Source: an uncultured Thermoplasmatales archaeon (GTDB lineage Archaea > Thermoplasmatota > E2 > UBA202 > DSCA01). Taken from it: a stretch of 64,000 nt of DNA. The stretch covers positions 11,772 to 75,771 of the forward strand of contig CAYPWJ010000005.1 in NCBI GenBank assembly GCA_964414415.1, in the 5' to 3' direction. The position numbers were made by a program, and so were the translations under genes. Shown one piece after another: positions 1-64,000 of this stretch (within the stretch, counting starts at the first letter, position 1; each line of letters starts with the position of its first letter). A model generated the notes under the pieces. It did not search any database. It was given only the letters and a program-made list of their open reading frames with translations, and was not told the origin of the DNA.

Positions 1-503
1 TCCGAGTAGAGAAACCGCTGGGGCTCCGAGCGTACCTGGAAGGTGATGTTGGCGTACTTGGTGAAGCCGCCCGGCATGATGAGGCCGGGTCGCACCTGCA
101 TTTCGACCTGGCATGTGATGTTGGCGATGTAGGAGGGGTCGACGTCGGCGTTGACCCACACCGTGGCGTTGCCCGTCTCATCCCAGTCTTGATAGACAAA
201 TGTGGGGCTGACGCTGGCGGACCATCCCTCACCGTCTACCTCCACGATGCGGAGATAATACCGCATGGGGATGTTCGAGGAACTGTTGACCACTCCGCCA
301 TTCCAGAACTTGAAGCGGAAGCCGTACTGGCCTGTCACCGGCTCAATCGATGCCTGGGTCGGTCCAACGGATTCAACCTGGACGTTCCACCAGAAATCAG
401 ACCACTCCTCCCACGGGATAATCTGCGCCGCCGCCTGCTGCGGCGGGGGCAGAAACAGCGAAAAGAGGACGAGTACCGTGAGTAGGAGTGCAACCTTCCG
501 CAT
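1..503 (-). CDS. secreted protein, N-terminal part (3' end outside window)
   Basis: Reverse-strand ATG at 503-501 opens MRKVALLLTVLVLFSLFLPPPQQAAAQIIPWEEW... (signal-peptide-like N-terminus) and reads without a stop to position 1. Third codon positions are GC-rich. It is absent from the ORF track because it is truncated by the window edge. Confidence 0.45.
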   Translation of the reverse strand, partial: MRKVALLLTVLVLFSLFLPPPQQAAAQIIPWEEWSDFWWNVQVESVGPTQASIEPVTGQYGFRFKFWNGGVVNSSSNIPMRYYLRIVEVDGEGWSASVSPTFVYQDWDETGNATVWVNADVDPSYIANITCQVEMQVRPGLIMPGGFTKYANITFQVRSEPQRFLYS

Positions 504-545
504 GATTTTTGTACCAAACCGGTAAACAGGCGTCCGTTTAAATAA

Positions 546-1508
546 TTAGTTGCTCCGACGCCGTCGTATCACGAGCGATAGGGCAGCAAGCGCACCGATG
601 AGAACGATGGCTTCAAACCCGGGGACGTAGAAGCCTCTGTTTTTGACCATCATCCTGGCGTACACCGTGGCTTGCACTACGTTCTCCGGATCCTTCGACG
701 ACTTCTGGAACTGGTTGCCTTCCTTCACCCAGTAGTCGGCGTAGGACTGCGCGTGTGCCTCCAGCAGGAACGTCTCCCGGTTGTTGTGGTAGGAGACGGC
801 GGTGCCGTGCGGCGTGGTCACCGTAAAGGAAACGGTCTTCTCCGGGGGATTGGGATCGCCCGGCTTCTTGGCGTCCATGATGATCTGCTGCGGTGAGATG
901 ATGGGGTCGGTCCAGTCGTCCGGTACATCAGCGGCCTGCAGCGTCACACGGGTCTGCGCGGTCCCCCAGTTTGCAACGGTGACCGGAAACGTGAGCTCCT
1001 GGTCAGGCGACGACCGTTTTATCGGCTTCGCGATGCTGACGGTGATCTGGGTGAAGGGATTGACCCCGACGAGGATGTCTGTCTCAGCCATCGCGACCTC
1101 CCGCAGCTCACCGCCAAGCACGATCCGGCCTGTCACCTGGATGGTAACGCCGGTCAGGCTGGGCGCCTCGACGTTCTGTTCACTCAACGCGAGGTTGACC
1201 TTGATATTCTTTCGGGCACCGCTCTGCAGCGGAAATGTCTTCTGCGTCGGCGTGACGGTCAGCCAGCTCGGGCTTTTCACGACTTCGATCTGGGCCCAGA
1301 CCGGAAAGTACTGGAAAAAGAATGGCTCGTAGCTGACGGAGAGCGTGAATGAGTCACCACCATAGCGGTTCACGTAAAAGGGAGAAATGTCGGGGGATGC
1401 GGACATTGCGCCCCACTCCATAGCCTGAGCAGCCGGGGCAACCAGTGCAGTTGATAGAAGCATAAAGGTGCCAAAGAGCACACCAATCGTTACGGTTCTT
1501 TTCAGCAT
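546..1508 (-). CDS. secreted surface protein with PGF-CTERM archaeal sorting signal
   Basis: N-terminal signal peptide (MLKRTVTIGVLFGTFMLLSTALVAPAAQA). C-terminus is ...VPGFEAIVLIGALAALSLVIRRRRSN, i.e. a PGF motif, then a hydrophobic helix and a basic tail, as expected for an archaeosortase A substrate. Confidence 0.7.
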   Translation of the reverse strand: MLKRTVTIGVLFGTFMLLSTALVAPAAQAMEWGAMSASPDISPFYVNRYGGDSFTLSVSYEPFFFQYFPVWAQIEVVKSPSWLTVTPTQKTFPLQSGARKNIKVNLALSEQNVEAPSLTGVTIQVTGRIVLGGELREVAMAETDILVGVNPFTQITVSIAKPIKRSSPDQELTFPVTVANWGTAQTRVTLQAADVPDDWTDPIISPQQIIMDAKKPGDPNPPEKTVSFTVTTPHGTAVSYHNNRETFLLEAHAQSYADYWVKEGNQFQKSSKDPENVVQATVYARMMVKNRGFYVPGFEAIVLIGALAALSLVIRRRRSN

Positions 1509-1571
1509 ATTTTACCTCTCAGTGCAATGACAGTGTTGTTATTGGCATTTCGATATATATGTTTTTCGTGG

Positions 1572-1853
1572 TCACTCTTCCGCTTCCCCTTCTTCCTCTT
1601 CCGTCTCCATGGAGACCATCTCGGGGAAATAGCTCAGAATGATGATGTCCCCTGCCGCTGACACCCATCGATACGGGACTCCGACATCCAGCGAGCCTTC
1701 CACCAGCTCAGGGTTCGTGTTGGTAATGATGAGGGTGTCAACGCACCGCTCGTCGGTGTTGAGCGCTACATTGCGCACCTCCCCCACGTAGGTGCCGTGT
1801 CGGGTATATGTCGGCGCGTTCAAGAAGTCAGTGATTTCCTTCGCCATTGTCAT
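1572..1853 (-). CDS. small conserved protein with acidic C-terminal tail (PRC-barrel-like?)
   Basis: The C-terminal 93 aa of the 194-aa ORF read protein-like (MTMAKEITDFLNAPTYTRHGTYVGEVRNVALNTDERCVDTLIITNTN...METEEEEGEAEE). The N-terminal extension of the long ORF is Arg/Cys-rich antisense-type junk lying over an AT-rich promoter. The start could be at 1868, 1853 or 1847; I chose 1853. Confidence 0.4.
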   Translation of the reverse strand: MTMAKEITDFLNAPTYTRHGTYVGEVRNVALNTDERCVDTLIITNTNPELVEGSLDVGVPYRWVSAAGDIIILSYFPEMVSMETEEEEGEAEE

Positions 1854-2038
1854 CACGTGGACATACATCTGAAATGCCTTATTAAGAGTTGTGGTGGCCG
1901 ACGCCGGGCTATACCGGGCACTGCTTATCGGCAATGGTCCGCACCCGCATGTGCTTCCCGACGTCGCCGGCCTCGACAGCGCGCGACAGCGGTACATACA
2001 GATACAGATACAAGATAATTTTATAACAAGGCGAAAGC

Positions 2039-2900
2039 ATGCAAGCAACATTCTGGAAGAAAGGCACGGCAGTCGCTGTCGCTCTCCTATTCTGTGGCCT
2101 CGCAGTGGTGCCGCTGGCAACCCATGCAAGCGGCTCGGATGCAGAAAAACAGACAACCCGGGCGTATGTCACGCGGTACACCGCCGACGGCAGCGCCGAG
2201 CAACGCGCGGTACCGCTGTCGGTGCAGGCGGTGCAGGCGCTCAAGGACAGGTTCGCCGAGGCAGCCACTGCGGAGCAGCGGTTCTCGCTGCTGCAGGGAT
2301 AGGGGCTGCTCTCCGACGACGCGTCGCTCGATGCATGGGAGACAGCGATGAGGGAGCGTGCAGCGCTACTCGGGCTCGACCAGCAGGATGCCAACAACTT
2401 GAACGACGAAGAAGCGGCGGGTCGTTTGCTTCGGATGCCGCTGCTACTGAATTTCTTCTGCAAGGTCAACGCCGCCTATATACTGAGCGGTGAAGCCGGG
2501 GTCGGTCTGCCGCCGCTCTTCGGCATGGTGAAGTTTTTCGGCGGTCATCGGGTGGCGCAGTTCGACCTCTTCGATGTCTGCTGGGGTGCCTTCGGCGTCC
2601 TCCAAACAAAGACGCTGTTCCGGCAGCATAGCATGGTGACGATGCCCAGTCTGCTCGGGATGGCTGGCTTCGTCGGCATCCACGTCCACGTTCCCTTCAT
2701 GCTCAACATCTACAACGGCTACTCAGCCATCACCTTTGCCGCCGGGCTGGGGCCCCAGCATCAGCTTCAACCTGGCCACCATGGCTCTCTTCGGGTTCTT
2801 CCTTGGAGGCAGCCTCGGCGCTATACTGGGCGGCGGAGGGGGCAACGCGACCGGTCAGACCGGCTCATTGACCGCTCCATACGGCGGGCCATACGTGTAA
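2039..2900 (+). pseudogene. signal-peptide/membrane protein gene apparently disrupted by an in-frame TAG (2300-2302) and a +1 frameshift (~2745-2756)
   Basis: The 2039 ORF (MQATFWKKGTAVAVALLFCGLAVVPLATHA...) stops at TAG, yet the same frame continues protein-like (GLLSDDASLDAWETA-MRERAALLG...) into the 2348 ORF. After ~2750 the in-frame translation turns Arg-rich junk, while the +1 frame gives a GC3-rich Gly-rich hydrophobic tail (SISFNLATMALFGFFLGGSLGAILGGGGGNATGQTGSLTAPYGGPYV*) ending at 2900. It could instead be two separate genes plus a sequencing error. Confidence 0.35.
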
Positions 2901-2948
2901 ACGAGTGGACAGGGATACAACTAAAATAGCGGCAGCACATTAGGGGCT

Positions 2949-4385
2949 ATGGCAGACACGCTGTCCTTCCCTGAGCCGCACGACGTCGTCCGGCACCGGC
3001 CGTCGCTCCGTAAGTACCTCCGCTACCTGCTGTTTTTTGGACCGGGGGCCATCCTGGCCTCGATGACCATCGGGCAGGGACAGCTCATCCTCGGGCCACA
3101 GATCGGGGCCTGGGCTGGGTATGGTCTGCTGTGGCTCATCACGCTCAACCTGGGCTCCTACGCCGTCGCCTACGTGGGAACCCGGTTCACGATGCTGTCC
3201 GGCATCAGCACCATGGACATGTTCGCGCTGAAGACGCGGGGCGGATGGATCAACTGGCTCATCATCGCCATCATGGCGGTCTTCGTCCCCACGTTCGCCG
3301 CGGCTATCATAACCACGCTGGGTCATTCACTCGCCTGGATATTCGGCGTCGGCCATTACCTCATGTGGGGCATCGGGTTCTCCGTTTTCGCCGCGATGCT
3401 GGCGCTCTTCGGCCGCTACAAGGTGCTGGAGGTATCGCAGGCGTTCTTCGTGGCGGTGCTGGGCATCGGTGCCATCGCGTCGGTGGCGGTGCTCCGACCG
3501 GATCTCTTCAACATTGTGCCGCGGTTTGCGTTCATCGGCGACGTGCCCGCCTATCCTCCCTGGGTGGACACCGTCACTGATTTCACCAAGACTCCGATTC
3601 CGCTGTCGATGCTCGGCTACCTGGGAACGCTCACCATCTCCATCGTCCCGCTGGTCGGGTACCTCGGCTGGGTGAAGGTAAAAAAATGGGGTATCTTCCG
3701 GGGCAGCATGGACCCCGATGGGCTGTCGGAGCGTCTCTTCGCTCGCTATCGAGAGCAGGGCAGCATGGACTATCTGCCTCATGAACGACAGGAAATAAAA
3801 AAATCACGGCTGCTGCTCCGTCCCCTCGCGGTGGACCTGGCGATCGCGTTCGTCATCGTCTCCCTCGTATCGGCGGCGTACATGATAGCCGGCGCCGAAC
3901 TGCTGGGGCCGCTGCAAAAAATCCCGACCGACGTCAATCTGCTGAAGGAGCAGGCCATCATCTTTTCAAACATGGCGCCGTGGCTCAAGCCGCTCTACCA
4001 GGTAAGCGTCGCCTTCGCGCTGTTCGGCACCGTCTACAGCGCCTTCGAGGCGGCCTCCCGGATGCTCTTCGAAGTCGGGAAAACTGTCAGGGCAGGCATA
4101 GGCAGGCTTCCCTACAAGCGCTTCATGCTCTTCTTTTTGATATATGTGCTGGCGCTGGGCATTCCGCTGGCGGTGTTGATGTACGCCGGCCTGTCTGTGC
4201 TGCTGGTGCTCTCAATCACCCTGCTGTTCATCGGCGTCGTCGGCGTCGTCGTCTACGGAGTCGGCACCATCTACCTGTCGCAGACGGTGCTCCCCCAGGA
4301 GTATCAGCTGGGAAGCCTGGGCATGGGCCTCGCGGTGTTCTGCCTGGAGCTACTCCTGCTCCCCGCCGCCTTTTTCTTCATATGA
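2949..4385 (+). CDS. polytopic membrane permease, LeuT-fold/Nramp-like (divergent)
   Basis: About 11-12 hydrophobic helices. N-terminal FFGPGAILASMTIGQGQLILGPQIGAWAGYGLLWLITLNL resembles the Nramp TM1-2 region, but the canonical DPGN and MPH metal-binding motifs are not evident. The substrate is therefore uncertain. Confidence 0.5.
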   Translation: MADTLSFPEPHDVVRHRPSLRKYLRYLLFFGPGAILASMTIGQGQLILGPQIGAWAGYGLLWLITLNLGSYAVAYVGTRFTMLSGISTMDMFALKTRGGWINWLIIAIMAVFVPTFAAAIITTLGHSLAWIFGVGHYLMWGIGFSVFAAMLALFGRYKVLEVSQAFFVAVLGIGAIASVAVLRPDLFNIVPRFAFIGDVPAYPPWVDTVTDFTKTPIPLSMLGYLGTLTISIVPLVGYLGWVKVKKWGIFRGSMDPDGLSERLFARYREQGSMDYLPHERQEIKKSRLLLRPLAVDLAIAFVIVSLVSAAYMIAGAELLGPLQKIPTDVNLLKEQAIIFSNMAPWLKPLYQVSVAFALFGTVYSAFEAASRMLFEVGKTVRAGIGRLPYKRFMLFFLIYVLALGIPLAVLMYAGLSVLLVLSITLLFIGVVGVVVYGVGTIYLSQTVLPQEYQLGSLGMGLAVFCLELLLLPAAFFFI

Positions 4386-4458
4386 GCGACGGCGCCGACC
4401 GGCGGTGCACAGGAATCTTTTTAACGTCTTAGCCGATACTATTTGAGGAGGAATACCT

Positions 4459-5280
4459 ATGGCTATCGAGATAGCAGGATATGGACTGAACGAGCATCTA
4501 CCATTGATCGGCGTGAGTCTCTGGGACATACTCGTCGCGGTTATCGCGCTCGTCGTCGGCGTCATCGTGGTGCGGCTCGTCACGTCATGGCTGCAGCGAT
4601 GGATGACCCGGTCAGGGCTCTCTGATTTGCTTGCGGAATTCGCCACGCGCATCCTCCGCATCATCATGTACATCTTCGTGGTCGGCATCGCCCTGGCCTT
4701 CCTCGGGCTCAACATCGGCGCGGCGCTGGTCAGCATCTCGGTGGTCCTTGGCTTCGTGCTCGGCTTCGCCCTGGGTGACACGCTGAGCAACATCGCCGCC
4801 GGCTTCATGGTCGCTATCACCCAGCCCTTCACGGCGGGCGACTACGTGACGGTAAACGGTGAAAGCGGCTCGGTGCAGAGCGTCGGCATCAGCGTGACGG
4901 AGCTGGACACGCCCGACAACAAGCGCGTCATCATCCCCAACAAGTCCGTGTGGGGCGGCAACATCGTCAACTACACGCGCCATGACACCCGACGGGTCGA
5001 CATGGAGGTCGGCGTGGGCTACGACGACGACCTCGACCAGGTCATCGAGGCAACGCGGGAGCTGCTCACCGGCGACGACCGGGTGCTGTCCGAGCCGGCG
5101 CCGCAGGTCGCCGTCAAATCGCTGGGTGACAGCGCCGTCGTCCTCATCGTGCGTCCATGGGTCAAAACCGCTGATTACTGGGGCTTTTACTACGACTTCC
5201 AGAAGACGGTCAAGCAGACGTTCGACAAGGCGGACATATCGTTCCCATACCCGCAGATGGACGTCCACCTGGACAAATAG
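4459..5280 (+). CDS. small-conductance mechanosensitive channel (MscS family)
   Basis: N-terminal TM helices followed by the MscS signature ...PFTAGDYVTVNGESGSVQSVGISVTELDTPDNKRVIIPNKSVWGGNIVNYTR. GAGGAGG ribosome-binding site 9 nt upstream. Confidence 0.85.
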   Translation: MAIEIAGYGLNEHLPLIGVSLWDILVAVIALVVGVIVVRLVTSWLQRWMTRSGLSDLLAEFATRILRIIMYIFVVGIALAFLGLNIGAALVSISVVLGFVLGFALGDTLSNIAAGFMVAITQPFTAGDYVTVNGESGSVQSVGISVTELDTPDNKRVIIPNKSVWGGNIVNYTRHDTRRVDMEVGVGYDDDLDQVIEATRELLTGDDRVLSEPAPQVAVKSLGDSAVVLIVRPWVKTADYWGFYYDFQKTVKQTFDKADISFPYPQMDVHLDK

Positions 5281-5307
5281 CGAGTGCAGCCACGAGACAC
5301 GTTCCTG

Positions 5308-5988
5308 TCACTTGAACGTCAGCGACCAGTACACGGTCGAGGCCATCCAGGGATACCGCTCGAGCACACGGGTATCGATGCTGCTCACAGCCTCGGCCAG
5401 TTCAAGGGGCATGAGCTGGTAGAGCCCGTACGGGACCAGAAACGCCTGGACGTGTTGGATATCCCGCACGACCGGCATCCCGTCACATAATTGTTTGAGG
5501 AAGGAATTCGAGTAGAGATGGCTGCGCTGAGGGAGCATCCATTGATAGAGGATGCGCAGGCTGCATGGATGCAGAGTCTCGAAGACAAAGTGATCCCGGG
5601 TCACTCTCGCCACCTCCCGGATGAAGGAGGAAACCTCGTGGCTTCGAAGCAGATGGAGAAACCGCATGCTGATGCTGGTATCGAAGGCGTCGTCTGCAAA
5701 TGGAAGCGCACGGGCGTCTCCCACGACGTATTGAGCACCGCCGGGCGAGAGCATCTCGCTGCTCGCGTCGAGGCCAACGACGTCTGCACCGTGCTCCTGC
5801 AGCAGCTCGGCGAAGCGGCCGGTGCCCGTGGCTATGTCGAGTATCCGTTTCCCCTGAGGTTCGACGAGCGAGAGCAGCAGCTGCTTCTCCCGTCTATCCA
5901 CAAGGCTGCCTCCCCGCGTGAAGCGAGCGTCGTCGTATCTCTCTGCAATTGCCGTATCTCTATACCATTGTTGTCCTACGCGAGGCAT
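5308..5988 (-). CDS. class I SAM-dependent methyltransferase (Methyltransf_11-like)
   Basis: Motif I ILDIATGTGRFA, then VVGLDASSEML and GDARALPFADDAFD. The internal Met at 5988 (MPRVGQQWY...) was chosen over the long-ORF start at 6045. Confidence 0.75.
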   Translation of the reverse strand: MPRVGQQWYRDTAIAERYDDARFTRGGSLVDRREKQLLLSLVEPQGKRILDIATGTGRFAELLQEHGADVVGLDASSEMLSPGGAQYVVGDARALPFADDAFDTSISMRFLHLLRSHEVSSFIREVARVTRDHFVFETLHPCSLRILYQWMLPQRSHLYSNSFLKQLCDGMPVVRDIQHVQAFLVPYGLYQLMPLELAEAVSSIDTRVLERYPWMASTVYWSLTFK

Positions 5989-6187
5989 ATGACACTCCCT
6001 TCCGCGGTAGCAGATAGGAGAGAAAGGAGAAAGCGTACTTAACATTTATTCGTTGACGCAGCACACTGCAACGCCCGGCAACGGCATCCGACGATGAGGC
6101 AGCCAGGCCACCGCGTGCGAACATCGAGCTGCGGGCACCAATGGCTCGTGATAACTTCGAAAAGTATATTACGCCATACCCGTATAG

Positions 6188-7060
6188 ATGCCTGTGGTTT
6201 CAATGCGCGCAACGGATGAAGAGGAACAGGAAGACACGCTCATGGTTGAAGAACTGGTGGAAGGAAGCACATTTGAAACCACGTTTTTCAACGAAGAAAA
6301 AAACAACAGTTACGGTCATTGCGGCAGCGTGATAAAGGAGATACAGAATGGAAAGGACGGCAGCTACCTGGTCAAAATCAGGCCGCCCATGTTCTATCTG
6401 ATGGGGGTACTGAGCAACATATCGCGCCTCCTGTCAGGCACGAAGTCGAGGAAGATACTGGACAACCGGCGGTGGCAGGCCACGGAGATAGCGCGTCTCC
6501 GGAGGCTGCACCCGGATATCAGCACCGATAACACGCCCTTTGAGAACGCCATCCTCATGCAGAAGATAGACGGATGCGTGGTGTACGACATATTGCGGTC
6601 TGCAGATATGTCGAACGAGAAGAAAAGAGAGGTTATCGTCAAGACGGTGCAAGGACTTGAAAACATCCATAGGAAAAACCTGTATCACGGCGAACCCAAC
6701 ACCCAGAACTGTATATTTACCGAGGACGAAGAGCTATACTGGATAGATTTCGAAGTCGAATACCATCCCAGCCTGACGCTCCCGGAAAAAAAGGCCAAGG
6801 ACCTGGAGCAGCTCACTCTGTCTATACTGGGGGCGTTCGATAAGGAGAACGAGGTGGGGATGAGCGACGAGGGATTGATAGAGCTCATACTTGAGACCTA
6901 CACCGGCCGGGAGATAACACAACTGTTCCTGGATGACCCCAATCTGCCCCTCATCGGACCGATACGCTTTTATCAGCTTTCATTCTCGTCGGTCTACCGG
7001 TTTTACCAGACGCAGATAAACCTCTTACGGTACATCGACACCCGGGAGCACAACCCGTGA
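6188..7060 (+). CDS. atypical protein-kinase-like fold protein (Kdo/RIO/Bud32-like small kinase family)
   Basis: A catalytic-loop-like LYHGEPNTQNCIF (HGD->HGE) and WIDFEV (DFG->DFE) after a beta3-Lys-like VKI. The local GC and codon usage are visibly AT-richer than the flanks (ata and aaa codons). The start may be an internal Met at 6203 or 6242. Confidence 0.45.
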   Translation: MPVVSMRATDEEEQEDTLMVEELVEGSTFETTFFNEEKNNSYGHCGSVIKEIQNGKDGSYLVKIRPPMFYLMGVLSNISRLLSGTKSRKILDNRRWQATEIARLRRLHPDISTDNTPFENAILMQKIDGCVVYDILRSADMSNEKKREVIVKTVQGLENIHRKNLYHGEPNTQNCIFTEDEELYWIDFEVEYHPSLTLPEKKAKDLEQLTLSILGAFDKENEVGMSDEGLIELILETYTGREITQLFLDDPNLPLIGPIRFYQLSFSSVYRFYQTQINLLRYIDTREHNP

Positions 7061-7635
7061 GTGAAACCGACAGCTCTTTTTTTGGCGCGGACGGAGACGC
7101 AAAGAAACGCGTTCTCTTCTTCGTGGGTTCCATAACACCGGCGATTACAGCCGTCGTGGTGCTTTATATGCTGGGGCCTGCCTTCTATCAGCCTGCGGCG
7201 GCGGTGTTCTCCACCTATTACTTCACCTTCGGCGCGGGATGGATCACGTCGCCGCTCCTGGGTCTCTCCGCCGGGATGCATCCGGGATTTGTGGCGGTGC
7301 TTTTGGTTTTCATCGCCGTGGAGAGCTCGCTGATAGTATCGGTCAATTACGAGTTGCTCGAAAATATACCGCTTGCCGGGAGGCTCATCAACAGGATTCG
7401 GGAGAAAGCCACCCGGCTGATAGAACAGCGGGAGCTCGGAAGGAGCGTCAGCTACGCCACCATATTCTGGCTCATGTTTATCCCCATCTACGGCACGGGA
7501 CCGATGACGCTGAGCATCGCCGGCAGACTGCTGGGGCTGGACTGGAAGCCACTGTGGCTGACAATCAGCCTCTCGGTCTGCACCCGCTATACGCTCATCG
7601 TTGTGCTGCTCACGCTCGGGCTCTGGTCCCTCTGA
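7057..7635 (+). CDS. integral membrane protein (4-5 TM; small multidrug-export-like/DUF)
   Basis: Hydrophobic helices throughout. A GTG start overlaps the upstream stop (GTGA), suggesting translational coupling with the kinase-like gene. Confidence 0.45.
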   Translation: MSETDSSFFGADGDAKKRVLFFVGSITPAITAVVVLYMLGPAFYQPAAAVFSTYYFTFGAGWITSPLLGLSAGMHPGFVAVLLVFIAVESSLIVSVNYELLENIPLAGRLINRIREKATRLIEQRELGRSVSYATIFWLMFIPIYGTGPMTLSIAGRLLGLDWKPLWLTISLSVCTRYTLIVVLLTLGLWSL

Positions 7636-7934
7636 AGAGATAGCTCCTCTGGAGCGATCGGCAGCAGGTCTCCTGCAGCCCAGTTAAGAAGCACATGACG
7701 TCTCCCTCGTCATGACCAGCGACGACGGGAGCGTGCGGCAGGCCCCACAGCGGCATACATCGAAAAAAGGAGCATCATTCTTCAGGCAAACAACCAGGGA
7801 ATGCGCCTTCAAAAGCAGAGTGAACCGGCCGTGGGGCCTCGGCACCGCGGCACCTGGAAGACCTGCCGCATGCCTGCAATGCGCTTGATAGCCGGGTGAA
7901 AGCGGTTAAATAGCCACCGTCACTTTATGGATTC

Positions 7935-8921
7935 ATGCATCTCCTCGTCACCGGTGGCAGCGGATTCCTCGGCGGCTACCTCCTCGACGAGCTGCAGGAA
8001 GATGGCTACGACATTCGGGTTATGAGCAGGCACCCGGGCCAGCTGTCGGAGGACAACGGCGGCATAGAGGCCTGCTACGGCGACCTGACCGAAGCACATT
8101 CGCTGCGAAAGGTCATGCAGGGCGTCGATATGGTATTCCATAACGCCGCCATCGCCGCAGACTACGGCCCTGCGGAGCGCTTCAGGCGGGTCAACGTGGC
8201 GGGGACGAGAAATGTCCTCGATGCCTGCCGAAACGCAGGTGTGCCACGCCTGGTGTATACGAGCTCAGCCGGTGTATACGGCTTTCCTGACAGCGAGGCA
8301 CCGATCACCGAGGCCAGTCCGAAGCGGCCGATGAACGCGTATCAGCGCTCCAAGTGGGAGGCGGAGCGGCTCGTGCTGCAGCAGGATGATATCGAAGCGG
8401 TCGCGGTGCGGCCGCCGCTGGTGCTGGGGCCAGGGTCGCCTGCCGCCCCGTTGCTGCTGTCCCGGCTTGAAGCACAAAAGTTGCCGTTTTTTGGCTCGGG
8501 TGACAACCTGATTTCGCTGGCGCATCCCCGCGACGTTGCACGCTGCCTCAGGCTGGCCGGTGAGGAGGGACAGAGCGGCGGGGTCTACAACGCGGTGAGC
8601 TTTACCTGCCCGGCCAAGCGGCTGTTCAGGGAGCTGGCCGACCGGCTCGGGGTGCAGCCGCCGCAGCGCCACCTGCCGTATCCGCTGGCGTATGCCGCCG
8701 CCGTCCTAGCTGAGTGGATGGCGCGGCTCCGCAGCGGTGAGCCGACATTGACGCGCTTCAGGGTGATGCAGTTCGGGACGAGCCGGGACATTCGCTCCGA
8801 TAAGGCGATGCGGGAGCTGGGGTTTAGACCTGCCTGGGACCTGGCGGCGATGGCCGACGACCTGGTGTCGTGGTATCACGACAGGGATGAGCAGCGAAAT
8901 GCCGTCAATGAAAAACATTAA
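7935..8921 (+). CDS. NAD-dependent epimerase/dehydratase (extended SDR)
   Basis: N-terminal Rossmann motif LLVTGGSGFLGGYLLDEL, then YTSSAGVYG and the YxxxK region (NAYQRSK). Confidence 0.85.
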   Translation: MHLLVTGGSGFLGGYLLDELQEDGYDIRVMSRHPGQLSEDNGGIEACYGDLTEAHSLRKVMQGVDMVFHNAAIAADYGPAERFRRVNVAGTRNVLDACRNAGVPRLVYTSSAGVYGFPDSEAPITEASPKRPMNAYQRSKWEAERLVLQQDDIEAVAVRPPLVLGPGSPAAPLLLSRLEAQKLPFFGSGDNLISLAHPRDVARCLRLAGEEGQSGGVYNAVSFTCPAKRLFRELADRLGVQPPQRHLPYPLAYAAAVLAEWMARLRSGEPTLTRFRVMQFGTSRDIRSDKAMRELGFRPAWDLAAMADDLVSWYHDRDEQRNAVNEKH

Positions 8922-8922
8922 A

Positions 8923-8968
8923 TACTACTTTGTATTATGTTTTTTGTTGTAAGCGTTACAAAATAGTA
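8923..8968. promoter_or_regulatory. imperfect 12-bp inverted repeat (TACTACTTTGTA...TACAAAATAGTA) in AT-rich leader of Fur/PerR gene; candidate operator plus promoter
   Basis: Arms at 8923-8934 and 8957-8968 match 11/12 as reverse complements. The 22-bp spacer is T-rich. The element lies 22-67 nt upstream of the Fur-family start at 8990. Confidence 0.4.
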
Positions 8969-8989
8969 GCGCTTTCAACGGTGGTGCAG

Positions 8990-9412
8990 ATGGACGAATA
9001 CGTCTCAATCCTCAGGGACCACGACATCACGGTTACGCCCCAGCGGATAGCCGTGCTCAGGTATCTGGACGAACATCGCACGCATCCCGACGCCGACAGC
9101 ATCTACGAGGACCTCAAACGGGACAACCCCTCGCTCTCCAAGACCACCATCTACAACACGCTGGACATGCTCCAGCAGCACGACCTCGTCAAGGTGCTCA
9201 CCATCGGAACGAGGTTCCGGTACGACGTCAACCTCAAGCCCCACCACCACTTCCGCTGCCGGCGGTGCGGCGCCATCATCGACCTCCCGCCGGGCAACGC
9301 ATCTCTGGACTGCATCGACACCGACGGCCACCGCGTCGACGAGGTCCACGTCTACCTCAAAGGCATCTGCAACCAATGCCTGCACAAAGAAAAGGAGGAC
9401 AACAATGGATAA
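8990..9412 (+). CDS. Fur-family metalloregulator (PerR/Fur-like)
   Basis: Winged-helix region [28 protein letters not shown], then ...[10 protein letters not shown]...CNQC (the structural Zn site with CxxC x2) and the His-rich regulatory site. It leads an operon of oxidative-stress and iron genes. Confidence 0.85.
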
Positions 9413-9566
9413 ATATGTATGCACAGTCTGCGGCTACGTCTACGACCCCCAAGAGGGCGACCCCGACGGCGGCATCGAGCCAGGGACGCCGTTCGAAGAG
9501 ATACCCGACGACTGGGTCTGCCCCGTCTGCGGCGCCGCCAAGGACGCATTCAAGCCAGTGGAGTAA
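9405..9566 (+). CDS. rubredoxin
   Basis: 53-aa [56 protein letters not shown] with the two CxxCG knuckles. An AAGGAGG ribosome-binding site sits upstream. It overlaps the Fur stop by 8 nt. It is below the 60-aa cutoff of the ORF track. Confidence 0.9.
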
Positions 9567-9569
9567 ACC

Positions 9570-10757
9570 ATGCAGCTAGAAGCAATAGACACAAACATAT
9601 ATGCAGCAGTAGCGCGGCACTGGGACCGCGAGCTCTTCGACGAGCTCATCCCCCTGCCCGACGGCACCAGCTACAACGCCTACCTGATAGAGGGCAGCGA
9701 GGCGACTGCGCTCATCGACACCGTCGACCCCGCCAAGCAGCACGAGCTGCTCGACCTGCTCGACCGCTACGACGGCGACATCGACTACCTGATAGCCAAC
9801 CACGCCGAGCAGGACCACTCCGGGAGCGTCCCGGCGGTGCTCGACCGCTATCCTGATGCAACAGTCTACTGCACGGCAAAATGCCGGGACATGCTCATCG
9901 ACCACCTGCACGTCGACGAGGAGCATATCCAAGTGGTGGCGGACGGCGACACGCTGTCGCTGGGCGACACAACGCTCCGGTTCATCGAGACGCCATGGGT
10001 CCACTGGCCGGAGACCATGAGCACCTATCTGGAAGAGCAACGCATCCTGTTCCCCTGCGACTTCTTCGGCTCCCACCTGGCAACCAGCAACCTCTACGTG
10101 GAGGACGAGGCGAGGGTGTACGAGGCGGCGAAGCGCTACTACGCCGAGATCATGATGCCGTTCCGGAAGCCAATCCAGAAAAACCTGGCGAAGCTTGCTC
10201 CGCTCGACATCGACATGATAGCACCGAGCCACGGACCCATCTATCGCCACCCTGAGTTCATCATGGACGCCTACCGGGACTGGGCCGGCGACAGCGTCGC
10301 CAGCGAGGTCCTGCTGCCATATGTCTCGATGCACGGGAGCACCAAGGCGATGGTGGACTATTTCGTCGACGCGCTGATCGAGCGTGGCGTTACGGTGAAG
10401 CCGTTCAATCTCACCACGACGGACCTCGGGCAGCTGGCCGTCGCGCTCGTCGACGCGGCCACGCTGGTCATCGCGTCGCCGACGGTGCTCGGCGGGCCGC
10501 ATCCCAAGGCCGTCTATGCCGCCTACCTCGCGAATGCGTTGCGGCCGAAGACGCGCTACGCGGGTGTCATCGGTTCCTACGGCTGGGGCGGCCGTATGGA
10601 GAACAAGATCATCGACCTCATCGGCAATCTCAACGTGGAGCTCCTTGACCCTGTTATATCAAAGGGTCATCCACGTGACGGCGACTATGCATCGATAGAT
10701 GCACTAGCCGACGAAATACTTAAAAGACATAAAGAGATAAAAGACACGGAGGTATAA
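9570..10757 (+). CDS. fprA: flavodiiron protein (FprA-type; metallo-beta-lactamase-like plus flavodoxin domains)
   Basis: The diiron-site region HAEQDHSG and the ETPWVHWPE motif, with a C-terminal flavodoxin-like domain (VIASPTVLGGPHP...GSYGWGG). Confidence 0.85.
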   Translation: MQLEAIDTNIYAAVARHWDRELFDELIPLPDGTSYNAYLIEGSEATALIDTVDPAKQHELLDLLDRYDGDIDYLIANHAEQDHSGSVPAVLDRYPDATVYCTAKCRDMLIDHLHVDEEHIQVVADGDTLSLGDTTLRFIETPWVHWPETMSTYLEEQRILFPCDFFGSHLATSNLYVEDEARVYEAAKRYYAEIMMPFRKPIQKNLAKLAPLDIDMIAPSHGPIYRHPEFIMDAYRDWAGDSVASEVLLPYVSMHGSTKAMVDYFVDALIERGVTVKPFNLTTTDLGQLAVALVDAATLVIASPTVLGGPHPKAVYAAYLANALRPKTRYAGVIGSYGWGGRMENKIIDLIGNLNVELLDPVISKGHPRDGDYASIDALADEILKRHKEIKDTEV

Positions 10758-10758
10758 A

Positions 10759-11145
10759 ATGGACGAATTTGAAGACCTGCTACAGAAGGCAGACTGGAAG
10801 AAAGAGAAACACATGCCGGTCATCGCGGTGCTCGAAGCCAAAGGCGACGAGGTGCGCCTGGAGGCGAGCGTCGGCAAAGAAATCGGGCATCCCAACACGA
10901 CGGCGCACCATATCGAATGGATCGAGGTGTACTTCAAGCCCGACAGCAAGGAATTCCCCTACCTCGTCGGACGATACGACTTCGCGGCACATGGCGCCTC
11001 GACCGACGGCGCCGACAGCAGCACCGTGTACACAAAACCGGCGGTGACGACGTCGTTCAAGACCGAAACGTCAGGCGTCATCTACGCCAAGTCGTACTGC
11101 AACATCCACGGATTGTGGGTCAACAGCGAAGAAATCACGCTCTAG
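10759..11145 (+). CDS. superoxide reductase (desulfoferrodoxin/neelaredoxin family)
   Basis: About 127 aa. H-x-HxIEW and the C-terminal YCNIHGLW (Cys/His ligands of the SOR Fe centre). GGAGGT ribosome-binding site upstream. Confidence 0.8.
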   Translation: MDEFEDLLQKADWKKEKHMPVIAVLEAKGDEVRLEASVGKEIGHPNTTAHHIEWIEVYFKPDSKEFPYLVGRYDFAAHGASTDGADSSTVYTKPAVTTSFKTETSGVIYAKSYCNIHGLWVNSEEITL

Positions 11146-11159
11146 CGAGGTGAACCGAT

Positions 11160-11645
11160 ATGGGAACAATTGGACGAGAAATGGTTGACATGGACGTCGA
11201 GGAGCTGCTGGAGCTGCTGAACAAGGCGTTTGCCGATGAATGGCTGGCCTACTACCAGTACTGGATCGGCGCGCAGGTGCTCGAAGGACAGCTGCACGGC
11301 GAAGCCGAAGCGGAGCTGCTCGAGCACGCGAACGACGAACTGCGGCATGCGCAGATGCTGGCAGACCGGATCATCCAGCTGGACGGCACCCCGGTGTTGA
11401 CGCCGGAGGACTGGTACACGCATACAAACTGCGGCTACGAGGCACCCACCGATCCGTCGGTCAAAACGATCATCCATCAGAACATCGACGGCGAGCAGTG
11501 CGCCATCAAGGTCTACCGGAAACTCGCGGATATGACCAGGGACACGGATCCGGTGACCTACGAGATCGTGCTGGAGATACTGCGCGATGAGATTGAGCAC
11601 GAGGACGACCTCGAGGGTATCCTCGACGACATGAAACATATGTAA
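11160..11645 (+). CDS. ferritin-like diiron-carboxylate protein (Dps/bacterioferritin-like)
   Basis: Four-helix-bundle signature [21 protein letters not shown] ... [20 protein letters not shown] (E...ExxH pair) ... [17 protein letters not shown]. There is no rubredoxin-like C-terminus, so I do not call it rubrerythrin. Confidence 0.65.
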
Positions 11646-11659
11646 GGAAGGTGAAAAAA

Positions 11660-12331
11660 ATGGAAAAACACGAGAAAGAAAAAGGTATGCCCCTCATCGG
11701 GGACCGGTTTCCGGAGCTAACGGTACAGACGACCCACGGGGAACTGAAGCTGCCCGACGCGTTCAAGGGAAAATGGTTCATCCTGTTCTCCCACCCCGGC
11801 GACTTCACGCCCGTCTGCACAACCGAGTTCTACGCGTTCCAGAAACGCTTCGAGGAGTTCCAGTCGCTGAACACAGAGCTCATCGGCCTGAGCATCGACC
11901 AAGTGTTCAGCCATCTCAAGTGGACGGAGTGGATCGAGGACAAGCTCGGAGAAAAAATCGAGTTTCCGATCATCGCCGACGGCACCGGGAAAGTCGCCAA
12001 CCGGCTGGGGCTCATCCATAGCGCCGGCGGCACCGCAACGGTGCGGGCGGTCTTCATCGTCGACCCCAAGGCGACGATACGCGCCATCCTCTACTATCCG
12101 GCGGAGCTCGGCCGCAACATGGACGAGTTCATCCGGATGATCAAGGGCTTCCAGAAGGCCGACGAGGACGGCGTCGCCATCCCGGCGAACTGGCCGGAGA
12201 ACGAACTTGTGCGCGACCACGTCATCGTGCCCCCGGCGAGCGACGAAAAGACAATCGAGGAACGCAAAAAGCTGCAGGACAAAGGCAAAATCGAGTGCTT
12301 CGACTGGTGGCTCTGCCACCGGAAGCCCTAA
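11660..12331 (+). CDS. peroxiredoxin (AhpC/TSA family)
   Basis: [17 protein letters not shown] with the peroxidatic Cys. The ATG at 11660 is preferred over the GTG at 11651 because of the AGGAAGGTG ribosome-binding-site spacing. Confidence 0.9.
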
Positions 12332-12362
12332 ACACGGCCATCATATGCAAAGGTGAAAAACC

Positions 12363-12881
12363 ATGATAAAGAAAGAGATAGAAAACGCGATAAACGACCA
12401 GATAAACGAGGAGCTGTACTCGGCCTACATCTACCTGTCGATGTCCGGCTACTTCGAAGACCAGGACCTGCCGGGCTTCGCCCAGTGGATGTACGCCCAG
12501 TACCAGGAGGAGATAGAGCACGCGATGCGCTTCTACCGCTACCTGCAAGAGCGCGGCGGCCGGCTGCACCTCCAAGAAATCAAGGAGCCACCCAAGGAGT
12601 GGGACTCGCCGCTCGACGCGTTTGAGACGGCGCTGGAGCACGAGCGATACATCACCGGCTGCATCGACGACCTCGTTGATCTCGCGGAAAACGTGCAGGA
12701 CCGGGCGACGTTCAACATGCTGCAGTGGTATGTCGACGAGCAGGTGGAGGAGGAAGACAGCGTCGGGGAGATCGTCGCGAAGCTGGAGCGCGTCGGCGAC
12801 AGCGGCCACGGCCTCCTGATGCTCGACCGCGACCTCGGGCAGCGACAGGCCGGCGCCAGCGACGAAGAAACAGCGGAATAG
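12363..12881 (+). CDS. ferritin (non-haem, Ftn family)
   Basis: INEELYSAYIYLSMS...QEEIEHAMRFYRYLQERGG...EHERYITGCI...FNMLQWYVDEQVEEE, matching the ferritin ferroxidase-centre residues. Confidence 0.85.
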   Translation: MIKKEIENAINDQINEELYSAYIYLSMSGYFEDQDLPGFAQWMYAQYQEEIEHAMRFYRYLQERGGRLHLQEIKEPPKEWDSPLDAFETALEHERYITGCIDDLVDLAENVQDRATFNMLQWYVDEQVEEEDSVGEIVAKLERVGDSGHGLLMLDRDLGQRQAGASDEETAE

Positions 12882-12960
12882 CTCCCTCTCTCTTTTCCCT
12901 CTTTTCTAATTCTTTTAGCTCTTGTTAAATCTCACCTGTTCTTTTCCTTGTTTTTGTCAC
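12882..12960 (+). terminator. about 80-nt polypyrimidine (CT-rich, oligo-T) tract after ferritin; archaeal terminator-like
   Basis: CTCCCTCTCTCTTTTCCCTCTTTTCTAATTCTTTTAGCTCTTGTT...CCTTGTTTTTGTC in an otherwise GC-rich sequence. It shares the CCCTCTCT(T)TTTCCCT(C)TTTCT motif with the tract at 63957-64000. Confidence 0.5.
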
Positions 12961-13028
12961 CGATACCTGGTCATCGAGGTGGAGACGTCTTGCCAGGGTT
13001 TTTATACCCGGGTGTATGTTGTGCTGGT

Positions 13029-13349
13029 ATGGAAACGTCATTGGGCGACGATGAGCGGGAGAAAGAAAAGAAGACGCTGCAGGACTACATCGAAGCCGGC
13101 CGCGCCGGCGAGCAAGATATGCCGGACTCGCTGCTCTCCCAACGAAAAATGGAGGGGCTGGGCCGCGAGGCTGCACGGACCGCCATCAGCCAGGGGCCGC
13201 CGTCCACCGACGACGCGGTTGCAGAAACGCTCGGGCAGCGGCTGAACCGGCACAAGGAAAAGCTCAAGGAGCTCTCCGACATGGCGACCGGCAAACCGCT
13301 GGCCGGCCTCGAGGAGACACCCGACGAGCGAGCCAGCGAGACAGAGTAA
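13029..13349 (+). CDS. small hydrophilic charged protein (hypothetical)
   Basis: METSLGDDEREKEKKTLQDYIEAGRAGEQD... with GC-rich third positions. GAGGTGGA ribosome-binding site upstream. Internal Met chosen over the 12948 start. Confidence 0.4.
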   Translation: METSLGDDEREKEKKTLQDYIEAGRAGEQDMPDSLLSQRKMEGLGREAARTAISQGPPSTDDAVAETLGQRLNRHKEKLKELSDMATGKPLAGLEETPDERASETE

Positions 13350-13400
13350 CAAGGAAGCACGTTACTGTCTTCCTCCCCAGCCCCTTTTATTTGTTGTATG

Positions 13401-14327
13401 CTAGTCGAGGATGTCGGTTGAGAAACTACCGGTCAGGTTGACGGGTGATGCCGTATGCTGTCGGCCGTGATAGGTGAAGGTGGCGCTGCTGTCGACGGTG
13501 TACCTGGTCGTCTCGTCGTTCTCAATGTGCGTCGCAAACCACTGGATGAGGTCGCTGCCGTTGACGACGGCGCTGCAGGCCACCTGAGTGGTCTCGTGGG
13601 GTGGCAGCGTGACGCTGCCGGTGAGGGAGCCGCGGCCGACGGTGAGGTTGTTCATCCCGAAGCGGTAGGTGAACGCGTCGACCTCGATGGCGCTGTCATG
13701 CGGGTTGTAGAGGTGGACGGTGGTGTTGATGACGGTCGCTTCGCCGGTGACGCTGTCCCATGTGGCGGTGAAGTCGCTGGCGACGAGCAGCCGGCGCTCG
13801 CTTCCATCTATGGATGCCGTGACGTTCCGGGGCTGGCTGAGCCGGAGCGTTTGAAGCAGGTCTGTATGCACGGTGCCGTAGCTCTCGTGGATGGTCCGGG
13901 TGCGGTGGAGAGGCCCGGCGGTGGCCTTCACGGTGTACATGAACTCGATGTGGGTGGTCTCGCCGCGGTCGACATGTGACGACCACCATCGGGGCACCCT
14001 GCTCATGTTGACGCTGCTGACGGAGTCGATGACGGTGGCGCCATGTTTGAGGGTGACGTCGGCGTCGTGCCCCTTGGCGATGACGATGTCGTTGAGTAGG
14101 ACTGCATAGCGGAGCGATGAAATCGTGACGTCGAAGGGATTTGGGTTGTCGACGGTTGCCGTGGTCACCAGTTCCGTCTCGTTTGCTGACACGTTTCCCC
14201 AGCTGTTCTCTATCGAGGTTACCCGTGGCGCGCCGAGCCAGCCTGCCAGGTAGCCCGCTACGGCGGCGACGGCGACGGCTGCACCTGCGACCACGACGGC
14301 CGCGACGGCTTTTTTCCAGCGCTTCAT
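13401..14327 (-). CDS. membrane-anchored tandem LEA_2/WHy-domain protein
   Basis: N-terminal Ala/Val-rich TM helix, then two repeats of the LEA14/WHy-like pattern (DNPNPFDVTISSLRYAVLLNDIVIAKG ... ; second repeat TVHLYNPHDSAIEVDAFTYRFGMNNLTVGRG). Confidence 0.55.
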   Translation of the reverse strand: MKRWKKAVAAVVVAGAAVAVAAVAGYLAGWLGAPRVTSIENSWGNVSANETELVTTATVDNPNPFDVTISSLRYAVLLNDIVIAKGHDADVTLKHGATVIDSVSSVNMSRVPRWWSSHVDRGETTHIEFMYTVKATAGPLHRTRTIHESYGTVHTDLLQTLRLSQPRNVTASIDGSERRLLVASDFTATWDSVTGEATVINTTVHLYNPHDSAIEVDAFTYRFGMNNLTVGRGSLTGSVTLPPHETTQVACSAVVNGSDLIQWFATHIENDETTRYTVDSSATFTYHGRQHTASPVNLTGSFSTDILD

Positions 14328-14389
14328 GGTGGCTACTCCTGCTCTTCAAACATGGCGTGGTTTTTGAAGCTTTGTATCCGAGGCGTTGG

Positions 14390-14797
14390 TTATCCGTCGA
14401 GCGGCACCGTCAGCGGCCCAAGGACGAGCAGGCTGCCTTCGATGTCAGTCTGCATCTGCTCTCCCTGCACTGTGTAGGATATGGCGGCGGACACCGTGGC
14501 AGGACCGAGACCGACGACGCCGATGGTGCGCAGCGCCGACTCGCCCGGCTCGAGCTCGGCTGGATGCCAGCCCGTGTCGCGCCCGAGGAGGACAAGGCCG
14601 CCGGCGATGGACAGCGTCTGCAGTCCCTCGACGACGACCACGTCGTCATCCATGTTGGTGATGCGTATCCTGATGCCGAGCCCGGGCTCGAAGGAGCCGG
14701 TGACGTCGGCCGGCGTGGCCTGTACCGTCCCACTGCCTGCCAGCAGCGGCACCGTGAGCAGGAGCGCCATGCCGACAGCCGTGGCTTTCTGTATCAT
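14390..14797 (-). CDS. small secreted protein (signal peptide), hypothetical
   Basis: MIQKATAVGMALLLTVPLLAGSGTVQATPADV... then a beta-rich region. No family recognised. Confidence 0.45.
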   Translation of the reverse strand: MIQKATAVGMALLLTVPLLAGSGTVQATPADVTGSFEPGLGIRIRITNMDDDVVVVEGLQTLSIAGGLVLLGRDTGWHPAELEPGESALRTIGVVGLGPATVSAAISYTVQGEQMQTDIEGSLLVLGPLTVPLDG

Positions 14798-14889
14798 GTC
14801 GCCTCCACCTCTATAACCGCGTGCGGCTATTAAAACATTCCGTCACCTGAAGATGGCAGGTCGGTTCAAAAGAAGAAAAAGGGGGGCGG

Positions 14890-17106
<2,217 letters not shown>

Positions 17107-17177
17107 CTACTATAAATAGCTTGTGGTCTTTCCTTAATAAGGTGTGGTCGTTTAACAATTGAGGAAAAGGTGGACAC

Positions 17178-18656
17178 ATGAAAGAATATGCCCAGTATAT
17201 CGACGGAACATGGACGGAATCCGGCAGCGACGAGCAATTCGAGACCATCAACCCGACGACGGGCGAACCACTCGCCCGCTTTCCCTCAGGTACCCCGAAG
17301 GATGTCGAGCGGGCCGTAACGGCTGCGCGCAACGCCATCACCGAATGGCAACAGATCCCCGCTCCAAGGCGAGGGGAGATCCTGCTCGACGCGGCCCGCA
17401 TCATGCGCCAGCGGAAGCAGGAGCTCGGCGAGCTCGTCACCCGCGAGATGGGCAAGGTCATCTCCGAGGGGCTCGGCGACGTCCAGGAAGCCATCGACAT
17501 GATAGAATACATCGCCGGCGAAGGACGACGCATGACGGGAGAGACGGTTCCGTCGGAGCTGCCCGACAAGGTCTGCATGACGTTCCTAGAGCCCGTCGGC
17601 GTCGTCGGCCTCATCACCCCCTGGAACTTCCCCACGGCGATACCCTCATGGAAGCTCGCTCCGGCGTTGCTCGCCGGCAACGCCGTGCTGTTCAAGCCTT
17701 CGTCGCTGACGCCGATCTGCGCAGCTCGGCTCGTCGAGATATTCGAGGAGGCGGGGGTGCCGCCCGGCGTGCTCAACTTCGTGACGGGGCGCGGCTCCGT
17801 CGTCGGCAGGGCCATCGTGGAGCATCCGCAGGTGACGGCGATATCGTTCACCGGCGGCGTCCCAACCGGCAAAAAAATATATGCCGGCGCAGCACAGCTC
17901 CTCAAGCCCGTCCATCTGGAGCTGGGCGGCAAAAACCCGCTCATCGTGATGGATGACGCACATCTCGAGCTCGCCGTCGAGGGTGCCATGTTTGGCGCCT
18001 TCGGTACCGCCGGGCAGCGCTGCACCGCCGCCAGCCGGCTCATCCTCCACCAGGACGTCTACGAGGAGGCGATGGACATGCTGTTACAGCAGACGGAGGC
18101 GATGACGATTGGCGACCCGCTCGACCCCGACGTGGACATGGGGCCGATGGCGAGCCAGGGACAGCTCGACAAGACGATGGAATATATCGACATCGGCAGC
18201 GACGAGGGCGCCACAATGAGGTACGGCGGCGAACGGCTTGCGGGCGGGATGCACGACGACGGCTTCTTCGTGCAGCCGACCGTGTTCGAGGCGGAGCAGG
18301 GCATGCGCATCACCGAGGAGGAGATCTTCGGACCCGTCCTGTCCGTCATCGAGGCGCGTGACTTCGACGACGCCATCAGGAAGGCAAACGCCGTGCCATA
18401 TGGGCTGTCCGCCTCCATCTACACCCGGGATGTCAACCGTGCCTTCCGGGCCATCCGGCGGCTCGAGGCCGGCGTCACATACGTCAACGCGCCGACCATC
18501 GGCTCGGAGATACAGCTCCCCTTCGGCGGCGTGAAGAACACGGGCAACGGGCTCCGGGAGGCGGGAAGTGCCGCCATCCGGGAGTTCACCGAGACGAAGA
18601 CCGTCTTCGTCGACTACAGCGACCGGCTGCAGAAGGCACAGATACAGGAGGATTGA
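17178..18656 (+). CDS. NAD(P)+-dependent aldehyde dehydrogenase
   Basis: ALDH signatures ITPWNFP, LELGGKNP, catalytic Cys in GTAGQRCTA and the glutamate motif. GAGGAAAAGGTGG ribosome-binding site upstream. Confidence 0.9.
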   Translation: MKEYAQYIDGTWTESGSDEQFETINPTTGEPLARFPSGTPKDVERAVTAARNAITEWQQIPAPRRGEILLDAARIMRQRKQELGELVTREMGKVISEGLGDVQEAIDMIEYIAGEGRRMTGETVPSELPDKVCMTFLEPVGVVGLITPWNFPTAIPSWKLAPALLAGNAVLFKPSSLTPICAARLVEIFEEAGVPPGVLNFVTGRGSVVGRAIVEHPQVTAISFTGGVPTGKKIYAGAAQLLKPVHLELGGKNPLIVMDDAHLELAVEGAMFGAFGTAGQRCTAASRLILHQDVYEEAMDMLLQQTEAMTIGDPLDPDVDMGPMASQGQLDKTMEYIDIGSDEGATMRYGGERLAGGMHDDGFFVQPTVFEAEQGMRITEEEIFGPVLSVIEARDFDDAIRKANAVPYGLSASIYTRDVNRAFRAIRRLEAGVTYVNAPTIGSEIQLPFGGVKNTGNGLREAGSAAIREFTETKTVFVDYSDRLQKAQIQED

Positions 18657-18750
18657 CGCGGCGAGCCATGACGGCGAGCGTCCCGCCGGCGTATTTGATA
18701 GCAAAATATAAGCAAAATATAAATATCACCTCCGTGTTAGAGATGTGCCA

Positions 18751-18807
18751 GGGAAATGGGGCAAAAAATGCCTCCCTTACATTTTTTCGATATGCGCCCC
18801 ATTTCCC
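18751..18807. other. 12-bp perfect inverted repeat (GGGAAATGGGGC ... GCCCCATTTCCC) with 33-nt T-rich loop between convergent genes
   Basis: Arms at 18751-18762 and 18796-18807. The loop contains AAAAAATG...ATTTTTTCG. It sits between the aldehyde dehydrogenase stop (18656) and the M20 peptidase stop (18832), consistent with a bidirectional terminator or a structured RNA. Confidence 0.4.
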
Positions 18808-18831
18808 GTCCTCACCTTTTCCGGCAGCAAT

Positions 18832-20073
18832 CTAGAATACATCCATGAAAAAGTTGAGGAAATATGTCGCGGTGTCAACGACTGCCTGCCGATCTACATA
18901 TTCATTCGGGGCATGGATGTTGCCGCCGCCGGGGCCAAACACCAGCGTCGGTACGCCGGTCCGGGCGGCAAATATGTTGAAGTCGCCGACACTCGTCGTG
19001 GTAAACCGGCATTTTTCGCCCTCGTCCGGCTCCGGCAAAAGGGCAACGAAGCGGTCGAGATACTCGCTTGCCTCCGAGATATAGGGATGATACTCGAGCT
19101 CGGGCGCCGGAGAAAACCGTTTCTGTACGCTCACCTGCGACGGCAGGCCAAGGCGCTCGATGATCTGCTGCAGCTCCTCCGTCGCCGTCTCCTCGTCCTC
19201 GCCGAGCGTCAGCTGCCGGTTCACCAGGATCTTGCAGTAGCCGGGCACCGTAAACGTCTGGTCGCCCCCGGTGATGTTCAGCACCACGTAATGGCCGCGC
19301 CCCATCTTTATGTTGGAGAACATGTCGAACTCCTTTATCGTCGAGATGAGCTGGGCCGCATCTTCCAACGCGTTGACGCCTCCCTGCGGATGCGACGCAT
19401 GCGATGACTCGCCGAAAAACTCTATCTCGTAGATGACGCGGCCCTCCGCCCCGATGATAGGGACGGGAAACGACGGCGTGTGACGGCGCTTGTGCGTGTA
19501 GCAGTAGCTGTCGGCGCCCACCACCGGGGAGGGCTCCGCCACCATGACCAGGTCGTAGTCCTCGATGTCGTGCTCGCGGAGCAGGGTGTCGGCACCCAGC
19601 GAGTAGGGTGCCTCCTCGCCGTAGACGAAGCTCAGGAACAGCTCGCCGTTGACTTCGTCTCGCCTGTCCAGCAGCGCCAGCACGGCCATCATGGCGGCGG
19701 TGCAGCCTCCCTTCATGTCGCAGGCCCCCAGGCCGTATATGTTGCCGTCCTTCTCGGTGGGCTCGTGCGGCGGGTAGAACCATTCGCCGTGAGCAGCAAC
19801 GGTATCAAGGTGGCCGTTCAGCATGATTTTCGGGCCGTCGCCGTCGCCGAGCTTGACGTAGATGTTGTGGTGGTCGCGGCCGGCGTAGTTCATGTAGCCG
19901 ATGTATGGATTCTCGATGTCCTGCACCGTTGGCTCCAGCCCGTGTTCCCGGAGGTATCCCTCGACGTAGTCGTAGATTTCGGGGCCGTCGGTGTCGCTGC
20001 TGGGGATGCCGATGAGCTTTTTTGTCAGGTTGATGACCTCGCCTCGTTCCTCCTCGGTCAGCTCGTGTTGCAT
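18832..20073 (-). CDS. M20-family metallopeptidase/deacylase (ArgE/DapE-like)
   Basis: Metal-ligand motifs NGHLDTV, GLGACDMKGG and the E-E pair. Confidence 0.85.
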   Translation of the reverse strand: MQHELTEEERGEVINLTKKLIGIPSSDTDGPEIYDYVEGYLREHGLEPTVQDIENPYIGYMNYAGRDHHNIYVKLGDGDGPKIMLNGHLDTVAAHGEWFYPPHEPTEKDGNIYGLGACDMKGGCTAAMMAVLALLDRRDEVNGELFLSFVYGEEAPYSLGADTLLREHDIEDYDLVMVAEPSPVVGADSYCYTHKRRHTPSFPVPIIGAEGRVIYEIEFFGESSHASHPQGGVNALEDAAQLISTIKEFDMFSNIKMGRGHYVVLNITGGDQTFTVPGYCKILVNRQLTLGEDEETATEELQQIIERLGLPSQVSVQKRFSPAPELEYHPYISEASEYLDRFVALLPEPDEGEKCRFTTTSVGDFNIFAARTGVPTLVFGPGGGNIHAPNEYVDRQAVVDTATYFLNFFMDVF

Positions 20074-20245
20074 GCTTCCTTCAGATAACGCTGCCGGCGT
20101 ACTTGTATATTTCCCTGTTTGAAAGAGAAAACGAAATGGGGGTACGCCGTCTGTGCAGTACGCAGACCTACCGGCGTCGGGCCGTCATTTGACTACATAG
20201 CCCCGGGCGGCACAATCCTTTTGATACATCACCTGTTATCGGAGC

Positions 20246-20929
20246 GTGGAAACGCTCATCATCGGCATCGCCTTTGGGGCAATCATCGGTCTGGCACAGT
20301 TCTTCAGCGAACATTTTTGCGCCATCTGCGGGCGCCACACGGTCGAGATGACCTCCTTCTCCGCCGGCGTCGCCGTCTCCTATCTCTTCCTCGGTCTTAT
20401 CCCGGAGTTCGTGAGCGAGGTGCAGCACACGGAGCGATGGCTGTACGTGTTCGCGCTGCTTGGCTTCGTGCTCTTCCACCTGGTCGAGAAATACATCTAC
20501 CGGCATTCGGCGCCCCGGGACGTGACCACGCGGCTGGAGCGCGAGAACAGCGCCGTGTCCTTCGCCTACCATTTCATCGTGGGCGTCGTCATCGTCGACC
20601 TGACAGCGATGGGCTTCGCCGACGGGCTGCTCTTTGTTGTCCCCGTCGCGCTGTACACGGCACTCGGGACGCTGCCCGAGCACGTCTCCCCGGAGCGGTG
20701 GGTGCACGTGCTGCTGTCGCTGGCGGCAGTGTTCGGCGTCGTGGCTGCCGTGGTGCTGCGGGACGCGATATCGACGGCTGTCTCGGCGGCGCTGCTGGGG
20801 TTCGTGGTGGGTGCGCTGGCGTTCGCGGTCATCCGGCATGCCATTCCGTATGGCCGGGAGGGGAGGCCGGCGTGGTTCGTCGTCGGGATGGCGGTGTATG
20901 TGCCGCTGGTGCTACTGCTGCAGTCCTGA
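20246..20929 (+). CDS. integral membrane protein (6 TM), hypothetical
   Basis: Consistently hydrophobic helices with GC3-rich codons. No diagnostic motif. Confidence 0.45.
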   Translation: METLIIGIAFGAIIGLAQFFSEHFCAICGRHTVEMTSFSAGVAVSYLFLGLIPEFVSEVQHTERWLYVFALLGFVLFHLVEKYIYRHSAPRDVTTRLERENSAVSFAYHFIVGVVIVDLTAMGFADGLLFVVPVALYTALGTLPEHVSPERWVHVLLSLAAVFGVVAAVVLRDAISTAVSAALLGFVVGALAFAVIRHAIPYGREGRPAWFVVGMAVYVPLVLLLQS

Positions 20930-21348
20930 GTCCGGCATGGGTAAAAAGCAGGTGTCGGTACCGGGATATGGATGACGATGGCGCGTGGCTGCTCTTCGTG
21001 TACAACGCTTCTTGTACAACGCGGACGGCGGGATGATGCAGGCGCTCCGGGATGCGGTGCGCAAGGCGTGTCGCCTGAGACGTATAGCTGCGACCTGTGC
21101 GCGTTGACCTACGGGAGCCCGGGGGATCCGGCGGCGGTGGCGTGGCTTTGTCGATGGACTGCGGCTGCCTGCGGCGTTTCTACATCGGGACGAGTTCCGG
21201 GAGCGATACGGCGATGACGTGGGGTGCCAGCTCTCGTTATCCAGCGTGACGATGCGCTATCGTTGCCGCTGTCGGCAGGGGAGATAAACGGCTGCGCGAC
21301 GCTGGATGAGCTGATGGCGCTGGTGGAGGAAAAGGTTGGCGGAGCTGT

Positions 21349-21480
21349 CTAGGCGAGGCCCTTGATGGCGGCGACGCAGCCTTTGCAGATGTTTCGTTTT
21401 GTGCCCTTGATGTGGACGTGTCGGATGTTGTCGTCGGGGACCTCCGCCCCGCAGACGTCACATGTTGTCATGGCGAGCAT
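21349..21480 (-). CDS. small zinc-ribbon protein (CxxC...CxxC), hypothetical
   Basis: 43-aa MLAMTTCDVCGAEVPDDNIRHVHIKGTKRNICKGCVAAIKGLA forms the clean C-terminus of a 346-aa antisense ORF that is otherwise junk. Its ATG lies just downstream of a palindromic TATA element. Confidence 0.45.
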   Translation of the reverse strand: MLAMTTCDVCGAEVPDDNIRHVHIKGTKRNICKGCVAAIKGLA

Positions 21481-21489
21481 AACTCCTGC

Positions 21490-21503
21490 ATGTTTATAAA
21501 CAT
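21490..21503. promoter_or_regulatory. perfect 14-bp palindromic TATA element (ATGTTTATAAACAT) in divergent promoter region; second TATA-like box CTATATAAAG at 21515-21524
   Basis: Lies in the AT-rich 72-bp gap between the minus-strand zinc-ribbon gene (start 21480) and the plus-strand rhodanese gene (start 21553). The second box is about 27 nt upstream of 21553, fitting a leaderless start. Confidence 0.5.
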
Positions 21504-21552
21504 TCGTGGCATAACTATATAAAGTTACAATTGTTAAGTATGTGGTGGAAGC

Positions 21553-22428
21553 ATGAAAACAAGTCCATATCCAGCGGGAAAAGGCAACATGAAATGGGTC
21601 TCGACCGAATGGCTCGAGGAACACCACGACGACCCCGACCTGATGGTGCTCGACACGCAGCCCGACATCCACGACTATATTACGGAGCACCTGCCAAACG
21701 CGGTCTACTTTAACCAGCGATTGCTCCGCATCCCCTACAGGGGCAGACCCGGCGTCTACGTGCCCGATACCGTGGTGCAGCAGCTGTTCAGCCGCATCGG
21801 CCTCACGCCGGCAAAGCCGGTCGTCGTCTACGGCGGCGTCGGCGCCTTCCGCGGCTGGGGCGACGGCCTCGAGCAGACCATGGTCGCCTACACCCTTGCC
21901 CGCTACGGCCACAAAAACGTCCACGTCCTCAACGGCGGCATCGACAAATGGAAAGCCGAGCAGCGACCCCTGGCCAAGGGATTCCCCGACCTCACGGAGA
22001 GCGACTTTCCCGTCCAGGTGCAGCACGACTACGTCGTCGACATGGACCAAGTCAAAGACATGAAAGACCGCGACGACGTGATGCTGCTCGACGCCCGGCC
22101 GCCCAACTTCTACGAAGGGCAGGGCCCCTGGCGGAAACCCGGCCACATACCCGGCGCGGTCAACCTGCCCTGGAAGCACCTGATGGACGAGGCAAACGCG
22201 ACGCTGCTCAAGCCCGACGACGCCATCCAGACGGTGCTCGACGACCGCGGTATATCGCCCGACAAGACCATCATCTGCTCCTGCGGCACCGGGCGGGAGG
22301 CCACCAACGAGTTCTTGCTGTTCAAATGGTACCTCGGCTATCCGAACGTCCACATCTACGAGGGCTCCTTCACCGAATGGACGGCCCACCCGGACAACCC
22401 GACGGCGACGGGCCCCGAGCCCTACTAA
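21553..22428 (+). CDS. tandem-rhodanese sulfurtransferase (thiosulfate/3-mercaptopyruvate sulfurtransferase-like)
   Basis: Two rhodanese domains with an active-site Cys loop CSCGTGREAT in the C-terminal domain. Confidence 0.85.
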   Translation: MKTSPYPAGKGNMKWVSTEWLEEHHDDPDLMVLDTQPDIHDYITEHLPNAVYFNQRLLRIPYRGRPGVYVPDTVVQQLFSRIGLTPAKPVVVYGGVGAFRGWGDGLEQTMVAYTLARYGHKNVHVLNGGIDKWKAEQRPLAKGFPDLTESDFPVQVQHDYVVDMDQVKDMKDRDDVMLLDARPPNFYEGQGPWRKPGHIPGAVNLPWKHLMDEANATLLKPDDAIQTVLDDRGISPDKTIICSCGTGREATNEFLLFKWYLGYPNVHIYEGSFTEWTAHPDNPTATGPEPY

Positions 22429-22430
22429 CG

Positions 22431-23774
22431 ATGCTGTTCGAACGCATCACCTCTCCTGGCCTGGCACACAACTCCTACATCGTCGGCTCGCAGGGACAGG
22501 CGGCGGTCATCGACCCCCGGCGTGACGCCTGGACATATGCAGAGATAGCACGCAGCAACGACATGCGCATCACCCGTATATTCGAGACGCACCGCAACGA
22601 GGACTACGTCATCGGCTCCCTCGAACTCGCCGAGCTCACCGGCGCGGACGTGTATCACGGCGGAGCCCTTGACTTCGACTACGGCGTCCCGGTCGAGGAG
22701 GACGACAGCTTTACCGTGGGCGCCCTCAAGCTCCAGGTGCTCGAGACCCCGGGCCACACGGACGAGAGCATCTCCATCGTCGTGACCAACGCGGCGGTGG
22801 CGCCGCAGCCCTACATGGTGTTCACCGGCGATGCATTGTTCGCGGGCGACGTCGGCCGCACCGACCTGTATGGCAGCGATGAACGTGAGCGGATGGCCTC
22901 GGCGCTGTACGACAGCCTATATGAGAAGCTGCTGCCGCTGGGCGACCACGTCATCGTCTGCCCGGCCCATGGCTCCGGCTCGGTCTGCGGCGGCTCCATC
23001 GGCGATTTGCCGTTCACGAGCATCGGCTACGAACGGCGGAGCAACCCGATGCTGCAGCTCGACAGGCAGGACTTCATCGAGCGGAAACGCCAGGAGGAGC
23101 TCCACGTGCCGCCGTATTTCCGGCAGATGGAGATATACAACAAGCGTGGGGCGCCGGTGCTCCACCGGATGCCGCAGCCCGCGGCGCTGTCGGTCAGCGA
23201 GCTCGCCGGGATGCAGGACGAGGCGCAGCTGGTGGACGTCCGTCGGCCGGATTGCTTTGCAGCGGCACATATCCCGGGCAGCCTCAACGTGTGGAGCCAT
23301 GCGCTGGCGGGCATCGCGGGCTGGTTCCTGTCATACGACCGGCCGGTGGTGCTCATCGACGGCGATATGGATGCAGCAACGCGCTCCCTCGTCCGCCTCG
23401 GCTTTGACGACCTGTCGGCGTTGCGGGGCGGCATCGGCACCTGGCAGCAGGCGGGGCGGCCGGTGGGGCACATCGACGTGTGGCACGCCGACCGGCTGCA
23501 TGCACGGCTGGATGACGTGTTCACTTTGGACGTCCGGACGAGGCGGAGCCGTGGCGAGCATGGCCACATCCCGGGCTCCCGCCACGTGTATCTCGGTGAT
23601 CTGCCCGACCGGCTTGACGACCTCCCGCGCGAGGAGATCATCGTTATCTATTGTGATGCGGGCTACAAGACGGGGACGGCGGCGAGTCTGCTCACCCGGC
23701 ATGGATTCGACAGGGTGGCGGAGCTCGTCGGTGGCTTCGCGGCCTGGCGGCAGGCCGGCTACGCCGTTGACTAG
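22431..23774 (+). CDS. metallo-beta-lactamase-fold hydrolase fused to two rhodanese domains
   Basis: N-terminal metallo-beta-lactamase region (HRNEDYVIG, GHTDESI, then CPAHGSG), followed by two rhodanese-like modules. One has a catalytic-type Cys (IYCDAGYKTG). It starts 3 nt after the rhodanese stop. Confidence 0.8.
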   Translation: MLFERITSPGLAHNSYIVGSQGQAAVIDPRRDAWTYAEIARSNDMRITRIFETHRNEDYVIGSLELAELTGADVYHGGALDFDYGVPVEEDDSFTVGALKLQVLETPGHTDESISIVVTNAAVAPQPYMVFTGDALFAGDVGRTDLYGSDERERMASALYDSLYEKLLPLGDHVIVCPAHGSGSVCGGSIGDLPFTSIGYERRSNPMLQLDRQDFIERKRQEELHVPPYFRQMEIYNKRGAPVLHRMPQPAALSVSELAGMQDEAQLVDVRRPDCFAAAHIPGSLNVWSHALAGIAGWFLSYDRPVVLIDGDMDAATRSLVRLGFDDLSALRGGIGTWQQAGRPVGHIDVWHADRLHARLDDVFTLDVRTRRSRGEHGHIPGSRHVYLGDLPDRLDDLPREEIIVIYCDAGYKTGTAASLLTRHGFDRVAELVGGFAAWRQAGYAVD

Positions 23775-24280
23775 TCGAGCTGTGCCAGTGATGCCTCGAT
23801 GAAGTCGTCGAGGTCGCCGGGATGCCGGCTGGAGACGAGGTTGTCGTCGATGACGACCGATTGGTCGCGGTAGTCGGCGCCGGCGTTCTTGATGTCCTGG
23901 ACGATGGACGTCCAGCCGGTCATCTTCCGGCCTTGCGCCACCTGGGCGGTGATGAGCAGCTGGGCGCCGTGGCAGATGACGAAGACGGGTTTCCCGCTCT
24001 GGACGAAGTCGCGGACGAATGTCACCGGCGCCTCATGGGCGCGGAGCTTGTCGGGCGAGTAGCCGCCGGGGATGAGCAACGCATCGAAGGCATCAGGTAT
24101 GGCGTCACTGGCTGCCAGGTCGATGGTGACCCCGGTGCCCTGTTTTTTGCCGGTGACCGTCTTTCCCTTTTCGAGGCCGACATGCGTCAGCTCGTGCCCG
24201 GCCTTTTTGAGCGCCGCAGCGGGGCGGCTGTACTCAACGTCTTCGAAGAGGTCGTCGATGACGACGGCGATGCGGCTCAT
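23771..24280 (-). CDS. DJ-1/PfpI family protein (intracellular protease/deglycase-like)
   Basis: LLIPGGYSPDKLR and the nucleophile elbow VFVICHGAQLL. Confidence 0.9.
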   Translation of the reverse strand: MSRIAVVIDDLFEDVEYSRPAAALKKAGHELTHVGLEKGKTVTGKKQGTGVTIDLAASDAIPDAFDALLIPGGYSPDKLRAHEAPVTFVRDFVQSGKPVFVICHGAQLLITAQVAQGRKMTGWTSIVQDIKNAGADYRDQSVVIDDNLVSSRHPGDLDDFIEASLAQLD

Positions 24281-24579
24281 GGTCTGCCTCCCGGATGTAT
24301 GGCGGTCTTTTCTTTGTGTATGTCTCTTGAAGTCATTGTCTCCCTCACCGTCACTATCGCACGGCTGTTTTTAAAAGGTTTGTGACGCATATGGGTGGTA
24401 TGGGCTGTTGCCTGTATGCCGTCGCGGCGCCGAGATACCAGGGTTTTTATACGCCATATCCAGCAAAAATACCAGGTTTTATATAACATAAACTGTTGTT
24501 AATGCCACTGTACGCGATGTTCGGGATTCCATAGAGGCCGAGCTGCCGCTTCCCGAAACCGTGTATAGAAGGTGAGATA

Positions 24580-26082
24580 ATGAGCGATGACCGCCAGACG
24601 GAGGAGAACCCCCGGATGAGGCAATTAGCCCTCGAATCGTCGCTGAATCCGATCGCGCTCTCCGACCTCGACGGAGAGATCACTTATGTCAATCCAGCTT
24701 TCATGGAAACCTGGGGACACGACGACGAAAACGAGGTGCTCGGTCGGCCTGCAACGGCATTCTGGGCGACTGAGGGCAAAGCGAAAGAGGTGCTGCACGC
24801 GCTGCACGAGACAGGGAGATGGTTCGGCGAGATCATCGCCCGCCGCAAGGACGGCACCACGTTCCCGGTGCAGACCTCGGCCAGCGTGGTGACCAATGAA
24901 GACGGCGAAGCGGTCGGCATGATGGCATCCTTCGTGGACCTCAGCGAGCACGCCCGGATACGGCAGGCGCTGCACGAAACCGAGCGGAAATTCCGAGCCA
25001 TCATCAACAACTCGCCGATCGGCATCGCGCTGCTCGACGAGGACGGCGAGCTGCTGCTGAGCAACCTCGCCCTGCAGGACATGCTGGGGTACAGCGAGGA
25101 GAAGCTGCAGAACCTCGGGTTATCCGATCTCACGCATCCCGACGACGTGGAAAAAGACGAGACACTCTACCAGGAGCTCCACGACGAGGAGCGCACCTCG
25201 TATTCCATCGACAAACGCTTCGTCCGGCGGGACGGCTCCGTCATGTGGGGCGCACTCACCGTGGCGGTCATCCGCAACGAGGAGAACGCGCCGCAGAATG
25301 TCATCTGCATGGTGGAGGACGTCACCAAGGAAAAACGAATGGAGCAGGAACGCCAGCAGCTGCTGCAGGACCTGAAGCGGTCCAACGAGGAGCTGGAGCA
25401 GTTCGCCTACGTGGCGTCGCACGACCTGCAGGAGCCGCTCCGGATGGTGTCCAGCTACCTGCAGCTGCTGCAGCGCCGCTACCAGGACGAGCTCGACGAG
25501 GACGCAGACGACTTCATCGTCTACGCGGTGGACGGCGCCCGGCGGATGAAACAGCTCATCAACGACCTGCTCAAATATTCACGCATCACGACGCGCGGCA
25601 ACCCGTTCGAGCCGGTCGACATCTCCGGGCTCATGGAGGAGGTCGTCGACGACCTCCAGCAGCAGATAGCGGAAACAGATGCAGCGGTCACCCACGAGGA
25701 GCTGCCGACGATTACGGCAGACAAATCGCAGCTCCGCCGGCTCCTGCAGAACCTGGTCAGCAACGCCATCAAGTACCGCGGCGACGAGCCACCGGAGATA
25801 CACATCGGCGTCAGAGAGCAGCAGGATGCCTGGCGTTTCGCCGTCGCGGACAACGGCGTCGGCATTCCGGAGGAGCAGCAGGACCGCGTATTTGTCATCT
25901 TCCAGCGGCTGCACGGCCACGACGAGGGCGGCGGCGGGACGGGCATCGGCCTCGCATTGTGCAAGCGCATCGTCGAGCGGCACGGCGGAGACATCTGGGT
26001 TGACTCGGAGCCGGGCGAGGGCGCTACCTTTTACTTTACGATTCCCAAGGATTTGAAGGAAAAACAGGGTGAAAAAAAATGA
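24580..26082 (+). CDS. PAS-domain sensor histidine kinase (PAS x3, HisKA, HATPase_c)
   Basis: H-box FAYVASHDLQEPLR, then the N box (LVSNAIKYR), G1 (DNGVGIP) and G2 (GGTGIGLALCKRIV). Confidence 0.9.
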   Translation: MSDDRQTEENPRMRQLALESSLNPIALSDLDGEITYVNPAFMETWGHDDENEVLGRPATAFWATEGKAKEVLHALHETGRWFGEIIARRKDGTTFPVQTSASVVTNEDGEAVGMMASFVDLSEHARIRQALHETERKFRAIINNSPIGIALLDEDGELLLSNLALQDMLGYSEEKLQNLGLSDLTHPDDVEKDETLYQELHDEERTSYSIDKRFVRRDGSVMWGALTVAVIRNEENAPQNVICMVEDVTKEKRMEQERQQLLQDLKRSNEELEQFAYVASHDLQEPLRMVSSYLQLLQRRYQDELDEDADDFIVYAVDGARRMKQLINDLLKYSRITTRGNPFEPVDISGLMEEVVDDLQQQIAETDAAVTHEELPTITADKSQLRRLLQNLVSNAIKYRGDEPPEIHIGVREQQDAWRFAVADNGVGIPEEQQDRVFVIFQRLHGHDEGGGGTGIGLALCKRIVERHGGDIWVDSEPGEGATFYFTIPKDLKEKQGEKK

Positions 26083-26549
26083 ATGAAGAAGAGAAGGGCA
26101 CAACGATGGGAAAACCGGTTGAGATACTGCTTGTGGAGGACAACCCGGGCGACGTCCGGCTGACCAGGGAGGCACTGCAGGAGAGCAAGCTCCGGAACAA
26201 CCTCCACGTCGTCATGGACGGCGAGGCGGCCATGGATTTCGTCTACCAGCGAGGAGAATACGCCGACGAGCCGCGTCCCGATCTCCTCCTCCTGGACCTC
26301 AACCTGCCGAAGAAGGACGGGCGGGAGGTCCTCGAGGACATAAAGGGTGACGAGGAGCTGCGGAGCATCCCGGTGGTCATCCTGACCACGTCGGAAGCCG
26401 ACGAGGACATCGTCAAGACCTACAACCTGCATGCCAACGCCTACATCACCAAGCCGGTGGGGATGGAAAAGTTCATCGACGTGGTCAAGTCGGTGAAGGA
26501 CTTCTGGTTCACCATCGTCAAGCTGCCCGACGAGCGCCTGGAAAGCTAG
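26079..26549 (+). CDS. response regulator receiver (CheY-like, single domain)
   Basis: LLVEDNPGD...LLLLDLNLPKKDG...TTS with the phospho-acceptor Asp. ATGA overlap with the upstream kinase. Confidence 0.9.
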   Translation: MNEEEKGTTMGKPVEILLVEDNPGDVRLTREALQESKLRNNLHVVMDGEAAMDFVYQRGEYADEPRPDLLLLDLNLPKKDGREVLEDIKGDEELRSIPVVILTTSEADEDIVKTYNLHANAYITKPVGMEKFIDVVKSVKDFWFTIVKLPDERLES

Positions 26550-26556
26550 AGGGACG

Positions 26557-27576
26557 ATGCAAACCGACGTGCTGCTCGTGGAGGACAACCCCGGCGACGC
26601 CCGCCTCGTGCAGGAGATGCTCAGCAACGGCGGGAAAGACAGCTACGACATCACGCATCTCGATTGCCTCTCCACGGCGCTCGAGCAACTGACGGAGGCA
26701 CAACCTGATGTCATCCTGCTCGACCTCAACCTGCCGGACAGCCACGGCGCCGAGACGTTCGACAGCGTCGCCGACCACGATATCGAGCCGCCGGTCGTGG
26801 TGCTCACCGGCCTCGACGACGAGAGCCTTGCACTGCAGCTCGTCCAGCGGGGGGCACAGGACTACCTGGTAAAGGGGCAGCTCAGCCCGACGCTGCTCAG
26901 GAAGAGCATCGTGTATGCCATGGAGCGGCATGAGAGCAAGCAGCGGATAGAGGAGGTCGCCGAGGCGTTGCGGGTCATCAACAAGCTCATACGGCATGAC
27001 ATCATCAACAAGCTCCAGGTCGCGCAGAGCGCCCTCAGCCTCGCCCAGGATGATGCAGACGAGGCGATGATGCAGAAGGCGATGGACCGCGTTGGAGACA
27101 CAATCAGTCTGCTGCATCGCATGAAGGAGCTTGAGCAGCTGGTCGCCTCCAGCAAAACCGTGCAGGAGTACGACGCCCGTCAGGTCGCAGAGGAGGTGGC
27201 GGATCGATTTGACGTCTCCATCTCGCTGGAGGGCGACTGCGCCGTCACGGCCGACAAGGCGCTCTATTCCGTCATGGAAAACCTCCTGCGCAACGCGGTT
27301 GACCACGGCGGCAGCACCCATGTCGACATCTCCATGCAGCCGCATGACGGCACCTGCGAGATACGCGTCGCGGACAACGGCAGCGGCATCGACGATGCGA
27401 TAAAGCAGCGGGTGTTCAACGAGGAGTTCAGCTCGGGCGGCAGCGCCGGCTCCGGGCTCGGCCTCTACATCGTCAAGAAGACAATGGAGCGATACGGCGG
27501 CCGCGTGGCCATCGAGGACAACGACCCCCAAGGTGCAGTCATCGTGCTCACGCTTCCCAGGTGCTCGCCAGGATGA
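26557..27576 (+). CDS. hybrid receiver-histidine kinase (REC, H-box of RHDIIN type, HATPase_c)
   Basis: N-terminal REC (LLVEDNPGDARL...ILLDLNLPDSHG), H-box LIRHDIINKL and an ATPase with DNGSGID / GSGLGLYIV. Confidence 0.8.
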   Translation: MQTDVLLVEDNPGDARLVQEMLSNGGKDSYDITHLDCLSTALEQLTEAQPDVILLDLNLPDSHGAETFDSVADHDIEPPVVVLTGLDDESLALQLVQRGAQDYLVKGQLSPTLLRKSIVYAMERHESKQRIEEVAEALRVINKLIRHDIINKLQVAQSALSLAQDDADEAMMQKAMDRVGDTISLLHRMKELEQLVASSKTVQEYDARQVAEEVADRFDVSISLEGDCAVTADKALYSVMENLLRNAVDHGGSTHVDISMQPHDGTCEIRVADNGSGIDDAIKQRVFNEEFSSGGSAGSGLGLYIVKKTMERYGGRVAIEDNDPQGAVIVLTLPRCSPG

Positions 27577-30500
27577 CCGTCGTCCACACACTGTTGATAG
27601 AGGACAATCCCGCCGATGCCCGCCTGGTAGAGGAGATGCTCGCGGGGCTCGACGACATCCAGTTCGACATCACCATGCGGGAGAGCCTCGCCGACGGCGC
27701 CGCCTTCCTCGACGACCACGAGGCAGACGTGGTGCTCCTCGACCTCGGGCTGCCGGACAGCCAGGGCATGGAGACGTTCAAGTCCATGCATCAAAAGGCG
27801 CCGCTCGTGCCCATCGTGGTACTCACCGGGCTCAAGGACGAGGAGCTCGCCGTCGAGATGGCCAGGGAGGGAGCGCAGGAGTACCTCGTCAAGGACACCA
27901 TCAGCAGCGAGGTGCTCACCCATACCATCCAGTACGCCATCGAGCGGAAAAACGTAGAAAAACACATGCATCGGCTGAACAGCCTCCTGCAGGCGATACG
28001 AGAAATCAACCAGCTCATCGTCCGGGAATCCGACCCGGAGGAACTGATAACGCAGACATGTAACGCTCTCGCCTCGGTCAGCGACTATCATCACGTCCGG
28101 ATATTCCTAACGGACGAGCTCGGCGAGGCGCAGCTCGGCATCTGCGCCGACCAGGATGGGACGACGAAATACCCGGAAAGCGGTATACCTGTCTGCATGG
28201 AACGGGCGATAGCCGACAGCGACATAGTGGCCGTTGAAACCATGGGGTCTATGTGCAGCGAGTGTCCATGGAACGGGAGCTACGATGAGGAATACAACGC
28301 CGTCGCCATACCGCTGAGCTACCTCGGCAACGTGTATGGAGCGCTGTCGGTTCTCATCCCCACAGAGCGGCAGGAAATAGCGGAGGAGGAAGGCCTGTTC
28401 AAGGAGGTCGCCGACGACCTGGCGTTCGCCCTCTACGACCTCGAGCTGGAGGAAAAACACCGGGAGACGGAGGAGCGATACCAGCAGCTCGTGGAGAGCA
28501 CCCCGGGCCTGATATGCCAGCTCGACCCCGACGGGACAACGCGGTTCGTCAACAGCTACGTGGAGGAGCTCATGGGCTACACGGTGGAGGAGGTCGTCGG
28601 CGAGGACTGGTGGAGCCTGTTCTATCCCGGCGACACACGCGAACAGGTCGACGAGCTGTACGACCGCTTCAAGGCAGACGACGACGTCCGCGGTTTCGAG
28701 ATGGAGATGACGGACAAGCACGGGGAACGACACATCATCAGCTGGAACTCGTTCAACCAGTGGGAGAACGGAGCGCTACAGAAAATATTCGGCGTCGGCG
28801 TCGACGTCACCGAGCGGGAGACTTTTCTGGAAAAACTAAAAGAGAAGCATCGAGAGACGGAGGCCATGCTGGAGAGCATGTTGAACGCCTTCGTTCTCTT
28901 CGAGTCGGTTTTTGATGAAGATGGAAACTTCGTCAGTTACCGGTTCGTCTACATCAATAAAGCCTACGAGGAGATGACCGGTGTCAAGCTCGAGGACGTG
29001 AAGGGCAAGACGGTGCATGAAGTCTGGCCCGACACGGAGCCCGAGTGGATAAAAAGATATGGAGAGGTGGCGGTGACCGGCGAAAGTCAGACCTTCGACC
29101 TGTATCACGACCCCACCGGCAAGGTATATCACTGCAACGTATACCGGCCGTACGACACACAAGAGAAGTTCTGCGTAATCTTCGAGGATATCACCGACTG
29201 GAAGCAGGCGCAGCAGGAGCTCAAGGCACGCGAGAAAAAATTCCGGGAGATATTCCACAACGCCAACGACGCGATGTACCTCCACACGTTAACGGACGAC
29301 GGTATGCCGGACCGGTTCATCGAGGTCAACGACGTCGCCTGCGAGATGCTCGGCTACACCCGCGAAGAGTTCCTGGAGATGTCGCCGATGGACATCGACG
29401 ACCCTGATGCACCGACAGATGTCCCTGCAGTTATGCAGGACCTGCTGGACGAGGGACATGCCACCTTCGAGATGCGGCACGTGGCCAAGGACGGCTCCCG
29501 CGTACCGGTCGAGATCAGCTCCCACGCGTTTACCCTGAACGGCGAACAGCTCGTTCTCTCCATCGCCCGGGACATCACCGAGCGAAAGAAAAGACAAAGG
29601 CGACTTGAAAGCTCGCAAGAAATTGCACATGTCGGGAGTTGGGAAATAGACCTGGCAACCGGTGACCTCTCGTGGTCCGACGAGACATGCCGGATATTCG
29701 GAGTGCCGGTCGATGAACCGGTAGACTACGATACGTTTCTGGATTTCGTCCACCCCGAGGACCGTGATCATGTAGATGAAAAGTGGAACGAGGCGCTACA
29801 AACCGGGGAATACGACATTGAACACAGAATCCTGGTCGACGGCACAACAAAGTGGGTGCGGGAAAAAGCCGACATAACGTTTGACGGCCAGGGAGAGCCG
29901 GTCGAAGCAATCGGAAGCGTGCAGGACATCACCGAGCGGAAAGAACGGGAGAAAACCGAGCGGGAACTCAGGCAGCGCATCGAGGCGGGCCTGCAGGCTG
30001 GCAACCTGGCATGGTGGGAGATGGAGCTGCCCTCCGGCGACGTTGTCTTCGACGACCGGAAGGCAGAGATGCTCGGCTACGAGCCGGAGCACTTCGAAAC
30101 CTACGAGGACTTCACCGAGCTGCTGCACCCAGACGACTACGAACGGGCGATGCAGGCCATGCGGGACCATCTGCAGGGCCGGGAGGAGAACTACGAGGTC
30201 GAATACCGCATCAGGACCAGCGATGGCACCTATCGATGGTTCCGGGACGTCGGCGGCATCACGGAACGGGGTGAGGAGACAGGCCACACCAGGGTCATCG
30301 GCATCGTCGAAGACATCACCGAGCGAAAACAGGCACAGCAGGAGCTCGAAAAGCAGGAGCGGAAACTCCGGATGCTCTTCATGGAGACACAGAACCCCAT
30401 CCTGGTGGCAAACGACGAGGATGTACACGTCGATGCCAACCAGGCCGCCCTCGACTTCCTGGAATGCGACATGGAGACGCTGCGGGGAACAACCCCCTGG

Positions 30501-32228
30501 GACTGGGTGCCTCCCGGACGGCTTGAAAAGCAAAAAGAGGAGCATACGCCTTTCGAGGAGCCGCGCACGCTGGAAACTCCTTACTACGTGAACGGCCGGG
30601 TGAAGACGCTGCTGCTCAACGTCGTCCCGCTCACCATTGACGGGGAGACGCTCATCTACGGCATCGGGCAGGACATCACGGAGCGAAAGCAATACGAACG
30701 ACGGCTCCGGGAAACGAAAAACCGGTACCAGTCGCTGTTTGACAACTCCCTGGTAGGCAGCATGCTGACCACCCCTGACGGCGACATCGTTGAAGCAAAC
30801 AACGCCTTAACGACCATCCTCGGTTACGACAAAAGCGAGCTAGGAGAGATGGACGCGGCAGACCTGTACCGGGATGCATCCGACAGAGAAAAGATACGGG
30901 AACTGATGGAAAAAAACGGCATCCTTATGGGCTACGAGACAACCCTGCAACACCAGGACGGGTCAGATGTCACGGTTCTCCTCAGCATCTCGAAAGTCGA
31001 CATCGAAGGCAAACCGTTCTATCAGAAGACGTGCCTCGACATCACCCGGCGGAAACAGGTGCAGCGCGAGCTGCAGGAAAGCGAGGAGAAATACCGGGCT
31101 ATCGTTGAGGGCAGCCACGACGCCATCTTCATCTACCGCGGCGACGAGTTCCTGTTCGTCAACGACCGCGCGGCGGAGCTCACCGGGTACAGCGAGGATG
31201 AACTCATGGACCTGCCCATCTGGGACCTCATCCACCCGGACGACCTCGACATGGTGAAAGACGTCCACCGGAAATGGGTGCAAGACGAGGACGCGCCCAA
31301 CGTCTACCAGGCCAGGATAGTGACCAAGGACGGCGACGTCCGACATTGCGAGTTTTCGATGACGGCCATCTCCTACCACGGCAGGGAGGCAGCCATGGGC
31401 GCCGTCCGGGACATCACCCGGCAAAAGCAGGCGGAGAAGGAACGTGAGCGATACATCAACGAGCTCCAGTTCACCGCGGACACCATCATATCGGTAAGCC
31501 GTATGCAGGATGTCGACGAGATATGCCAGATGGTCGCCAGACAGGTACACGAGGTGAACGACGATGCAGTCGTTGCGGTGTCTCTGTATGACCCAGAACG
31601 GGAGGCCATCACCATCAGAGCGGTGGAAGGCATCGGAGACAGGACACAGCGGCTCTTCGACCTGTTCGGCTTCGACCCCACCGAGCAGAGCATTGGGCGG
31701 GAAAAAATGAAGGAAGCGTCGGGGCTCTACGCCACCGGCACCCTCGAGCAGGTGCCCGGCGGCCTCCACCAATTGATGGGCGGCACGCTGCCAAAGGCCG
31801 CCTGCAACGCTGCTGAAAAACTATTTGGGATAGACGCAACATACACCGTCGGCTTCGCCCTGGGCAGCGACATGCCCTACGGCGGTATATCCATCTTCGT
31901 GCCCGAGGGACAAGAGCTGCAGTATCCATCGGCCATCGAGACCGTCGCCAGCCACGTGTCGACGGCGCTGCAGCGCCGGCAGGCCGAGGAGGAACGCCAA
32001 AAAGCCCTGGAGGAGATGGAGCGTGCGCTGGAGCTCGAAAAGCATTTCAAGGCCGACGCGGCGCATTTCTTCCTCAACCCGATCGCCATCGCCAAGGGAT
32101 ACATGGAGCTCGGGATTGAGGAGATGCCGGAGGAATCCGAGGAGAAGATACATCGGGCGCGGAAGGCCATCAAACGGGTGGAGACGGTCATCAAAAACAT
32201 CGTAGAAAAAGGCGAAATACATGAATAA
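27573..32228 (+). CDS. giant multi-sensor protein: REC, GAF, about 8 PAS/PAC modules, and a C-terminal H-box dimerization region without an ATPase domain
   Basis: REC (LLIEDNPADARL...VLLDLGLPDSQG), GAF (SDYHHVRIFLTDELGEAQLG...), repeated PAS cores with recurring ITERK(Q/K)AE(E) linkers, and a terminal ...EKHFKADAAHFFLNPIAIAKGYMEL H-box. No N/G1/G2 ATP-binding boxes follow. The ATG at 27573 overlaps the upstream stop. Confidence 0.8.
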   Translation: MTVVHTLLIEDNPADARLVEEMLAGLDDIQFDITMRESLADGAAFLDDHEADVVLLDLGLPDSQGMETFKSMHQKAPLVPIVVLTGLKDEELAVEMAREGAQEYLVKDTISSEVLTHTIQYAIERKNVEKHMHRLNSLLQAIREINQLIVRESDPEELITQTCNALASVSDYHHVRIFLTDELGEAQLGICADQDGTTKYPESGIPVCMERAIADSDIVAVETMGSMCSECPWNGSYDEEYNAVAIPLSYLGNVYGALSVLIPTERQEIAEEEGLFKEVADDLAFALYDLELEEKHRETEERYQQLVESTPGLICQLDPDGTTRFVNSYVEELMGYTVEEVVGEDWWSLFYPGDTREQVDELYDRFKADDDVRGFEMEMTDKHGERHIISWNSFNQWENGALQKIFGVGVDVTERETFLEKLKEKHRETEAMLESMLNAFVLFESVFDEDGNFVSYRFVYINKAYEEMTGVKLEDVKGKTVHEVWPDTEPEWIKRYGEVAVTGESQTFDLYHDPTGKVYHCNVYRPYDTQEKFCVIFEDITDWKQAQQELKAREKKFREIFHNANDAMYLHTLTDDGMPDRFIEVNDVACEMLGYTREEFLEMSPMDIDDPDAPTDVPAVMQDLLDEGHATFEMRHVAKDGSRVPVEISSHAFTLNGEQLVLSIARDITERKKRQRRLESSQEIAHVGSWEIDLATGDLSWSDETCRIFGVPVDEPVDYDTFLDFVHPEDRDHVDEKWNEALQTGEYDIEHRILVDGTTKWVREKADITFDGQGEPVEAIGSVQDITERKEREKTERELRQRIEAGLQAGNLAWWEMELPSGDVVFDDRKAEMLGYEPEHFETYEDFTELLHPDDYERAMQAMRDHLQGREENYEVEYRIRTSDGTYRWFRDVGGITERGEETGHTRVIGIVEDITERKQAQQELEKQERKLRMLFMETQNPILVANDEDVHVDANQAALDFLECDMETLRGTTPWDWVPPGRLEKQKEEHTPFEEPRTLETPYYVNGRVKTLLLNVVPLTIDGETLIYGIGQDITERKQYERRLRETKNRYQSLFDNSLVGSMLTTPDGDIVEANNALTTILGYDKSELGEMDAADLYRDASDREKIRELMEKNGILMGYETTLQHQDGSDVTVLLSISKVDIEGKPFYQKTCLDITRRKQVQRELQESEEKYRAIVEGSHDAIFIYRGDEFLFVNDRAAELTGYSEDELMDLPIWDLIHPDDLDMVKDVHRKWVQDEDAPNVYQARIVTKDGDVRHCEFSMTAISYHGREAAMGAVRDITRQKQAEKERERYINELQFTADTIISVSRMQDVDEICQMVARQVHEVNDDAVVAVSLYDPEREAITIRAVEGIGDRTQRLFDLFGFDPTEQSIGREKMKEASGLYATGTLEQVPGGLHQLMGGTLPKAACNAAEKLFGIDATYTVGFALGSDMPYGGISIFVPEGQELQYPSAIETVASHVSTALQRRQAEEERQKALEEMERALELEKHFKADAAHFFLNPIAIAKGYMELGIEEMPEESEEKIHRARKAIKRVETVIKNIVEKGEIHE

Positions 32229-32658
32229 AAAGTGTATCCTCGTCGTGGACGACGAGCCGGACATCCAGGAAATCCTGCGGGCCTACCTTGAGCGCATCGA
32301 TACCGTCACGGCGGTGCCAGCGCTGAGCGGCGAAGACGCCGTTGCCACCTATCGAGAGCTCGCCGATGGCGGCAGGACGCCGGCGATGGTCGTCATGGAC
32401 CTCAACCTCTCCGGCAGCAACTCCGATGAAGAGATCATCGACGCGCATCGTGCCGGCGAAGGTGAAAGCATGGACGGCGTCCGGACCGCCGAACGCATTC
32501 TGGATGCCGACGGCGACGCCGTGATATGGGGCTACACGGCCTGGTCGGACACGGCGTGGGGCGACCGCCTGCGTGAGGCCGGCGCTCGGAAGGTCGTCGA
32601 CCGCACCGTCTCCTTCAAGGAGTTCGCCGGCATGGTGGAATCATTTATGGCGGAGTAG
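32221..32658 (+). CDS. stand-alone receiver domain protein with an insertion
   Basis: ILVVDDEPDIQEILRAYL ... VVMDLNLSGSNSDEEI. It overlaps the stop of the giant sensor. Confidence 0.65.
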   Translation: MNKKCILVVDDEPDIQEILRAYLERIDTVTAVPALSGEDAVATYRELADGGRTPAMVVMDLNLSGSNSDEEIIDAHRAGEGESMDGVRTAERILDADGDAVIWGYTAWSDTAWGDRLREAGARKVVDRTVSFKEFAGMVESFMAE

Positions 32659-32907
32659 CACGACGGCGCCGGTATCGGTACAAAAAGGCGGTCTGCAGGA
32701 GGATTGAGGTGGAGGCAAACGCCGTCAAAAAAAGTGACGAGTTTGGGGCTCAATCCTCCGTTGCCCTCTGAAAGGGCTGACCGACCGCACTATAACAACG
32801 GTTAATAATATATAAAACTTTCGTTTACTGGACCGGGTCGGGGCCCTGCGCAGGAAAACGACGTTCACGACTGCAAATGTTATATATCGTTCTCAGTTGA
32901 AAGACAC

Positions 32908-35634
32908 ATGAGGGATGGAGCGACGCAGAGACAGACCGGCGGAGAGCAGGCAGCAGTGTCCACCGGAGACCACGACCATCTCCCGCTCCCCTACCAGTCG
33001 CTCGACGAGCAGGGTCGCATCCTGGACGTCAACCGCTGCTGGCTGGACACCCTCGGCTACACACGCAGCGACGTCATCGGCACCTGGTTCGGCGACCTGC
33101 TGCCGCCCGGGCAGCAGCAAAAATTCAAAAAAATGTTCCCCCGGTTCAAGGAAGAGGGAAGCATCCATGGATGCGAGCTGCAGCTCCTGAAAAAAGACGG
33201 CGGCACCATCCGCGCCTCCTTCAACGGAACGATAGCCTACAGGGACGACGGCTCCATCGAGCAGACGCACTGCATGTTCGAGGACATCACGGCGCTGCAC
33301 GAGACGGAGGAACGCTTCCGCCACCTGTATGAGAATGCAACCGTCGGCCTGTACCGGACGACGCCCGACGGCAGGATACTCATGGCCAACCCCGCCGCGG
33401 TGGATATGCTCGGCTACGACTCCTTCGAGGAACTGGCAGGGCGCGACCTCGAGGACACGGGCTACGAGCCGGGCTACCCGCGACGCAGATTCAAGGAGAT
33501 GATTGAAGAGCAGGGCGAGGTCCACGGCCTGGAGAGCGCCTGGAAGCGCAAGGACGGCAGCACCATCTACGTGCGGGAGAGCGCCAGAGCCTACTACGAC
33601 GACGATGGCCACATCAAGTACTACGAGGGCAGCGTCGAAGACATCACCGAGCAGAAGGAGGCCGTCACGCAGCTGCGGCGGCACATGGAAAACATGGAGT
33701 ACATAGCGGGGACAGCCAGGGAGTTCATGGAGCTCGAAGGGAGAGAAAAAGCATACGACTACATCGCCAGCTGCATCCATCAGCGCGTCGAAGACGGCGT
33801 GGTCATCGTCAACTCCTACGACGAGGAACGAGAGCTCTCCCGCGTCGAAGCGGTAGCCGGCATGGACAAAAAGCTGGAAAAGATAAGCGAGGTGCTCGGC
33901 CGGCATCCCGTCGGCATGGAATTCCCCATCAAAGGCACGGCAAAGCAGGAGATGCTGTCCGGCCGCCTGATGACCGGTCCGTCCGGGCTCTACGAGCTCT
34001 CAGCCGGGACGATTCCGCGTCCCGTCGCCGCGATGCTCGACCGACTGGTGAACGTCAACCAGATATACGGCATGGGCCTCACGAGGAAGAATACCCTGTA
34101 CGGCAACGTCGTCGTCATCACCACCTCGAGCGACGCCCGGGTGGAACCCGAGGTGCTCGAGGCGCTGATAGGCCAGGCTGCCATCTGGCTGCAGCGACAC
34201 CAGGCTGTGCAGGCACTCCGGAGAAGCGAGAAAAAATATCGGACGCTGTTCGAAAACATGGCGCAGGGCGTCTTCTACCAGCGCCCCGACGGCACCTTCG
34301 TTGACGTCAATCAGGCCGCCCTTGACATGTTCGGGCTGACCCGGAGCGAGTTCCTGAACCGCGATTCGACGCATCCGGACTGGCACGTCATCTCTGAGGA
34401 CGGCGAGGAGCTCCCGCCAGATGAGCGTCCCTCACGGGTGGCGCTGTCGACCGGCAGACCGGTGACCGACGTCACTGTCGGTGTCTCCAGTCCGGACGAC
34501 GATAGCTACACGTGGATGAGCGTCAACGCCATCCCGCAATACCGGGAGGATGAAGACGAGCCGTATCAGGTGTTCGTGACCCTCCAGGACGTCACCGCTC
34601 GGAAGAAGATGCATGATGCGCTCGCCGACAGCAAACGGGAGCTGGAGCTGACCCTGAACGCGACCACCGACGGCATCTGGACGTGGAACTTCAAGACCGA
34701 GGAGATGGAGTTCAGCCCCGGCTACTACACGATGCTCGGCTACGAGCCCGGCGCGTTCGAGCCATCATTCGAAAACTGGGTCTCCCTCATCCATCCAGAT
34801 GACCGGGAGGAAGCGCTGGAGACCGCGGAGGAGTACCTGGAGACAAAGCCCGACCACTACGAAAACGAGTTCCGCCTCCGCACCAGGGACGGCGGCTACC
34901 GGTGGATTCGGTCGCACGCCCGCGTCGTCGAGCGCAACGACGACGGAGCGGCGGTCCGCATGATCGGCAACCACGAGGACATCACGGAACGCAAGCGGAC
35001 CCATCTCGAGCTCAAACAGTCGCTGGAAGAAAAAAAGGTGCTACTCCGGGAGGTCCACCACCGCGTGAAAAACAACCTGCAGGTCATCTCGAGCATGCTC
35101 CAGATGGAATCCAGCCAGCATGATGACCTAGAGGCGAGGCAGGCGCTGCAGGACATGCAGCTCCGCATCAAGTCCATGGGGCTCGTCCACGAACACCTCT
35201 ACCAGTCGCCGGAGCTCTCGCACGTCGACGTCCAGGAGTACCTCACCCAGCTGGCGCACAACGTCATGCAGACATACAGCCGCGGCGAGCATCCTGCGCT
35301 CGACCTCGACGTGCAGGAGATGGAGCTGCCGCTGGACAAAGCCATACCATGCGGCCTCGTTGCGACCGAGCTGCTGTCGAACGCCTTCCGGCATGCCTTC
35401 CCCGACGGTCAGGCGGGAACCGCCCGTCTCTCGGCTCGATGCAGCGACGGGAAATGCATCCTGACGGTGAGCGACGACGGCGTCGGCATGCCCGAGGATA
35501 CGAACGGCGAGACGCTCGGATTGCAGCTCGTCGACGTGCTCGCGGCGCAGCTGGACGGCACCGTCACGTTCACCGGCGAGGAGGGCACCACGGCCACCCT
35601 GACGTTTGCCATGCCCAGCGAGGTGACACCGTGA
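32908..35634 (+). CDS. multi-PAS sensor histidine kinase of HisKA_2 type (HATPase_c_2)
   Basis: At least 5 PAS/PAC repeats. H-box EVHHRVKNNLQVISSML is the HisKA_2 signature. C-terminal ATPase LVATELLSNAFRHAF...DDGVGMP. Confidence 0.85.
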   Translation: MRDGATQRQTGGEQAAVSTGDHDHLPLPYQSLDEQGRILDVNRCWLDTLGYTRSDVIGTWFGDLLPPGQQQKFKKMFPRFKEEGSIHGCELQLLKKDGGTIRASFNGTIAYRDDGSIEQTHCMFEDITALHETEERFRHLYENATVGLYRTTPDGRILMANPAAVDMLGYDSFEELAGRDLEDTGYEPGYPRRRFKEMIEEQGEVHGLESAWKRKDGSTIYVRESARAYYDDDGHIKYYEGSVEDITEQKEAVTQLRRHMENMEYIAGTAREFMELEGREKAYDYIASCIHQRVEDGVVIVNSYDEERELSRVEAVAGMDKKLEKISEVLGRHPVGMEFPIKGTAKQEMLSGRLMTGPSGLYELSAGTIPRPVAAMLDRLVNVNQIYGMGLTRKNTLYGNVVVITTSSDARVEPEVLEALIGQAAIWLQRHQAVQALRRSEKKYRTLFENMAQGVFYQRPDGTFVDVNQAALDMFGLTRSEFLNRDSTHPDWHVISEDGEELPPDERPSRVALSTGRPVTDVTVGVSSPDDDSYTWMSVNAIPQYREDEDEPYQVFVTLQDVTARKKMHDALADSKRELELTLNATTDGIWTWNFKTEEMEFSPGYYTMLGYEPGAFEPSFENWVSLIHPDDREEALETAEEYLETKPDHYENEFRLRTRDGGYRWIRSHARVVERNDDGAAVRMIGNHEDITERKRTHLELKQSLEEKKVLLREVHHRVKNNLQVISSMLQMESSQHDDLEARQALQDMQLRIKSMGLVHEHLYQSPELSHVDVQEYLTQLAHNVMQTYSRGEHPALDLDVQEMELPLDKAIPCGLVATELLSNAFRHAFPDGQAGTARLSARCSDGKCILTVSDDGVGMPEDTNGETLGLQLVDVLAAQLDGTVTFTGEEGTTATLTFAMPSEVTP

Positions 35635-36755
35635 CGTCCATCCTCATCGTCGAGGACGACATGATTACCGCCACGGGCATCCAGAAGATGGTGGAGCGAT
35701 GGGACTACGAGGTGGACGGCATCGTCGACACCGGCGAAAAAGCCGTCAGCGCCGATCGGGAGCACCAGCCGGACATCATCCTGATGGACATCCGGCTCAA
35801 GGGAGACATGGACGGCATCGAGGCAGCCCGCCGCATCCAGGAGCACCGAAGTGTCCCCGTCCTGTATCTGACCGCCTACGCCGACCGGACGACGGTGGAG
35901 CGAGCCGTCGACACCGGACCCTACAGCTACATCCTCAAGCCCTTCCAGGAACGGGAGCTCAGGGCGGCCATCGAGGTCGCCCTGTACCGCCATCAACGGG
36001 ATGAAAAACTCAGGGAGAGCAAGGAAGAACTCGACCGCATCCTGGAGGGAACCGGCGACGGCATCTGCGTCATCGACACCGACTGCACGGTCCGCCGCGT
36101 CAACCAGGCGTACGCGGCGCTCGTCGGGAGCAGCGAGAAAGAAGCGACGGGAAAACAATGCCACGAGGTGTTCCCCACCACCCTGTGCGACACGTCGAAC
36201 TGTCCGCTCACCCGTATAATGGAGGACGGCGAAGACGTCGAATACGTCATGGAACAAAAAGCCGGTGAAGGCCAGCACGTCCACAGCATCCTGACCGCCA
36301 CGCCCTACAGGGATAACGACGGTCAACTGCTCGGCATCATCGTCGCCGTCAAGGACGTCACCGACACCATCGGCCTTGCCACCGACGCGCAGCAGGCAAC
36401 GGCGCGCAAACGCCGGAAGGAACGGGCGATGGGCGGCAAGACTCCCTGCGCCATCCTCTCCTGGGACGTCCACCCCGCCATCCGCAAAGAGCTGGCCGAG
36501 CATCTCACCAAGCGAGGGCTCACCCAGAAGAAAGTGGCCGACAAGCTGGGCGTCAGCCGGGCAGCGGTCTCGCAGTACCTCTCCAAAAAACGCGGCGACC
36601 TCGTGGACTTCGACGAGTCGATGCAGCAGGCGTTCGACGAGTCAGCGCAGCGCATCATCGAGGGTGGCGATGCCGTGCGGGAGATGTGCCGGCTGTGCCG
36701 GCGTGTCAAAAAAACACTCGGCCTGGACCCCGAGAGCAGCACAGCGTCACGATAA
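35631..36755 (+). CDS. response regulator with REC, PAS and C-terminal HTH (DNA-binding output)
   Basis: REC (ILIVEDDMITATG...IILMDIRLKGDMDG), a PAS with Cys-rich region, and a C-terminal LTQKKVADKLGVSRAAVSQYLSKKRG helix-turn-helix. The GTG at 35631 overlaps the kinase stop (GTGA). Confidence 0.75.
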   Translation: MTSILIVEDDMITATGIQKMVERWDYEVDGIVDTGEKAVSADREHQPDIILMDIRLKGDMDGIEAARRIQEHRSVPVLYLTAYADRTTVERAVDTGPYSYILKPFQERELRAAIEVALYRHQRDEKLRESKEELDRILEGTGDGICVIDTDCTVRRVNQAYAALVGSSEKEATGKQCHEVFPTTLCDTSNCPLTRIMEDGEDVEYVMEQKAGEGQHVHSILTATPYRDNDGQLLGIIVAVKDVTDTIGLATDAQQATARKRRKERAMGGKTPCAILSWDVHPAIRKELAEHLTKRGLTQKKVADKLGVSRAAVSQYLSKKRGDLVDFDESMQQAFDESAQRIIEGGDAVREMCRLCRRVKKTLGLDPESSTASR

Positions 36756-36856
36756 AACGTGCTTCATTCCTTTCCATCTCTATGTCTTCCTGCTCACGTC
36801 GACAGAAATCCTCCGCTGCGCCAGAAACGTTAAAAGAAAACAGGCGATGTCCTGCC

Positions 36857-37978
36857 ATGAAACAGGCGCTCGTGCTATTGGCCGTGACATCGCTGCTCGT
36901 CCTCCCCGCAGGCGGCGTATCGCTTGCGTCGACGTCGTCATCAGCAGCATCACCTGCATCCACGGCGGCGGAGGTGCCGGACGCATTCAGCTGGCGAAAC
37001 GTCAACGGCACCGACTACACGACCGGTGTCAAGAACCAGGAGCCATGCCCGAGCTGCGAGGCCTACGCCTTATGCGCGGCTCTGGAGACCAAGATGCAGT
37101 ACAAGCTGCGCGAACGGTTTAACCCAGACCTCTCCGAGGCGCACCTCTTCTTCTGCGCCGGCGGCACCTGTGAATGGGGCGTCAACGTCAGCCATGCAGC
37201 CGACTATCTCGTCGAGCACGGCGTCCCCGACGAGGGATGTTTCCCCGACCCGCATCGGCGCGGCGACCAGCCGTGCAACGACACGCTTCCCGGCTGGCAA
37301 AACCGGACCGTCAAGATACAGGAATGGGGGTGGGTGCCCCGCGACGAGGACGCCATCAAGCAGGCGCTCATCGACCACGGGCCGCTGACCATCTGCATCT
37401 GGGTCTACAAGGACTTCATGTACTACGACGGCGGCGTCTACCGGCATCGGTGGGGGCGGCTGGACGGCGGCCACCTGGTCACGCTGATGGGCTACGATGA
37501 CGGCAAGGAGGCGTGGCTGGTCAAGAACAGCTGGGGCCAAAGCTGGGGTGACGACGGCTGGTTCTGGATGGAATACGACATGGACTTGTTCATCCCGGGC
37601 TGCTACGGCGGCACCGGCATCCTGTACATCGACGGCGTGTACGGCACCTTCAAGCCCGACGTCCCCCGGGTCTACATCGAGGAGCCGCGGCGCTACCACA
37701 GCTACATCCTCGGCCGCGAGATACCCGCTATCTTTGGCCGCGCGCTGCTGCAAATCGGCATCCCTCGCGTCTTCGGTCACACCGGCATCGTCGTCAACGC
37801 CAGCAACACGGAGCGCGTCGACTTCTACCTGGACGGCTCGCCTCGGTATACGGACAGCGAGGCGCCGTTTTCGTGGCGGCTGGATGCCCTGCCCGGTCGG
37901 CACACCGTGGAGGCATATGCCTACAGCGACGACGGTAACGTCTCCCGCGACGTCGTCGACGTGTTCGTGGTGCTGTAG
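36857..37978 (+). CDS. secreted papain-like cysteine peptidase (C1 family) with C-terminal beta-sandwich domain
   Basis: Signal peptide MKQALVLLAVTSLLVLPAGG. Catalytic Cys motif NQEPCPSCEAYA (Q...C.SCWAF-like), His in GGHLVTLMGYDD, and Asn/Trp in WLVKNSWGQSWGDDGWFWM. The internal Met at 36857 was chosen. Confidence 0.8.
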   Translation: MKQALVLLAVTSLLVLPAGGVSLASTSSSAASPASTAAEVPDAFSWRNVNGTDYTTGVKNQEPCPSCEAYALCAALETKMQYKLRERFNPDLSEAHLFFCAGGTCEWGVNVSHAADYLVEHGVPDEGCFPDPHRRGDQPCNDTLPGWQNRTVKIQEWGWVPRDEDAIKQALIDHGPLTICIWVYKDFMYYDGGVYRHRWGRLDGGHLVTLMGYDDGKEAWLVKNSWGQSWGDDGWFWMEYDMDLFIPGCYGGTGILYIDGVYGTFKPDVPRVYIEEPRRYHSYILGREIPAIFGRALLQIGIPRVFGHTGIVVNASNTERVDFYLDGSPRYTDSEAPFSWRLDALPGRHTVEAYAYSDDGNVSRDVVDVFVVL

Positions 37979-38018
37979 CCCTCTCTTCGACATTTGAACG
38001 GCAATATATATTAAAAGC

Positions 38019-39644
38019 GTGATGTTGTATCCAGTGATGGACGGCAGACAGAAAATCCTGCTTCTCTCCGTCGTCGGGCTCGCCCTGCTGTCGTCGGTCA
38101 TGGCCTACAGCTGGCATGACCCCGGCAGCGACAGGGAGAAGTCAGCGGCCTCACTCGTGCTCTCTCCCGCCACGATCACGCTGGAGGAGAACGAAACCGT
38201 CGAGCTCGTCCTATCGTTTACCGCCGGTGATGGAACGCCGATATCCGCCGACGTTTCATGGAAGATAAACGCATCGGGGGGGACCGGGGAGATTCGCTGT
38301 GCGGCAGCGACCAACGCCTCGGGGCTGCTCAACGCGACCTATGCAGCACCGGCGGACGTCGACATCCGGAGGCACAACGTGACCATCGAGGCGCACGCAA
38401 CCTGGAACGAAAACACCTACGTTGCCACGGCGCAGGGGGTCGTCATCCCGACGATCCATGAGACCGCCGTCACGATATCCGCCGGTCAGGGAGTGATGAC
38501 CGCCGGCGAAACCGCCATGGTCACGGCGACGCTCCGCGTTCGCACCGACGACGGGTGGCGTCCGCTCACCGGGCAGCCGCTTGCCTGGACCTTCTTCGAG
38601 CGAGAGGAACGGACGCTGCGGCCGCTGGACACTGCAACGATATGCACCGACGCGGCTGGCAGGGCCACCGTCCCGTTTTTTCTCTCAGATGTCAACAGGA
38701 CAACGGAGGTGCTCTGCTGGGTGCAGATGGCTGAAAACCTCAGCGGCGACCGTGAATACCGGGGGTGTGAATGCACGACGACAATCGAGGTGCAGCCGGA
38801 GACACCCGGCAGCCATCCCGTCGTGCTCATCCACGGCTGGGGGGCCTCCGTCAACGACGGCATCCTCAACTTCACCTGGTGGAACCTGACACAAAAACTA
38901 CAGCAGCAGGGCTACGAGATCCTCGACTTTGACACCAGCACACCCGGCATCCAGTATCTCCGCTATGCACCCGGCTGGAACGACCATCACATCCCCTGGA
39001 TCGCGGCCCGGGTCAGCGACGCCATCCGACACGCGCTGGTCATGAACGGATACAGCCCCGACCAGACAGTCGACGTGGTGGCGCACAGCATGGGCGGCCT
39101 CGTCGCCCGGTTCATGGCGGAGCACCCTGATGCAGATGTTGACTACTGGAACAGCTCATGGCAGCCGGGTGACGAGGGGACGCCGTGGCACGGCGACGGC
39201 GACGGCGACGTCTCCCTGGACGGCAGACAGATAGATGACCTCTTCATGGTCGGGACGCCCAATCACGGTGTCCCGCCCAATCTCAAGGATCGATTTCTGG
39301 ACCTGCTGAGCTATCTCCCCATCCCCTGGTGGGCCTGCCAGACGCAGGACATGGTCTACGGCTCCACGTTCCTGCAGGCGATGGGGTACCAGGGATGCGG
39401 CATCGTTGACTACTATGCCATCGGCACGGACATCGGGTTTACCATCGGAGAACCGCGGGACTTCGACGGTGACGGCGTGAACCACACCACGGACGGGCTG
39501 GTCCCCACCGAGAGCCCCTATCTGGAGGGTGCCCCCCTGTACGTCGTCACCGGAAAAGCGTGGCCGCAGGGCGAAGCCGACCACATCTCGCAGATCGCCG
39601 TCAACGAACAGGTGCACCGCTACATCATCGGGCATCTCTCCTGA
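38019..39644 (+). CDS. secreted lipase/esterase-like alpha/beta hydrolase with N-terminal Ig-like (Big) domains
   Basis: N-terminal anchor/signal, two beta-sandwich repeats, then PVVLIHGWGAS (oxyanion region) and the nucleophile elbow VDVVAHSMGGLVARFM (GxSxG), as in PGAP1/lipase class 2-like hydrolases. Confidence 0.7.
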   Translation: MMLYPVMDGRQKILLLSVVGLALLSSVMAYSWHDPGSDREKSAASLVLSPATITLEENETVELVLSFTAGDGTPISADVSWKINASGGTGEIRCAAATNASGLLNATYAAPADVDIRRHNVTIEAHATWNENTYVATAQGVVIPTIHETAVTISAGQGVMTAGETAMVTATLRVRTDDGWRPLTGQPLAWTFFEREERTLRPLDTATICTDAAGRATVPFFLSDVNRTTEVLCWVQMAENLSGDREYRGCECTTTIEVQPETPGSHPVVLIHGWGASVNDGILNFTWWNLTQKLQQQGYEILDFDTSTPGIQYLRYAPGWNDHHIPWIAARVSDAIRHALVMNGYSPDQTVDVVAHSMGGLVARFMAEHPDADVDYWNSSWQPGDEGTPWHGDGDGDVSLDGRQIDDLFMVGTPNHGVPPNLKDRFLDLLSYLPIPWWACQTQDMVYGSTFLQAMGYQGCGIVDYYAIGTDIGFTIGEPRDFDGDGVNHTTDGLVPTESPYLEGAPLYVVTGKAWPQGEADHISQIAVNEQVHRYIIGHLS

Positions 39645-39690
39645 GCCGGCGGTCGCCAAAATTATTAAATAACCCGGCAGTTAGCCATCC

Positions 39691-40374
39691 ATGCACCTTC
39701 GGGCGCCTGCCAGCATGCTTTTTCTCTTCCTTGCACTGCCGCTTCTACTTATCCTGCTCATCCTTTTGTTCGTGGGCGCCATCAACGAGGTGTTCCAGAC
39801 GCTTGGGTTTCCACCCTGGGTCGCCATCGCGCTGCTCGTCGGCGTGCTCGCCGGCAGCTTCGTCAACATCCCGGTGTGGCAGATAGAGGGGCAGCAGGAG
39901 CATGTCTCCTATGACACCGCGCGGTTTCCCGTCCGACCGGTCAAACACGTCGAGAAGGGCACAACCACCATCAACCTCAACCTGGGCGGCGGCGTCATCC
40001 CCATCTGCATCTCCCTGTTTCTGCTCGTCAGGCTGCCCGCTGCCCGCTACCCGCACATCCTAGCTGCCACGGCCATCGTGGCGGCGGTGTGCTACAAGCT
40101 GGCCCGCCCTATCCGAGGGACGGGTATCGCCATGCCGGCGCTCATCCCGCCGGTGCTGGCCTCGCTGCTGGCTGTCGTGCTGGCCCCGGAGCAGGCCGCC
40201 GCGGTGGCCTTCGTGTCCGGCGTCATCGGGGTTCTCGTGGGCGCCGACCTGCTGAACCTGCCGAAGCTGGCCCATATCGGGGCAGGGGCTGCCTCAATCG
40301 GCGGTGCCGGGACGTTCGACGGCATCTTTCTCACCGGCATTCTCTCAGTGGTCCTGGTCGCGATACTACTATGA
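39691..40374 (+). CDS. integral membrane protein (DUF-type, about 6 TM)
   Basis: Hydrophobic throughout. Gly-rich C-terminal segment GAGAASIGGAGTFDGIFLTGIL. ATGA overlap with the downstream helicase. Confidence 0.5.
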   Translation: MHLRAPASMLFLFLALPLLLILLILLFVGAINEVFQTLGFPPWVAIALLVGVLAGSFVNIPVWQIEGQQEHVSYDTARFPVRPVKHVEKGTTTINLNLGGGVIPICISLFLLVRLPAARYPHILAATAIVAAVCYKLARPIRGTGIAMPALIPPVLASLLAVVLAPEQAAAVAFVSGVIGVLVGADLLNLPKLAHIGAGAASIGGAGTFDGIFLTGILSVVLVAILL

Positions 40375-43037
40375 AGGAAAAGCTGGATCACGCGCTCCGG
40401 GAGGTCATGCAACGCGAGGGGCTCGAGGAGCTCACGGAGCCGCAGCGCCGGGCGCTGCCACCACTACTCCAGGGTGACAACTGCCTCGTCATCGCGCCCA
40501 CCGGGATGGGCAAGACCGAGGCGGCGTTGATACCGCTCTTCCAGCGCCTGCTCGACGGCGGCACCTCGGCGGGCGTCAGCCTGCTCTATGTCACGCCGCT
40601 GCGGGCGCTCAACCGTGACATGCTCCGCCGGACGCTGTCCTGGGGCGAGCAGCTGGGCATCGACATCGCCGTCCGCCACGGCGACACGACGCGGAAGGAA
40701 CGGCGGCGGCAGTCGCTGCATCCACCGGACATGCTCATCACGACGCCGGAGACAGTGCAGATACTGTTCACCGGCTCCCGACTCAGGAAGAGCCTGGAGG
40801 ACGTTCGCTCCGTCGTCGTCGACGAGGTACACGAGCTTGCCGGCACCGAGCGAGGGGCACAGCTGAGCGTGGCGCTGGAGCGCATCGAGGCGCTGGCCGG
40901 CCCGGTGCAGCGGGTCGGGCTGTCCGCGACCGTCGGCTCGCCGGAGGAGGTCGCCCGGTTTTTGAGCGGCGGCGACCCCGTCGAGATAATCGAGGCGATG
41001 GGCGGCAAAGACATGGACATAGACGTGCTGCTGCCCGAGGTCACCACCAGCGATAGAAAGCGGGCTGCAGCGCTGGCAATCGATGCCAGGATGGCGGCGG
41101 TGCTCCGCGTCGTCCAGCAGATACTCAAGGAGCACGTGTCGGTGCTGCTGTTCGTCAACACCCGGGATACGGCGGAGCTGCTCGCTGCGCATCTACACGA
41201 GGTCGACGCCTCAATCGAGGTGCACCATGGCTCCCTGTCGAAGGACAGCCGCATCGCCGCGGAGGATGCATTCAAAAACGGCGAGGTGAAGGCCCTCATC
41301 TGCACCTCGTCGCTTGAACTCGGCATCGACGTCGGCCACACCGACTACGTCATCCAGTTCAACTCCCCTCGGCAGGTCACGAGGCTGGTGCAGCGCGTCG
41401 GCCGAAGCGAGCACCGTGCGGGTGCAACCGCCAGGGGCGCCGTCATCGCCACCAATCCCGAGGACTACGCCGAGGCGACGGTCATCGCCCAGCGGACCAT
41501 GCACGGCGAGCTGGAGCCGACGCGCATCCGCCGCAAACCGCTGGCGGTCCTCGCCAACCAGCTTATCTCCATCGCCATGGAGTACCGGAGCATAGAGAGC
41601 GACGCGCTGTTCAATCTGATCCACGGTGCAATGCCATTCCAGGACCTGGAGCGAGAGACGTTCGAGGCGGTGCTGGAGCAGCTCCACCGGCAGCGCATCC
41701 TGTGGTACGACGGCGACAGCGTCAACCGCAAGCGGAAATCCCGGCAGTACTTCCTCGACAACATCTCGATGATCCCCGACGAGAAAAACATCGACGTCGT
41801 CGACCTGTCCAGCAACGAGCAGATCGGGACGCTCGACGAAAGCTTCGTCGTCGACTACTGCGAGCCCGGCGCGCAGTTCATCATGCAGGGCCGGACCTGG
41901 GAGGTCGTCGAGCGCGGCGAGGTGCTCAGGGTGGCGCCGGCCGGCCGGACCAGCACGACGCCCGACTGGACGGGCGAGGAGATACCGGTCCCCTTCGAGG
42001 TCGCCCGTGCCGTCGGCGTCATGCGCCGGCGGGCTGCAGCCGGCGGGGACGTCGACGACGTCATCAGCGAGCAGGTCAGACGGCAGCAGGACGAGGGCTT
42101 TGCAGTGCCCTCCGACCAGCTGCTGACCATTGAAGTCGGCGAGGAAACCATCTACCTCTCCACGCACTTCGGCAGCCGGACCAACGAAACCGTCGGCCGG
42201 CTCGCGGCGTCGCTGCTGGCGCAACGGCTGGGACAAAGCGTCGGCATGGACAGCGACAGCTACCGCATCTACCTGCGCATCGCCCGGCCCATCCCCACCT
42301 CGCTGGTAACGGAGGTGCTGACCTCCATCGAGCCCGGCAACGTCGAAGCACTGCTCAGAGTCATCCTCCGCCGCAGCTCCTATATCCGGTGGGAGCTCGT
42401 CAAGGTCGCCCGGAAGTTCGGGGTGCTCAGCAAGGACGCCGACCCCTACCTGCTGTCGATGGAGACGCTCATGGATGTCTTCTCAGGGATGCCGCTCATG
42501 GAGGAGGTCATCGACCGCGTGATATGGGAGAAAATGGACGTCGAGCACGCGATGCAGGCGCTGCAGGAGCTCCGGGACGGCACCCTGGCGGTGGAGGAGC
42601 AGCACGTCTCGCCGATGTCACTGCAGGGTGAGTCACCAAGGGGCGAGATACTCCGGCCGGGCGACGTCGACGCGGCGGTCCTCCGCTCGCTCGAGAAGCG
42701 GCTCATGAAGGCACGGGTCACGCTACGCTGCATGAACTGCAGCCACGAGTGGCACAGCACCGTGACGCGCGCCACGCCGCAGTGCCCGCAGTGCGGGAGC
42801 CGCATGGTCGCCGTCGCCCGCGGCAGCCTCGGCAGCCGGAGTCACGACGAGCTGGTGAAGAGCGCGTCGCTGGTCGCCGAATACGGCAGGAAGGCGATGC
42901 TGACGCTGGCGGGCTACGGCGTCGGCCCACAGACGGCAGCGCGCATCCTCGGGAAGCAACTCGAGGGCAACGCCCTGCTGAAAGAGATCCTGCAGGCCGA
43001 GATAACCTACAGCCGCACCAGGGAGTTCTGGGACTAA
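40371..43037 (+). CDS. lhr: Lhr-like large DEAD/DEAH-box helicase with C-terminal zinc ribbon
   Basis: Motif I APTGMGKTE, II VVDEVHEL, III SAT, VI QRVGRSEHR. About 888 aa with a C-terminal CMNCSHEWHS...CPQCGS ribbon. The upstream 94 codons of the long ORF are Arg/Gly-rich and were rejected. Confidence 0.85.
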   Translation: MKEKLDHALREVMQREGLEELTEPQRRALPPLLQGDNCLVIAPTGMGKTEAALIPLFQRLLDGGTSAGVSLLYVTPLRALNRDMLRRTLSWGEQLGIDIAVRHGDTTRKERRRQSLHPPDMLITTPETVQILFTGSRLRKSLEDVRSVVVDEVHELAGTERGAQLSVALERIEALAGPVQRVGLSATVGSPEEVARFLSGGDPVEIIEAMGGKDMDIDVLLPEVTTSDRKRAAALAIDARMAAVLRVVQQILKEHVSVLLFVNTRDTAELLAAHLHEVDASIEVHHGSLSKDSRIAAEDAFKNGEVKALICTSSLELGIDVGHTDYVIQFNSPRQVTRLVQRVGRSEHRAGATARGAVIATNPEDYAEATVIAQRTMHGELEPTRIRRKPLAVLANQLISIAMEYRSIESDALFNLIHGAMPFQDLERETFEAVLEQLHRQRILWYDGDSVNRKRKSRQYFLDNISMIPDEKNIDVVDLSSNEQIGTLDESFVVDYCEPGAQFIMQGRTWEVVERGEVLRVAPAGRTSTTPDWTGEEIPVPFEVARAVGVMRRRAAAGGDVDDVISEQVRRQQDEGFAVPSDQLLTIEVGEETIYLSTHFGSRTNETVGRLAASLLAQRLGQSVGMDSDSYRIYLRIARPIPTSLVTEVLTSIEPGNVEALLRVILRRSSYIRWELVKVARKFGVLSKDADPYLLSMETLMDVFSGMPLMEEVIDRVIWEKMDVEHAMQALQELRDGTLAVEEQHVSPMSLQGESPRGEILRPGDVDAAVLRSLEKRLMKARVTLRCMNCSHEWHSTVTRATPQCPQCGSRMVAVARGSLGSRSHDELVKSASLVAEYGRKAMLTLAGYGVGPQTAARILGKQLEGNALLKEILQAEITYSRTREFWD

Positions 43038-43066
43038 CGTTTTAAACGCCCTGCCGTTGCCGTGGC

Positions 43067-43489
43067 ATGCAGGTCAAAAAGCAGGGCAACATCTACATCG
43101 CCAAGTTCACAGAGGGCGACGCACTCGAGAACCTCGAAGGACTGGCACAACGCTTCGATATCCGTTCCGCCGTCATCCTGTCGGGCATCGGCATGCTTGA
43201 CGAGGCATCGATCGGCTACTACGACGGCACGGAATATGCAACGACGACGCTGGAGGAACCGGCCGAACTGGTATCCATGAACGGCAACGTCGGCCGCAAG
43301 CGAGATAGCAACACCGTGGCCTGCCACCTCCACGTGGCGCTGGCACAACGCGACCACACGCTGGTGGGCGGCCACCTCATGAGCGGCAAAGTTGCCGTGG
43401 TCAACGAGATAGTGCTGCAGCGTCTCAAGCCCGGAACGATTCACCGGGTGGAAAACGAGCAGGGGCTGCTCGAGATGCAGCTCGAATGA
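43067..43489 (+). CDS. PPC/DUF296 domain protein (PD1-like DNA-binding fold)
   Basis: AVILSGIGMLDEASIGYY...HLHVALAQRDHTLVGGHLMSGKVA-VNEIVLQ matches the PPC-domain pattern. Confidence 0.7.
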   Translation: MQVKKQGNIYIAKFTEGDALENLEGLAQRFDIRSAVILSGIGMLDEASIGYYDGTEYATTTLEEPAELVSMNGNVGRKRDSNTVACHLHVALAQRDHTLVGGHLMSGKVAVVNEIVLQRLKPGTIHRVENEQGLLEMQLE

Positions 43490-44026
43490 TTATTCGAGGA
43501 ACATAGCCGCAGCCAGAACCGTCGTCCACTGACCGGGTGTACCCGTGGCAGCGGCTCCCACACTTTGGGAGTGCACGATGCGGCCGCTCATCCGGTACCG
43601 CTGCCGGCGTTCGTCCCACTGCTGCTCCGGGTCGAACTCCAGGCCGAGTGTCGTCGCCAGCATCGTCGCCGCCAGGTCTTCTGCATGATCGCCGGCCTGC
43701 CCCGCGCTTTCGTGCTCGCCGTGATACTCGGAGAGGTAGCCATACAGCGTCTCGTCGGCCGGCAGCGCCATCCCGACCGCCGCCGTGACATCGCTAGCCT
43801 CGCACGTCGTGTTTTTGGCCAGCACACAATACGTTATCTCGCCGGCGCGCAACCGCCGTTGTCCCTCCTCAAACGGGACCACCTCGCAGCCCGGAGGAAC
43901 GATGCTGGAGACCTCCACCAGGTTGCAGATGGCGACCCCGGCGTCGCGGAGCGCGAGCTCGAACGACTGCAGCCGATGCTTGTGGACGCCGGTGCCGCTT
44001 GTCAGGAAAAGCCTGGATGGACGCAT
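43490..44026 (-). CDS. pdaD: pyruvoyl-dependent arginine decarboxylase
   Basis: MRPSRLFLTSGTGVHKHRLQSFELALRDAGVAICNLVEVSSIVPPGC is the PdaD hallmark, with the Ser precursor of the pyruvoyl group in the SS region. The internal Met at 44026 was chosen. Confidence 0.85.
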   Translation of the reverse strand: MRPSRLFLTSGTGVHKHRLQSFELALRDAGVAICNLVEVSSIVPPGCEVVPFEEGQRRLRAGEITYCVLAKNTTCEASDVTAAVGMALPADETLYGYLSEYHGEHESAGQAGDHAEDLAATMLATTLGLEFDPEQQWDERRQRYRMSGRIVHSQSVGAAATGTPGQWTTVLAAAMFLE

Positions 44027-44055
44027 CGTTGTGACATGCCCACGGGATAATAAAT

Positions 44056-45060
44056 CTATCGCAGGTGCTCCGCGACGACCTGCGCGAGACCGACGACGTC
44101 TCCATGCCGTTTCAGCTGCAGGTAGCACTGCGGCGACGCGGTGACAACCGTCGCTTGTGTATCGGTCGCCGCCGCCAGCAGCCTTCGCGCCATTTCGTCC
44201 GCCATCTCTGGAAATGCCGCATGGAAGGCGAGGTCGCCGCCGCAGCAGCCGGACAGCTCGTGGTGCCCCTCGAATTCCACGAGGTCGCCAGCCCGGCCGA
44301 GCAGCTCACGGGGCGCCTCGTATACCTCCAGCTTCCGGCCCAGCACCGAGGGGTCATGGTAGAGCATCGCTCCACCCCGGGCGTCGAGCTCGACATCCTG
44401 CCGGAGCAGGAACTCGGAGAGATGCAGCAGCTCCACCTCATCAGCGAGCGGCTGCAGCGCCAGCAGACCGCTCGGGCAGCTCACCACCAGGGTGTCGATT
44501 CCGTGCGCCTCGATGCGCTCCCGTATCGCCTCAAGCCGGGTATTGTCCACGCCGATGACGTCAAGCGGGCTGCCGCAGCATCCCTCGATAACGGCAACGT
44601 CGATGTCAAGATGGTCGAAGATGGCAAGGGCCGCGCTGCGGAGCTCCGGCGCCCGATAGGTAGCGACGCAACCCGGAAAAAAACCGATGGTGCCACCGTG
44701 GCTGTCGGGGCGCTTTTCTTCACCATACACGGTGCCGTGCTCCCGGATGTGGTTCACTATCTCCTCGTGAGCAGGCAGCAACGTCGTCAAATCGCGGCGT
44801 GCCGCCTGCACGATGTCGCGTATCGGTATCTTGGAGGGACAGTCCTGCTCGCATCGGCCGCAGAGCGGGCAGCGCTGCAGCGCCTCGACCAGCGATTGGT
44901 CCTCCTCGAGCTCGCCGGTGAGGAGACCGTTAGAGAGGAAGACTTTGCCGCGGCCGCTGTCCGCCTCGGTGCCGCCGATGTCCAGCGTGGGGCAGTTCTG
45001 TTTGCAGTAGCCGCAGCCGGTGCAGCACATCAGGTCGTGTTTCAATGCTTCGAGATGCAT
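44056..45060 (-). CDS. Fe-S oxidoreductase subunit with two [4Fe-4S] motifs and CCG domains (GlcF/HdrD-like)
   Basis: CTGCGYCKQNCP and CPLCGRCEQDCP, then two Cys-rich CCG-type clusters (GCCGSP, SGCCGG). Confidence 0.85.
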   Translation of the reverse strand: MHLEALKHDLMCCTGCGYCKQNCPTLDIGGTEADSGRGKVFLSNGLLTGELEEDQSLVEALQRCPLCGRCEQDCPSKIPIRDIVQAARRDLTTLLPAHEEIVNHIREHGTVYGEEKRPDSHGGTIGFFPGCVATYRAPELRSAALAIFDHLDIDVAVIEGCCGSPLDVIGVDNTRLEAIRERIEAHGIDTLVVSCPSGLLALQPLADEVELLHLSEFLLRQDVELDARGGAMLYHDPSVLGRKLEVYEAPRELLGRAGDLVEFEGHHELSGCCGGDLAFHAAFPEMADEMARRLLAAATDTQATVVTASPQCYLQLKRHGDVVGLAQVVAEHLR

Positions 45061-45064
45061 GGTA

Positions 45065-46483
45065 TCACGGGTACCTCAGGTATTTGATGATGCTTCCCTG
45101 CCACTGCATGACCTTGCCGGGGTTCATGATGTTCTTCGGGTCGACCGCCTGCTTGATGTCGCGCATGAGCTGCAGCGTATCCCGGCGCTCCAGCTGCATC
45201 CAGGGCGCCTTGGAGATGCCGATGCCATGCTCGCCGCTGACGGTCCCCTGAAGCTCCAGGACAGCGCGATAGATGGCGTCGACCGCTGCCTCGGCGCGGT
45301 CCCAGCTGCCCTCCTCCAGAGGATTGATGAGCACCTTTGTATGGAGGTTGCCGTCGCCCGCGTGGCCATAGGTGCCGACCAGGATGTCGTGCTCGTCGGC
45401 GATCTCCTGGAATCGACGAATGGCGATGGGGATGCGGGAGATGGGGACTGACATGTCGTCGGCCAGCGAGACGGAGACGGAGTCCTCGCCGTAGCGCGAC
45501 AGCGATGGCAGCACGCTCTTGCGACCCTGCCACAGCGACGCCATCTCGTCTTCCTTGTGAGTGAAGTCGACCGTGGTGGCACCGCTCCCCCGGCAGATGT
45601 CCGCGACGGCTTCGATGTCCTCCTTGATGACCGCCTCGTCGCCGTCGACCTCGGCCAGGATGATAGCCTCGCACTCGGGCAGCCCGACACCGGTGGACTG
45701 GTTGACCGCCCGGATGCATACCTCGTCCATGATCTCCAGGCCGGAGGGCTGCAACCCGGATGCGACGACGTTTGAGATGCCCTGCCCGGCCTGCTCGAGG
45801 TCGTCGAACGAGGCGATGGCGATCGCCCGGCTCTTTGGCAGCGGCAACAACCGCAGCGTTACCTTGGTGATGACGCCGAGGGTGCCCTCGCTGCCGACCA
45901 TCAGCCGTGAGAGCTGGTAGCCAGACGAGTTCTTGATGGTCCGGGTGCCCATGTGCGCGACGGAGCCATCAGGCAGGACGACCTCGAGGCCGAGGACGTA
46001 GTCACGGGTGGCGCCGTACTTGATGGCGCGCATCCCGGAGGCGTTGCAGGCCACCATGCCGCCGATGGTGCAGACGTCGCTGCTGCCGGGCGACGGCGGG
46101 AAAAAGAAGTTCTCTGGTGCCAGCTGCTCGTTGAGCTTCGCGTATATCACGCCCGGCTCGACGACGCAGTAGAGGTCGTCGACGTTGACCTCGAGCACCC
46201 GGTCCATCGCTGACATGTCAAGCACGATGCCACCCTGTATCGGCACAGCCTGGCCTGACAGCGCGGTGCCCGACCCGCGGGCCACCACCGGCACCTCGTG
46301 CTCGTGGGCGACGGTGACGATGTCGCTCACCTGATCGGTGCTGCGGGGCTGCACGACGACGTCGGGCGTCCGATGATGGATGGAGGCATCGAATCCATAT
46401 GCATAGAGACCAGCCAGCGAGGTGATGAGCCGACCGTCGCCGACGACCTCCCGGAGCTCTTCCATGACCTGACTCGAAAGCAT
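45065..46483 (-). CDS. FAD-linked oxidase (GlcD/D-lactate dehydrogenase family)
   Basis: FAD-binding PCMH domain (VVARGSGTALSGQAVP), then EHGIG and the C-terminal FAD-oxidase_C region. It pairs with the Fe-S subunit 5 nt downstream. Confidence 0.9.
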   Translation of the reverse strand: MLSSQVMEELREVVGDGRLITSLAGLYAYGFDASIHHRTPDVVVQPRSTDQVSDIVTVAHEHEVPVVARGSGTALSGQAVPIQGGIVLDMSAMDRVLEVNVDDLYCVVEPGVIYAKLNEQLAPENFFFPPSPGSSDVCTIGGMVACNASGMRAIKYGATRDYVLGLEVVLPDGSVAHMGTRTIKNSSGYQLSRLMVGSEGTLGVITKVTLRLLPLPKSRAIAIASFDDLEQAGQGISNVVASGLQPSGLEIMDEVCIRAVNQSTGVGLPECEAIILAEVDGDEAVIKEDIEAVADICRGSGATTVDFTHKEDEMASLWQGRKSVLPSLSRYGEDSVSVSLADDMSVPISRIPIAIRRFQEIADEHDILVGTYGHAGDGNLHTKVLINPLEEGSWDRAEAAVDAIYRAVLELQGTVSGEHGIGISKAPWMQLERRDTLQLMRDIKQAVDPKNIMNPGKVMQWQGSIIKYLRYP

Positions 46484-46506
46484 GGATGGATAATATACAG
46501 GATATT

Positions 46507-47745
46507 TTAAGCGTTGCCGTCAACAGCTTGGTTCTGTCCTAAAAATTCTTGCAATCTATCTCTATTTGCCTCAGGAAATTTATCTTTATATAGCACTAAT
46601 ACTCGGTCTATTTGTGTAGCTTGGCCCTTTTTTTCATCTCCCCATATCCGACTGACTTTGTTTTCGGTGGGAAGTTTATCTTCAATGATTGAAGCAAGTT
46701 TAAACTGCGTGTGAGGAGCTACCTCTTCCCAGAGCACGTTTGCCAATTTTGTGTGTCTCTCTTCGTTTCTTTTTCCTATGTCACCGACAACGATTGCGGC
46801 CACGCCGTTATCTGCTAGCACCGACTCTATACTATGAAGGAATGTTAAGAAAAATTCGCCATAATTCCGACGGGAATATGCGTCGCTCAAACATTGGTCA
46901 ACTTTTTTTGGGTCAATATCAAGTAGCCATAGTCGAATCCAATTGTATTTCCCATATTTTATAATATTTATATAGGGAGGGGAACAAACCACCAATTTAA
47001 CGCTGTTTTTTTCAAAATATTGGTTTTGAATTGAGGGTAAATCTCTAACATCTGCCAGATATGCTTTTCCTCGATTTGCAGGCAAATCATCCTCATATAG
47101 CCTATCAAGTTTATGTCTCAAGTTGTCGAAGGCATCTAAAGGTAATTTTTTCAAATTTTTTTCTTTGATATAGTTTCTTACATAGTTGGGAGACATGCTA
47201 AAGGTGTTCGGCATACTTATGCTGAGATAACTAGAGGTGTTACCGGATTTGTGATGCTGACCGTGTAAAATTCCTGCTAAGCAAGCTAATAAGAATCTGT
47301 CAATATCATCATTTTTATCAAGATTGTTTTTCAGATATACTATCTGTTCCAAGGTGGATTCATGAAAAAGCATCGATATATCATCGGGAACACTGCGAAT
47401 GTTATCTCCCCCAAAGTTGGTAGATAGCTCTAATATTCTATCTAATGCCTCATCTTTAGTGGGGGGTTTGAGTTTAGCTTCTGTTATGAGATGCGCTAGA
47501 GGATTCAAGTCTACACCTACTCCAACTCTACCTTCAAGACATGCTTGCAAAGGGGTAGTACCACTCCCACAAAACGGGTCAAGCACAACATCTCCTTCGT
47601 CGCTAAATAATTGAATAAAGTAATGTGGAATCCTTGGAGGAAAACTTGCCATATAAGAGCACATAGAATGAAATGAGTGCCCCCATCTTTTCCGAAGTAA
47701 TCGCCAACGATTCTCATCCCACTTTGTTTTCGCCATTATATTCAC
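46507..47745 (-). CDS. DNA N6-adenine/N4-cytosine methyltransferase (N6_N4_Mtase-type motifs)
   Basis: AdoMet motif I block SFHSMCSYMASFPPRIPHYFIQLFSDEGDVVLDPFCGSGTT near the N-terminus and catalytic motif IV VVCSPPYIN about 190 aa later. Confidence 0.85.
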   Translation of the reverse strand: MNIMAKTKWDENRWRLLRKRWGHSFHSMCSYMASFPPRIPHYFIQLFSDEGDVVLDPFCGSGTTPLQACLEGRVGVGVDLNPLAHLITEAKLKPPTKDEALDRILELSTNFGGDNIRSVPDDISMLFHESTLEQIVYLKNNLDKNDDIDRFLLACLAGILHGQHHKSGNTSSYLSISMPNTFSMSPNYVRNYIKEKNLKKLPLDAFDNLRHKLDRLYEDDLPANRGKAYLADVRDLPSIQNQYFEKNSVKLVVCSPPYINIIKYGKYNWIRLWLLDIDPKKVDQCLSDAYSRRNYGEFFLTFLHSIESVLADNGVAAIVVGDIGKRNEERHTKLANVLWEEVAPHTQFKLASIIEDKLPTENKVSRIWGDEKKGQATQIDRVLVLYKDKFPEANRDRLQEFLGQNQAVDGNA

Positions 47746-50012
47746 AGATTCATGGACTCGGTGAGTCTCTCAATGGATATAAGAGAATGTATAATAGTTC
47801 TTGCGGCTCTTTGTAACTCTGACTCAAATACTTCCTCTGGTATGTCGGGGATGCCATCGGCCTCCATTTCCGGTAATTCTTCTTTTCGATAGAAGTGTTG
47901 TAACCACGCACAAAAAGCTACGTACACCGTATAGTTATCTTTGAACCGGTTTATCCATTTCTCAGAATAGCGTGATTTCTCCAGTTGCTCTTTAAAGTAA
48001 TGAAATTCCATAGAAACCAATATGTCTATTGAATCAGCCTCCTCTTTTACCTCTGCAACATTATTCTCGTCCCAACCTAACCTTTCCCACGCCGGCGTTT
48101 GTTTTGATACTCGTCTTATATTTGGAAGCGAGATTTTTCTTTTTGTCCCTTCTCCATAATCAGCTGTGGGTGGCTCTTTTACAATCCCTTTCCGTTCTTC
48201 TTTAAGTGGACTCTGATTTGGCCGGGTTAACACTGCTGTTATTGATACTTCCTCCCCTATTTCAGCTTCGTCAGATGTTTCTAAAAAGCAGCGAAGTCTT
48301 CCTCCATCAAAATAGGAATGTCCCCTAACATTTATGTGGTCTTCGGGCTCTATTAGCAACAATATTTTATTTTGTCGACTCAAATAACCATCTTCTGCAT
48401 CGCTCTCTATCTTCAATTGGGAAGAACGGCCTTTCACCAGAGGGATTGGATCTTGCTTATTTGCGATTTTTATGTAGGTGGGGATTTCCCGGGTCTCAAG
48501 AGGCTCTGGCGGGGTATAGCTTCCTCTCTTAGACGTTCCTGTCTGTGTTTTATCCCCAGAGGATGTGCCGCCTACAGTCTCGGTTTCCCCTCTAACGTAG
48601 TCAATTAATTTTCCTAATTCCTCTTTCAATTTTTGCGTTTCTTCTTCACTTGTCTCTGATAAAATCTCTTGGTGTCTTTGTTTCTCTAATGCCCTCAGAT
48701 CATCATCATTTCTTAAAGCGGTGCGGATAGCTTCCTCCATTTGATCACGGACCATACCTTTATTGAGCCTCTCACGTGTGGAACTAAATAATTCTCTCTT
48801 ACCTTTTGCAGTAAGAGTGTCACAACTTACCTCTACAATGAGATATTTTGATAAGTAGGGTAACTGTAATTTATTTCTGATAAAAGAGCGGGAAAGATAA
48901 CCATGGGTTTGCCCGTAATGAGTGAAGTAAATAGGGTGTCGTTTATCAACATAAGCCTCAACAGGATAGGACTTATCGGGATCATGCCTCAGTACCCAAT
49001 AACGGACTATCACTTTGCCATATTTTCCCGTAGGTCTTAAATTTACCTCACAGACGTCACTTTTTTCTATCAAATCACGTGGATCACTCTGCAGACGGGT
49101 ATAATTCCCAGCAATTGTCCTAGACTTAGTTTTCTTCCTATTATCCGTTACATAGACAGGCAGCACCGGATCAAATAAGGAACTTTGAATGAGCCACCAC
49201 AAACTGCCAGTAGGTGCTGTCAGAGTTGCTGAATATTTTGGAAGCTCAAAATCAATATGTTTGATGTAAGTGCCTTCAAAATTATTACCTAAACCCAACT
49301 CTGTTGGCGGAATTGTTAATACTTCATTTTCATCTGTTACAAGATACTCGTAAGTACCATTTTTGTATTTTTCTGGATCTCGTTCTCCATAACGGACGAT
49401 CGTCATACCTACCACATCTTCTGCGTCCTCCCCTAGTAAGTCGGGTGGACGGCGGGAAATAATAATTGTATATTTACTATATCTGAAAGTTGTCTGTCCT
49501 CCCTGGCCATAAGCTCCTGCTAGATATAGCTTAGTTAATTTATTACTCTCGTTTAGGCTTAAAAGAGTATTAGGAAAATCAAGCGGATGTTGCCCGACGC
49601 CTTTATCCCGAATTACCAGGGTAGGAGTTCTCCTTTTTGACCCTTTATACATTTGTATTTGGATATTATTTTTCGCCAATTTCCGTCTCTCTGTAGAGGT
49701 AAGAGTATCCAAATGCCCGGTTTTTACTCCAAACCATTCTTCTACCGCTTCCCTTGGATTATCCGGGTAGTTATCCATCTCCGGATTTTCAAGGGCAGCT
49801 CTTTCTAATATTGCATCAATGGCATTAGTGAGTCTCTCAATAAAGCCCTCCCCAGGATCTGCACCCATATTTATAACGCCAACATTGTTTTCTTTATCGC
49901 CCACCGGCCGCCATTGTAAGTTATATTTATCCTCTACTTTATTAATAAAACCCTCCATTTCGGTAGCTTCATTGATATTCAATAGTTCTTCCATCTCGCT
50001 TTCTGTAAACAT
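47742..50012 (-). CDS. large GHKL (Bergerat-fold) ATPase protein, prokaryotic MORC/paraMORC-like; C-terminal about 500 aa unassigned
   Basis: N-terminal N box GFIERLTNAIDAILERA (ExxxNxxDA), G1 box VIRDKGVGQ (DxGxG) and G2 box GAYGQGGQTTF (GxxGxG). The 4-nt overlap with the MTase suggests translational coupling. Same AT-rich codon usage. Confidence 0.7.
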   Translation of the reverse strand: MFTESEMEELLNINEATEMEGFINKVEDKYNLQWRPVGDKENNVGVINMGADPGEGFIERLTNAIDAILERAALENPEMDNYPDNPREAVEEWFGVKTGHLDTLTSTERRKLAKNNIQIQMYKGSKRRTPTLVIRDKGVGQHPLDFPNTLLSLNESNKLTKLYLAGAYGQGGQTTFRYSKYTIIISRRPPDLLGEDAEDVVGMTIVRYGERDPEKYKNGTYEYLVTDENEVLTIPPTELGLGNNFEGTYIKHIDFELPKYSATLTAPTGSLWWLIQSSLFDPVLPVYVTDNRKKTKSRTIAGNYTRLQSDPRDLIEKSDVCEVNLRPTGKYGKVIVRYWVLRHDPDKSYPVEAYVDKRHPIYFTHYGQTHGYLSRSFIRNKLQLPYLSKYLIVEVSCDTLTAKGKRELFSSTRERLNKGMVRDQMEEAIRTALRNDDDLRALEKQRHQEILSETSEEETQKLKEELGKLIDYVRGETETVGGTSSGDKTQTGTSKRGSYTPPEPLETREIPTYIKIANKQDPIPLVKGRSSQLKIESDAEDGYLSRQNKILLLIEPEDHINVRGHSYFDGGRLRCFLETSDEAEIGEEVSITAVLTRPNQSPLKEERKGIVKEPPTADYGEGTKRKISLPNIRRVSKQTPAWERLGWDENNVAEVKEEADSIDILVSMEFHYFKEQLEKSRYSEKWINRFKDNYTVYVAFCAWLQHFYRKEELPEMEADGIPDIPEEVFESELQRAARTIIHSLISIERLTESMNL

Positions 50013-50107
50013 TTGAACGACTAATGGAAAAAGCCATTAAAATAATTACGTTTTTTATACTGATAAAAAGTAACCAAAAGCATTTAACAAACAGGGTATT
50101 TCAGCCT

Positions 50108-51649
50108 ATGCACTGGGCAGACGTCGCGGCACGGGAGCTCATGGAGCGCGGTGACAGCCACGTCCTCGCCACGGCGATCACGCCATCCGGCCCCATCCAC
50201 GTGGGCAACATGCGCGAGGTGCTGACAACCGACGCCGTCCATCGGGCCGTCGCCAGCCACGGCGGCGAGTCGGAGCTCATCTACATCGGCGACACCTACG
50301 ACCCGCTGCGCAAGGTCTACCCGTTTCTGCCCGACAGCTACGAGCAATACGTCGGCCAGCCGCTCTCCGAGATACCATGCCCCTGCGGCAGCCACGACAG
50401 CTACGCCCATCATTTCCTGACGCCGTTCCTCTCGTCGCTCGAGGAACTCGGGATAACGCCGACGGTGCATCTCGCCCACGAGCTCTACCGGGAGGGTGAA
50501 TACAACGAGGCGATCCACGTCGCGCTCGACCACGCCGACGGCATCCGCCACACGCTTAACAGCATCGCCAGCCGGGATCTGCCGGAGGGATGGATGCCAT
50601 TCACGGTGCGATGCCCCCACTGCGGCCGGCTCGCCGGCGACGTCACCTCATACGACTGGCCCTCCATCTCGTATCACTGCAGCGATTGCAACGAAGACGG
50701 CGAGGTCAACGCCGAGGACGGCGGCGTCGGCAAGCTCCCCTGGCGCGTCGACTGGCCGGCCCGCTGGCAGATGTTCGACGTATCGTTTGAGGCATTCGGC
50801 AAGGATCATGCTGCAGCCGGCGGCTCGTGGGACACCGGTCAGGCCATCGTCCGCAACGTCTACGGGCGTGAGCCGCCGATGCCGATGGTCTACGAGTTCA
50901 TCCACCTCAAGGGACAGGGCGCGATGCATGGCTCGACCGGTACGGCCATCGCGGCGGCGGACATGCTCAGGATGACGCCGCCCGAGGTGCTCCGCTTCCT
51001 GCTCATGAAAAGCGAGCCGTCGCGGCACATCGAGTTCGACGCGGGCTTCGGCCTGCTCGACCTCGTCGACGAATACGACCGCTATGAGCGCGCATACTAC
51101 GGTGAGGAAGACGTGGGCCTCAAGGAAGACAAACGGATCTACGAGCTGTCGCAGCCCTCCGGGACGACGCCGACCAAGATGCCGGCACAGGTGCCCTACC
51201 GGCACCTGGTCACCGTGGCGCAGGTCGCCGATGGCTTCGACGACATGCTGGCCATCCTCCGGCGCAACGAAGAAATCAACGAGCTGTCAAGCGACGGCAG
51301 GCGCCGGCTCCGGGACCGCTGGGAAAAAGTCCGCTACTGGCTTGAGCATTTCGCTCCCGAGGCGGTCCAGTTCGAGGTGCAGGACAATCTGCCTGACGTC
51401 GACCTGAGCAGCGAGCAGCGGCGTTTCCTGGCGACCCTCCACCATGAGATGCAGGAACTGCCGTGGGAGGCGGAGGCTATCCACCAGGCCATCTACGACG
51501 CCGCCGAGCAGCACGACCTGTCCGCCGGCGCGGCCTTCAAAGCGCTCTACCGCATACTGCTCGGCCAGAAAAAAGGCCCGCGCGCCGGCTACTTCATCCA
51601 TTCACTGGGACGCGAGTTCATGTTGCAGCGGCTCGCAGAGGCGACCTGA
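50108..51649 (+). CDS. lysS: class I lysyl-tRNA synthetase (archaeal type)
   Basis: HIGN-type motif ITPSGPIHVGNMREV and a Zn-binding Cys cluster (CPHCG...CSDC). The internal Met at 50108 was chosen; the upstream codons lie in an AT-rich leader. Confidence 0.9.
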   Translation: MHWADVAARELMERGDSHVLATAITPSGPIHVGNMREVLTTDAVHRAVASHGGESELIYIGDTYDPLRKVYPFLPDSYEQYVGQPLSEIPCPCGSHDSYAHHFLTPFLSSLEELGITPTVHLAHELYREGEYNEAIHVALDHADGIRHTLNSIASRDLPEGWMPFTVRCPHCGRLAGDVTSYDWPSISYHCSDCNEDGEVNAEDGGVGKLPWRVDWPARWQMFDVSFEAFGKDHAAAGGSWDTGQAIVRNVYGREPPMPMVYEFIHLKGQGAMHGSTGTAIAAADMLRMTPPEVLRFLLMKSEPSRHIEFDAGFGLLDLVDEYDRYERAYYGEEDVGLKEDKRIYELSQPSGTTPTKMPAQVPYRHLVTVAQVADGFDDMLAILRRNEEINELSSDGRRRLRDRWEKVRYWLEHFAPEAVQFEVQDNLPDVDLSSEQRRFLATLHHEMQELPWEAEAIHQAIYDAAEQHDLSAGAAFKALYRILLGQKKGPRAGYFIHSLGREFMLQRLAEAT

Positions 51650-51685
51650 CGGCAACCTATTTATAAAAATCGTGGCTTTGCGTGC

Positions 51686-52933
51686 ATGGAGAAGACGTCA
51701 CGTATCTCCGGCTTCTACAAGCTGCCGATAGAGGAGCGCATCAAAAAAGTGCAGGCCTTCGCCAGTCTCACCGACGAGGAGGCCGCGATGCTCCAGTCGA
51801 TGCATGCACTCGACGCGGACACGGCCGACCGATTGATAGAAAACGTCGTCGGGACGATGCAGCTCCCCCTCGGCATCGCAACCAATTTCACGGTCAACGG
51901 CACCGACTACCTGGTCCCCATGGCCATCGAGGAGACATCCGTCGTCGCGGCAGCGTCGAACGGGGCAAAGCGAGCGCGCGTCAAGGGGGGCTTCACCGCG
52001 AGTGCCGACGATCCGGTCATGATCGGCCAGATGCAGGTGCTCAATCCCGACGGCGACGCAGCGGAGGCCGTCATGCGCCATAAGCAGGAGATCCTGGAGC
52101 TGGCCAACGCCCAGGACAGGGTGCTCGTCAGGCTCGGCGGTGGCGCCCGTGAACTCGAGGTCCGCGACCTCGGCCACGACATGCTCGTCGTCCACCTCCA
52201 CGTCGACGTCCGCGACGCGATGGGTGCAAACGCGGTCAACACGATGGCTGAAGTGGTGGCGCCGCTCATCGAGGATGTCACCGGCGGCACCACGCGGCTG
52301 CGTATCATCTCCAACCTGGCTGACCGGCGGCTCGTTCGGGCGAAGGGCATCTTTGACAGCGAAACCATCGGCGGCGAGGGTGTCGTCGACCACATGCTGG
52401 AGGCCTACGAGTTCGCGGCCAGGGACCCGTATCGGGCGGCGACGCACAACAAGGGCGTCATGAACGGTATCGACGCGGTCGTCATCGCCACCGGCAACGA
52501 CTGGCGGGCCATCGAGGCCGGTGCCCACAGTTATGCGGCACGTGACGGCTACGGCCCGCTCACACATTATGGGAAGAACGAGGACGGCGACCTCGTCGGC
52601 TCCATCGAGCTGCCTCTCGCCATCGGGACGGTCGGCGGCACCACCCGGGTGCATCCCATGGCGCAGCTCGCCCTCAAGATCCTGGGTGTCGAGTCGGCGC
52701 AGGAACTCGCACAGGTCATCGCCTCGGTCGGGTTGGCCCAGAACTTCGCGGCGCTGCACGCGCTGGCAACGAAGGGCATCCAGCAGGGGCACATGCGCCT
52801 GCACGCCAAGAACATCGCCGTGACGGCCGGCGCAAGCGGCGACGAAATCGATGAGGTGGCACGGCGGATGGTCGACGAGGATGCTGTCAGGACGGACCGC
52901 GCCGAGGAGATACTGGAGGAACTTCGCTCCTGA
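51686..52933 (+). CDS. hmgA: 3-hydroxy-3-methylglutaryl-CoA reductase, class I
   Basis: Catalytic regions EETSVVAAASNGAK, DAMGANAVNTM and GTVGG...HMRLHA (catalytic His). Confidence 0.9.
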   Translation: MEKTSRISGFYKLPIEERIKKVQAFASLTDEEAAMLQSMHALDADTADRLIENVVGTMQLPLGIATNFTVNGTDYLVPMAIEETSVVAAASNGAKRARVKGGFTASADDPVMIGQMQVLNPDGDAAEAVMRHKQEILELANAQDRVLVRLGGGARELEVRDLGHDMLVVHLHVDVRDAMGANAVNTMAEVVAPLIEDVTGGTTRLRIISNLADRRLVRAKGIFDSETIGGEGVVDHMLEAYEFAARDPYRAATHNKGVMNGIDAVVIATGNDWRAIEAGAHSYAARDGYGPLTHYGKNEDGDLVGSIELPLAIGTVGGTTRVHPMAQLALKILGVESAQELAQVIASVGLAQNFAALHALATKGIQQGHMRLHAKNIAVTAGASGDEIDEVARRMVDEDAVRTDRAEEILEELRS

Positions 52934-53746
52934 TCAGCTAATGCACCGGGCCGTCCAGGAGACCATGAGCACCACGACGAATGAGATGGCGTAGGCCGCC
53001 AGCGTCCCCCATGCGATGTCCAGCCCGGGATACAGGAAAAAGACGGCGACGCTGAAGGCGACGGTGGTCAGGGAGCCCAGCATCATGGACTTCGCCATCG
53101 CCCCGGCGAACCTGGCCCCATGCTCGTAGACGAAGATGGTCATCGTCGACGTGAAGATGGCCGGGAACACGGAAAAGATACCCGAGATGGCGGCGCCGAC
53201 GTTGGAGAGCAGCACCGCTACGGCGATAACCGAGCCGGCGAGCAGCCCCCGGAACAGGATCTTCCGCCACGTGTAATGCACCTTGATGGGGCTGCTGGAC
53301 GGCACCTTTTTCCACCGCTCGAGGAACAAAAACGAAGGCACCATCAACGCCAGATAGATGGCAAGCGACAGCCACACGCTGGCAGGCGACAAAAAGTATA
53401 GCCCGGCGGACAGTACCGCCCACAGGCCAAGTGAGGCAATCAGCGCGAAGGGAAGCGAGCGGTATGCGGCAACGGCGAACACGGCCAGATAGAGAATGTT
53501 GATACCCATCTCCGCCGGCACAACAACGGCCGCGTCGGCAGCAAACACGGCGCCGCGGTTGACGCCGATGAAGACCAGCGCCACCGCCAGATTGGTCGGC
53601 AGCGTCCCGATGATGCCGCCGACCTTGGTGCCGTATCGCTCTGCAACCAGCGTGATGACGATAACGACGAGGGCGGAGAGCGAGAACGGGATGACGACCT
53701 GTGTGAGCCAGTCCATGACGAGGGATGCACCGACGGTATAAAACAT
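52934..53746 (-). CDS. integral membrane protein (about 8 TM), hypothetical
   Basis: Hydrophobic from MFYTVGASLVMDWLTQVV onward. The upstream 70 codons of the long ORF lie in an AT-rich promoter-like stretch and were rejected. Confidence 0.5.
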   Translation of the reverse strand: MFYTVGASLVMDWLTQVVIPFSLSALVVIVITLVAERYGTKVGGIIGTLPTNLAVALVFIGVNRGAVFAADAAVVVPAEMGINILYLAVFAVAAYRSLPFALIASLGLWAVLSAGLYFLSPASVWLSLAIYLALMVPSFLFLERWKKVPSSSPIKVHYTWRKILFRGLLAGSVIAVAVLLSNVGAAISGIFSVFPAIFTSTMTIFVYEHGARFAGAMAKSMMLGSLTTVAFSVAVFFLYPGLDIAWGTLAAYAISFVVVLMVSWTARCIS

Positions 53747-53861
53747 GCACGTCTCCGGCGGATAATAAATGCACGTATAAACCATATAAAAATAATCCGA
53801 ATATTTATAAACAAGTATTACATTCATTATATGAACGCTCACAAAATGGGAGGTGCAAAAT

Positions 53862-56210
53862 ATGATAAAAATTGCAGCATCCTGCATGGCCGCCGTTCTG
53901 CTCCTGTCCCTCTGCGCAGCTCCGAGCACCATACAGGGCGATGATTCATCCGGCATTCATGGCGGCAGATACGATAGAGTCCAGGTTGCAGACAGCGGCG
54001 ACGGCGACACACTCTACGTCGGCGGCTCCGGAACCGGCAACTACACCACGATACAGGCGGCGGTAACAGCCGCAAAAGACGGAGACACCGTCTTTGTCTA
54101 CGATGACTCATCTCCATATTATGAGAACGTGGTGGTGCAGAAATCCATCCAGCTGGAAGGAGAAAACAGGCATTCCACCGTCGTAATCGGGGTACTAAAT
54201 ACGCCGACGATTGTAATCGCTGCTGACGATGTCATCCTGTGCAGGGTTACTGTCCACCACACGCAGCGAAGTCCATTTCGAAGCGAAAGCGACGGCGTGT
54301 CCATTCGAGGTGCCAACGTAACCATCCAGAATAACTACATCTCTGAAAACTGGAACCACGGCATATCAGTCAGAGGTGCCTCCAGCGTCCGCATCGTGGA
54401 CAACGAAATCAACCGCAACATATGGGTCAACATCTACATGGCTGATGCAACGGATGCCATCATTGCAAACAACACCATCGTCCGAGCCAAGCTGAACGTG
54501 CTGCTTCGCGGCGCTTCACACAATACCATCAGCTCCAACGTCATCGGCCACTCCAACGGCCTCCACATGGATGGTGCATCAAGCCATAACAGCATCGTCG
54601 CCAACACCTTCGAAAACTGCGGAGACAGCATCACGATGCGCGACGGCTGCAGCGACAACCGCATATCAGACAACCGCATCACCGAGAGCTCCAGGATCGG
54701 AGTTATAATCCACGAGGGATGCCTCCGCAACACCGCGAGGAACAACACGTTCACGAGGACGACCATAGGGATAGAATGCCGTTCGCCGAGCACGATAGAA
54801 AAAAATACATTTACCCGGAGCGGCATACGCATTTTTTCGAAAGGCAACAGAGTGGAAGGCAACACCGCCAACGGCAAACCGATTATCTATCTGGAAAACC
54901 GTTCACACGTCGCGGTGAATGAATCTCCCGGACAAGTCATCCTCATATGCTGCGACAACGTCACTATCGACAACCATACGATAGCGAACACGAGCGTGGG
55001 CGTACAACTCTGGCATTCCCGCTACTGCAGCATTGCAAACACCACGTGTACCGGAAACACCGTCGGCATCCACATCGGTTCATCCAGCCACATCCATGTC
55101 GCTGACAATGTCCTCCAAGACAACGAAAACGCTCTGCATATACAGGGGACACAGAACACCGTAGCCCATAACCAGCTTCTATCAAACATGGACGGCATCT
55201 GGCTTGGCTACAGCAGCAACAACAGCATCCAAGACAACCATGTAGCCAACACCCGATACACCGGCATCGACCTCTACGATTCATCCGAAAACAGGATAGA
55301 AAACAACACTCTGATCGATGGGTTCTACGGCATCCACGTGAGGTATTCCTCAAACAATCGTTTCCTCTATAACGTGTTCAAAAGCAATAGCGAAGGTATA
55401 TCGCTCGACAGTGGCACCAGCAACGTTATCGTACATAACGCTCTCTACGATGACGGGCTGCGCGTCCGTCAGGTGGCATCGCTCCGCTCTAACGTCATCA
55501 GAAACAATACCGTGAACGACAAACCGCTTGTCTTGTGGGAGGAAAAAACAGATGAAATCCTGCCTGACGTGGGTCAGGCCATCCTCGTCGGGTGCAGCAA
55601 CGTCACCCTCCGCAACCAGACTATATCAGACACGACAACCGCCGTAACGCTCTGGAATTGCACTAATTGCAGGATTTCTAGCTGCGACATATATGCCAAC
55701 AGCGACGCTGGGATAGAACTACACACATCATCCTGCAACGTCATCCACGACAACCAGCTCCACTCCAACCGATACGGCATCAGACTCTACGACTCCTCCT
55801 CAAACGATATTTCGGGGAACACCCTGTTAGCCGGAGGGTTGCTTATCTCTCGGTCAGACGAAAACCTTGTTAGCGGCAACCGTTTCTCTGCAAACGAGAG
55901 AGCTGTATCTATCGATGCTTCGTCCGGCAACCGCCTCAAAGACAACATCTTCTCCGAGAACAACAACGCAATGGTGGTAGCCCAGAGCAACGGCAACCAT
56001 ATCCATCGCAACGACTTCATAGATAACGAGAACGACGTCATCCTCTACTCATTCCACAACCTCTGGACGAGAAACTACTGGGATACCTGGCACATGGCAG
56101 CCCCGAAGCCGATACTCGGGCATCTCGGGCAGGGAATCCTGACAAACCTCCCGTGGCTAAACGTCGACTGGTGCCCACGGCTTATGCCGCAGGAGGCCGA
56201 CACCGGATGA
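53862..56210 (+). CDS. secreted right-handed parallel beta-helix repeat protein (NosD/PbH1-like)
   Basis: Signal peptide MIKIAASCMAAVLLLSLCAAPS. Many about 22-aa beta-helix coils with N-x-I/V-x-x-N patterns (e.g. IQNNYISENWNHGISVRGAS). C-terminal NYWDTWHMAAPKPILGH...NVDWCPRLMP motif. Confidence 0.75.
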   Translation: MIKIAASCMAAVLLLSLCAAPSTIQGDDSSGIHGGRYDRVQVADSGDGDTLYVGGSGTGNYTTIQAAVTAAKDGDTVFVYDDSSPYYENVVVQKSIQLEGENRHSTVVIGVLNTPTIVIAADDVILCRVTVHHTQRSPFRSESDGVSIRGANVTIQNNYISENWNHGISVRGASSVRIVDNEINRNIWVNIYMADATDAIIANNTIVRAKLNVLLRGASHNTISSNVIGHSNGLHMDGASSHNSIVANTFENCGDSITMRDGCSDNRISDNRITESSRIGVIIHEGCLRNTARNNTFTRTTIGIECRSPSTIEKNTFTRSGIRIFSKGNRVEGNTANGKPIIYLENRSHVAVNESPGQVILICCDNVTIDNHTIANTSVGVQLWHSRYCSIANTTCTGNTVGIHIGSSSHIHVADNVLQDNENALHIQGTQNTVAHNQLLSNMDGIWLGYSSNNSIQDNHVANTRYTGIDLYDSSENRIENNTLIDGFYGIHVRYSSNNRFLYNVFKSNSEGISLDSGTSNVIVHNALYDDGLRVRQVASLRSNVIRNNTVNDKPLVLWEEKTDEILPDVGQAILVGCSNVTLRNQTISDTTTAVTLWNCTNCRISSCDIYANSDAGIELHTSSCNVIHDNQLHSNRYGIRLYDSSSNDISGNTLLAGGLLISRSDENLVSGNRFSANERAVSIDASSGNRLKDNIFSENNNAMVVAQSNGNHIHRNDFIDNENDVILYSFHNLWTRNYWDTWHMAAPKPILGHLGQGILTNLPWLNVDWCPRLMPQEADTG

Positions 56211-57772
56211 CAAAAAACCTCGTAGCCATACACGTGGTTTTCTTCCTTCTCGCCAGCGCTCTGACCCCGACCGCCGGCATCTACAGTGCCCAGAGCGAAG
56301 CGCCTGATCCCGATAGCGTGAGGGTGCAGCTGACTGGAGACGCCGCCACCCTCCATGTCGGTGGCTCAGGACCCGGCAACTATAGCAGCATTCAGGCAGC
56401 TGTCGACGACGCCAGGGACGGAGACACCGTGTTCGTCTACGACGATTCGTCGCCGTATTATGAGAGCGTTTTCATCGATACGTCAATCCATCTGCTGGGT
56501 GAACGGAAAAACACGACGGTCATCGACGGCCGGAAAAACACGACGGTGCTCCGTATAACGGCGGACCGGGCACGGGTCAGCAACTGTACCATCCAGCACG
56601 GCGGCGGACTCGACGACGTCGGAGCAGGGATACATCTCGCCGGCGATGAAAACACGGTTTCCGGCACCGTCATCAAAGACAACCTGGCCGGCCTGGTCCT
56701 CACCCATGCCAGCCACAATGTCGTCACCCGAAACGTTATCGCGGGCAACGGATGGCGGGGCATCCAGTTCCTCCACTCCCACCACAACGCCATCACGGGA
56801 AACCATTTCCACAATAACTGGGAGCACGCCGTCGAGCTCCACATCGACAGCCACCGCAACACCATATCCTGCAACAGGTTTACCCGGGACAGGCCGGAAT
56901 ACCACAATACGCTGCAAATCGGCAGCGACGAAGGCCGCGCCGCCCACACCGTCATAGCCAACAACACATTCGTCGGCGGCGGTCTCACCGTCGAAAGCGG
57001 GAACAACAACACCGTCCGGGACAACCTCGTCAACGGGAGACCCCTCGTCTACATGGAAAACACGGCCGGCGCCAGGATAGACAATGCCGGGCAGGTCATC
57101 CTGGTAAACTGCACCGACATCACGGTGGAAAACCTGCATCTCTCCCGGCTGCACGTCGCCGTAGAACTCGTGGGTTCACGCCGATGCTGCATCCGCAACA
57201 ACACTGTCAGCGGGTGCATGCACGGGATAGCACTTGAGCGGTCGGACGACACCGTGCTTTCAGACAACGAGCTGGTAGACGACACCGTTGCCATTTACCT
57301 CTGGTTTTCACAGCGAAACAGCGTTATCAATAACCGCTTGAGGCACAACAACAACGGAATGAGGCTGTTTTACCGCGCCAGCGGCAACGTCATCTCTGGC
57401 AACGAGCTGGTAGACCAGGTCGATGCAGTGACGTTGACCTCGATATGTACCGGAAACCTGGTCAGATGCAACACCATCGCCGGCAGTGCCGCCGGGCTGA
57501 CGGTAACGGCTTCACCGCTCAACAGGGTCATACATAATACCATCCGCGGGAGCCACGACTGGGGGCTCTGTCTCGCCATGAGCCACGGGACAGTGGTGTG
57601 CTCCAACATCTTCATAGAAAATGCCCTCCATGCAACCTTTGGATCCTCCCGCTTCACCCTGTGCCTGCGGAACTACTGGGACGACTGGCACATGCTGCTG
57701 CCCCGGCCTATCGAGGGAAAATATACCGCGTATGACTGGTGCCCCCGCCTGCTCCCCGCCGGCCCGTGCTGA
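56207..57772 (+). CDS. secreted parallel beta-helix repeat protein (paralog of the upstream gene)
   Basis: Same N-terminal architecture (LHVGGSGPGNYSSIQAAVDDARDGDTVFVYDDSSPYYESV versus the upstream LYVGGSGTGNYTTIQAAVTAAKDGDTVFVYDDSSPYYENV) and the same C-terminal NYWDDWHMLLPRPIEG...DWCPRLLP motif. ATGA overlap with the upstream paralog. Confidence 0.75.
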   Translation: MTKNLVAIHVVFFLLASALTPTAGIYSAQSEAPDPDSVRVQLTGDAATLHVGGSGPGNYSSIQAAVDDARDGDTVFVYDDSSPYYESVFIDTSIHLLGERKNTTVIDGRKNTTVLRITADRARVSNCTIQHGGGLDDVGAGIHLAGDENTVSGTVIKDNLAGLVLTHASHNVVTRNVIAGNGWRGIQFLHSHHNAITGNHFHNNWEHAVELHIDSHRNTISCNRFTRDRPEYHNTLQIGSDEGRAAHTVIANNTFVGGGLTVESGNNNTVRDNLVNGRPLVYMENTAGARIDNAGQVILVNCTDITVENLHLSRLHVAVELVGSRRCCIRNNTVSGCMHGIALERSDDTVLSDNELVDDTVAIYLWFSQRNSVINNRLRHNNNGMRLFYRASGNVISGNELVDQVDAVTLTSICTGNLVRCNTIAGSAAGLTVTASPLNRVIHNTIRGSHDWGLCLAMSHGTVVCSNIFIENALHATFGSSRFTLCLRNYWDDWHMLLPRPIEGKYTAYDWCPRLLPAGPC

Positions 57773-57943
57773 AAACCACGCATCGGCGGGGAGTTAAACG
57801 TGATTTTAATCCTGTTCAACCGGTGTTAAACTGACATTTATATCGCCGGGGCTTCATTTGAAGCAATGGCACCCACGGCCCTCTGGGACAGAGCGGAAAC
57901 ATGCTTCGGACGGCCGCGCTCCTCCTGGACGACGGTGGATGAG

Positions 57944-59230
57944 ATGATCTACGATACCGACAGCTACTTCGACGGCGACCGGGAGAAGATGCGGGAGGCT
58001 CGCTTTGCGGCGACCAAGGAATCCCTGCGGCATCACTACGAGCACAGCCGCTTTTACAACCGGCTCTGCCGGGAGTACGACTTCACGCCCGACGAGGTGC
58101 AGAGCGAGGACGACCTGCACAGGGTCCCCATGGTGCCCGACACCTTCTTCAAGGAATACCCGTCGGAAGATCCACGCCGGGTCTACGAATGGCTGCGAAA
58201 GGTGACCACGGTGGACATCGGCGAGTATGACTACACCGGCAGGTCGCTGCAGGGCTTCCTCCGCTGGGCCGAGCAGCGCCTCCAAGGTATGGTCAACCAT
58301 TCGTCGGGGACCACCGGCAACTACAGCTTCATGTTCCGCGACCGGGTCACCTTCAAGCGCTTCTACTACGCGGCGGTGACCACGCTGCTGGCTGTCTCGC
58401 CGCCGCGCAGCGAGCCGCATTACGTCTATCCGGGCTCCCCGAACACCTATCTCACGCTCGGCCGATGGATCGGCGAGGGCGCCCGCATTTTTAAAGAGAG
58501 CAGGCAGCATTTCCTGACGGATAGAGAGATCACGATGGACGTCGCCCGGCTGCTGTCGACCGGGCAGCCCCGCGGCCTCAGGGACAGACTGAAGCTGCTG
58601 ATGCTCCGGCGGGCCATGAAAAAAGGCGAAAAAAAGCTCGTCGACCGGCTGCAGCGCCTCGACAAGCGCAACGAGCAGACCTACGTCATCGGCCCCCCGT
58701 TCCAGATATACAGCGTCATGCAGCGGATGCGCAAGGACGGCGTCAGCCTGTCACTCGGCGACGACGGCGGCGCCATGGTCACCGGCGGCGGATGGAAAAT
58801 ATATGAAGACCGGAAGGTGTCGGAGCAGGCGTTCGCCGCGATGGCCGAGGAAACGCTGGGCATCCCGCCGGAGCGCTACGTGGATGTCTACGGCATGTCG
58901 GAGATGAACGGGCTGGCCGTCTCGTGCGAGGGACGATACAAGCACCTGCATCCCTGGATCTATCCGATGGTACTCGACGACAACGAGGGGATGCTCGGCT
59001 ACGGGGAATGGGGACGGTTCGCGTTTCTCGACCCCGTGGCGCACAGCTACCCGGGCTTCATCATCACCGGCGACCGCGTCAGGCTGCTCGAGGAATGCCC
59101 CGCCTGCGGCAAAACGGGGCCGGTCCTGGACAACGACATCGGCCGGATGGCCGGCGCCGAGGCGAAGGGATGCGCCAACCTCATGCGGGGGTTGATGGCA
59201 AACGAGCTGAAAAAAGCGGAGGAAGCATAA
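57944..59230 (+). CDS. ANL-superfamily adenylate-forming enzyme (PaaK/LuxE/coenzyme-F390-synthetase-like)
   Basis: AMP-binding P-loop HSSGTTGNYSF. Overall length and layout match phenylacetate-CoA-ligase-like enzymes. The internal Met at 57944 was chosen. Confidence 0.6.
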   Translation: MIYDTDSYFDGDREKMREARFAATKESLRHHYEHSRFYNRLCREYDFTPDEVQSEDDLHRVPMVPDTFFKEYPSEDPRRVYEWLRKVTTVDIGEYDYTGRSLQGFLRWAEQRLQGMVNHSSGTTGNYSFMFRDRVTFKRFYYAAVTTLLAVSPPRSEPHYVYPGSPNTYLTLGRWIGEGARIFKESRQHFLTDREITMDVARLLSTGQPRGLRDRLKLLMLRRAMKKGEKKLVDRLQRLDKRNEQTYVIGPPFQIYSVMQRMRKDGVSLSLGDDGGAMVTGGGWKIYEDRKVSEQAFAAMAEETLGIPPERYVDVYGMSEMNGLAVSCEGRYKHLHPWIYPMVLDDNEGMLGYGEWGRFAFLDPVAHSYPGFIITGDRVRLLEECPACGKTGPVLDNDIGRMAGAEAKGCANLMRGLMANELKKAEEA

Positions 59231-59231
59231 C

Positions 59232-60197
59232 ATGCTGAAAGAGCTCCGGGAGAAAGGATACTTTTTTGACGGTGAATGGATCCGCACGTTTGGGCGGGCG
59301 CTGCCGTCGCTCATCGCCATCGCGCTCCGGCATCCGCTGCTCGTCGTCCATGCAAATCGTGCCTGCCCCAAGGGACCGGAGAACCTGCAGCCGGATGAGC
59401 TGCCCTACGAGATTCCCTCGTATGATGCAGCGATGGAGTGCGGCGTCACGGGCGAGCGGTACCTCCGGCCGACGTATCTGTGCGATCCCTGCAGCGAGGA
59501 CATCGTCGCGATGGCGCACGAGCTCGGTGCCTTCGAGATGGACGACTGGAGCTACGCCGAGCGGGTGTTCCAGTTCGTCAACCGGAACATACGGGTGGAT
59601 TTTTCGCCTATCAAATCTGCGACCGAGACGCTCCAAAAGGGGCACGGCACCTGCATCGACAAGATGTCGCTGTTCATCGCGCTGTGCAGAGCTGCAGGGA
59701 TACCGGGTCGCTACAGGCTGTACAGCCCCACCGGCGTGCAGGCGCTCTACGACATCTATTTCTCCGCGGATCCCCTGGTACAGCGGTGGTTCGACGCCCT
59801 CGGTTTCTTCATCCTGCACGGCAGCGCGGAGGTGTACGTCAACGATGAATGGGTCATCAGCGATGTCTCCGCTGATTTCTATCACACCATAGCGGCCAGG
59901 ATTCCAGTGCCGCATTTCGGTGAGGACCCGGCTGACACATGGATAAAGCCGGCTCGGGGCGTCATGCAGAAGGAGGGGCTCCCGCTTGGATTGAAAGCTA
60001 TCGGCAGCCTGCCGTTCGTGCTGTTCGGCGGCACCGGCCGCGCTGTCAACGCCAGCGTCAAGGCCAACCTGGAGGAGGGGAAACGGCTGCTTGAAGACAC
60101 CACGCTGGAGGAGTACGACCGGGAGATCCGGCGGGACTACGAGCCGAAATGGATCGAGTCGGCGCAGAAGGCCACCAGGGTTCTGGATGAACTGTAG
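59232..60197 (+). CDS. transglutaminase-like cysteine protease-fold protein
   Basis: Core motif QKGHGTCIDKMSLFIALCRAAGIPGRY (Cys nucleophile in G-x-C, then LF-AL-RA-GIP-R), with a His/Asp-bearing region downstream (ILHGSAEVYVNDEWVISD). It starts 1 nt after the adenylating-enzyme stop. Confidence 0.7.
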   Translation: MLKELREKGYFFDGEWIRTFGRALPSLIAIALRHPLLVVHANRACPKGPENLQPDELPYEIPSYDAAMECGVTGERYLRPTYLCDPCSEDIVAMAHELGAFEMDDWSYAERVFQFVNRNIRVDFSPIKSATETLQKGHGTCIDKMSLFIALCRAAGIPGRYRLYSPTGVQALYDIYFSADPLVQRWFDALGFFILHGSAEVYVNDEWVISDVSADFYHTIAARIPVPHFGEDPADTWIKPARGVMQKEGLPLGLKAIGSLPFVLFGGTGRAVNASVKANLEEGKRLLEDTTLEEYDREIRRDYEPKWIESAQKATRVLDEL

Positions 60198-60250
60198 CGA
60201 TGCAGCGGCCGAAAGAGAAAAAACATTAAGCCCCGACGGCTTTACTATCG

Positions 60251-61129
60251 ATGAAACGTGCTCACGTGGCGCTCTTCATAGCCATCGTGTCGGTGTCCTT
60301 TGCAGCGGTGTTGATCGTGTCCACCGATGCGAGGCCGCTCGTCATCGCGTTTTATCGGATGCTGTTTACCACGCTGCTGCTCACCCCGTTTTTTGTCCTG
60401 CCGCGCTACCGCCGGGAGCTGACAGGGCTCATTCGCCGTGACCTGCTCGTGCTGGGCGGCATCGGTGTGGTGCTGGCCGCGCATTTCGCCTTCTGGATTA
60501 CCTCGCTGGACTTCACCTCCGTCGCCAGTTCCGTCATCCTCGTCACGGCGCATCCCGTCCTGGTGGCGCCGCTTGCCTATCATTTTTTCCGGGAGCAGGT
60601 ATCCCAGGTCAACGTGGCGGGGATAGCGCTTTCGCTGCTCGGCGTCGTGGTGCTGGTCGGCGGCAACTACAGCCTGGAGCCAGGGACGCTGCACGGCAAC
60701 CTGCTGGCCATGCTCGGCGGGGCGGCAGCCGGCATCTACATCTTGGGCGGCCGGCAGATGCGACACACGCTGTCAACACCGGTCTACGCCATGGTGGTGT
60801 ACGGCGTGGCTACCGTTACGCTGGCCGGCATCGTCCTGCTGGCCGGGGTGCAGCTCACCGGTCTCGGGCTTCGTGCCTACGGCCTCATCCTGCTGATGGC
60901 GCTCATCCCCGGTATTTTTGGCCACACGCTGTACAACTGGTCGCTGAAATATGTCCGCGCATCGGTTGCGTCGGTGTCGCTGCTCGGGGAGCCGCTGGGA
61001 TCCACGCTGCTGGCGTTCCTCCTGCCCTGGATCCATCAGATGCCCTCCTGGTTCACGGTTGCGGGCGGCGGATGCATCCTGCTCGGCATCTACCTGGCGT
61101 CGCGGGCAGCCGAGCCAGAGCCTTTATAA
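60251..61129 (+). CDS. EamA/DMT-superfamily transporter (10 TM)
   Basis: Two EamA repeats, about 10 helices. ITSLDFTSVASSVILVTAHPVL is typical of the family. Confidence 0.8.
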   Translation: MKRAHVALFIAIVSVSFAAVLIVSTDARPLVIAFYRMLFTTLLLTPFFVLPRYRRELTGLIRRDLLVLGGIGVVLAAHFAFWITSLDFTSVASSVILVTAHPVLVAPLAYHFFREQVSQVNVAGIALSLLGVVVLVGGNYSLEPGTLHGNLLAMLGGAAAGIYILGGRQMRHTLSTPVYAMVVYGVATVTLAGIVLLAGVQLTGLGLRAYGLILLMALIPGIFGHTLYNWSLKYVRASVASVSLLGEPLGSTLLAFLLPWIHQMPSWFTVAGGGCILLGIYLASRAAEPEPL

Positions 61130-61154
61130 ATCACCTGTGCCTTACGAAAAAATA

Positions 61155-62090
61155 ATGCGCGTGGGTATTACCGGCGCGGCTGGATATTTCGGCAGAAATA
61201 TTATCGCCCGCCTGGAAGAAAACGACGACGTCGAACACGTGCTGGGCGTCTCACGGCGGCCGTGGCGGCACGACTACCAGAAACTGACGTATCGCCGCCT
61301 CGACGTCCGAAGCGACGCGTTGCCGGGGCTGTTCGCCTCGCACGCCGTCGACACAGTGATACATCTCGCGTTCCTGCTGAATCCCATCCACGACGAGCAG
61401 GAGATGCACGACGTCAACGTCAACGGGACGAAAAACGTGCTCGCGGCGGCGTCGGAGGCAGATGTCAAAAAGCTCGTCATGAGCAGCAGCACCACGGTGT
61501 ACGGCGCTCAGCCTGACAACCCGTCCCGGCTGACAGAGAAGGCACCGCAGCGGGGACGCGACAGCCGTTACTATTATCCACGGGACAAAGCCCGGCTGGA
61601 GGAACACTGCGAGGAATGGAAACAGGCGCACCCCGGCGTCATCGTGACGGTGCTCCGTCCCTGCCTGGTCATGGGGCCAACGGTGGACCAGTTTTACTCC
61701 CGGCTGCTCAACTGGCGGATGCTCCCCCTGGTCAGCGGCGCCAACCCCGAAATGCAGTTCGTGCATGAAGACGACGTCGCCCGCGCCTTCGAGCATTTCA
61801 CCGTGGAAGACGTCGGCGGCGTGTTCAACATCGTCGGCGATGGCACGATGCACTGGCGGGACATCATCGAAATGGCAGGTGTCCGCCCGGTCAGCATCCC
61901 GCGGGCCATCCTGTCACCCGTTATGTCGCTGGCATGGCGGCTCCACCTGACAGAGATACCGCCCGGCATCCTCGACTTCATCCAGTATCCCTGGGTAGCC
62001 GCAGGCGACAAGGCAAAAAAAGCCGGCTTTACACCGCAGTACAGTACCAGGGAAACGCTGTCCGCCTTCCTTGAAGCGACGAAAAACTAA
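61155..62090 (+). CDS. NAD-dependent epimerase/dehydratase family protein
   Basis: Rossmann motif VGITGAAGYFGRNII, then SSSTTVYG and the YYYPRDK (YxxxK) catalytic pair. The internal Met at 61155 was chosen over the 60951 ORF start, which overlaps the EamA gene. Confidence 0.8.
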   Translation: MRVGITGAAGYFGRNIIARLEENDDVEHVLGVSRRPWRHDYQKLTYRRLDVRSDALPGLFASHAVDTVIHLAFLLNPIHDEQEMHDVNVNGTKNVLAAASEADVKKLVMSSSTTVYGAQPDNPSRLTEKAPQRGRDSRYYYPRDKARLEEHCEEWKQAHPGVIVTVLRPCLVMGPTVDQFYSRLLNWRMLPLVSGANPEMQFVHEDDVARAFEHFTVEDVGGVFNIVGDGTMHWRDIIEMAGVRPVSIPRAILSPVMSLAWRLHLTEIPPGILDFIQYPWVAAGDKAKKAGFTPQYSTRETLSAFLEATKN

Positions 62091-62129
62091 GAAAAACTTT
62101 TAGTATCCAAAACCCTTACATGTCCCGAT

Positions 62130-62202
62130 GGGCCCGTAGGGTAGTTTGGCATCCTTCTACCATGGGGCGGTAGTAACTCGAGTTCAAATCTCGACGGGCC
62201 CA
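62130..62202 (+). tRNA. tRNA-Pro(GGG): tRNA-Pro (anticodon GGG), CCA not encoded
   Basis: Hand-folded cloverleaf. Acceptor stem GGGCCCG/CGGGCCC, D-stem GGGT/ATCC with a 9-nt D-loop, anticodon stem CTACC/GGTAG with loop A-T-GGG-G-C, 4-nt variable loop, T-stem TCGAG/CTCGA with T-loop TTCAAAT, discriminator A. Confidence 0.85.
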
Positions 62203-62203
62203 C

Positions 62204-62377
62204 TCACTCTTTCGGCATCAGGTACGGAATGCCTTCCTTGATCTCGTAGTCCACGCTGCACGCATCGCAGCGAAGCGTCCCGCTCCATATCTCGCTGTCC
62301 CGCCTAACGGCATCGCGCAGCGAAAGCTCGCCGTGACACGTGGGACAGCGCAACAGCTCGAGGTATTCCTCCTGCAT
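62204..62377 (-). CDS. Trm112-like zinc-ribbon protein (UPF0434/DUF343)
   Basis: 57-aa MQEEYLELLRCPTCHGELSLRDAVRRDSEIWSGTLRCDACSVDYEIKEGIPYLMPKE, showing the Trm112 pattern with two CxxC pairs and the C-terminal GIP-LMP motif. It is below the 60-aa cutoff and convergent with the tRNA, 2 nt apart. Confidence 0.7.
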   Translation of the reverse strand: MQEEYLELLRCPTCHGELSLRDAVRRDSEIWSGTLRCDACSVDYEIKEGIPYLMPKE

Positions 62378-62421
62378 CACATCCGTATAAACACATTAAA
62401 ATAAAAAGGTGTTTATCGGCC

Positions 62422-63204
62422 ATGCGTCTCGCGCTCCGTGTTGCCTACGACGGCACCTGTTTTTATGGGTCAGCGCGGCAGCCGGACGTGCCGACGGTCG
62501 AGGGCACGATATTGGAGCGACTCATGGAGATGGATGCCGTCGAGGGTGCCGACGAGGCGCGCTTCCAGGCTGCGTCGCGGACCGACGCCGGGGTCAGTGC
62601 AGCCGGCAACGTCGTCGCCTTTGACACGGGGATGCCGCCTCGCTCAGTCGTGAACGCCCTCGCTTATGGCCTTGCCTGCATCTGGCCGCTGTACTACGCC
62701 GCCGTCGACGATGATTTCAAGCCGCGGCATACCCTGCGGAAGACCTATCGCTACTATCTCTACAACGAGGGATACGACCGTGAGGCCATGGATGCGGCAG
62801 CGCGCTGTTTCGAGGGCAGCCATGATTTTTCTGCCTTTGCAAGGCTGGACGGGCGGTCGCCTGTCCGGGAGATACACCGTGTCGACGTCACGGGTGACGA
62901 CATCCTGGCCATCGACGTGGTCGGCAGGAGTTTCCTCTGGCAGCAGGTACGGCGGATGGTCGCTGCGTTGCAGCAGGTCGGACGCGGTGAGCTGCCGGCC
63001 GGAGTGATAGGCGAGGTACTGCAGCACCCGGCCGGACGGGACTTTGGTCTCGCGGCGCCGGAGCGGCTGCTGCTCCTCGACATCGAGTACGGCAGGCCGC
63101 TTGCCTGGATGAATGCCCCTGGCCGGGAGCGGCTGGTGGAGCAACTGCACGCCGTGCAGGTGAGAGGTCGCATGTATGGAGACATCGTACAGTCATCGAA
63201 ATAA
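62422..63204 (+). CDS. truA: tRNA pseudouridine(38-40) synthase TruA/Pus10-type (TruA family)
   Basis: RVAYDGTCFYGSARQ... and the catalytic-Asp motif SRTDAGVSAAGNVVAFD. Confidence 0.9.
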   Translation: MRLALRVAYDGTCFYGSARQPDVPTVEGTILERLMEMDAVEGADEARFQAASRTDAGVSAAGNVVAFDTGMPPRSVVNALAYGLACIWPLYYAAVDDDFKPRHTLRKTYRYYLYNEGYDREAMDAAARCFEGSHDFSAFARLDGRSPVREIHRVDVTGDDILAIDVVGRSFLWQQVRRMVAALQQVGRGELPAGVIGEVLQHPAGRDFGLAAPERLLLLDIEYGRPLAWMNAPGRERLVEQLHAVQVRGRMYGDIVQSSK

Positions 63205-63245
63205 ATAAATAGCGTGTTTCCATTAGCTACGTAGGTGATTGGAGT

Positions 63246-63956
63246 ATGAAGTCACAAAAACTAAAGCTGAGTCTCGTAGTCGGCGTCGCTGCGCTACTGG
63301 TGTGTCTCCCGTTGGTGAACCCCGCCGTTGAGGCGTCGTCCTCGGGTGGAGAACGAGAGGTAACCGTCAACTGTTCCGTGGTGAACGACAACACGAAGGC
63401 TGCATCCGCCAAGAAGACCATCTCGCTGAGTGAGGCACAGAAACTGTCGAGTGAATGGGAGCGAGCAGCGGATGCCTTTGAAACGCTCTACAACGCTGAC
63501 GATGAGACCGATGCGGCAGACAAAGAGGAAGCGCAACGCATCATCGAGAACGTCGTCAATATGATGCAGCGGCTTGATATTCTCCCGGGTACAACTCTGA
63601 CAAAGAAACTGCTGCGGAAGCTCCTGATGCCCTCGCACACCATGGACTTCCTTGGTCCCGTGGTCAGCGTCGGCAAGGGACGGACCTGGATACCGATGTA
63701 CCCCGGCGAAGCGTTCATCGGCATGATGCTTCGGCCGATCTTTGTGCTGTACCCCATGATGGGATACACGGCGTCACTGAACGCGAATCTGCCGCCGCCA
63801 CGCCTCAACTACTGGGATCTCGTCGGACCGCAGGTATTCATGAGCTGGGGCTTCACGGGCATCTTCATCAACTTCGCCAAGATCGGGGTCGGCGTGCCCA
63901 ACACCAACTTCATGCTGGGCTACTCGGTAGCAACGGCGGGCATAAGCCTGCTGTAA
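63246..63956 (+). CDS. secreted protein with signal peptide, hypothetical
   Basis: MKSQKLKLSLVVGVAALLVCLPLVNPAVEA... followed by a hydrophobic C-terminal half. No family recognised. Confidence 0.45.
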   Translation: MKSQKLKLSLVVGVAALLVCLPLVNPAVEASSSGGEREVTVNCSVVNDNTKAASAKKTISLSEAQKLSSEWERAADAFETLYNADDETDAADKEEAQRIIENVVNMMQRLDILPGTTLTKKLLRKLLMPSHTMDFLGPVVSVGKGRTWIPMYPGEAFIGMMLRPIFVLYPMMGYTASLNANLPPPRLNYWDLVGPQVFMSWGFTGIFINFAKIGVGVPNTNFMLGYSVATAGISLL

Positions 63957-64000
63957 CCCCCTCTCTTTTTCCCTTTTCTTTCTGTTTTTTTGTTCAATGT
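63957..64000 (+). terminator. polypyrimidine/oligo-T tract after secreted-protein gene (terminator-like)
   Basis: CCCTCTCTTTTTCCCTTTTCTTTCTGTTTTTTTGTTC, which shares the core motif with the 12882-12960 tract. Confidence 0.45.

Follow-up and report, generated by a model that had tools for sequence, protein, structure and literature searches.

A GHKL ATPase linked to a DNA methyltransferase in an archaeal two-gene cassette, with a C-terminal tail that is no recognisable nuclease

The 756-aa protein encoded on the minus strand at 47742..50012 of the window (i.e., the whole 64,000-nucleotide stretch of DNA that was analysed) combines a Bergerat-fold GHKL ATPase domain, with its motifs intact, and an S5-fold transducer; its gene is followed directly by that of a DNA methyltransferase, and no known nuclease fold or motif is present. 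We consider the chances even that this protein is the restriction-side partner of a mobile two-gene cassette of the restriction-modification type, belonging to an uncharacterised paraMORC-like GHKL+S5 family whose tail is no recognisable nuclease and which would act as an ATP-gated dimeric clamp.

A role in restriction-modification was predicted for GHKL ATPases of the MORC and paraMORC type by Iyer, Abhiman & Aravind in 2008, who placed them in such systems (PMC2292703), and in the literature searched the biochemistry of the prokaryotic proteins is still described as poorly understood (PMC2292703; PMC8011034). The present family is a minimal case: one ATPase and one methyltransferase, occasionally joined in a single fused polypeptide, a helicase and a recognisable nuclease both being absent. 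Were the family to restrict DNA, this would happen through a new kind of catalytic site or with no cutting at all, and either outcome would teach us something about defence systems and about where the function of eukaryotic MORC came from; should an ordinary divergent nuclease be present, this would be just one more family of ATP-dependent restriction enzymes. The locus has the following features.

46484..50107, no strand: low-GC two-gene island (composition profile and gene content of the public contig)
46507..47745, minus strand: DNA methyltransferase gene, 409-412 aa (PF01555 and PADLOC MTase_II matches)
47742..50012, minus strand: ATPase gene, 756 aa (translation of the window)
49209..50012, minus strand: N-terminal strap helices and GHKL (Bergerat-fold) ATP-binding domain with motifs I-IV, residues 1-268
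48753..49208, minus strand: S5-fold transducer domain forming the latter half of the ATPase module, residues 269-420
48588..48752, minus strand: three-helix arm after the transducer, residues 421-475 (AF2 model and conservation)
48513..48587, minus strand: linker, predicted disordered, residues 476-500
48138..48512, minus strand: Ig-like beta-sandwich with conserved loops PT(F/Y)I, ESDAPD and GGRxR, residues 501-625
47745..48137, minus strand: small three-stranded alpha/beta unit, then two helices of ~30 residues forming a hairpin, residues 626-756

The two-gene island and its ATPase module

The two genes lie in an island of 41-45% GC set in flanks of ~62%, with a glcD-like FAD oxidase gene and a class I lysyl-tRNA synthetase gene as neighbours, one on each side. 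The methyltransferase gene comes directly after the ATPase gene, its start overlapping the ATPase stop codon or lying at most 6 nt from it, and its product (409 aa in the gene call of the public contig) carries motif I (DPFCGSGTT) ahead of motif IV (SPPY) and matches PF01555 in Pfam (E 7e-19) and, over nearly its full length, the PADLOC model MTase_II PDLC03325 (E 6e-37). Around the island we found no convincing flanking repeats or att sites, an Rfam search of the window returned no matches, and neither the window nor most of the related loci contain a third conserved gene. The cassette is horizontally mobile, moving between bacteria, CPR and archaea. From these groups the ATPase family comprises more than 421 clusters, invariably annotated "hypothetical" and represented by no Pfam model, and its distribution is island-like, patchy and cross-domain. 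Phage genomes yielded no homologues and plasmids just distant 'hypothetical' relatives; distant relatives also occur in defence islands beside DndB, PAPS-reductase, SIR2 and DUF262 genes.

The preliminary description took this protein for a methyltransferase-linked GHKL ATPase, and this is supported. Across 62 aligned relatives, motif I (E59-x3-N63-x2-D66), motif II (D136-x-G-x-G140, i.e., D136, G138 and G140) and the glycine-rich lid of motif III (G166..G169-x-G171-G172) are invariant in the family, and motif IV (G247-T248) is invariant or 96% conserved. The four motifs stand in the order expected of the superfamily, the fold is the Bergerat alpha/beta sandwich, and the motifs are also intact in 14 further loci. 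The S5-fold transducer follows directly, giving the module seen in MutL, MORC and type II topoisomerases, and has invariant positions of its own (P282, R292, G302, W339, G367-Q368 and R413). No position outside residues 43-413 is invariant among the 62 relatives, and those that are invariant belong to GHKL motifs I-IV or to the S5 domain. Pfam calls no GHKL domain in the 756-aa protein itself, and the HATPase_c_3 model gives weak matches in just 11 of the 62 relatives.

The ATPase fold had initially been thought to explain only the first 230 residues, leaving some 500 aa (47742-49400, i.e., residues ~205-756) with no nameable motif. Structure comparison extends the ATPase module, GHKL and S5 transducer together, to about residue 420 (the full-length AF2 model has a pLDDT of 88.1 and a pTM of 0.86), and residues 231-420, taken to be unassigned, are its S5/transducer half. 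The original statement holds for the family-specific C-terminal ~260 residues, which are matched by no library.

The C-terminal tail and the search for a nuclease

After the transducer, the AF2 model predicts an arm of three helices (residues 420-433, 437-451 and 456-474; pLDDT about 82-95), in which D436 and R446 are near-invariant, and then a linker of which residues 476-496 have a pLDDT below 50 and are predicted to be disordered. This linker had been called KR-rich, a label that does not fit, given three basic and three acidic residues in 22 and a net charge of 0. Its identity among relatives is 11%, and in relatives of 845-890 aa a second Ig-like domain occupies its position. Within the Ig-like domain that follows, D538 of the ESDAPD loop is conserved at 91% and G571 of the GGRxR loop at 98%. 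Both peptides quoted previously from this region (SGDKTQTGTSKRGSYTPPEPLE and WLQHFYRKEELPEMEADGIPDIPEEVFESELQ) are present in the translation of 47742..50012, and the acidic character ascribed to the C-terminus is real: the terminal domain (residues 626-756) has a net charge of -8 in this protein and of -7 on average over the 62 relatives. There is no consistently basic domain in the 756-aa protein. By analogy with Hsp90 and MutL, we propose that the terminal domain would be a constitutive dimerisation or partner-contact domain.

When compared with 1.84 billion representatives, the C-terminal domain was seen in 176 representative clusters, always at the C-terminus of its own family and never within a different architecture. 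The C-terminal part has no Pfam, NCBIfam, PADLOC or PDB sequence matches, a profile of the terminal subdomain found nothing above noise in PDB and Pfam, and the 756-aa protein found nothing in NCBIfam or PADLOC, nor in PDB, where it was compared both as a single sequence and as a 62-sequence profile. Its matches in Pfam, to DUF5104 and baeRF, were all sub-threshold.

None of the PD-(D/E)xK, HNH, PLD, GIY-YIG, MutL-type or other nuclease folds and motifs was found in the 756-aa protein, and a Pfam scan of the 62 aligned relatives detected no nuclease family, only weak HATPase_c_3 and HATPase_c matches. In motif searches, the MORC S5 motif, HxH and ExxxH were absent or not conserved, and the DQHA(X)2E(X)4E motif of MutL endonucleases occurred in 0 of 62 sequences. 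No residue of the tail is invariant among the 62 relatives, acidic residues and histidines included, and the sequence shows no evident cluster of acidic residues and histidines of the kind that metal-dependent nucleases have. The sole candidate motif of the tail, a beta-beta-alpha 'DNRH' resembling the DRGH of Serratia-type nucleases, is found in one clade only, being absent from several clades and missing in the window protein. At two loci (L059 and L060) a gene for a PLD-family nuclease follows that of a truncated homologue lacking part or all of the tail, and this arrangement was considered as evidence that the tail is an effector slot; because L060 keeps a methyltransferase remnant, these loci may be decayed or rearranged cassettes, and the observation was given less weight.

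No known fold or motif, then, supplies the nuclease or other DNA-inactivating catalytic domain expected of a restriction component. A nuclease role for the tail, as suggested in the preliminary description, is not supported, in that there is no nuclease fold, no nuclease motif, no Pfam or PDB match and no invariant tail residue; failure to find a known fold counts only as negative evidence, and a catalytic site of a new type could escape a search by fold. That description had itself named the structural outcome that would tell against an effector, i.e., S5/transducer and dimerisation domains with no effector-like fold, and the predicted structure comes essentially to this: an S5/transducer and a putative dimerisation domain, with no effector-like fold.

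Methyltransferase linkage, proposed mechanism and alternatives

Conserved linkage to a DNA methyltransferase, which is likewise expected of a restriction component, is present: about 67 of 84 loci have a methyltransferase gene beside the ATPase gene or within 2-4 kb. At least four families are represented (alpha- and beta-type N6/N4, C5 and D12). An orthologous alpha-type N6/N4 enzyme adjoins the ATPase gene in 47 loci; 11 have a beta-type N6/N4 enzyme, as do L064 and L036, in the latter of which methyltransferase and ATPase are fused in frame as one ORF; C5 methylases are present in three and a D12 enzyme in one, and others lie within 2-4 kb. Distances among ATPase modules track those among methyltransferases (Spearman 0.87-0.92, from pairs that are not phylogenetically independent). 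When the ATPase module was controlled for, the Ig and terminal subdomains showed no excess co-variation with the variable middle region of the methyltransferase (partials of -0.38 to +0.16, again from non-independent pairs), and so there is no positive support for a role of the tail in DNA specificity or methyltransferase contact. In two phyla, at Eremiobacterota and Chloroflexota loci, some copies have all ATPase motifs and no methyltransferase within ~6 kb, which would be harder to explain if the protein were a nuclease acting unconditionally.

In the mechanism that we favour, two subunits would be held together constitutively by the C-terminal hairpin domain, ATP binding would dimerise the N-terminal GHKL domains and so close a ring around DNA, and the Ig-like/C-terminal module would engage DNA and/or the methyltransferase. 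On host DNA, methylation by the partner enzyme would prevent productive engagement; unmodified DNA might be inactivated by being clamped or entrapped in an ATP-dependent way, so that its replication and transcription are blocked, and any cleavage would come from an unrecognised site or a partner, not from a canonical nuclease domain. Our reading is that the tail serves dimerisation and the engagement of DNA or a partner rather than cleavage. It is analogy with MORC, MutL and Hsp90 that leads us to infer C-terminal dimerisation, closure of the ring, sensitivity to methylation and a non-nucleolytic action, and non-nucleolytic action, taken alone, seems to us doubtful. It is unlikely that the cassette is a two-gene analogue of restriction-modification that dispenses with a nuclease, in which unmethylated incoming DNA is topologically entrapped or compacted by an ATP-gated dimeric clamp resembling MORC and so silenced, not cut, with the methyltransferase exempting host DNA; if this were so, the cassette would be a prokaryotic antecedent of the methylation-linked silencing carried out by eukaryotic MORC and SMCHD1. 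Against the clamp, a cassette of the restriction-modification type would be expected to need a DNA-damaging activity, and we know of no two-gene restriction system that acts non-nucleolytically. The lack of a consistently basic domain, and of excess co-variation between the tail subdomains and the variable region of the methyltransferase, also weighs against it.

On the view of the preliminary description, the C-terminal module (residues ~501-756) would be a new nuclease, or another effector that damages DNA, whose fold is unlike those of known nucleases; this we judge improbable. Because the cassette has two genes only, any effector must lie in the 756-aa protein, and a family-specific module that no library matches, with well-conserved loops carrying acidic and basic residues (ESDAPD and GGRxR), could be its site; the PLD nuclease genes that follow tail-truncated homologues could mean that tail and nuclease are interchangeable. 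However, the ESDAPD and GGR motifs are repeated in the duplicated Ig domain of the longer variants, which suggests that they are structural loops, and to this are added the lack of an invariant tail residue, the absence of DNRH from the window protein and several clades, the strongly acidic terminal domain, and the possible decay or rearrangement of the PLD loci. Similarly improbable is a cryptic cleavage site in or between the GHKL and S5 domains, or a composite one at the ATP-dependent dimer interface, with the tail only binding DNA or dimerising. Endonuclease activity is reported for plant MORC1/CRT1, which has no defined nuclease domain, and residues 1-440 of our protein hold many near-invariant polar residues beyond the four GHKL motifs (N43, R87, K158, K161, R187, K217, Y221, Y223, H252, D281, R292, R298, Y354, D398, R413 and D436). 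Judging from motif order, most of these probably occupy the lid, strap and transducer positions that are conserved in GHKL+S5 ATPases, and the acidic/histidine cluster of metal-dependent nucleases is again not to be seen.

More improbable still is a sensor or matchmaker in the manner of E. coli MutL with MutH, which would detect unmethylated DNA and switch on a nuclease or other effector encoded elsewhere or, at some loci, next door. MutL-NTD is among the closest structures to the 756-aa protein in structure comparison, MORC and paraMORC genes work with separate nucleases and helicases according to Iyer et al. 2008 (PMC2292703), and some loci do have extra conserved genes: besides the PLD nuclease at L059 and L060, these encode a 410-aa protein with no named function at two C5-methylase loci (L067 and L070), a 340-aa protein, also with no named function, at two archaeal loci (L020 and L063), and, at L071 and L075, a 163-aa protein containing two hydrophobic helices. 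Most loci, including the window, nevertheless lack a third conserved gene, and reliance on an effector specific to the host is unlikely for a cassette that passes among bacteria, CPR and archaea. We hold it very unlikely that there is no restriction system at all, the ATPase being an accessory or regulator of the methyltransferase (e.g., in ATP-dependent loading or methylation control) or a methylation-linked chromatin protein. The fusion in L036, the tight co-divergence with the methyltransferase, the failure to find a nuclease and the existence of intact solitary copies would all accord with such a role, but the association with at least four unrelated methyltransferase families is the pattern of a restriction partner rather than a dedicated cofactor, and the patchy, cross-domain distribution in islands, together with the defence-island neighbours of distant relatives, points to conflict systems.

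Relation to known systems

With Type III restriction-modification (Mod and Res), the cassette shares a methyltransferase and an ATP-using partner, a two-gene operon and tight co-inheritance; Type III Res is an SF-II helicase-like ATPase with a PD-(D/E)xK nuclease, whereas the ATPase here is of the GHKL type with no recognisable nuclease. VcSduA of Vibrio cholerae, which represents GHKL-Shedu (paraMORC3), has been proven to act against phage, for which the ATPase glutamate is required. Like our protein, it is a single polypeptide that begins with a GHKL ATPase, continues with a clamp-like domain in the middle and ends in a further module (PMC12137116). The C-terminal module of VcSduA, however, is a DUF4263 PD-(D/E)xK nuclease and no methyltransferase is needed (PMC12137116), whereas the 756-aa protein is methyltransferase-linked and has no DUF4263 or PD-(D/E)xK signal. 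In the comparison with MutL, the C-terminal dimerisation/endonuclease domain with DQHA(X)2E(X)4E is lacking, and the genomic context is a mobile methyltransferase cassette and not repair genes. The ATPase modules of eukaryotic MORC2, MORC3 and SMCHD1 have merely 10-13% sequence identity to the 756-aa protein, which lacks their CW, chromo-like, coiled-coil-insert and SMC-hinge domains and has as its partner a prokaryotic DNA methyltransferase of the same operon.

With prokaryotic MORC and paraMORC proteins, the family has in common an N-terminal GHKL and S5 module whose ATP motifs are intact, an extension at the C-terminus that is peculiar to the family, DNA methylases in the gene neighbourhood, and a patchy, laterally mobile occurrence in bacteria and archaea. 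It differs in the S5 motif that defines MORC, GhXhhpXXRhl (PMC2292703), which a regular-expression search found in 0 of 62 sequences, and in a tail made of an Ig-like sandwich and an acidic helical-hairpin domain, where paraMORC3 has an RE-fold (E-D-ExK; DUF4263) nuclease domain, paraMORC4 a TIR domain and paraMORC5 a domain with HxH. The TIR domain of paraMORC4 has no match in the 756-aa protein or its neighbours; the HxH of paraMORC5 occurs nowhere in the window protein, whose tail has no conserved histidine; and as regards paraMORC2, the sole nearby ExxxH (E443..H447) lies in the helical arm, with neither residue conserved at 80% or more. A minority of MORC/paraMORC neighbourhoods contain only methylases or REases and no helicase (PMC2292703); the typical family locus, unlike MORC/paraMORC systems, has no SF-II helicase, Vsr or RE-fold gene. 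Compared by description only, paraMORC1 is compatible with the family, although MORC and HNH genes are not recurrent neighbours here. The species aligned in PMC2292703 include L. blandensis, in which a member of the present family occurs (L032).

A two-gene cassette in a low-GC island

The 756-aa ORF, the translation of which contains both peptides quoted in the preliminary description, is real and is followed by a methyltransferase gene that begins either in overlap with, or at most 6 nt from, its stop codon:

47742..50012, minus strand: 756-aa ORF (ORF translation), MORC-like GHKL ATPase
46507..47745, minus strand, after the 756-aa ORF: DNA methyltransferase ORF of 409-412 aa (PF01555, E 7e-19; PADLOC MTase_II, E 6e-37, spanning nearly the full length)

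This cassette forms a sharp low-GC island in the window (46484-50107; 41-45% GC vs. ~62% in the flanks), at which no integrase, tRNA or flanking repeats were found. In a public MAG contig (GCA_905333555.1), its neighbours are a class I lysyl-tRNA synthetase gene, whose called start is ~95 nt away, and a glcD-like oxidase gene, whose upstream end is within ~25 nt, and the surrounding gene content (class I LysRS, HMG-CoA reductase, pyruvoyl arginine decarboxylase) appears archaeal. A 52% GC region at 53853-56210 and beyond (plus strand) encodes a large protein (785-aa ORF) that looks secreted and contains NosD/beta-helix repeats, after which the public contig has a second beta-helix repeat gene. 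Long ORFs on both strands of 40000-46500 and the like (e.g., 40464-41192, 41211-42236, 51698-52804) were rejected as genes because they overlap real genes in antisense or other frames, the usual artefact of high-GC DNA.

Conserved ATPase module and divergent tail

Searches of Pfam, NCBIfam, PADLOC and PDB sequences gave no significant match for the 756-aa protein, and our literature search returned no paper on its family. A word-indexed search (E <= 1e-3) returned >421 relatives, most of them 740-890 aa long, 30-40% identical over about the whole query and without Pfam annotation; those with names are all 'hypothetical protein'. Across 80 loci from GTDB species genomes, together with metagenome loci, hosts include bacteria (Acidobacteriota, Myxococcota, Bacteroidota, Pseudomonadota, Chloroflexota, Eremiobacterota, Gemmatimonadota, Bacillota and one CPR genome) and archaea (Methanoregulaceae, Methanocella, Thaumarchaeota); the phage genomes searched contained no homologue.

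In an alignment of 62 members, invariant residues occur at positions 43-99 (N43, E59, R60, T62, N63, D66, P86, R87, G99), 130-247 (P130, D136, G138, G140, K158, G166, G169, G171, G172, G247) and 282-413 (P282, R292, G302, L307, W339, G367, Q368, R413), position 413 being the last. Because the four GHKL motifs are among them and follow the canonical order (ExxxNxxD, DxGxG, G-rich lid, GT), the earlier assignment of the N-terminus to GHKL was right, even if Pfam detects this domain weakly and in just 11/62 members. An AlphaFold2 model built with the same alignment is confident (mean pLDDT 88.1, pTM 0.86) except at 476-496, ~619-625 and 716-720, and predicts the following order of domains:

1-268: strap + GHKL
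269-420: S5 transducer
421-475: three-helix arm
476-500: disordered linker
501-625: Ig-like sandwich
626-756: acidic alpha/beta + helical hairpin (a three-stranded alpha/beta unit, then two ~30-residue helices)

Structural matches to the model of the 756-aa protein, with the two values returned for each
SMCHD1 ATPase module: 18.6; 315
MORC3: 18.3; 282
TRAP1: 17.9; 329
MORC2: 16.0; 310
E. coli MutL-NTD: 15.6; 273 of 331
ParE 43K: 15.3; 281
Topo VI-B: 14.8; 302

The preliminary description had regarded residues ~230-756 as unassigned and suggested a possible nuclease effector module at 47742-49400 (i.e., residues ~205-756). The observation is largely real, but the suggestion is not supported: ~190 of these residues belong to the ATPase module, and the predicted folds of the remainder, Ig-like and helical-hairpin, lack catalytic signatures. 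Nor is the linker KR-rich, its net charge being 0.

Structural comparison of the model revealed no nuclease fold, a Pfam scan of all 62 members no nuclease match, and motif searches no MutL endonuclease motif, HxH or PD-(D/E)xK-like conserved pattern; a profile of 626-756 likewise matched nothing among PDB sequences and Pfam. The tail (residues ~501-756) is the least conserved part of the protein (~30% identity vs. 43% for the ATPase module), and its terminal subdomain is consistently acidic (mean net charge -7 across relatives). Taken together, the low conservation, the acidity and the lack of a nuclease fold, match or motif disfavour a canonical nuclease in the tail. A beta-beta-alpha 'DNRH' in the closest clade was considered as a Serratia-type motif and rejected; the position reads ENHH, DHIK, SNRD, GNKW, etc. 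in other clades and MEFHY in the 756-aa protein. In the Ig-like domain, the conserved ESDAPD and GGRxR loops are more likely structural, since both recur in a tandem second Ig-like domain, which occupies the linker position in variants of 845-890 aa. In seven longer relatives (P0087, P0090, P0091, P0093, P0099, P0107, P0115), this second domain replaces the equivalent of linker 476-500 and repeats the PT(F/Y)L and E-x-D-G-P-D motifs. Among 1.84 billion representatives searched with phmmer, the C-terminal region was confined to this family (176 clusters), always C-terminal in 740-900-aa proteins or in fragments.

Linkage to methyltransferases

A methyltransferase is present at ~67 of 84 family loci, and six more loci are cut by contig ends. 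Among immediate neighbours, one large cluster comprises 47 orthologues of the window's methyltransferase, most directly downstream of the ATPase gene on the same strand; a second comprises 11 beta-type N6/N4 methyltransferases directly upstream, to which L064 adds one. Other loci have C5 methylases (3), a D12 methylase (1), a convergent N6/N4 methylase (1) or methyltransferases 2-4 kb away (2). To be linked with several methyltransferase families that are unrelated to one another is a classic mark of a restriction partner, and we tentatively read the 756-aa protein as one. Pairwise distances of ATPase module and methyltransferase are tightly correlated (Spearman 0.87-0.92), as expected of a co-inherited cassette; no excess co-variation of the tail with the methyltransferase variable region was seen. 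At L036:4768-8232 (+), one 1154-aa ORF joins a beta-type N6/N4 methyltransferase (PF01555, 122-374) in-frame to a full-length GHKL homologue, which argues for a physical complex; because the source is a long-read MAG, this could be a frameshift artefact at a normally overlapping gene junction.

The family fits, in general terms, the MORC/paraMORC class of restriction-modification ATPases (Iyer, Abhiman and Aravind 2008, PMC2292703), but has neither the S5 motif by which MORC proper is defined nor any of the C-terminal signatures that mark paraMORC2 to 5. GHKL-Shedu/VcSduA (PMC12137116) and MutL, unlike the 756-aa protein, have nuclease domains, and Type III Res is a different kind of ATPase. 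The biochemistry of bacterial MORCs is poorly understood (PMC2292703; PMC8011034). The interest lies in the family itself: a widespread, unannotated and minimal cassette of methyltransferase and MORC-like ATPase without a recognisable nuclease.

Possible modes of action and atypical loci

The sequence and model comparisons show the protein's predicted folds, its intact ATPase motifs, its association with methyltransferases and the absence of known nuclease folds and motifs. The protein may be a constitutive dimer held by its C-terminal hairpin, as are Hsp90 and MutL. By analogy with MORC, MutL and type II topoisomerases, ATP would close the N-terminal gate and clamp DNA; the Ig-like/terminal module would engage DNA and/or the methyltransferase, and methylation would protect host DNA. 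For the step that harms foreign DNA we favour ATP-dependent clamping or entrapment, although this reading, taken alone, is less likely than not. A cryptic nuclease is unlikely in the tail and equally unlikely elsewhere in the protein. Recruitment of an unlinked effector seems slightly less probable still, and a non-defence role very improbable.

Nine loci in Eremiobacterota and Chloroflexota have no methyltransferase within ~6 kb, and their ORFs, bar one cut at a contig start, are intact with every ATPase motif (L019, L030, L048, L058; L076, L078, L079, L081, respectively); such copies are unusual for a restriction gene. At L059:5926-8780 and L060:5950-8967, homologues of 669 and 577 aa, shortened after or within the Ig-like domain, are followed 3-45 nt on by an NgoFVII-like PLD-family nuclease gene (PLDc_2/RE_NgoFVII), to which the L060 copy adds Mrr_N. 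Either this is a variant with its nuclease in trans, or the cassette has been rearranged; the latter may apply because L060 retains 142 aa of what was the cognate methyltransferase.

Some family members are flanked by recurrent, uncharacterised accessory genes whose products lack Pfam matches: a 340-aa protein upstream in two archaeal loci (L020:4991-6001, L063:4983-6002), a ~410-aa protein downstream in C5-methylase loci (L067:8225-9475, L070:2764-3990), and a 163-aa protein that combines two hydrophobic helices with a helical tail, also downstream (L071:8364-8855, L075:8346-8834). Plasmid relatives are distant (22-28% identity) and all 'hypothetical'. Such distant relatives, 780-820 aa long (L092, on a Rhodococcus plasmid; L093, Devosia; L089, Ensifer; L090, Hymenobacter), adjoin genes for DndB, PAPS-reductase-family, DUF4007, cysteine-desulfurase-like, SIR2 and DUF262 proteins. 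This is a defence-island context, and the wider superfamily may also partner non-methyl DNA modification systems.

What the first reader, a model, noticed from the sequence alone, without database searches (positions are those of the whole stretch)
53862..57772. Tandem beta-helix surface-protein paralogs sharing a distinctive C-terminal motif
Both proteins end with NYWD(T/D)WHM..P.PI.G...DWCPRL.P after the beta-helix repeats and lack a PGF-CTERM or obvious TM anchor. The conserved Trp/Cys/Pro-rich tail could be a novel sorting, anchoring or cap domain. The genes overlap (ATGA), indicating co-expression of the two paralogs.
Basis: seen in the sequence. Interest (0 to 1): 0.5.

Follow-up and report, generated by a model that had tools for sequence, protein, structure and literature searches.

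The report
End-cap of archaeal beta-helix surface proteins
The shared Trp/Pro-rich tail on these two neighbouring archaeal beta-helix proteins is the ordinary folded end-cap of a very large Thermoplasmatota family of NosD-like exported proteins, not a new sorting or anchoring signal.

Summary
Two co-oriented genes (53862-56210, 782 aa; 56207-57772, 521 aa) overlap by ATGA. Both encode NosD/Beta_helix proteins with N-terminal signal-like helices, and both end in NYWD.WHM..P.PI.G...DWCPRL.P with no C-terminal hydrophobic segment.

The tail is not peculiar to these genes. A tail-only profile finds 2,550 protein clusters (50% identity) in 1.84 billion. Consensus: N.W..NYW.RPR.LPK.I.G-(loop)-PW.NFDW.PA.EPYDI.
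- 102 of 103 long hits carry the Pfam NosD domain; no alternative passenger domain was found.
- In two-module proteins the tail closes each module and is followed by a short linker and a new N-cap.
- AlphaFold2 models it as a confident (pLDDT 81-95) last irregular coil plus hairpin.
- The Cys of DWCPRL occurs in only 5 of 255 copies.
- It aligns weakly (hhalign P 0.001) with the canonical NosD-type module end, NYWsDY..DGDGIGDtPY.I.G...D.YPL.

One side finding: a syntenic relative has flanking genes 83-91% identical but a single beta-helix gene only 33% identical. The slot therefore holds a fast-diverging surface protein whose caps are better conserved than its body.

Interest is low to moderate.

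The parts
53804..53855 (+). AT-rich upstream region with a TATA-like TTTATAAA (53804-53811) and a Shine-Dalgarno-like GGGAGGTG (53848-53855) before gene 1. It is the likely promoter and ribosome-binding site of the two-gene unit.
   Evidence: Read directly from the sequence. Promoter function is inferred, not tested. The bacterial-type scan is not informative for an archaeon.
53862..56210 (+). Gene 1: 782-aa NosD-like right-handed parallel beta-helix protein. It has a signal-like N-terminal helix (aa 2-18), a disordered linker (aa 20-46), an N-cap (TLYVGGSGTGNYTTIQAAV..DGDTVFVYDDSSPYYENV), a long beta-helix with two NGKP...GQVIL segments, and the C-terminal tail.
   Evidence: Pfam NosD 8.6e-67 and Beta_helix 1.8e-63. 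AF2 mean pLDDT 88.7, pTM 0.84. Identical 782-aa gene call in GCA_905333555.1.
56058..56189 (+). Tail (C-cap) of protein 1, aa 733-776: NLWTRNYWDTWHMAAPKPILGHLGQGILTNLPWLNVDWCPRLMP.
   Evidence: Translation. Tail HMM score 64.6 bits (this sequence is part of the model). AF2 strands 734-736, 749-754 and 764-769 with a short helix 759-762; 10-residue block pLDDT 95, 93, 81, 88, 82 over residues 731-780.
56207..56210 (+). ATGA start/stop overlap of genes 1 and 2, with GGAGG at 56192-56196.
   Evidence: Sequence. Tight same-strand packing of tail-bearing beta-helix ORFs recurs in at least 10 related loci.
56207..57772 (+). Gene 2: 521-aa NosD-like beta-helix protein with a signal-like helix (aa 3-18), a disordered linker (aa 20-43), an N-cap, a beta-helix and the C-terminal tail.
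57656..57757 (+). Tail (C-cap) of protein 2, aa 484-517: TLCLRNYWDDWHMLLPRPIEGKYTAYDWCPRLLP. This is the shortest loop version of the family tail.
   Evidence: Translation. AF2 strands 485-487, 500-504 and 508-510; block pLDDT 96, 95, 94, 89.

Best explanation
The two genes form a small operon encoding paralogous, Sec-exported right-handed parallel beta-helix proteins of the NosD-like (CASH/pectin-lyase-fold) superfamily. This family is hugely expanded in Thermoplasmatota.

The shared tail is the C-terminal cap of the beta-helix module. NYW ends the last regular coil. The P(K/R)PI.G strand and the (PW.N.)DW.P strand then form a final irregular coil and hairpin, with a variable loop between them. 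I infer that its Trp, Pro and aliphatic residues cover the open end of the hydrophobic core and block edge-strand association. It is a folding and stability element of the domain, not a signal read by a sorting or anchoring machine.

Any attachment to the cell most plausibly comes from the N-terminus: a signal peptide or uncleaved signal anchor followed by a ~25-residue flexible linker. The body of the helix is the functional, fast-evolving surface and probably binds or processes glycans. The two caps are the constrained parts.

Shown here: the architecture, the family-wide distribution, the exclusive association with NosD-type helices, the module-end position, the confident folded model, the absence of a C-terminal hydrophobic segment, and the non-conservation of the Cys.

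Inferred: the capping mechanism itself, export, surface location and glycan-related function.
For: 1. The tail-only profile (46 positions) finds 2,550 clusters at E<=1e-3 and 731 at E<=1e-10 among 1.84 billion representatives. In nearly all of the best 150 the match lies within a few residues of the C-terminus.
2. Of 103 such proteins of at least 250 aa, 102 carry Pfam NosD and 99 carry Beta_helix. No alternative domain recurs.
3. Fourteen of the 266 fetched proteins have two copies. In P0024, P0028, P0047, P0056, P0088 and P0092 the internal tail is followed by a short linker of about 15-30 residues and a fresh N-cap, LYVGG.GPGNY...DGDT.FVY. In P0010 the tail is followed by a linker and further sequence.
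4. AF2 models of both window proteins place the tail as short strands continuing the coil pattern, with pLDDT 81-96.
5. Only 3 of 114 relatives have any hydrophobic stretch in the last 40 aa, whereas 104 of 114 have an N-terminal signal-like segment.
6. Residue x of D-W-x-P is H in 116 copies, R in 71 and C in only 5 of 255.
7. The Pfam NosD model ends at NYW in both tail types. hhalign aligns the tail end-to-end with the canonical NosD-type module end found in paralogs of the same genomes (P 0.0011).
8. In the syntenic relative, the N-cap is 55-68% identical and the tail about 40%, against 20-30% for the helix body. This is as expected if the caps are structurally constrained.
Against: - No coordinates were available, so burial of the tail residues against the last coil was not measured. 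'Cap' rests on secondary structure, confidence, position and distribution.
- The tail is almost always within 15 residues of the stop codon (73/74 in genome loci; 243/247 in fetched proteins). A C-terminal signal would show the same pattern.
- The hhalign link to the canonical cap is weak (probability 21%).
- The very high conservation of surface-type residues (W, R, K, H, EPYDI) is more than a minimal cap needs, and could reflect an additional binding role.
Confidence: 0.8

Rival explanations
1. The tail is a cap that also serves as a docking or oligomerisation element. For example, it could bind the cell envelope or S-layer glycans, or pair the co-expressed tandem paralogs end-to-end. In that case it would contribute to surface retention without being a processed sorting signal.
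For: Conservation is stronger than a simple cap seems to need: W, R/K, H and the EPYDI end are near-invariant across thousands of clusters. The position is almost always terminal. Tail-bearing genes are frequently arranged in tight tandem arrays (15 of 54 tail-bearing loci). No other anchor apart from the N-terminal helix is evident.
Against: There is no direct evidence of any partner. The window proteins have lost the EPYDI end and the H/R position, so the putative binding residues are not maintained here. Two-module proteins tolerate the tail internally.
Confidence: 0.12
2. The tail is a new C-terminal sorting or anchoring signal recognised by a dedicated enzyme, analogous to archaeosortase/PGF-CTERM or sortase/LPXTG. 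Lipidation or cross-linking might occur at the Cys of DWCPRL, perhaps involving the neighbouring LuxE-like acyl-protein synthetase and transglutaminase-like protein.
For: The position is terminal in about 98% of proteins. LuxE-like (57866-59230) and transglutaminase-like (59232-60197) genes lie immediately downstream, and the same neighbours are kept in the syntenic relative L084.
Against: - There is no hydrophobic helix or basic tail after the motif, and no NCBIfam sorting-signal hit.
- The tail is restricted to one passenger fold (102/103 NosD), unlike true sorting signals.
- It occurs internally at module ends and is modelled as folded domain.
- Cys is present in 5 of 255 copies.
- tblastn finds no LuxE, TGase, EamA, HMGR or DUF3147 homolog within about 4 kb of any of 80 related loci. 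The L084 synteny simply reflects a close relative whose flanking genes are 83-91% identical.
Confidence: 0.04
3. The shared motif only reflects a recent local duplication of one gene and has no wider significance.
For: The exact ...D(W/L)CPRL(L/M)P spelling was seen only in the two window proteins and in P0014, the single gene in the same syntenic slot of a relative.
Against: The two proteins are only 31% identical overall, so any duplication is old or the copies have diverged fast. The tail consensus is shared by 2,550 clusters and by many Thermoplasmatota genomes.
Confidence: 0.02

Closest known systems
Pfam PF05048 NosD / PF13229 Beta_helix proteins of archaea ('parallel beta-helix repeat protein', CASH-type surface proteins)
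   Same: Both window proteins score far above the gathering thresholds. They share the N-cap, the ~22-residue coils and the NGKP...GQVIL motif with hundreds of relatives. Like most relatives, they have an N-terminal signal-like segment.
   Different: The Pfam model stops at NYW. The 30-45 residues after it (RPR.LPK.I.G...PW.NFDW.PA.EPYDI) are not covered by any Pfam or NCBIfam model I scanned. In the genome scan they were found only in Thermoplasmatota.
Canonical NosD-type module end: GGNYWsDYtG.D.dGDGIGDtPY.IpGG.N.D.YPLm.P
   Same: It has the same position directly after the last regular coil, the same NYW start, and the same '(P-aromatic-x-hydrophobic)...D-x-x-P' ending. hhalign aligns the two end-to-end (P 0.0011). 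It occurs in paralogs from the same genomes.
   Different: The acidic DGDGIGD loop is replaced by a basic, proline-rich RPR.LPK.I.G segment plus a variable loop. Canonical ends are usually followed by more domains, with 100 to over 1000 aa downstream, whereas the variant tail is terminal in about 98% of cases. Homology is only weakly supported (probability 21%).
NosD of the NosDFY complex (PDB 7O0Y), nitrous-oxide reductase maturation
   Different: TIGR04247 scores are 171.8 and 128.7 against a cutoff of 300. No nosZ, nosF, nosY or nosL are nearby. Per PMC13452462, canonical NosD is anchored on NosY and carries a His-Met-Met copper site, and 'nosD-like' proteins lacking these are proposed there to act in adhesion or sugar binding. 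I did not test the His-Met-Met site.
Capping motifs of beta-solenoid / beta-helix proteins
   Same: A non-repeat terminal element seals the open end of a repetitive beta-helix. It is better conserved than the body and is present at each module end. From my own knowledge, unprotected solenoid ends fray or aggregate and most natural beta-helices carry caps. The literature search lists papers on this theme, for example PMC13288671.
   Different: This particular sequence motif has not, to my knowledge, been described. Its capping contacts were not measured here.
Archaeal C-terminal sorting signals (PGF-CTERM/ArtA and relatives)
   Same: Only the C-terminal location on exported proteins.
   Different: There is no hydrophobic helix and no basic tail, the element is tied to one fold, and it can be internal.

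Membership tests
Pfam NosD (PF05048) / Beta_helix (PF13229) right-handed parallel beta-helix proteins | Score above the Pfam gathering threshold | tested here: met
   NosD 225.1 and 136.1 bits (cutoff 23.6); Beta_helix 213.3 and 118.6 bits (cutoff 25.9).
Pfam NosD (PF05048) / Beta_helix (PF13229) right-handed parallel beta-helix proteins | Right-handed three-strand-per-coil beta-helix fold | tested here: met
Bona fide NosD (TIGR04247, N2O-reductase maturation) | Score at or above the NCBIfam cutoff of 300 bits | tested here: not met
   171.8 and 128.7 bits.
Bona fide NosD (TIGR04247, N2O-reductase maturation) | Genomic association with nosZ/nosF/nosY/nosL | tested here: not met
   The neighbours are HMG-CoA reductase, DUF3147, LuxE-like, transglutaminase-like and EamA. 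The synteny is the same in L084.
Bona fide NosD (TIGR04247, N2O-reductase maturation) | His-Met-Met copper site and NosY-binding element | not tested
   These features are described in PMC13452462. No residue-level structural alignment was available.
Thermoplasmatota tail-bearing NosD-like subfamily (defined here) | C-terminal N.W..NYW....P(K/R).I.G-(loop)-D(W).P element directly after the last coil | tested here: met
   Both proteins align over all invariant columns N, W, P, G, D, P. The best 120 homologs and 2,550 clusters share the element.
Thermoplasmatota tail-bearing NosD-like subfamily (defined here) | N-terminal signal-like segment plus N-cap (L/F)YVGGSGPGNY..IQ.A...A.DGDTVFVYDDSSPYYEN | tested here: met
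Thermoplasmatota tail-bearing NosD-like subfamily (defined here) | Family-typical ending H/R at DW(H/R)PA and EPYDI | tested here: not met
   The window proteins end in DWCPRLMPQEADTG and DWCPRLLPAGPC. They belong to a divergent NYWD.W(H/K/R)..PKPI branch together with P0002, P0004, P0005, P0011, P0013, P0014, P0023 and P0118.
PGF-CTERM / archaeosortase-type C-terminal sorting signals | Signature motif followed by a hydrophobic TM helix and a basic tail at the extreme C-terminus | tested here: not met
   Maximum hydropathy of the last 40 aa is 0.64 and 0.01. There is no NCBIfam sorting-domain hit at E<=0.01.
PGF-CTERM / archaeosortase-type C-terminal sorting signals | Signal attached to many unrelated passenger domains | tested here: not met
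   102 of 103 tail-bearing proteins are NosD-type helices.
PGF-CTERM / archaeosortase-type C-terminal sorting signals | Proteolytic processing or lipid attachment at the signal | not testable with these tools
   This needs mass spectrometry of the native protein.
Beta-solenoid C-terminal cap | Non-repeat element at the end of each solenoid module, folded against the last coil | tested here: inconclusive
   Position at every module end is shown and the element is confidently folded. Packing contacts could not be measured because the tools return no coordinates.

The most novel reading that the evidence does not exclude
The tail is more than a passive cap. In this reading it is a Thermoplasmatota-specific terminal module that docks these beta-helix proteins onto the cell envelope, or couples tandem-encoded paralogs into heteromeric surface fibres. 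Together with the hypervariable helix body, conserved caps and conserved genomic slot, this would make the locus a cassette-like variable surface-adhesin system in wall-less or S-layer archaea.
Probability: 0.1. Interest if true: 0.5.

Novelty: new member of a known kind. Interest (0 to 1): 0.2.

Why it matters
For annotation, the result removes a tempting false lead. The DWCPRL tail should not be annotated as a sorting or anchoring signal, and these proteins should not be called NosD in the N2O-reductase sense.

It also defines a large subfamily-specific C-terminal cap that current Pfam and NCBIfam models leave uncovered: at least 2,550 clusters at 50% identity, from Thermoplasmatota in every genome locus examined. 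This cap could serve as a domain-boundary marker for multi-module archaeal surface proteins, and as a natural example for beta-solenoid capping and design studies.

The contrast between 83-91% identical flanks and a 33% identical beta-helix gene marks this slot as a rapidly diversifying surface-protein locus. That may be relevant to virus or host interactions of these archaea.

Tried and rejected
1. Sequence search of protein 2 against PDB chains gave no hit at E<=0.01.
3. The lipidation/cross-linking idea (Cys of DWCPRL plus the neighbouring LuxE-like and transglutaminase-like genes) was rejected. Cys is present in 5 of 255 tails. No such neighbours occur at 80 related loci. The one shared synteny (L084) is simply a close relative.
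4. A lipobox at Cys18 of protein 1 was rejected: the syntenic homolog P0014 has Ala there and protein 2 has none.
5. A search of the 64-kb window for further tail-bearing ORFs found only these two.
6. The cluster look-up for organism names returned no names. The organism is inferred only as a Thermoplasmatota-type archaeon, from the homolog taxonomy and from its class-I LysRS and HMG-CoA reductase genes.
7. The bacterial promoter/terminator scan is not informative for an archaeon.
8. Model coordinates are not exposed, so direct contact analysis of the tail could not be done.
Full report
**Observation**

The region holds two co-oriented genes. Gene 1 runs from ATG 53862 to the stop at 56208-56210 (782 aa). 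Gene 2 starts at ATG 56207, so the two share ATGA, and it ends at 57772 (521 aa). Each start is preceded by a GGAGG about 10 nt upstream. Gene 1 is also preceded by an AT-rich stretch containing TTTATAAA at 53804-53811. The public gene calls on the source contig (GCA_905333555.1, CAJOUV010000001.1) are identical.

Both proteins score strongly for Pfam NosD (PF05048) and Beta_helix (PF13229), and they are 31% identical to each other. There is no PGF-CTERM or similar NCBIfam hit, and no hydrophobic stretch in the last 40 residues.

**How widespread the tail is**

A homology search with protein 2 returned 1,057 relatives. Of the best 120, about 100 end in the same element, with consensus N.W..NYW.RPR.LPK.I.G-(5-30 residue loop)-PW.NFDW.PA.EPYDI. 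It usually stops 7-11 residues before the C-terminus.

A 46-position profile of the tail alone was run exhaustively against 1.84 billion cluster representatives. It found 2,550 proteins at E<=1e-3 and 731 at E<=1e-10. In nearly all of the best 150 the match sits at the extreme C-terminus.

A scan of one genome per species returned only Thermoplasmatota MAGs among the best 80 loci (Thermoplasmatales, Thermoplasmata, Methanomassiliicoccales), often with many loci per genome. In those loci the tail HMM hit 74 ORFs in 54 loci, and 73 of the 74 matches end within 15 residues of the stop codon. Fifteen loci carry two to four tail-bearing ORFs, mostly tightly packed on the same strand. The tail is therefore not private to these two genes, and tandem arrays are a family habit.

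**What the tail is attached to**

Of 103 tail-bearing proteins of at least 250 aa from the exhaustive search, 102 carry Pfam NosD and 99 carry Beta_helix. The other families hit are beta-helix relatives (DUF1565, Pect-lyase_RHGA_epim, Pectinesterase) or singletons. A portable sorting signal would be expected on many unrelated passenger domains. This element is tied to a single fold.

**Position within proteins**

Fourteen of the 266 fetched proteins have two copies. In P0024, P0028, P0047, P0056, P0088 and P0092 the layout is: signal, N-cap (LYVGGSGPGNY...DGDTVFVY), helix, tail, a short linker of about 15-30 residues, a second N-cap, helix, tail. In P0010 the tail is followed by a low-complexity linker and about 130 further residues. 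So the tail marks the end of each beta-helix module and tolerates being internal.

**Structure**

AlphaFold2 with family alignments gave confident models: protein 2 has pLDDT 93.1 and pTM 0.88, and protein 1 has pLDDT 88.7 and pTM 0.84. Both show the following:
- An N-terminal helix (residues ~2-18), followed by a disordered linker (to ~43-46).
- A regular three-strand-per-coil beta-helix.
- In the tail, short strands that continue the pattern: 485-487, 500-504 and 508-510 in protein 2; 734-736, 749-754 and 764-769 in protein 1, which also has a one-turn helix in its longer loop. Block pLDDT in the tail is 81-96.

**Relation to the known NosD-type end**

The Pfam NosD model ends at NYW in both tail types. 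Paralogs in the same genomes carry the familiar ending GGNYWsDYtG.D.dGDGIGDtPY.IpGG.N.D.YPLm.P, generally followed by further domains. Profile-profile comparison aligns the two endings end-to-end, with NYW on NYW and PW.NfDW.Pa on PY.Ip...D.YPL (P 0.0011, probability 21%). This is modest support that the tail is a diverged, terminal version of the same cap, in which the acidic DGDGIGD loop has been replaced by a basic, proline-rich segment.

**Against sorting or anchoring**

- Only 3 of 114 complete relatives have any hydrophobic stretch in the last 40 residues, whereas 104 of 114 have an N-terminal signal-like segment.
- The Cys that makes DWCPRL look special occupies a position that is His in 116 copies, Arg in 71 and Cys in only 5 of 255.
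- The downstream LuxE-like and transglutaminase-like genes are not found within about 4 kb of any of the 80 related loci.

**A syntenic relative**

P0014 is the only fetched protein outside the window seen to share the CPRL spelling. It lies on a contig with the same gene order: HMG-CoA reductase, DUF3147 (opposite strand), beta-helix, LuxE-like, transglutaminase-like, EamA, epimerase. The flanking proteins are 83-91% identical to those of the window. However, there is one beta-helix gene instead of two, and it is only about 33% identical to either window protein.

Along the alignment, the signal and N-cap region is 55-68% identical, the tail about 40%, and the helix body 20-30%, with different coil numbers. 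The beta-helix genes are also lower in GC than their surroundings: 0.53 and 0.59 against 0.60 in the window, and 0.51 against 0.58 in the relative. The slot therefore holds a fast-diverging, copy-number-variable exported protein whose caps are the constrained parts. This fits a structural cap and a surface-exposed, selected helix body.

**Mechanism proposed**

One promoter drives both genes, and the ATGA overlap with its internal GGAGG suggests coupled translation (inferred). Both products are exported via the N-terminal signal. They are then either released or held by an uncleaved signal anchor through the ~25-residue flexible linker (inferred). The beta-helix body is the functional surface and probably binds or processes glycans. 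That is inferred from fold relatives and from the adhesion reading of nosD-like proteins in PMC13452462. The tail seals the C-terminal end of the helix.

They are not NosD in the functional sense: TIGR04247 scores are 172 and 129 bits against a cutoff of 300, and there are no nos genes nearby.

**Verdict**

The 'sorting/anchoring' reading is not supported, and the 'cap' reading is.

The remaining novelty is modest. This is a large, apparently Thermoplasmatota-restricted cap variant that current domain models do not cover, sitting at a hypervariable surface-protein slot. A residual possibility of about 10% is that the strongly conserved tail also mediates docking or oligomerisation.

Noticed in passing
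window 46507-50012 (- strand): A low-GC island (0.41-0.45 against about 0.61 for the flanks) holds an N6/N4 DNA methylase (46507-47745, PF01555) and an abutting 755-aa ORF with no Pfam hit (47742-50012). It sits between an FAD-linked oxidase gene and the class-I LysRS gene. It looks like a horizontally acquired restriction-modification or defence-like pair.
   Followed up: partly
window 53862-57772 compared with L084 7001-8755: This is a hypervariable slot. Flanking genes (HMGR, DUF3147, LuxE-like, TGase-like, EamA) are 83-91% identical to a syntenic relative. The relative has one beta-helix gene instead of two, only about 33% identical. The caps are better conserved than the body.
   Followed up: yes
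homologs P0010, P0016, P0053, P0057, P0117, P0119 (not in the window): Several Thermoplasmatota NosD-like proteins with the canonical cap and extra downstream sequence end in a different conserved C-terminal motif, roughly (L)LRFLERFPLLQRLL. No known sorting signal came to mind. It could be a genuine C-terminal signal worth its own look.
   Followed up: no
window 54001-56000: Gene 1 has a GC content of 0.53 against 0.60 for the window. The syntenic homolog shows the same dip (0.51 against 0.58). The cause could be amino-acid composition (Asn/Ser/Ile/Thr-rich coils) or exchange with lower-GC relatives.
   Followed up: partly
window 54714-54782 and 55134-55184 (protein 1 aa 285-307 and 425-441): Two low-confidence (pLDDT <50) insertions interrupt the otherwise confident beta-helix of protein 1. 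They may be surface loops or alignment-poor variable segments.
   Followed up: no
window 24580-35634 (+ strand): A run of ORFs has N-termini that look like response-regulator receivers (e.g. 'LLVEDNPGDARL'), including a 1,551-aa ORF (27573-32228) and a 908-aa ORF. This is apparently a large two-component or hybrid-kinase signalling cluster.
   Followed up: no
window 57866-60197: A LuxE-like acyl-protein synthetase gene is immediately followed by a transglutaminase-like gene with a 1-nt gap. The pair is conserved with the same spacing in the syntenic relative. It has its own TATA-like element (about 57838-57845) and is apparently unrelated to the beta-helix genes.
   Followed up: partly

Follow-up and report, generated by a model that had tools for sequence, protein, structure and literature searches.

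A strictly conserved pair of a LuxE-type acyl-protein synthetase and a transglutaminase-fold cysteine enzyme in Thermoplasmatota, and its possible role as an acyl relay

LuxE-type chemistry is to our knowledge hitherto known from bioluminescence only. Described amide synthases of the papain/transglutaminase fold draw their acyl groups from two kinds of donors: (i) the enzymes AdmF (andrimid), CtaG/CtaJ (closthioamide) and BtrH (butirosin) form amides with acyl groups from protein thioesters, which are passed via the enzyme's own Cys within a Cys-His-Asp triad to an amine, the donor being a phosphopantetheinyl carrier loaded by a separate ligase (PMC7183216), and (ii) the arylamine N-acetyltransferases and the NAT-like amide synthases (e.g., GdmF) use acyl-CoA. 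In LuxE (PDB 7XC6; PMC9157457), an adenylating core without C-terminal subdomain employs Lys238 and Arg355, and acylation takes place at Cys364 within the mobile segment 358-TRxxKGCxLS-367; its partner LuxC, an aldehyde-dehydrogenase-fold reductase, receives the acyl group at Cys296.

The 64-kb window, i.e., the whole stretch of DNA analysed here, derives from an uncultured Thermoplasmatota archaeon and harbours a pair of adjacent genes, A and B, encoding a LuxE-type enzyme and a transglutaminase-fold protein (Table 1); no second A-B pair is present in it. Both open reading frames are located on the plus strand, 1 nt apart as claimed in an earlier note on this DNA, and the TAA-C-ATG junction can be read directly, with 9 nt separating GGAGG from the ATG of gene B. 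The start of gene A has to be revised, since position 57944, previously taken as start, corresponds to an internal methionine (M27); invariance of F14, W21 and D25 (59 homologues) and the TATA-like box ahead of the upstream ATG place the start 78 nt further upstream. Neither protein contains a transmembrane segment (maximal KD19 of 0.83 for A and 1.51 for B), and membrane anchoring is rejected on these grounds.

Table 1 Features of the A-B locus (positions within the 64-kb window)
Feature	Position	Strand	Details	Basis
Putative operator of the A-B operon	57794..57831	+	four phased TTNAA cores	pattern search, alignment A5
TATA-like box TTTATAT	57837..57843	+	~26 nt 5' of ATG 57866	sequence; position kept in alignment A5
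Gene A	57866..59230	+	LuxE-type acyl-protein synthetase, 454 aa	ORF and Pfam
P-loop SSGTTGN	58301..58321	+	ATP phosphate-binding motif, A residues 146-152	matches LuxE TSSGTSG
K311 in GGGWK	58796..58798	+	equivalent of LuxE catalytic Lys238	alignment to 7xc6_E
Family-specific Cys cluster of A	58925..59107	+	C354 (58925-27) and C411-P-A-C414 (59096-59107), with H360	absent from LuxE
R427	59144..59146	+	equivalent of LuxE Arg355	alignment to 7xc6_E
Tail motif KGCANLMRG	59165..59191	+	C436 (59171-59173), equivalent of LuxE acylation site Cys364	aligns with LuxE ...KGCSLS
Coupling junction	59218..59234	+	GGAGG 59218-22; A stop TAA 59228-30; C (1 nt); B ATG 59232-34	
Gene B	59232..60197	+	transglutaminase-fold (papain-like) Cys enzyme, 321 aa	ORF and Pfam
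Predicted catalytic triad of B	59652..59864	+	C141 (59652-54), H196 (59817-19), D211 (59862-64)	conservation
Accessory, non-universal genes	60251..62090	+	EamA/DMT transporter 60251-61129; extended SDR 61155-62090	Pfam/NCBIfam

The product of gene A matches the Pfam family LuxE (PF04443; E 1.6e-34, 119.9 bits at a gathering cut-off of 24.9) and the LuxE chain 7xc6_E (E 2.5e-35), the latter alignment reaching residue 368 of 373 in LuxE and 443 of 454 in A. A is a LuxE-type enzyme with an ANL/PaaK-fold adenylating core devoid of the ANL C-terminal subdomain, yet it is not LuxE proper, scoring 90.8 bits against the equivalog cut-off of 550 (NCBIfam NF052244). Similarity to F390 synthetase (TIGR03335) is restricted to residues 53-102 and amounts to 19 bits (cut-off 458.7), and the PaaK models TIGR02155 and NF041878 yield 24.4 and 36.9 bits (cut-offs 646.3 and 700, respectively). 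Structural alignment to 4r1l covers only the N-terminal core (323 of the 433 residues of 4r1l). Thus, of the PaaK, LuxE and F390-synthetase affinities considered in the earlier note, the family scores and the 7xc6_E alignment single out LuxE, and an assignment as F390 synthetase or PaaK is rejected, with scores far below the cut-offs and an architecture of the LuxE type. Unlike the PaaK/F390 synthetases (COG1541), A lacks the PaaK C-terminal subdomain and possesses a LuxE-type Cys tail.

The residues of LuxE assigned to adenylation and acylation have counterparts in A. The SSGTTGN motif recognized in the earlier note is present, H145, S146, S147, G148, T149 and G151 being invariant among 59 homologues, and K311, R427 and C436 are all retained in 43 of 43. 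Residues 432-445 have pLDDT values below 50 in the predicted structure, suggesting that the tail carrying C436 is probably mobile, as is the KGC segment in LuxE. A differs from LuxE by ~80 additional residues, with two conserved insertions at ~100-141 and ~175-260, and by a Cys cluster comprising C354 and a CPxC motif. This cluster is kept in 42-43 of 43 pairs and invariant in alignment A4, whereas LuxE has no Cys at these positions; judged from the sequence, it may represent a structural metal site.

The product of gene B belongs to the transglutaminase/NAT (papain-like) fold (Pfam Transglut_core PF01841; E 7e-14, 52.5 bits, cut-off 23), flanked by family-specific N-terminal (residues 1-90) and helical C-terminal (254-320) parts. 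The Cys motif that had been described as intact is indeed found (GHGTCIDKMSLFIALCRAAGIP, residues 137-158, 59640-59705), and the Cys-His-Asp residues are present in the protein of the window and retained in 43 of 43 A-linked B proteins from genomes. Across 127 B proteins the Cys is invariant (127/127); in a distant clade, other residues occupy the His/Asp positions (C-E-H, C-T-E or neither), indicating that the canonical triad is not needed everywhere. A covariation of the A tail motif (GC[AG]NLMR or GCAEE[VM]RR) with the triad type of B was considered and rejected, not being strict. B has no match to Pfam BtrH_N and C39, and no detectable sequence-family match assigns it to the arylamine N-acetyltransferases, from which its own N- and C-terminal extensions also distinguish it. 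The relationship to AdmF, CtaG and BtrH is one of shared superfamily only, as recognized from fold and gene context; the activity of B is a predicted one.

The pairing was analyzed in ~140 Thermoplasmatota loci of genomic and metagenomic origin. Wherever the flanks of an A gene can be read, a B gene lies next to it: 79 B genes were called directly downstream, 9 more were confirmed by tblastn and 3 pairs are arranged in B-A order. The gap in the 79 called pairs has a median of 1 nt (95 % ≤30 nt), and pairing persists down to 37-39 % identity in A and 27-30 % in B. Since full-length B-type proteins are rare (only 82 clusters at E≤1e-30 among 1.84 billion representatives), the pairing lies far beyond chance. 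Some genomes contain up to three paralogous pairs (e.g., L003, L019 and L057 in the CAZESS MAG), i.e., the pairs duplicate as units. The clusters of A and B correspond to each other (ARI 0.9; distance correlation r 0.82; Mantel p 0.001). The deep topologies of the two trees disagree. About 20 % of B-family genes are without a neighbouring A, so B-type enzymes can also act without A in cis. The strict co-conservation of the two families, together with their co-diversification and tight spacing, agrees with the earlier proposal of a functionally coupled unit, for which phylogenomic co-occurrence had been named as a check. No A-B fusion occurs among the best 150 matches of the search of 1.84 billion representatives. 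Apart from B, no neighbour of A is conserved, including LuxC and carrier proteins, and no amine-supplying gene is conserved near the pairs. A known anti-phage defence system is rejected, as the PADLOC models yield no match for A and a single insignificant one for B (E 0.0064). A literature search for a pairing of LuxE-like or other adenylate-forming enzymes with transglutaminase-like proteins returned nothing relevant; the A-B pair is strictly conserved and previously undescribed.

The further surroundings of the pair are variable. The EamA and SDR genes adjoin A-B only in L001-L003 and recur in a divergent arrangement in L080 (56 and 48 % identical, respectively), so that the exporter link drawn previously is not general but does recur once. 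Transporters other than EamA follow B-type genes at ~20 loci, and in other clades B-type genes are adjoined by MFS or Glt-type transporters and by SDRs; these recurring transporters make a small-molecule substrate or product plausible. The SDR of the window is a generic extended SDR with UDP-galactose 4-epimerases as best PDB matches (E 1e-13) and weak scores against thioester-reductase-like models. The surface beta-helix (NosD) genes, whose vicinity had suggested a surface component as a possible target, are rejected as partners, being absent from this position even in 85 %-identical relatives and lower in GC content.

From the above, one may propose that the two enzymes constitute an acyl relay independent of CoA and of carrier proteins, a proposal we regard as evenly poised. 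A would convert a carboxylic acid with ATP to the acyl-adenylate, and by analogy with LuxE the acyl group could then move onto A's own Cys436 in the flexible C-terminal tail. The resulting thioester may be transferred to Cys141 of B by trans-thioesterification, comparable to the step from LuxE to LuxC, and acyl-Cys141 would finally acylate a nucleophilic acceptor, for which an amine is the likeliest candidate, with formation of an amide. Such a relay would resemble LuxE/LuxC in that the acyl group is expected to reach a Cys of the partner protein encoded next door, with a transacylase of transglutaminase fold replacing the reductase; it differs by the absence of luxD/A/B and by its archaeal host, and the acid used by A is probably not myristate. 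Compared to AdmF, CtaG and BtrH, the acyl group would come from the Cys tail of the ligase itself instead of from a phosphopantetheinyl carrier. The sequence of acyl activation and papain-fold transfer envisaged in the earlier note is chemically reasonable and now has a LuxE-type enzyme at its head, while amide formation stays inferential. Several of the above observations speak against the relay: no A-B fusion was detected, part of the B-family genes have no neighbouring A, the canonical triad is replaced in the distant clade, the A tail motif does not strictly follow the triad type of B, no amine-supplying gene is conserved, and the deep branchings of the A and B trees differ. Somewhat more tentatively, and falling short of an even call, the pair may be viewed as a minimal, Thermoplasmatota-specific thiotemplated synthase for amide bonds or acyl transfer, in which the Cys tail replaces CoA or carrier and B condenses, with up to three co-regulated paralogous sets per genome, yielding acylated metabolites or proteins.

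Other readings of the pair have to be weighed against this relay. An identity of A as a common CoA ligase of the PaaK type or as F390 synthetase, with B as a neighbour unrelated in function, is effectively refuted by the family scores given above, by the match of A to LuxE up to its end with the tail Cys retained, and by the obligate adjacency of B. A sequential salvage or catabolic route, in which B as amidase or peptidase frees an acid from an imported amide-linked compound and A subsequently activates it without thioester exchange, appears improbable: it would leave unexplained why all members retain the LuxE-type acylation Cys on a mobile tail, since a thioester on A would still require an acceptor. 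Moreover, no conserved neighbour is CoA-dependent or a reductase, and the A-then-B order with translational coupling suggests stoichiometric co-production. In another reading, B would be a thioesterase serving as editing or release factor, which hydrolyses or clears the acyl-Cys436 adduct; the net effect would be a controlled activation of the acid followed by its release, or a regulation of A. Papain-fold Cys enzymes readily hydrolyse thioesters, and invariance of the Cys alone, with His/Asp varying in one clade of B, would suit this function; however, an ATP-burning futile cycle is unlikely to be maintained in as many as three paralogous copies within one genome, under an operator of their own, and nothing else conserved nearby could use acyl-A, so that this role is judged quite unlikely.

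In the proposed relay, adenylation precedes loading of the activating enzyme as a thioester, from which transthiolation to the Cys of a second protein and aminolysis follow. By analogy, this is the order of E1-E2 ubiquitin-like conjugation, although the folds are unrelated to those of E1 and E2 and a ubiquitin-like substrate is not in evidence. This raises the question of whether the pair could be a tagging system that activates a peptide or protein carboxylate, or uses a protein lysine as acceptor, and thereby acylates or cross-links proteins rather than forming a metabolite. The formal match, from adenylate via own-Cys thioester and second-protein Cys to the amine, would be in line with it, proteins are the classical substrates of transglutaminases, and the distant L141 pair (B-A order) is located among radical-SAM/SPASM enzymes and methyltransferases in a setting resembling peptide maturation. 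Nevertheless, tagging is considered a distinctly doubtful option: beside the pairs, neither a small ORF nor a gene of the ubiquitin-like kind is conserved, the recurrent transporters favour small molecules, and the PaaK/LuxE-like core of A belongs to a family using small acids.

If the acyl relay holds true, it would constitute a third route by which activated acyl groups reach a transferase, beside CoA and carrier-protein thioesters, and LuxE-type chemistry would be reused with another acceptor enzyme in a major uncultured group of sediment archaea. It would furthermore assign a function to families annotated as "hypothetical" or as "PaaK-like" and "transglutaminase-like", suggest that Thermoplasmatota contain acylated metabolites, or modified proteins, not yet described, and could yield a compact two-protein tool for amide formation.

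The module appears to have its own promoter, as TTTATAT may serve in this function judging from its sequence, and the A-B mRNA is probably leaderless or equipped with a short leader. Transcription would be controlled by the conserved putative operator directly 5' of the TATA box, with TTNAA cores at 57794-98, 57805-09, 57815-19 and 57826-30 (spacing 10-11 bp). This array occurs once in the window (expected 0.00), and allowing 3 mismatches adds only self-overlapping matches there. A search of the window for a specific regulator gave matches to generic receiver domains only; in clade 2, a response regulator is encoded next to the element. Across 142 loci the array has 12 matches, all 30-90 nt 5' of A genes. 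Phased TTNAA repeats precede A genes in three clades, and the TT.AA columns are invariant in alignment A5. The putative operator provides a handle on the regulator and the inducing signal. A relaxed pattern of the array is found 5' of 26 of 102 A genes, as compared to 16 of 936 other genes.

The region flagged in the earlier note is taken up by two plus-strand ORFs, A (LuxE-type acyl-protein synthetase) and B (transglutaminase fold); no transmembrane segments were found in either. The TAA stop of A (59228-30) is followed after 1 base by the ATG of B, with a GGAGG 9 nt upstream of the latter. The motifs quoted from both proteins were found in the window sequence. The start originally proposed for A (57944) proved to be a methionine inside the gene, since F14, W21 and D25, which do not vary among 59 homologues, all lie N-terminal to it. 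A TATA-like TTTATAT is located about 26 nt upstream of the ATG at 57866.

Features of the window and of related loci
Feature	Coordinates	Strand	Remarks
N6/N4 DNA methylase	46507-47745	-	in low-GC island
756-aa protein	47742-50012	-	no family match; in low-GC island
Low-GC island	46507-50012	-	GC 0.41-0.45 vs ~0.62
Two NosD/right-handed beta-helix proteins	53853-57772		GC 0.52-0.59, lower
Four TTNAA cores, 10-11 bp apart	57794-57830		upstream of A; end just before TATA box
Gene A	57866-59230	+	ORF, 454 aa
Gene B	59232-60197	+	ORF, 321 aa
Histidine kinase + receiver-HTH response regulator			upstream of A in L018, L019, L021, L025, L026, L028, L037, L043, L045

A is assigned to LuxE by Pfam (PF04443, 119.9 bits), and a profile of the A family matched the solved LuxE chain 7xc6_E (E 2.5e-35). 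In this alignment, GGGWK (K311) of A corresponds to LuxE K238, R427 to R355, and KGC (C436) to the motif 358-TRxxKGCxLS-367, which contains Cys364. According to the LuxC-LuxE cryo-EM study (PMC9157457), LuxE is devoid of the C-terminal subdomain of ANL enzymes, with K238 and R355 driving both adenylation and thioesterification, and the acyl group is carried by Cys364 on a flexible C-terminal loop, from which it passes to LuxC Cys296. Three features set A apart from LuxE: a pair of conserved insertions, a Cys cluster specific to the A family (C354, C411-P-x-C414), and a helix, also conserved, beyond the tail Cys. F390 synthetase, formerly considered an option, is dismissed by 19 bits against an NCBIfam cut-off of 458.7. 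NCBIfam scores for PaaK were negligible (24-37 bits, cut-offs 646-700), and A also fails the LuxE equivalog (90.8 bits, cut-off 550).

In B, the canonical triad positions of the transglutaminase fold are held by Cys141, His196 and Asp211, intact in 43/43 A-linked homologues. Few full-length B-type proteins exist: 1.84 billion representatives contain only 82 clusters of them at E<=1e-30, and no A-B fusions occurred among the best 150 matches in a search of these representatives. Type 1 (canonical C-H-D), which includes the window protein, is almost always encoded downstream of an A; type 2 (C-E-H) belongs to a distant clade, and rarer variants lack any His. The Cys is invariant in 127/127 sequences. 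Neither B copy at locus L058 has the canonical His or Asp.

With each species represented by a single genome, a search using the A alignment yielded 55 loci, nearly all from Thermoplasmatota MAGs, with one contig binned as Dehalococcoidales. A same-strand B follows A at every one of these loci that has downstream sequence, even where identity falls to 37-55 % for A and 27-35 % for B. Another 80 loci came from the reverse search, in which metagenome contigs were scanned with the B alignment. In the two scans combined, a B was called immediately 3' of 79 A genes (gap 1 nt at the median, <=30 nt in 95 %); 9 seeming exceptions are ORF-calling artefacts, B being revealed there by tblastn, and 3 pairs show B-A order. 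Seen from B, the link is less strict: where the upstream DNA can be read, roughly one in five B-family genes has no adjoining A. A and B have co-diversified, with matching clades (ARI 0.9 at 5-6 clusters) and correlated distances (0.82, Mantel p 0.001); their deep branching order differs. The pairs duplicate as units, three being present in MAG CAZESS (L003, L019, L057) and two on one contig at L034. That A and B are coincidental neighbours is effectively excluded.

The only pair in a bacterial-labelled MAG (L140, identical to L054; Dehalococcoidales contig CAZGVH010000009.1) adjoins DUF1616 and a riboflavin operon whose RibBA fusion is of bacterial type, and could reflect horizontal transfer or a binning error. 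At L055 (5085-5324), a HicA-like toxin ORF is joined in frame to the final ~45 residues of A (..ILESDITRMAGAEAKGCANLMRGLMAEEFKK) beside other toxin-antitoxin-like small genes; this ORF is what remains of an A gene that mobile TA cassettes have disrupted. An intact pair (L011) is present in the same MAG.

The TTNAA array upstream of A (57794-57843 region) is probably an operator for a putative regulator. Derived from a small number of loci, the pattern has a single occurrence in the 64-kb window (0.00 expected even with one mismatch allowed), further matches with three mismatches all being self-overlapping. Among the 142 fetched loci it occurs 12 times, on each occasion 30-90 nt ahead of an A gene; three divergent clades are represented, as are paralogous pairs of one MAG. 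In relaxed form it precedes 26/102 A genes versus 16/936 other genes; it stands before none of the orphan B genes, transporters or SDRs. About ten clade-2 loci encode a histidine kinase and an HTH-bearing response regulator immediately upstream, mostly at a distance of 51-77 nt from A but at 260 nt in L037; this two-component system is a candidate for controlling the operon. Given this restriction of the array to A genes and the upstream two-component genes, the A-B operons appear to form a regulon under a putative regulator of their own. The '63%' clade (L012, L013, L016, L051) has no TTNAA array upstream of A; a palindrome (TAACAATTGTTATA) overlapping the TATA box there suggests that another operator serves the operon in this clade.

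No further conserved gene family was found around the pairs in the scanned loci. Downstream of C-E-H type B genes there is often an MFS transporter (~20 loci) or a Glt-symporter-like gene, and an extended SDR frequently lies divergently upstream of them. The EamA exporter brought into connection with the pair does not accompany it in general, the EamA and SDR genes of the window following A-B only in the 85%-identical relatives. Since EamA (56 % identical) and SDR (48 %) also stand divergently upstream of a distant pair in L080, the link is nevertheless recurrent and more than inherited synteny. Tandem B paralogues (A-B-B') occur in L058, L107, L110, L142, L087 and L098, often with an MFS transporter downstream and with a divergent extended SDR.

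The most economical reading, given about an even chance, is a LuxE/LuxC-type relay with another acceptor. A would adenylate an acid and transfer the acyl group to its own Cys436; its tail would then swing into B, where Cys141 would take over the acyl group and hand it on to an acceptor nucleophile, an amine being the most likely. The analysis itself establishes family membership, conservation of residues, the fold, the obligatory neighbourhood of A and B, their co-diversification and the shared putative operator; self-acylation, transfer to B, the acid and the kind of acceptor are inferred. For the papain-fold enzymes CtaG, BtrH and AdmF, formation of amides with acyl groups from protein thioesters is established (PMC7183216). 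B might instead be a hydrolase acting before A, which appears unlikely, or a thioesterase or regulator of A, for which the prospects are poorer still. The recurrence of transporters favours a small molecule as substrate or product; an E1/E2-like cascade directed at a protein or peptide is rated as improbable as the thioesterase or regulator role.

The novelty of the proposed relay lies in combining an acyl-protein synthetase with a transglutaminase-fold acceptor, a combination for which full-text literature searches returned nothing. It is not a categorically new system, because each part comes from a known superfamily and precedents exist for the proposed chemistry; NATs perform the same chemistry from CoA thioesters. 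The association of A and B is unusually clean and open to direct testing.

The pair at L141 (3639-12316) is a distant one, arranged B-A with a 4-nt overlap and with Thr/Glu at the His/Asp positions of B. Genes for a B12-binding radical-SAM enzyme, two radical-SAM/SPASM enzymes and two methyltransferases surround it, a setting that resembles a cluster for the maturation of a peptide or natural product. The beta-helix genes, earlier regarded as a possible surface context of the pair, lie outside the A-B unit: situated between a DUF3147 membrane gene and A, they are missing at this position in the 85%-identical L002 and L003 and represent a recent insertion. The low-GC island of the window is probably a horizontally acquired restriction-modification-like cassette.
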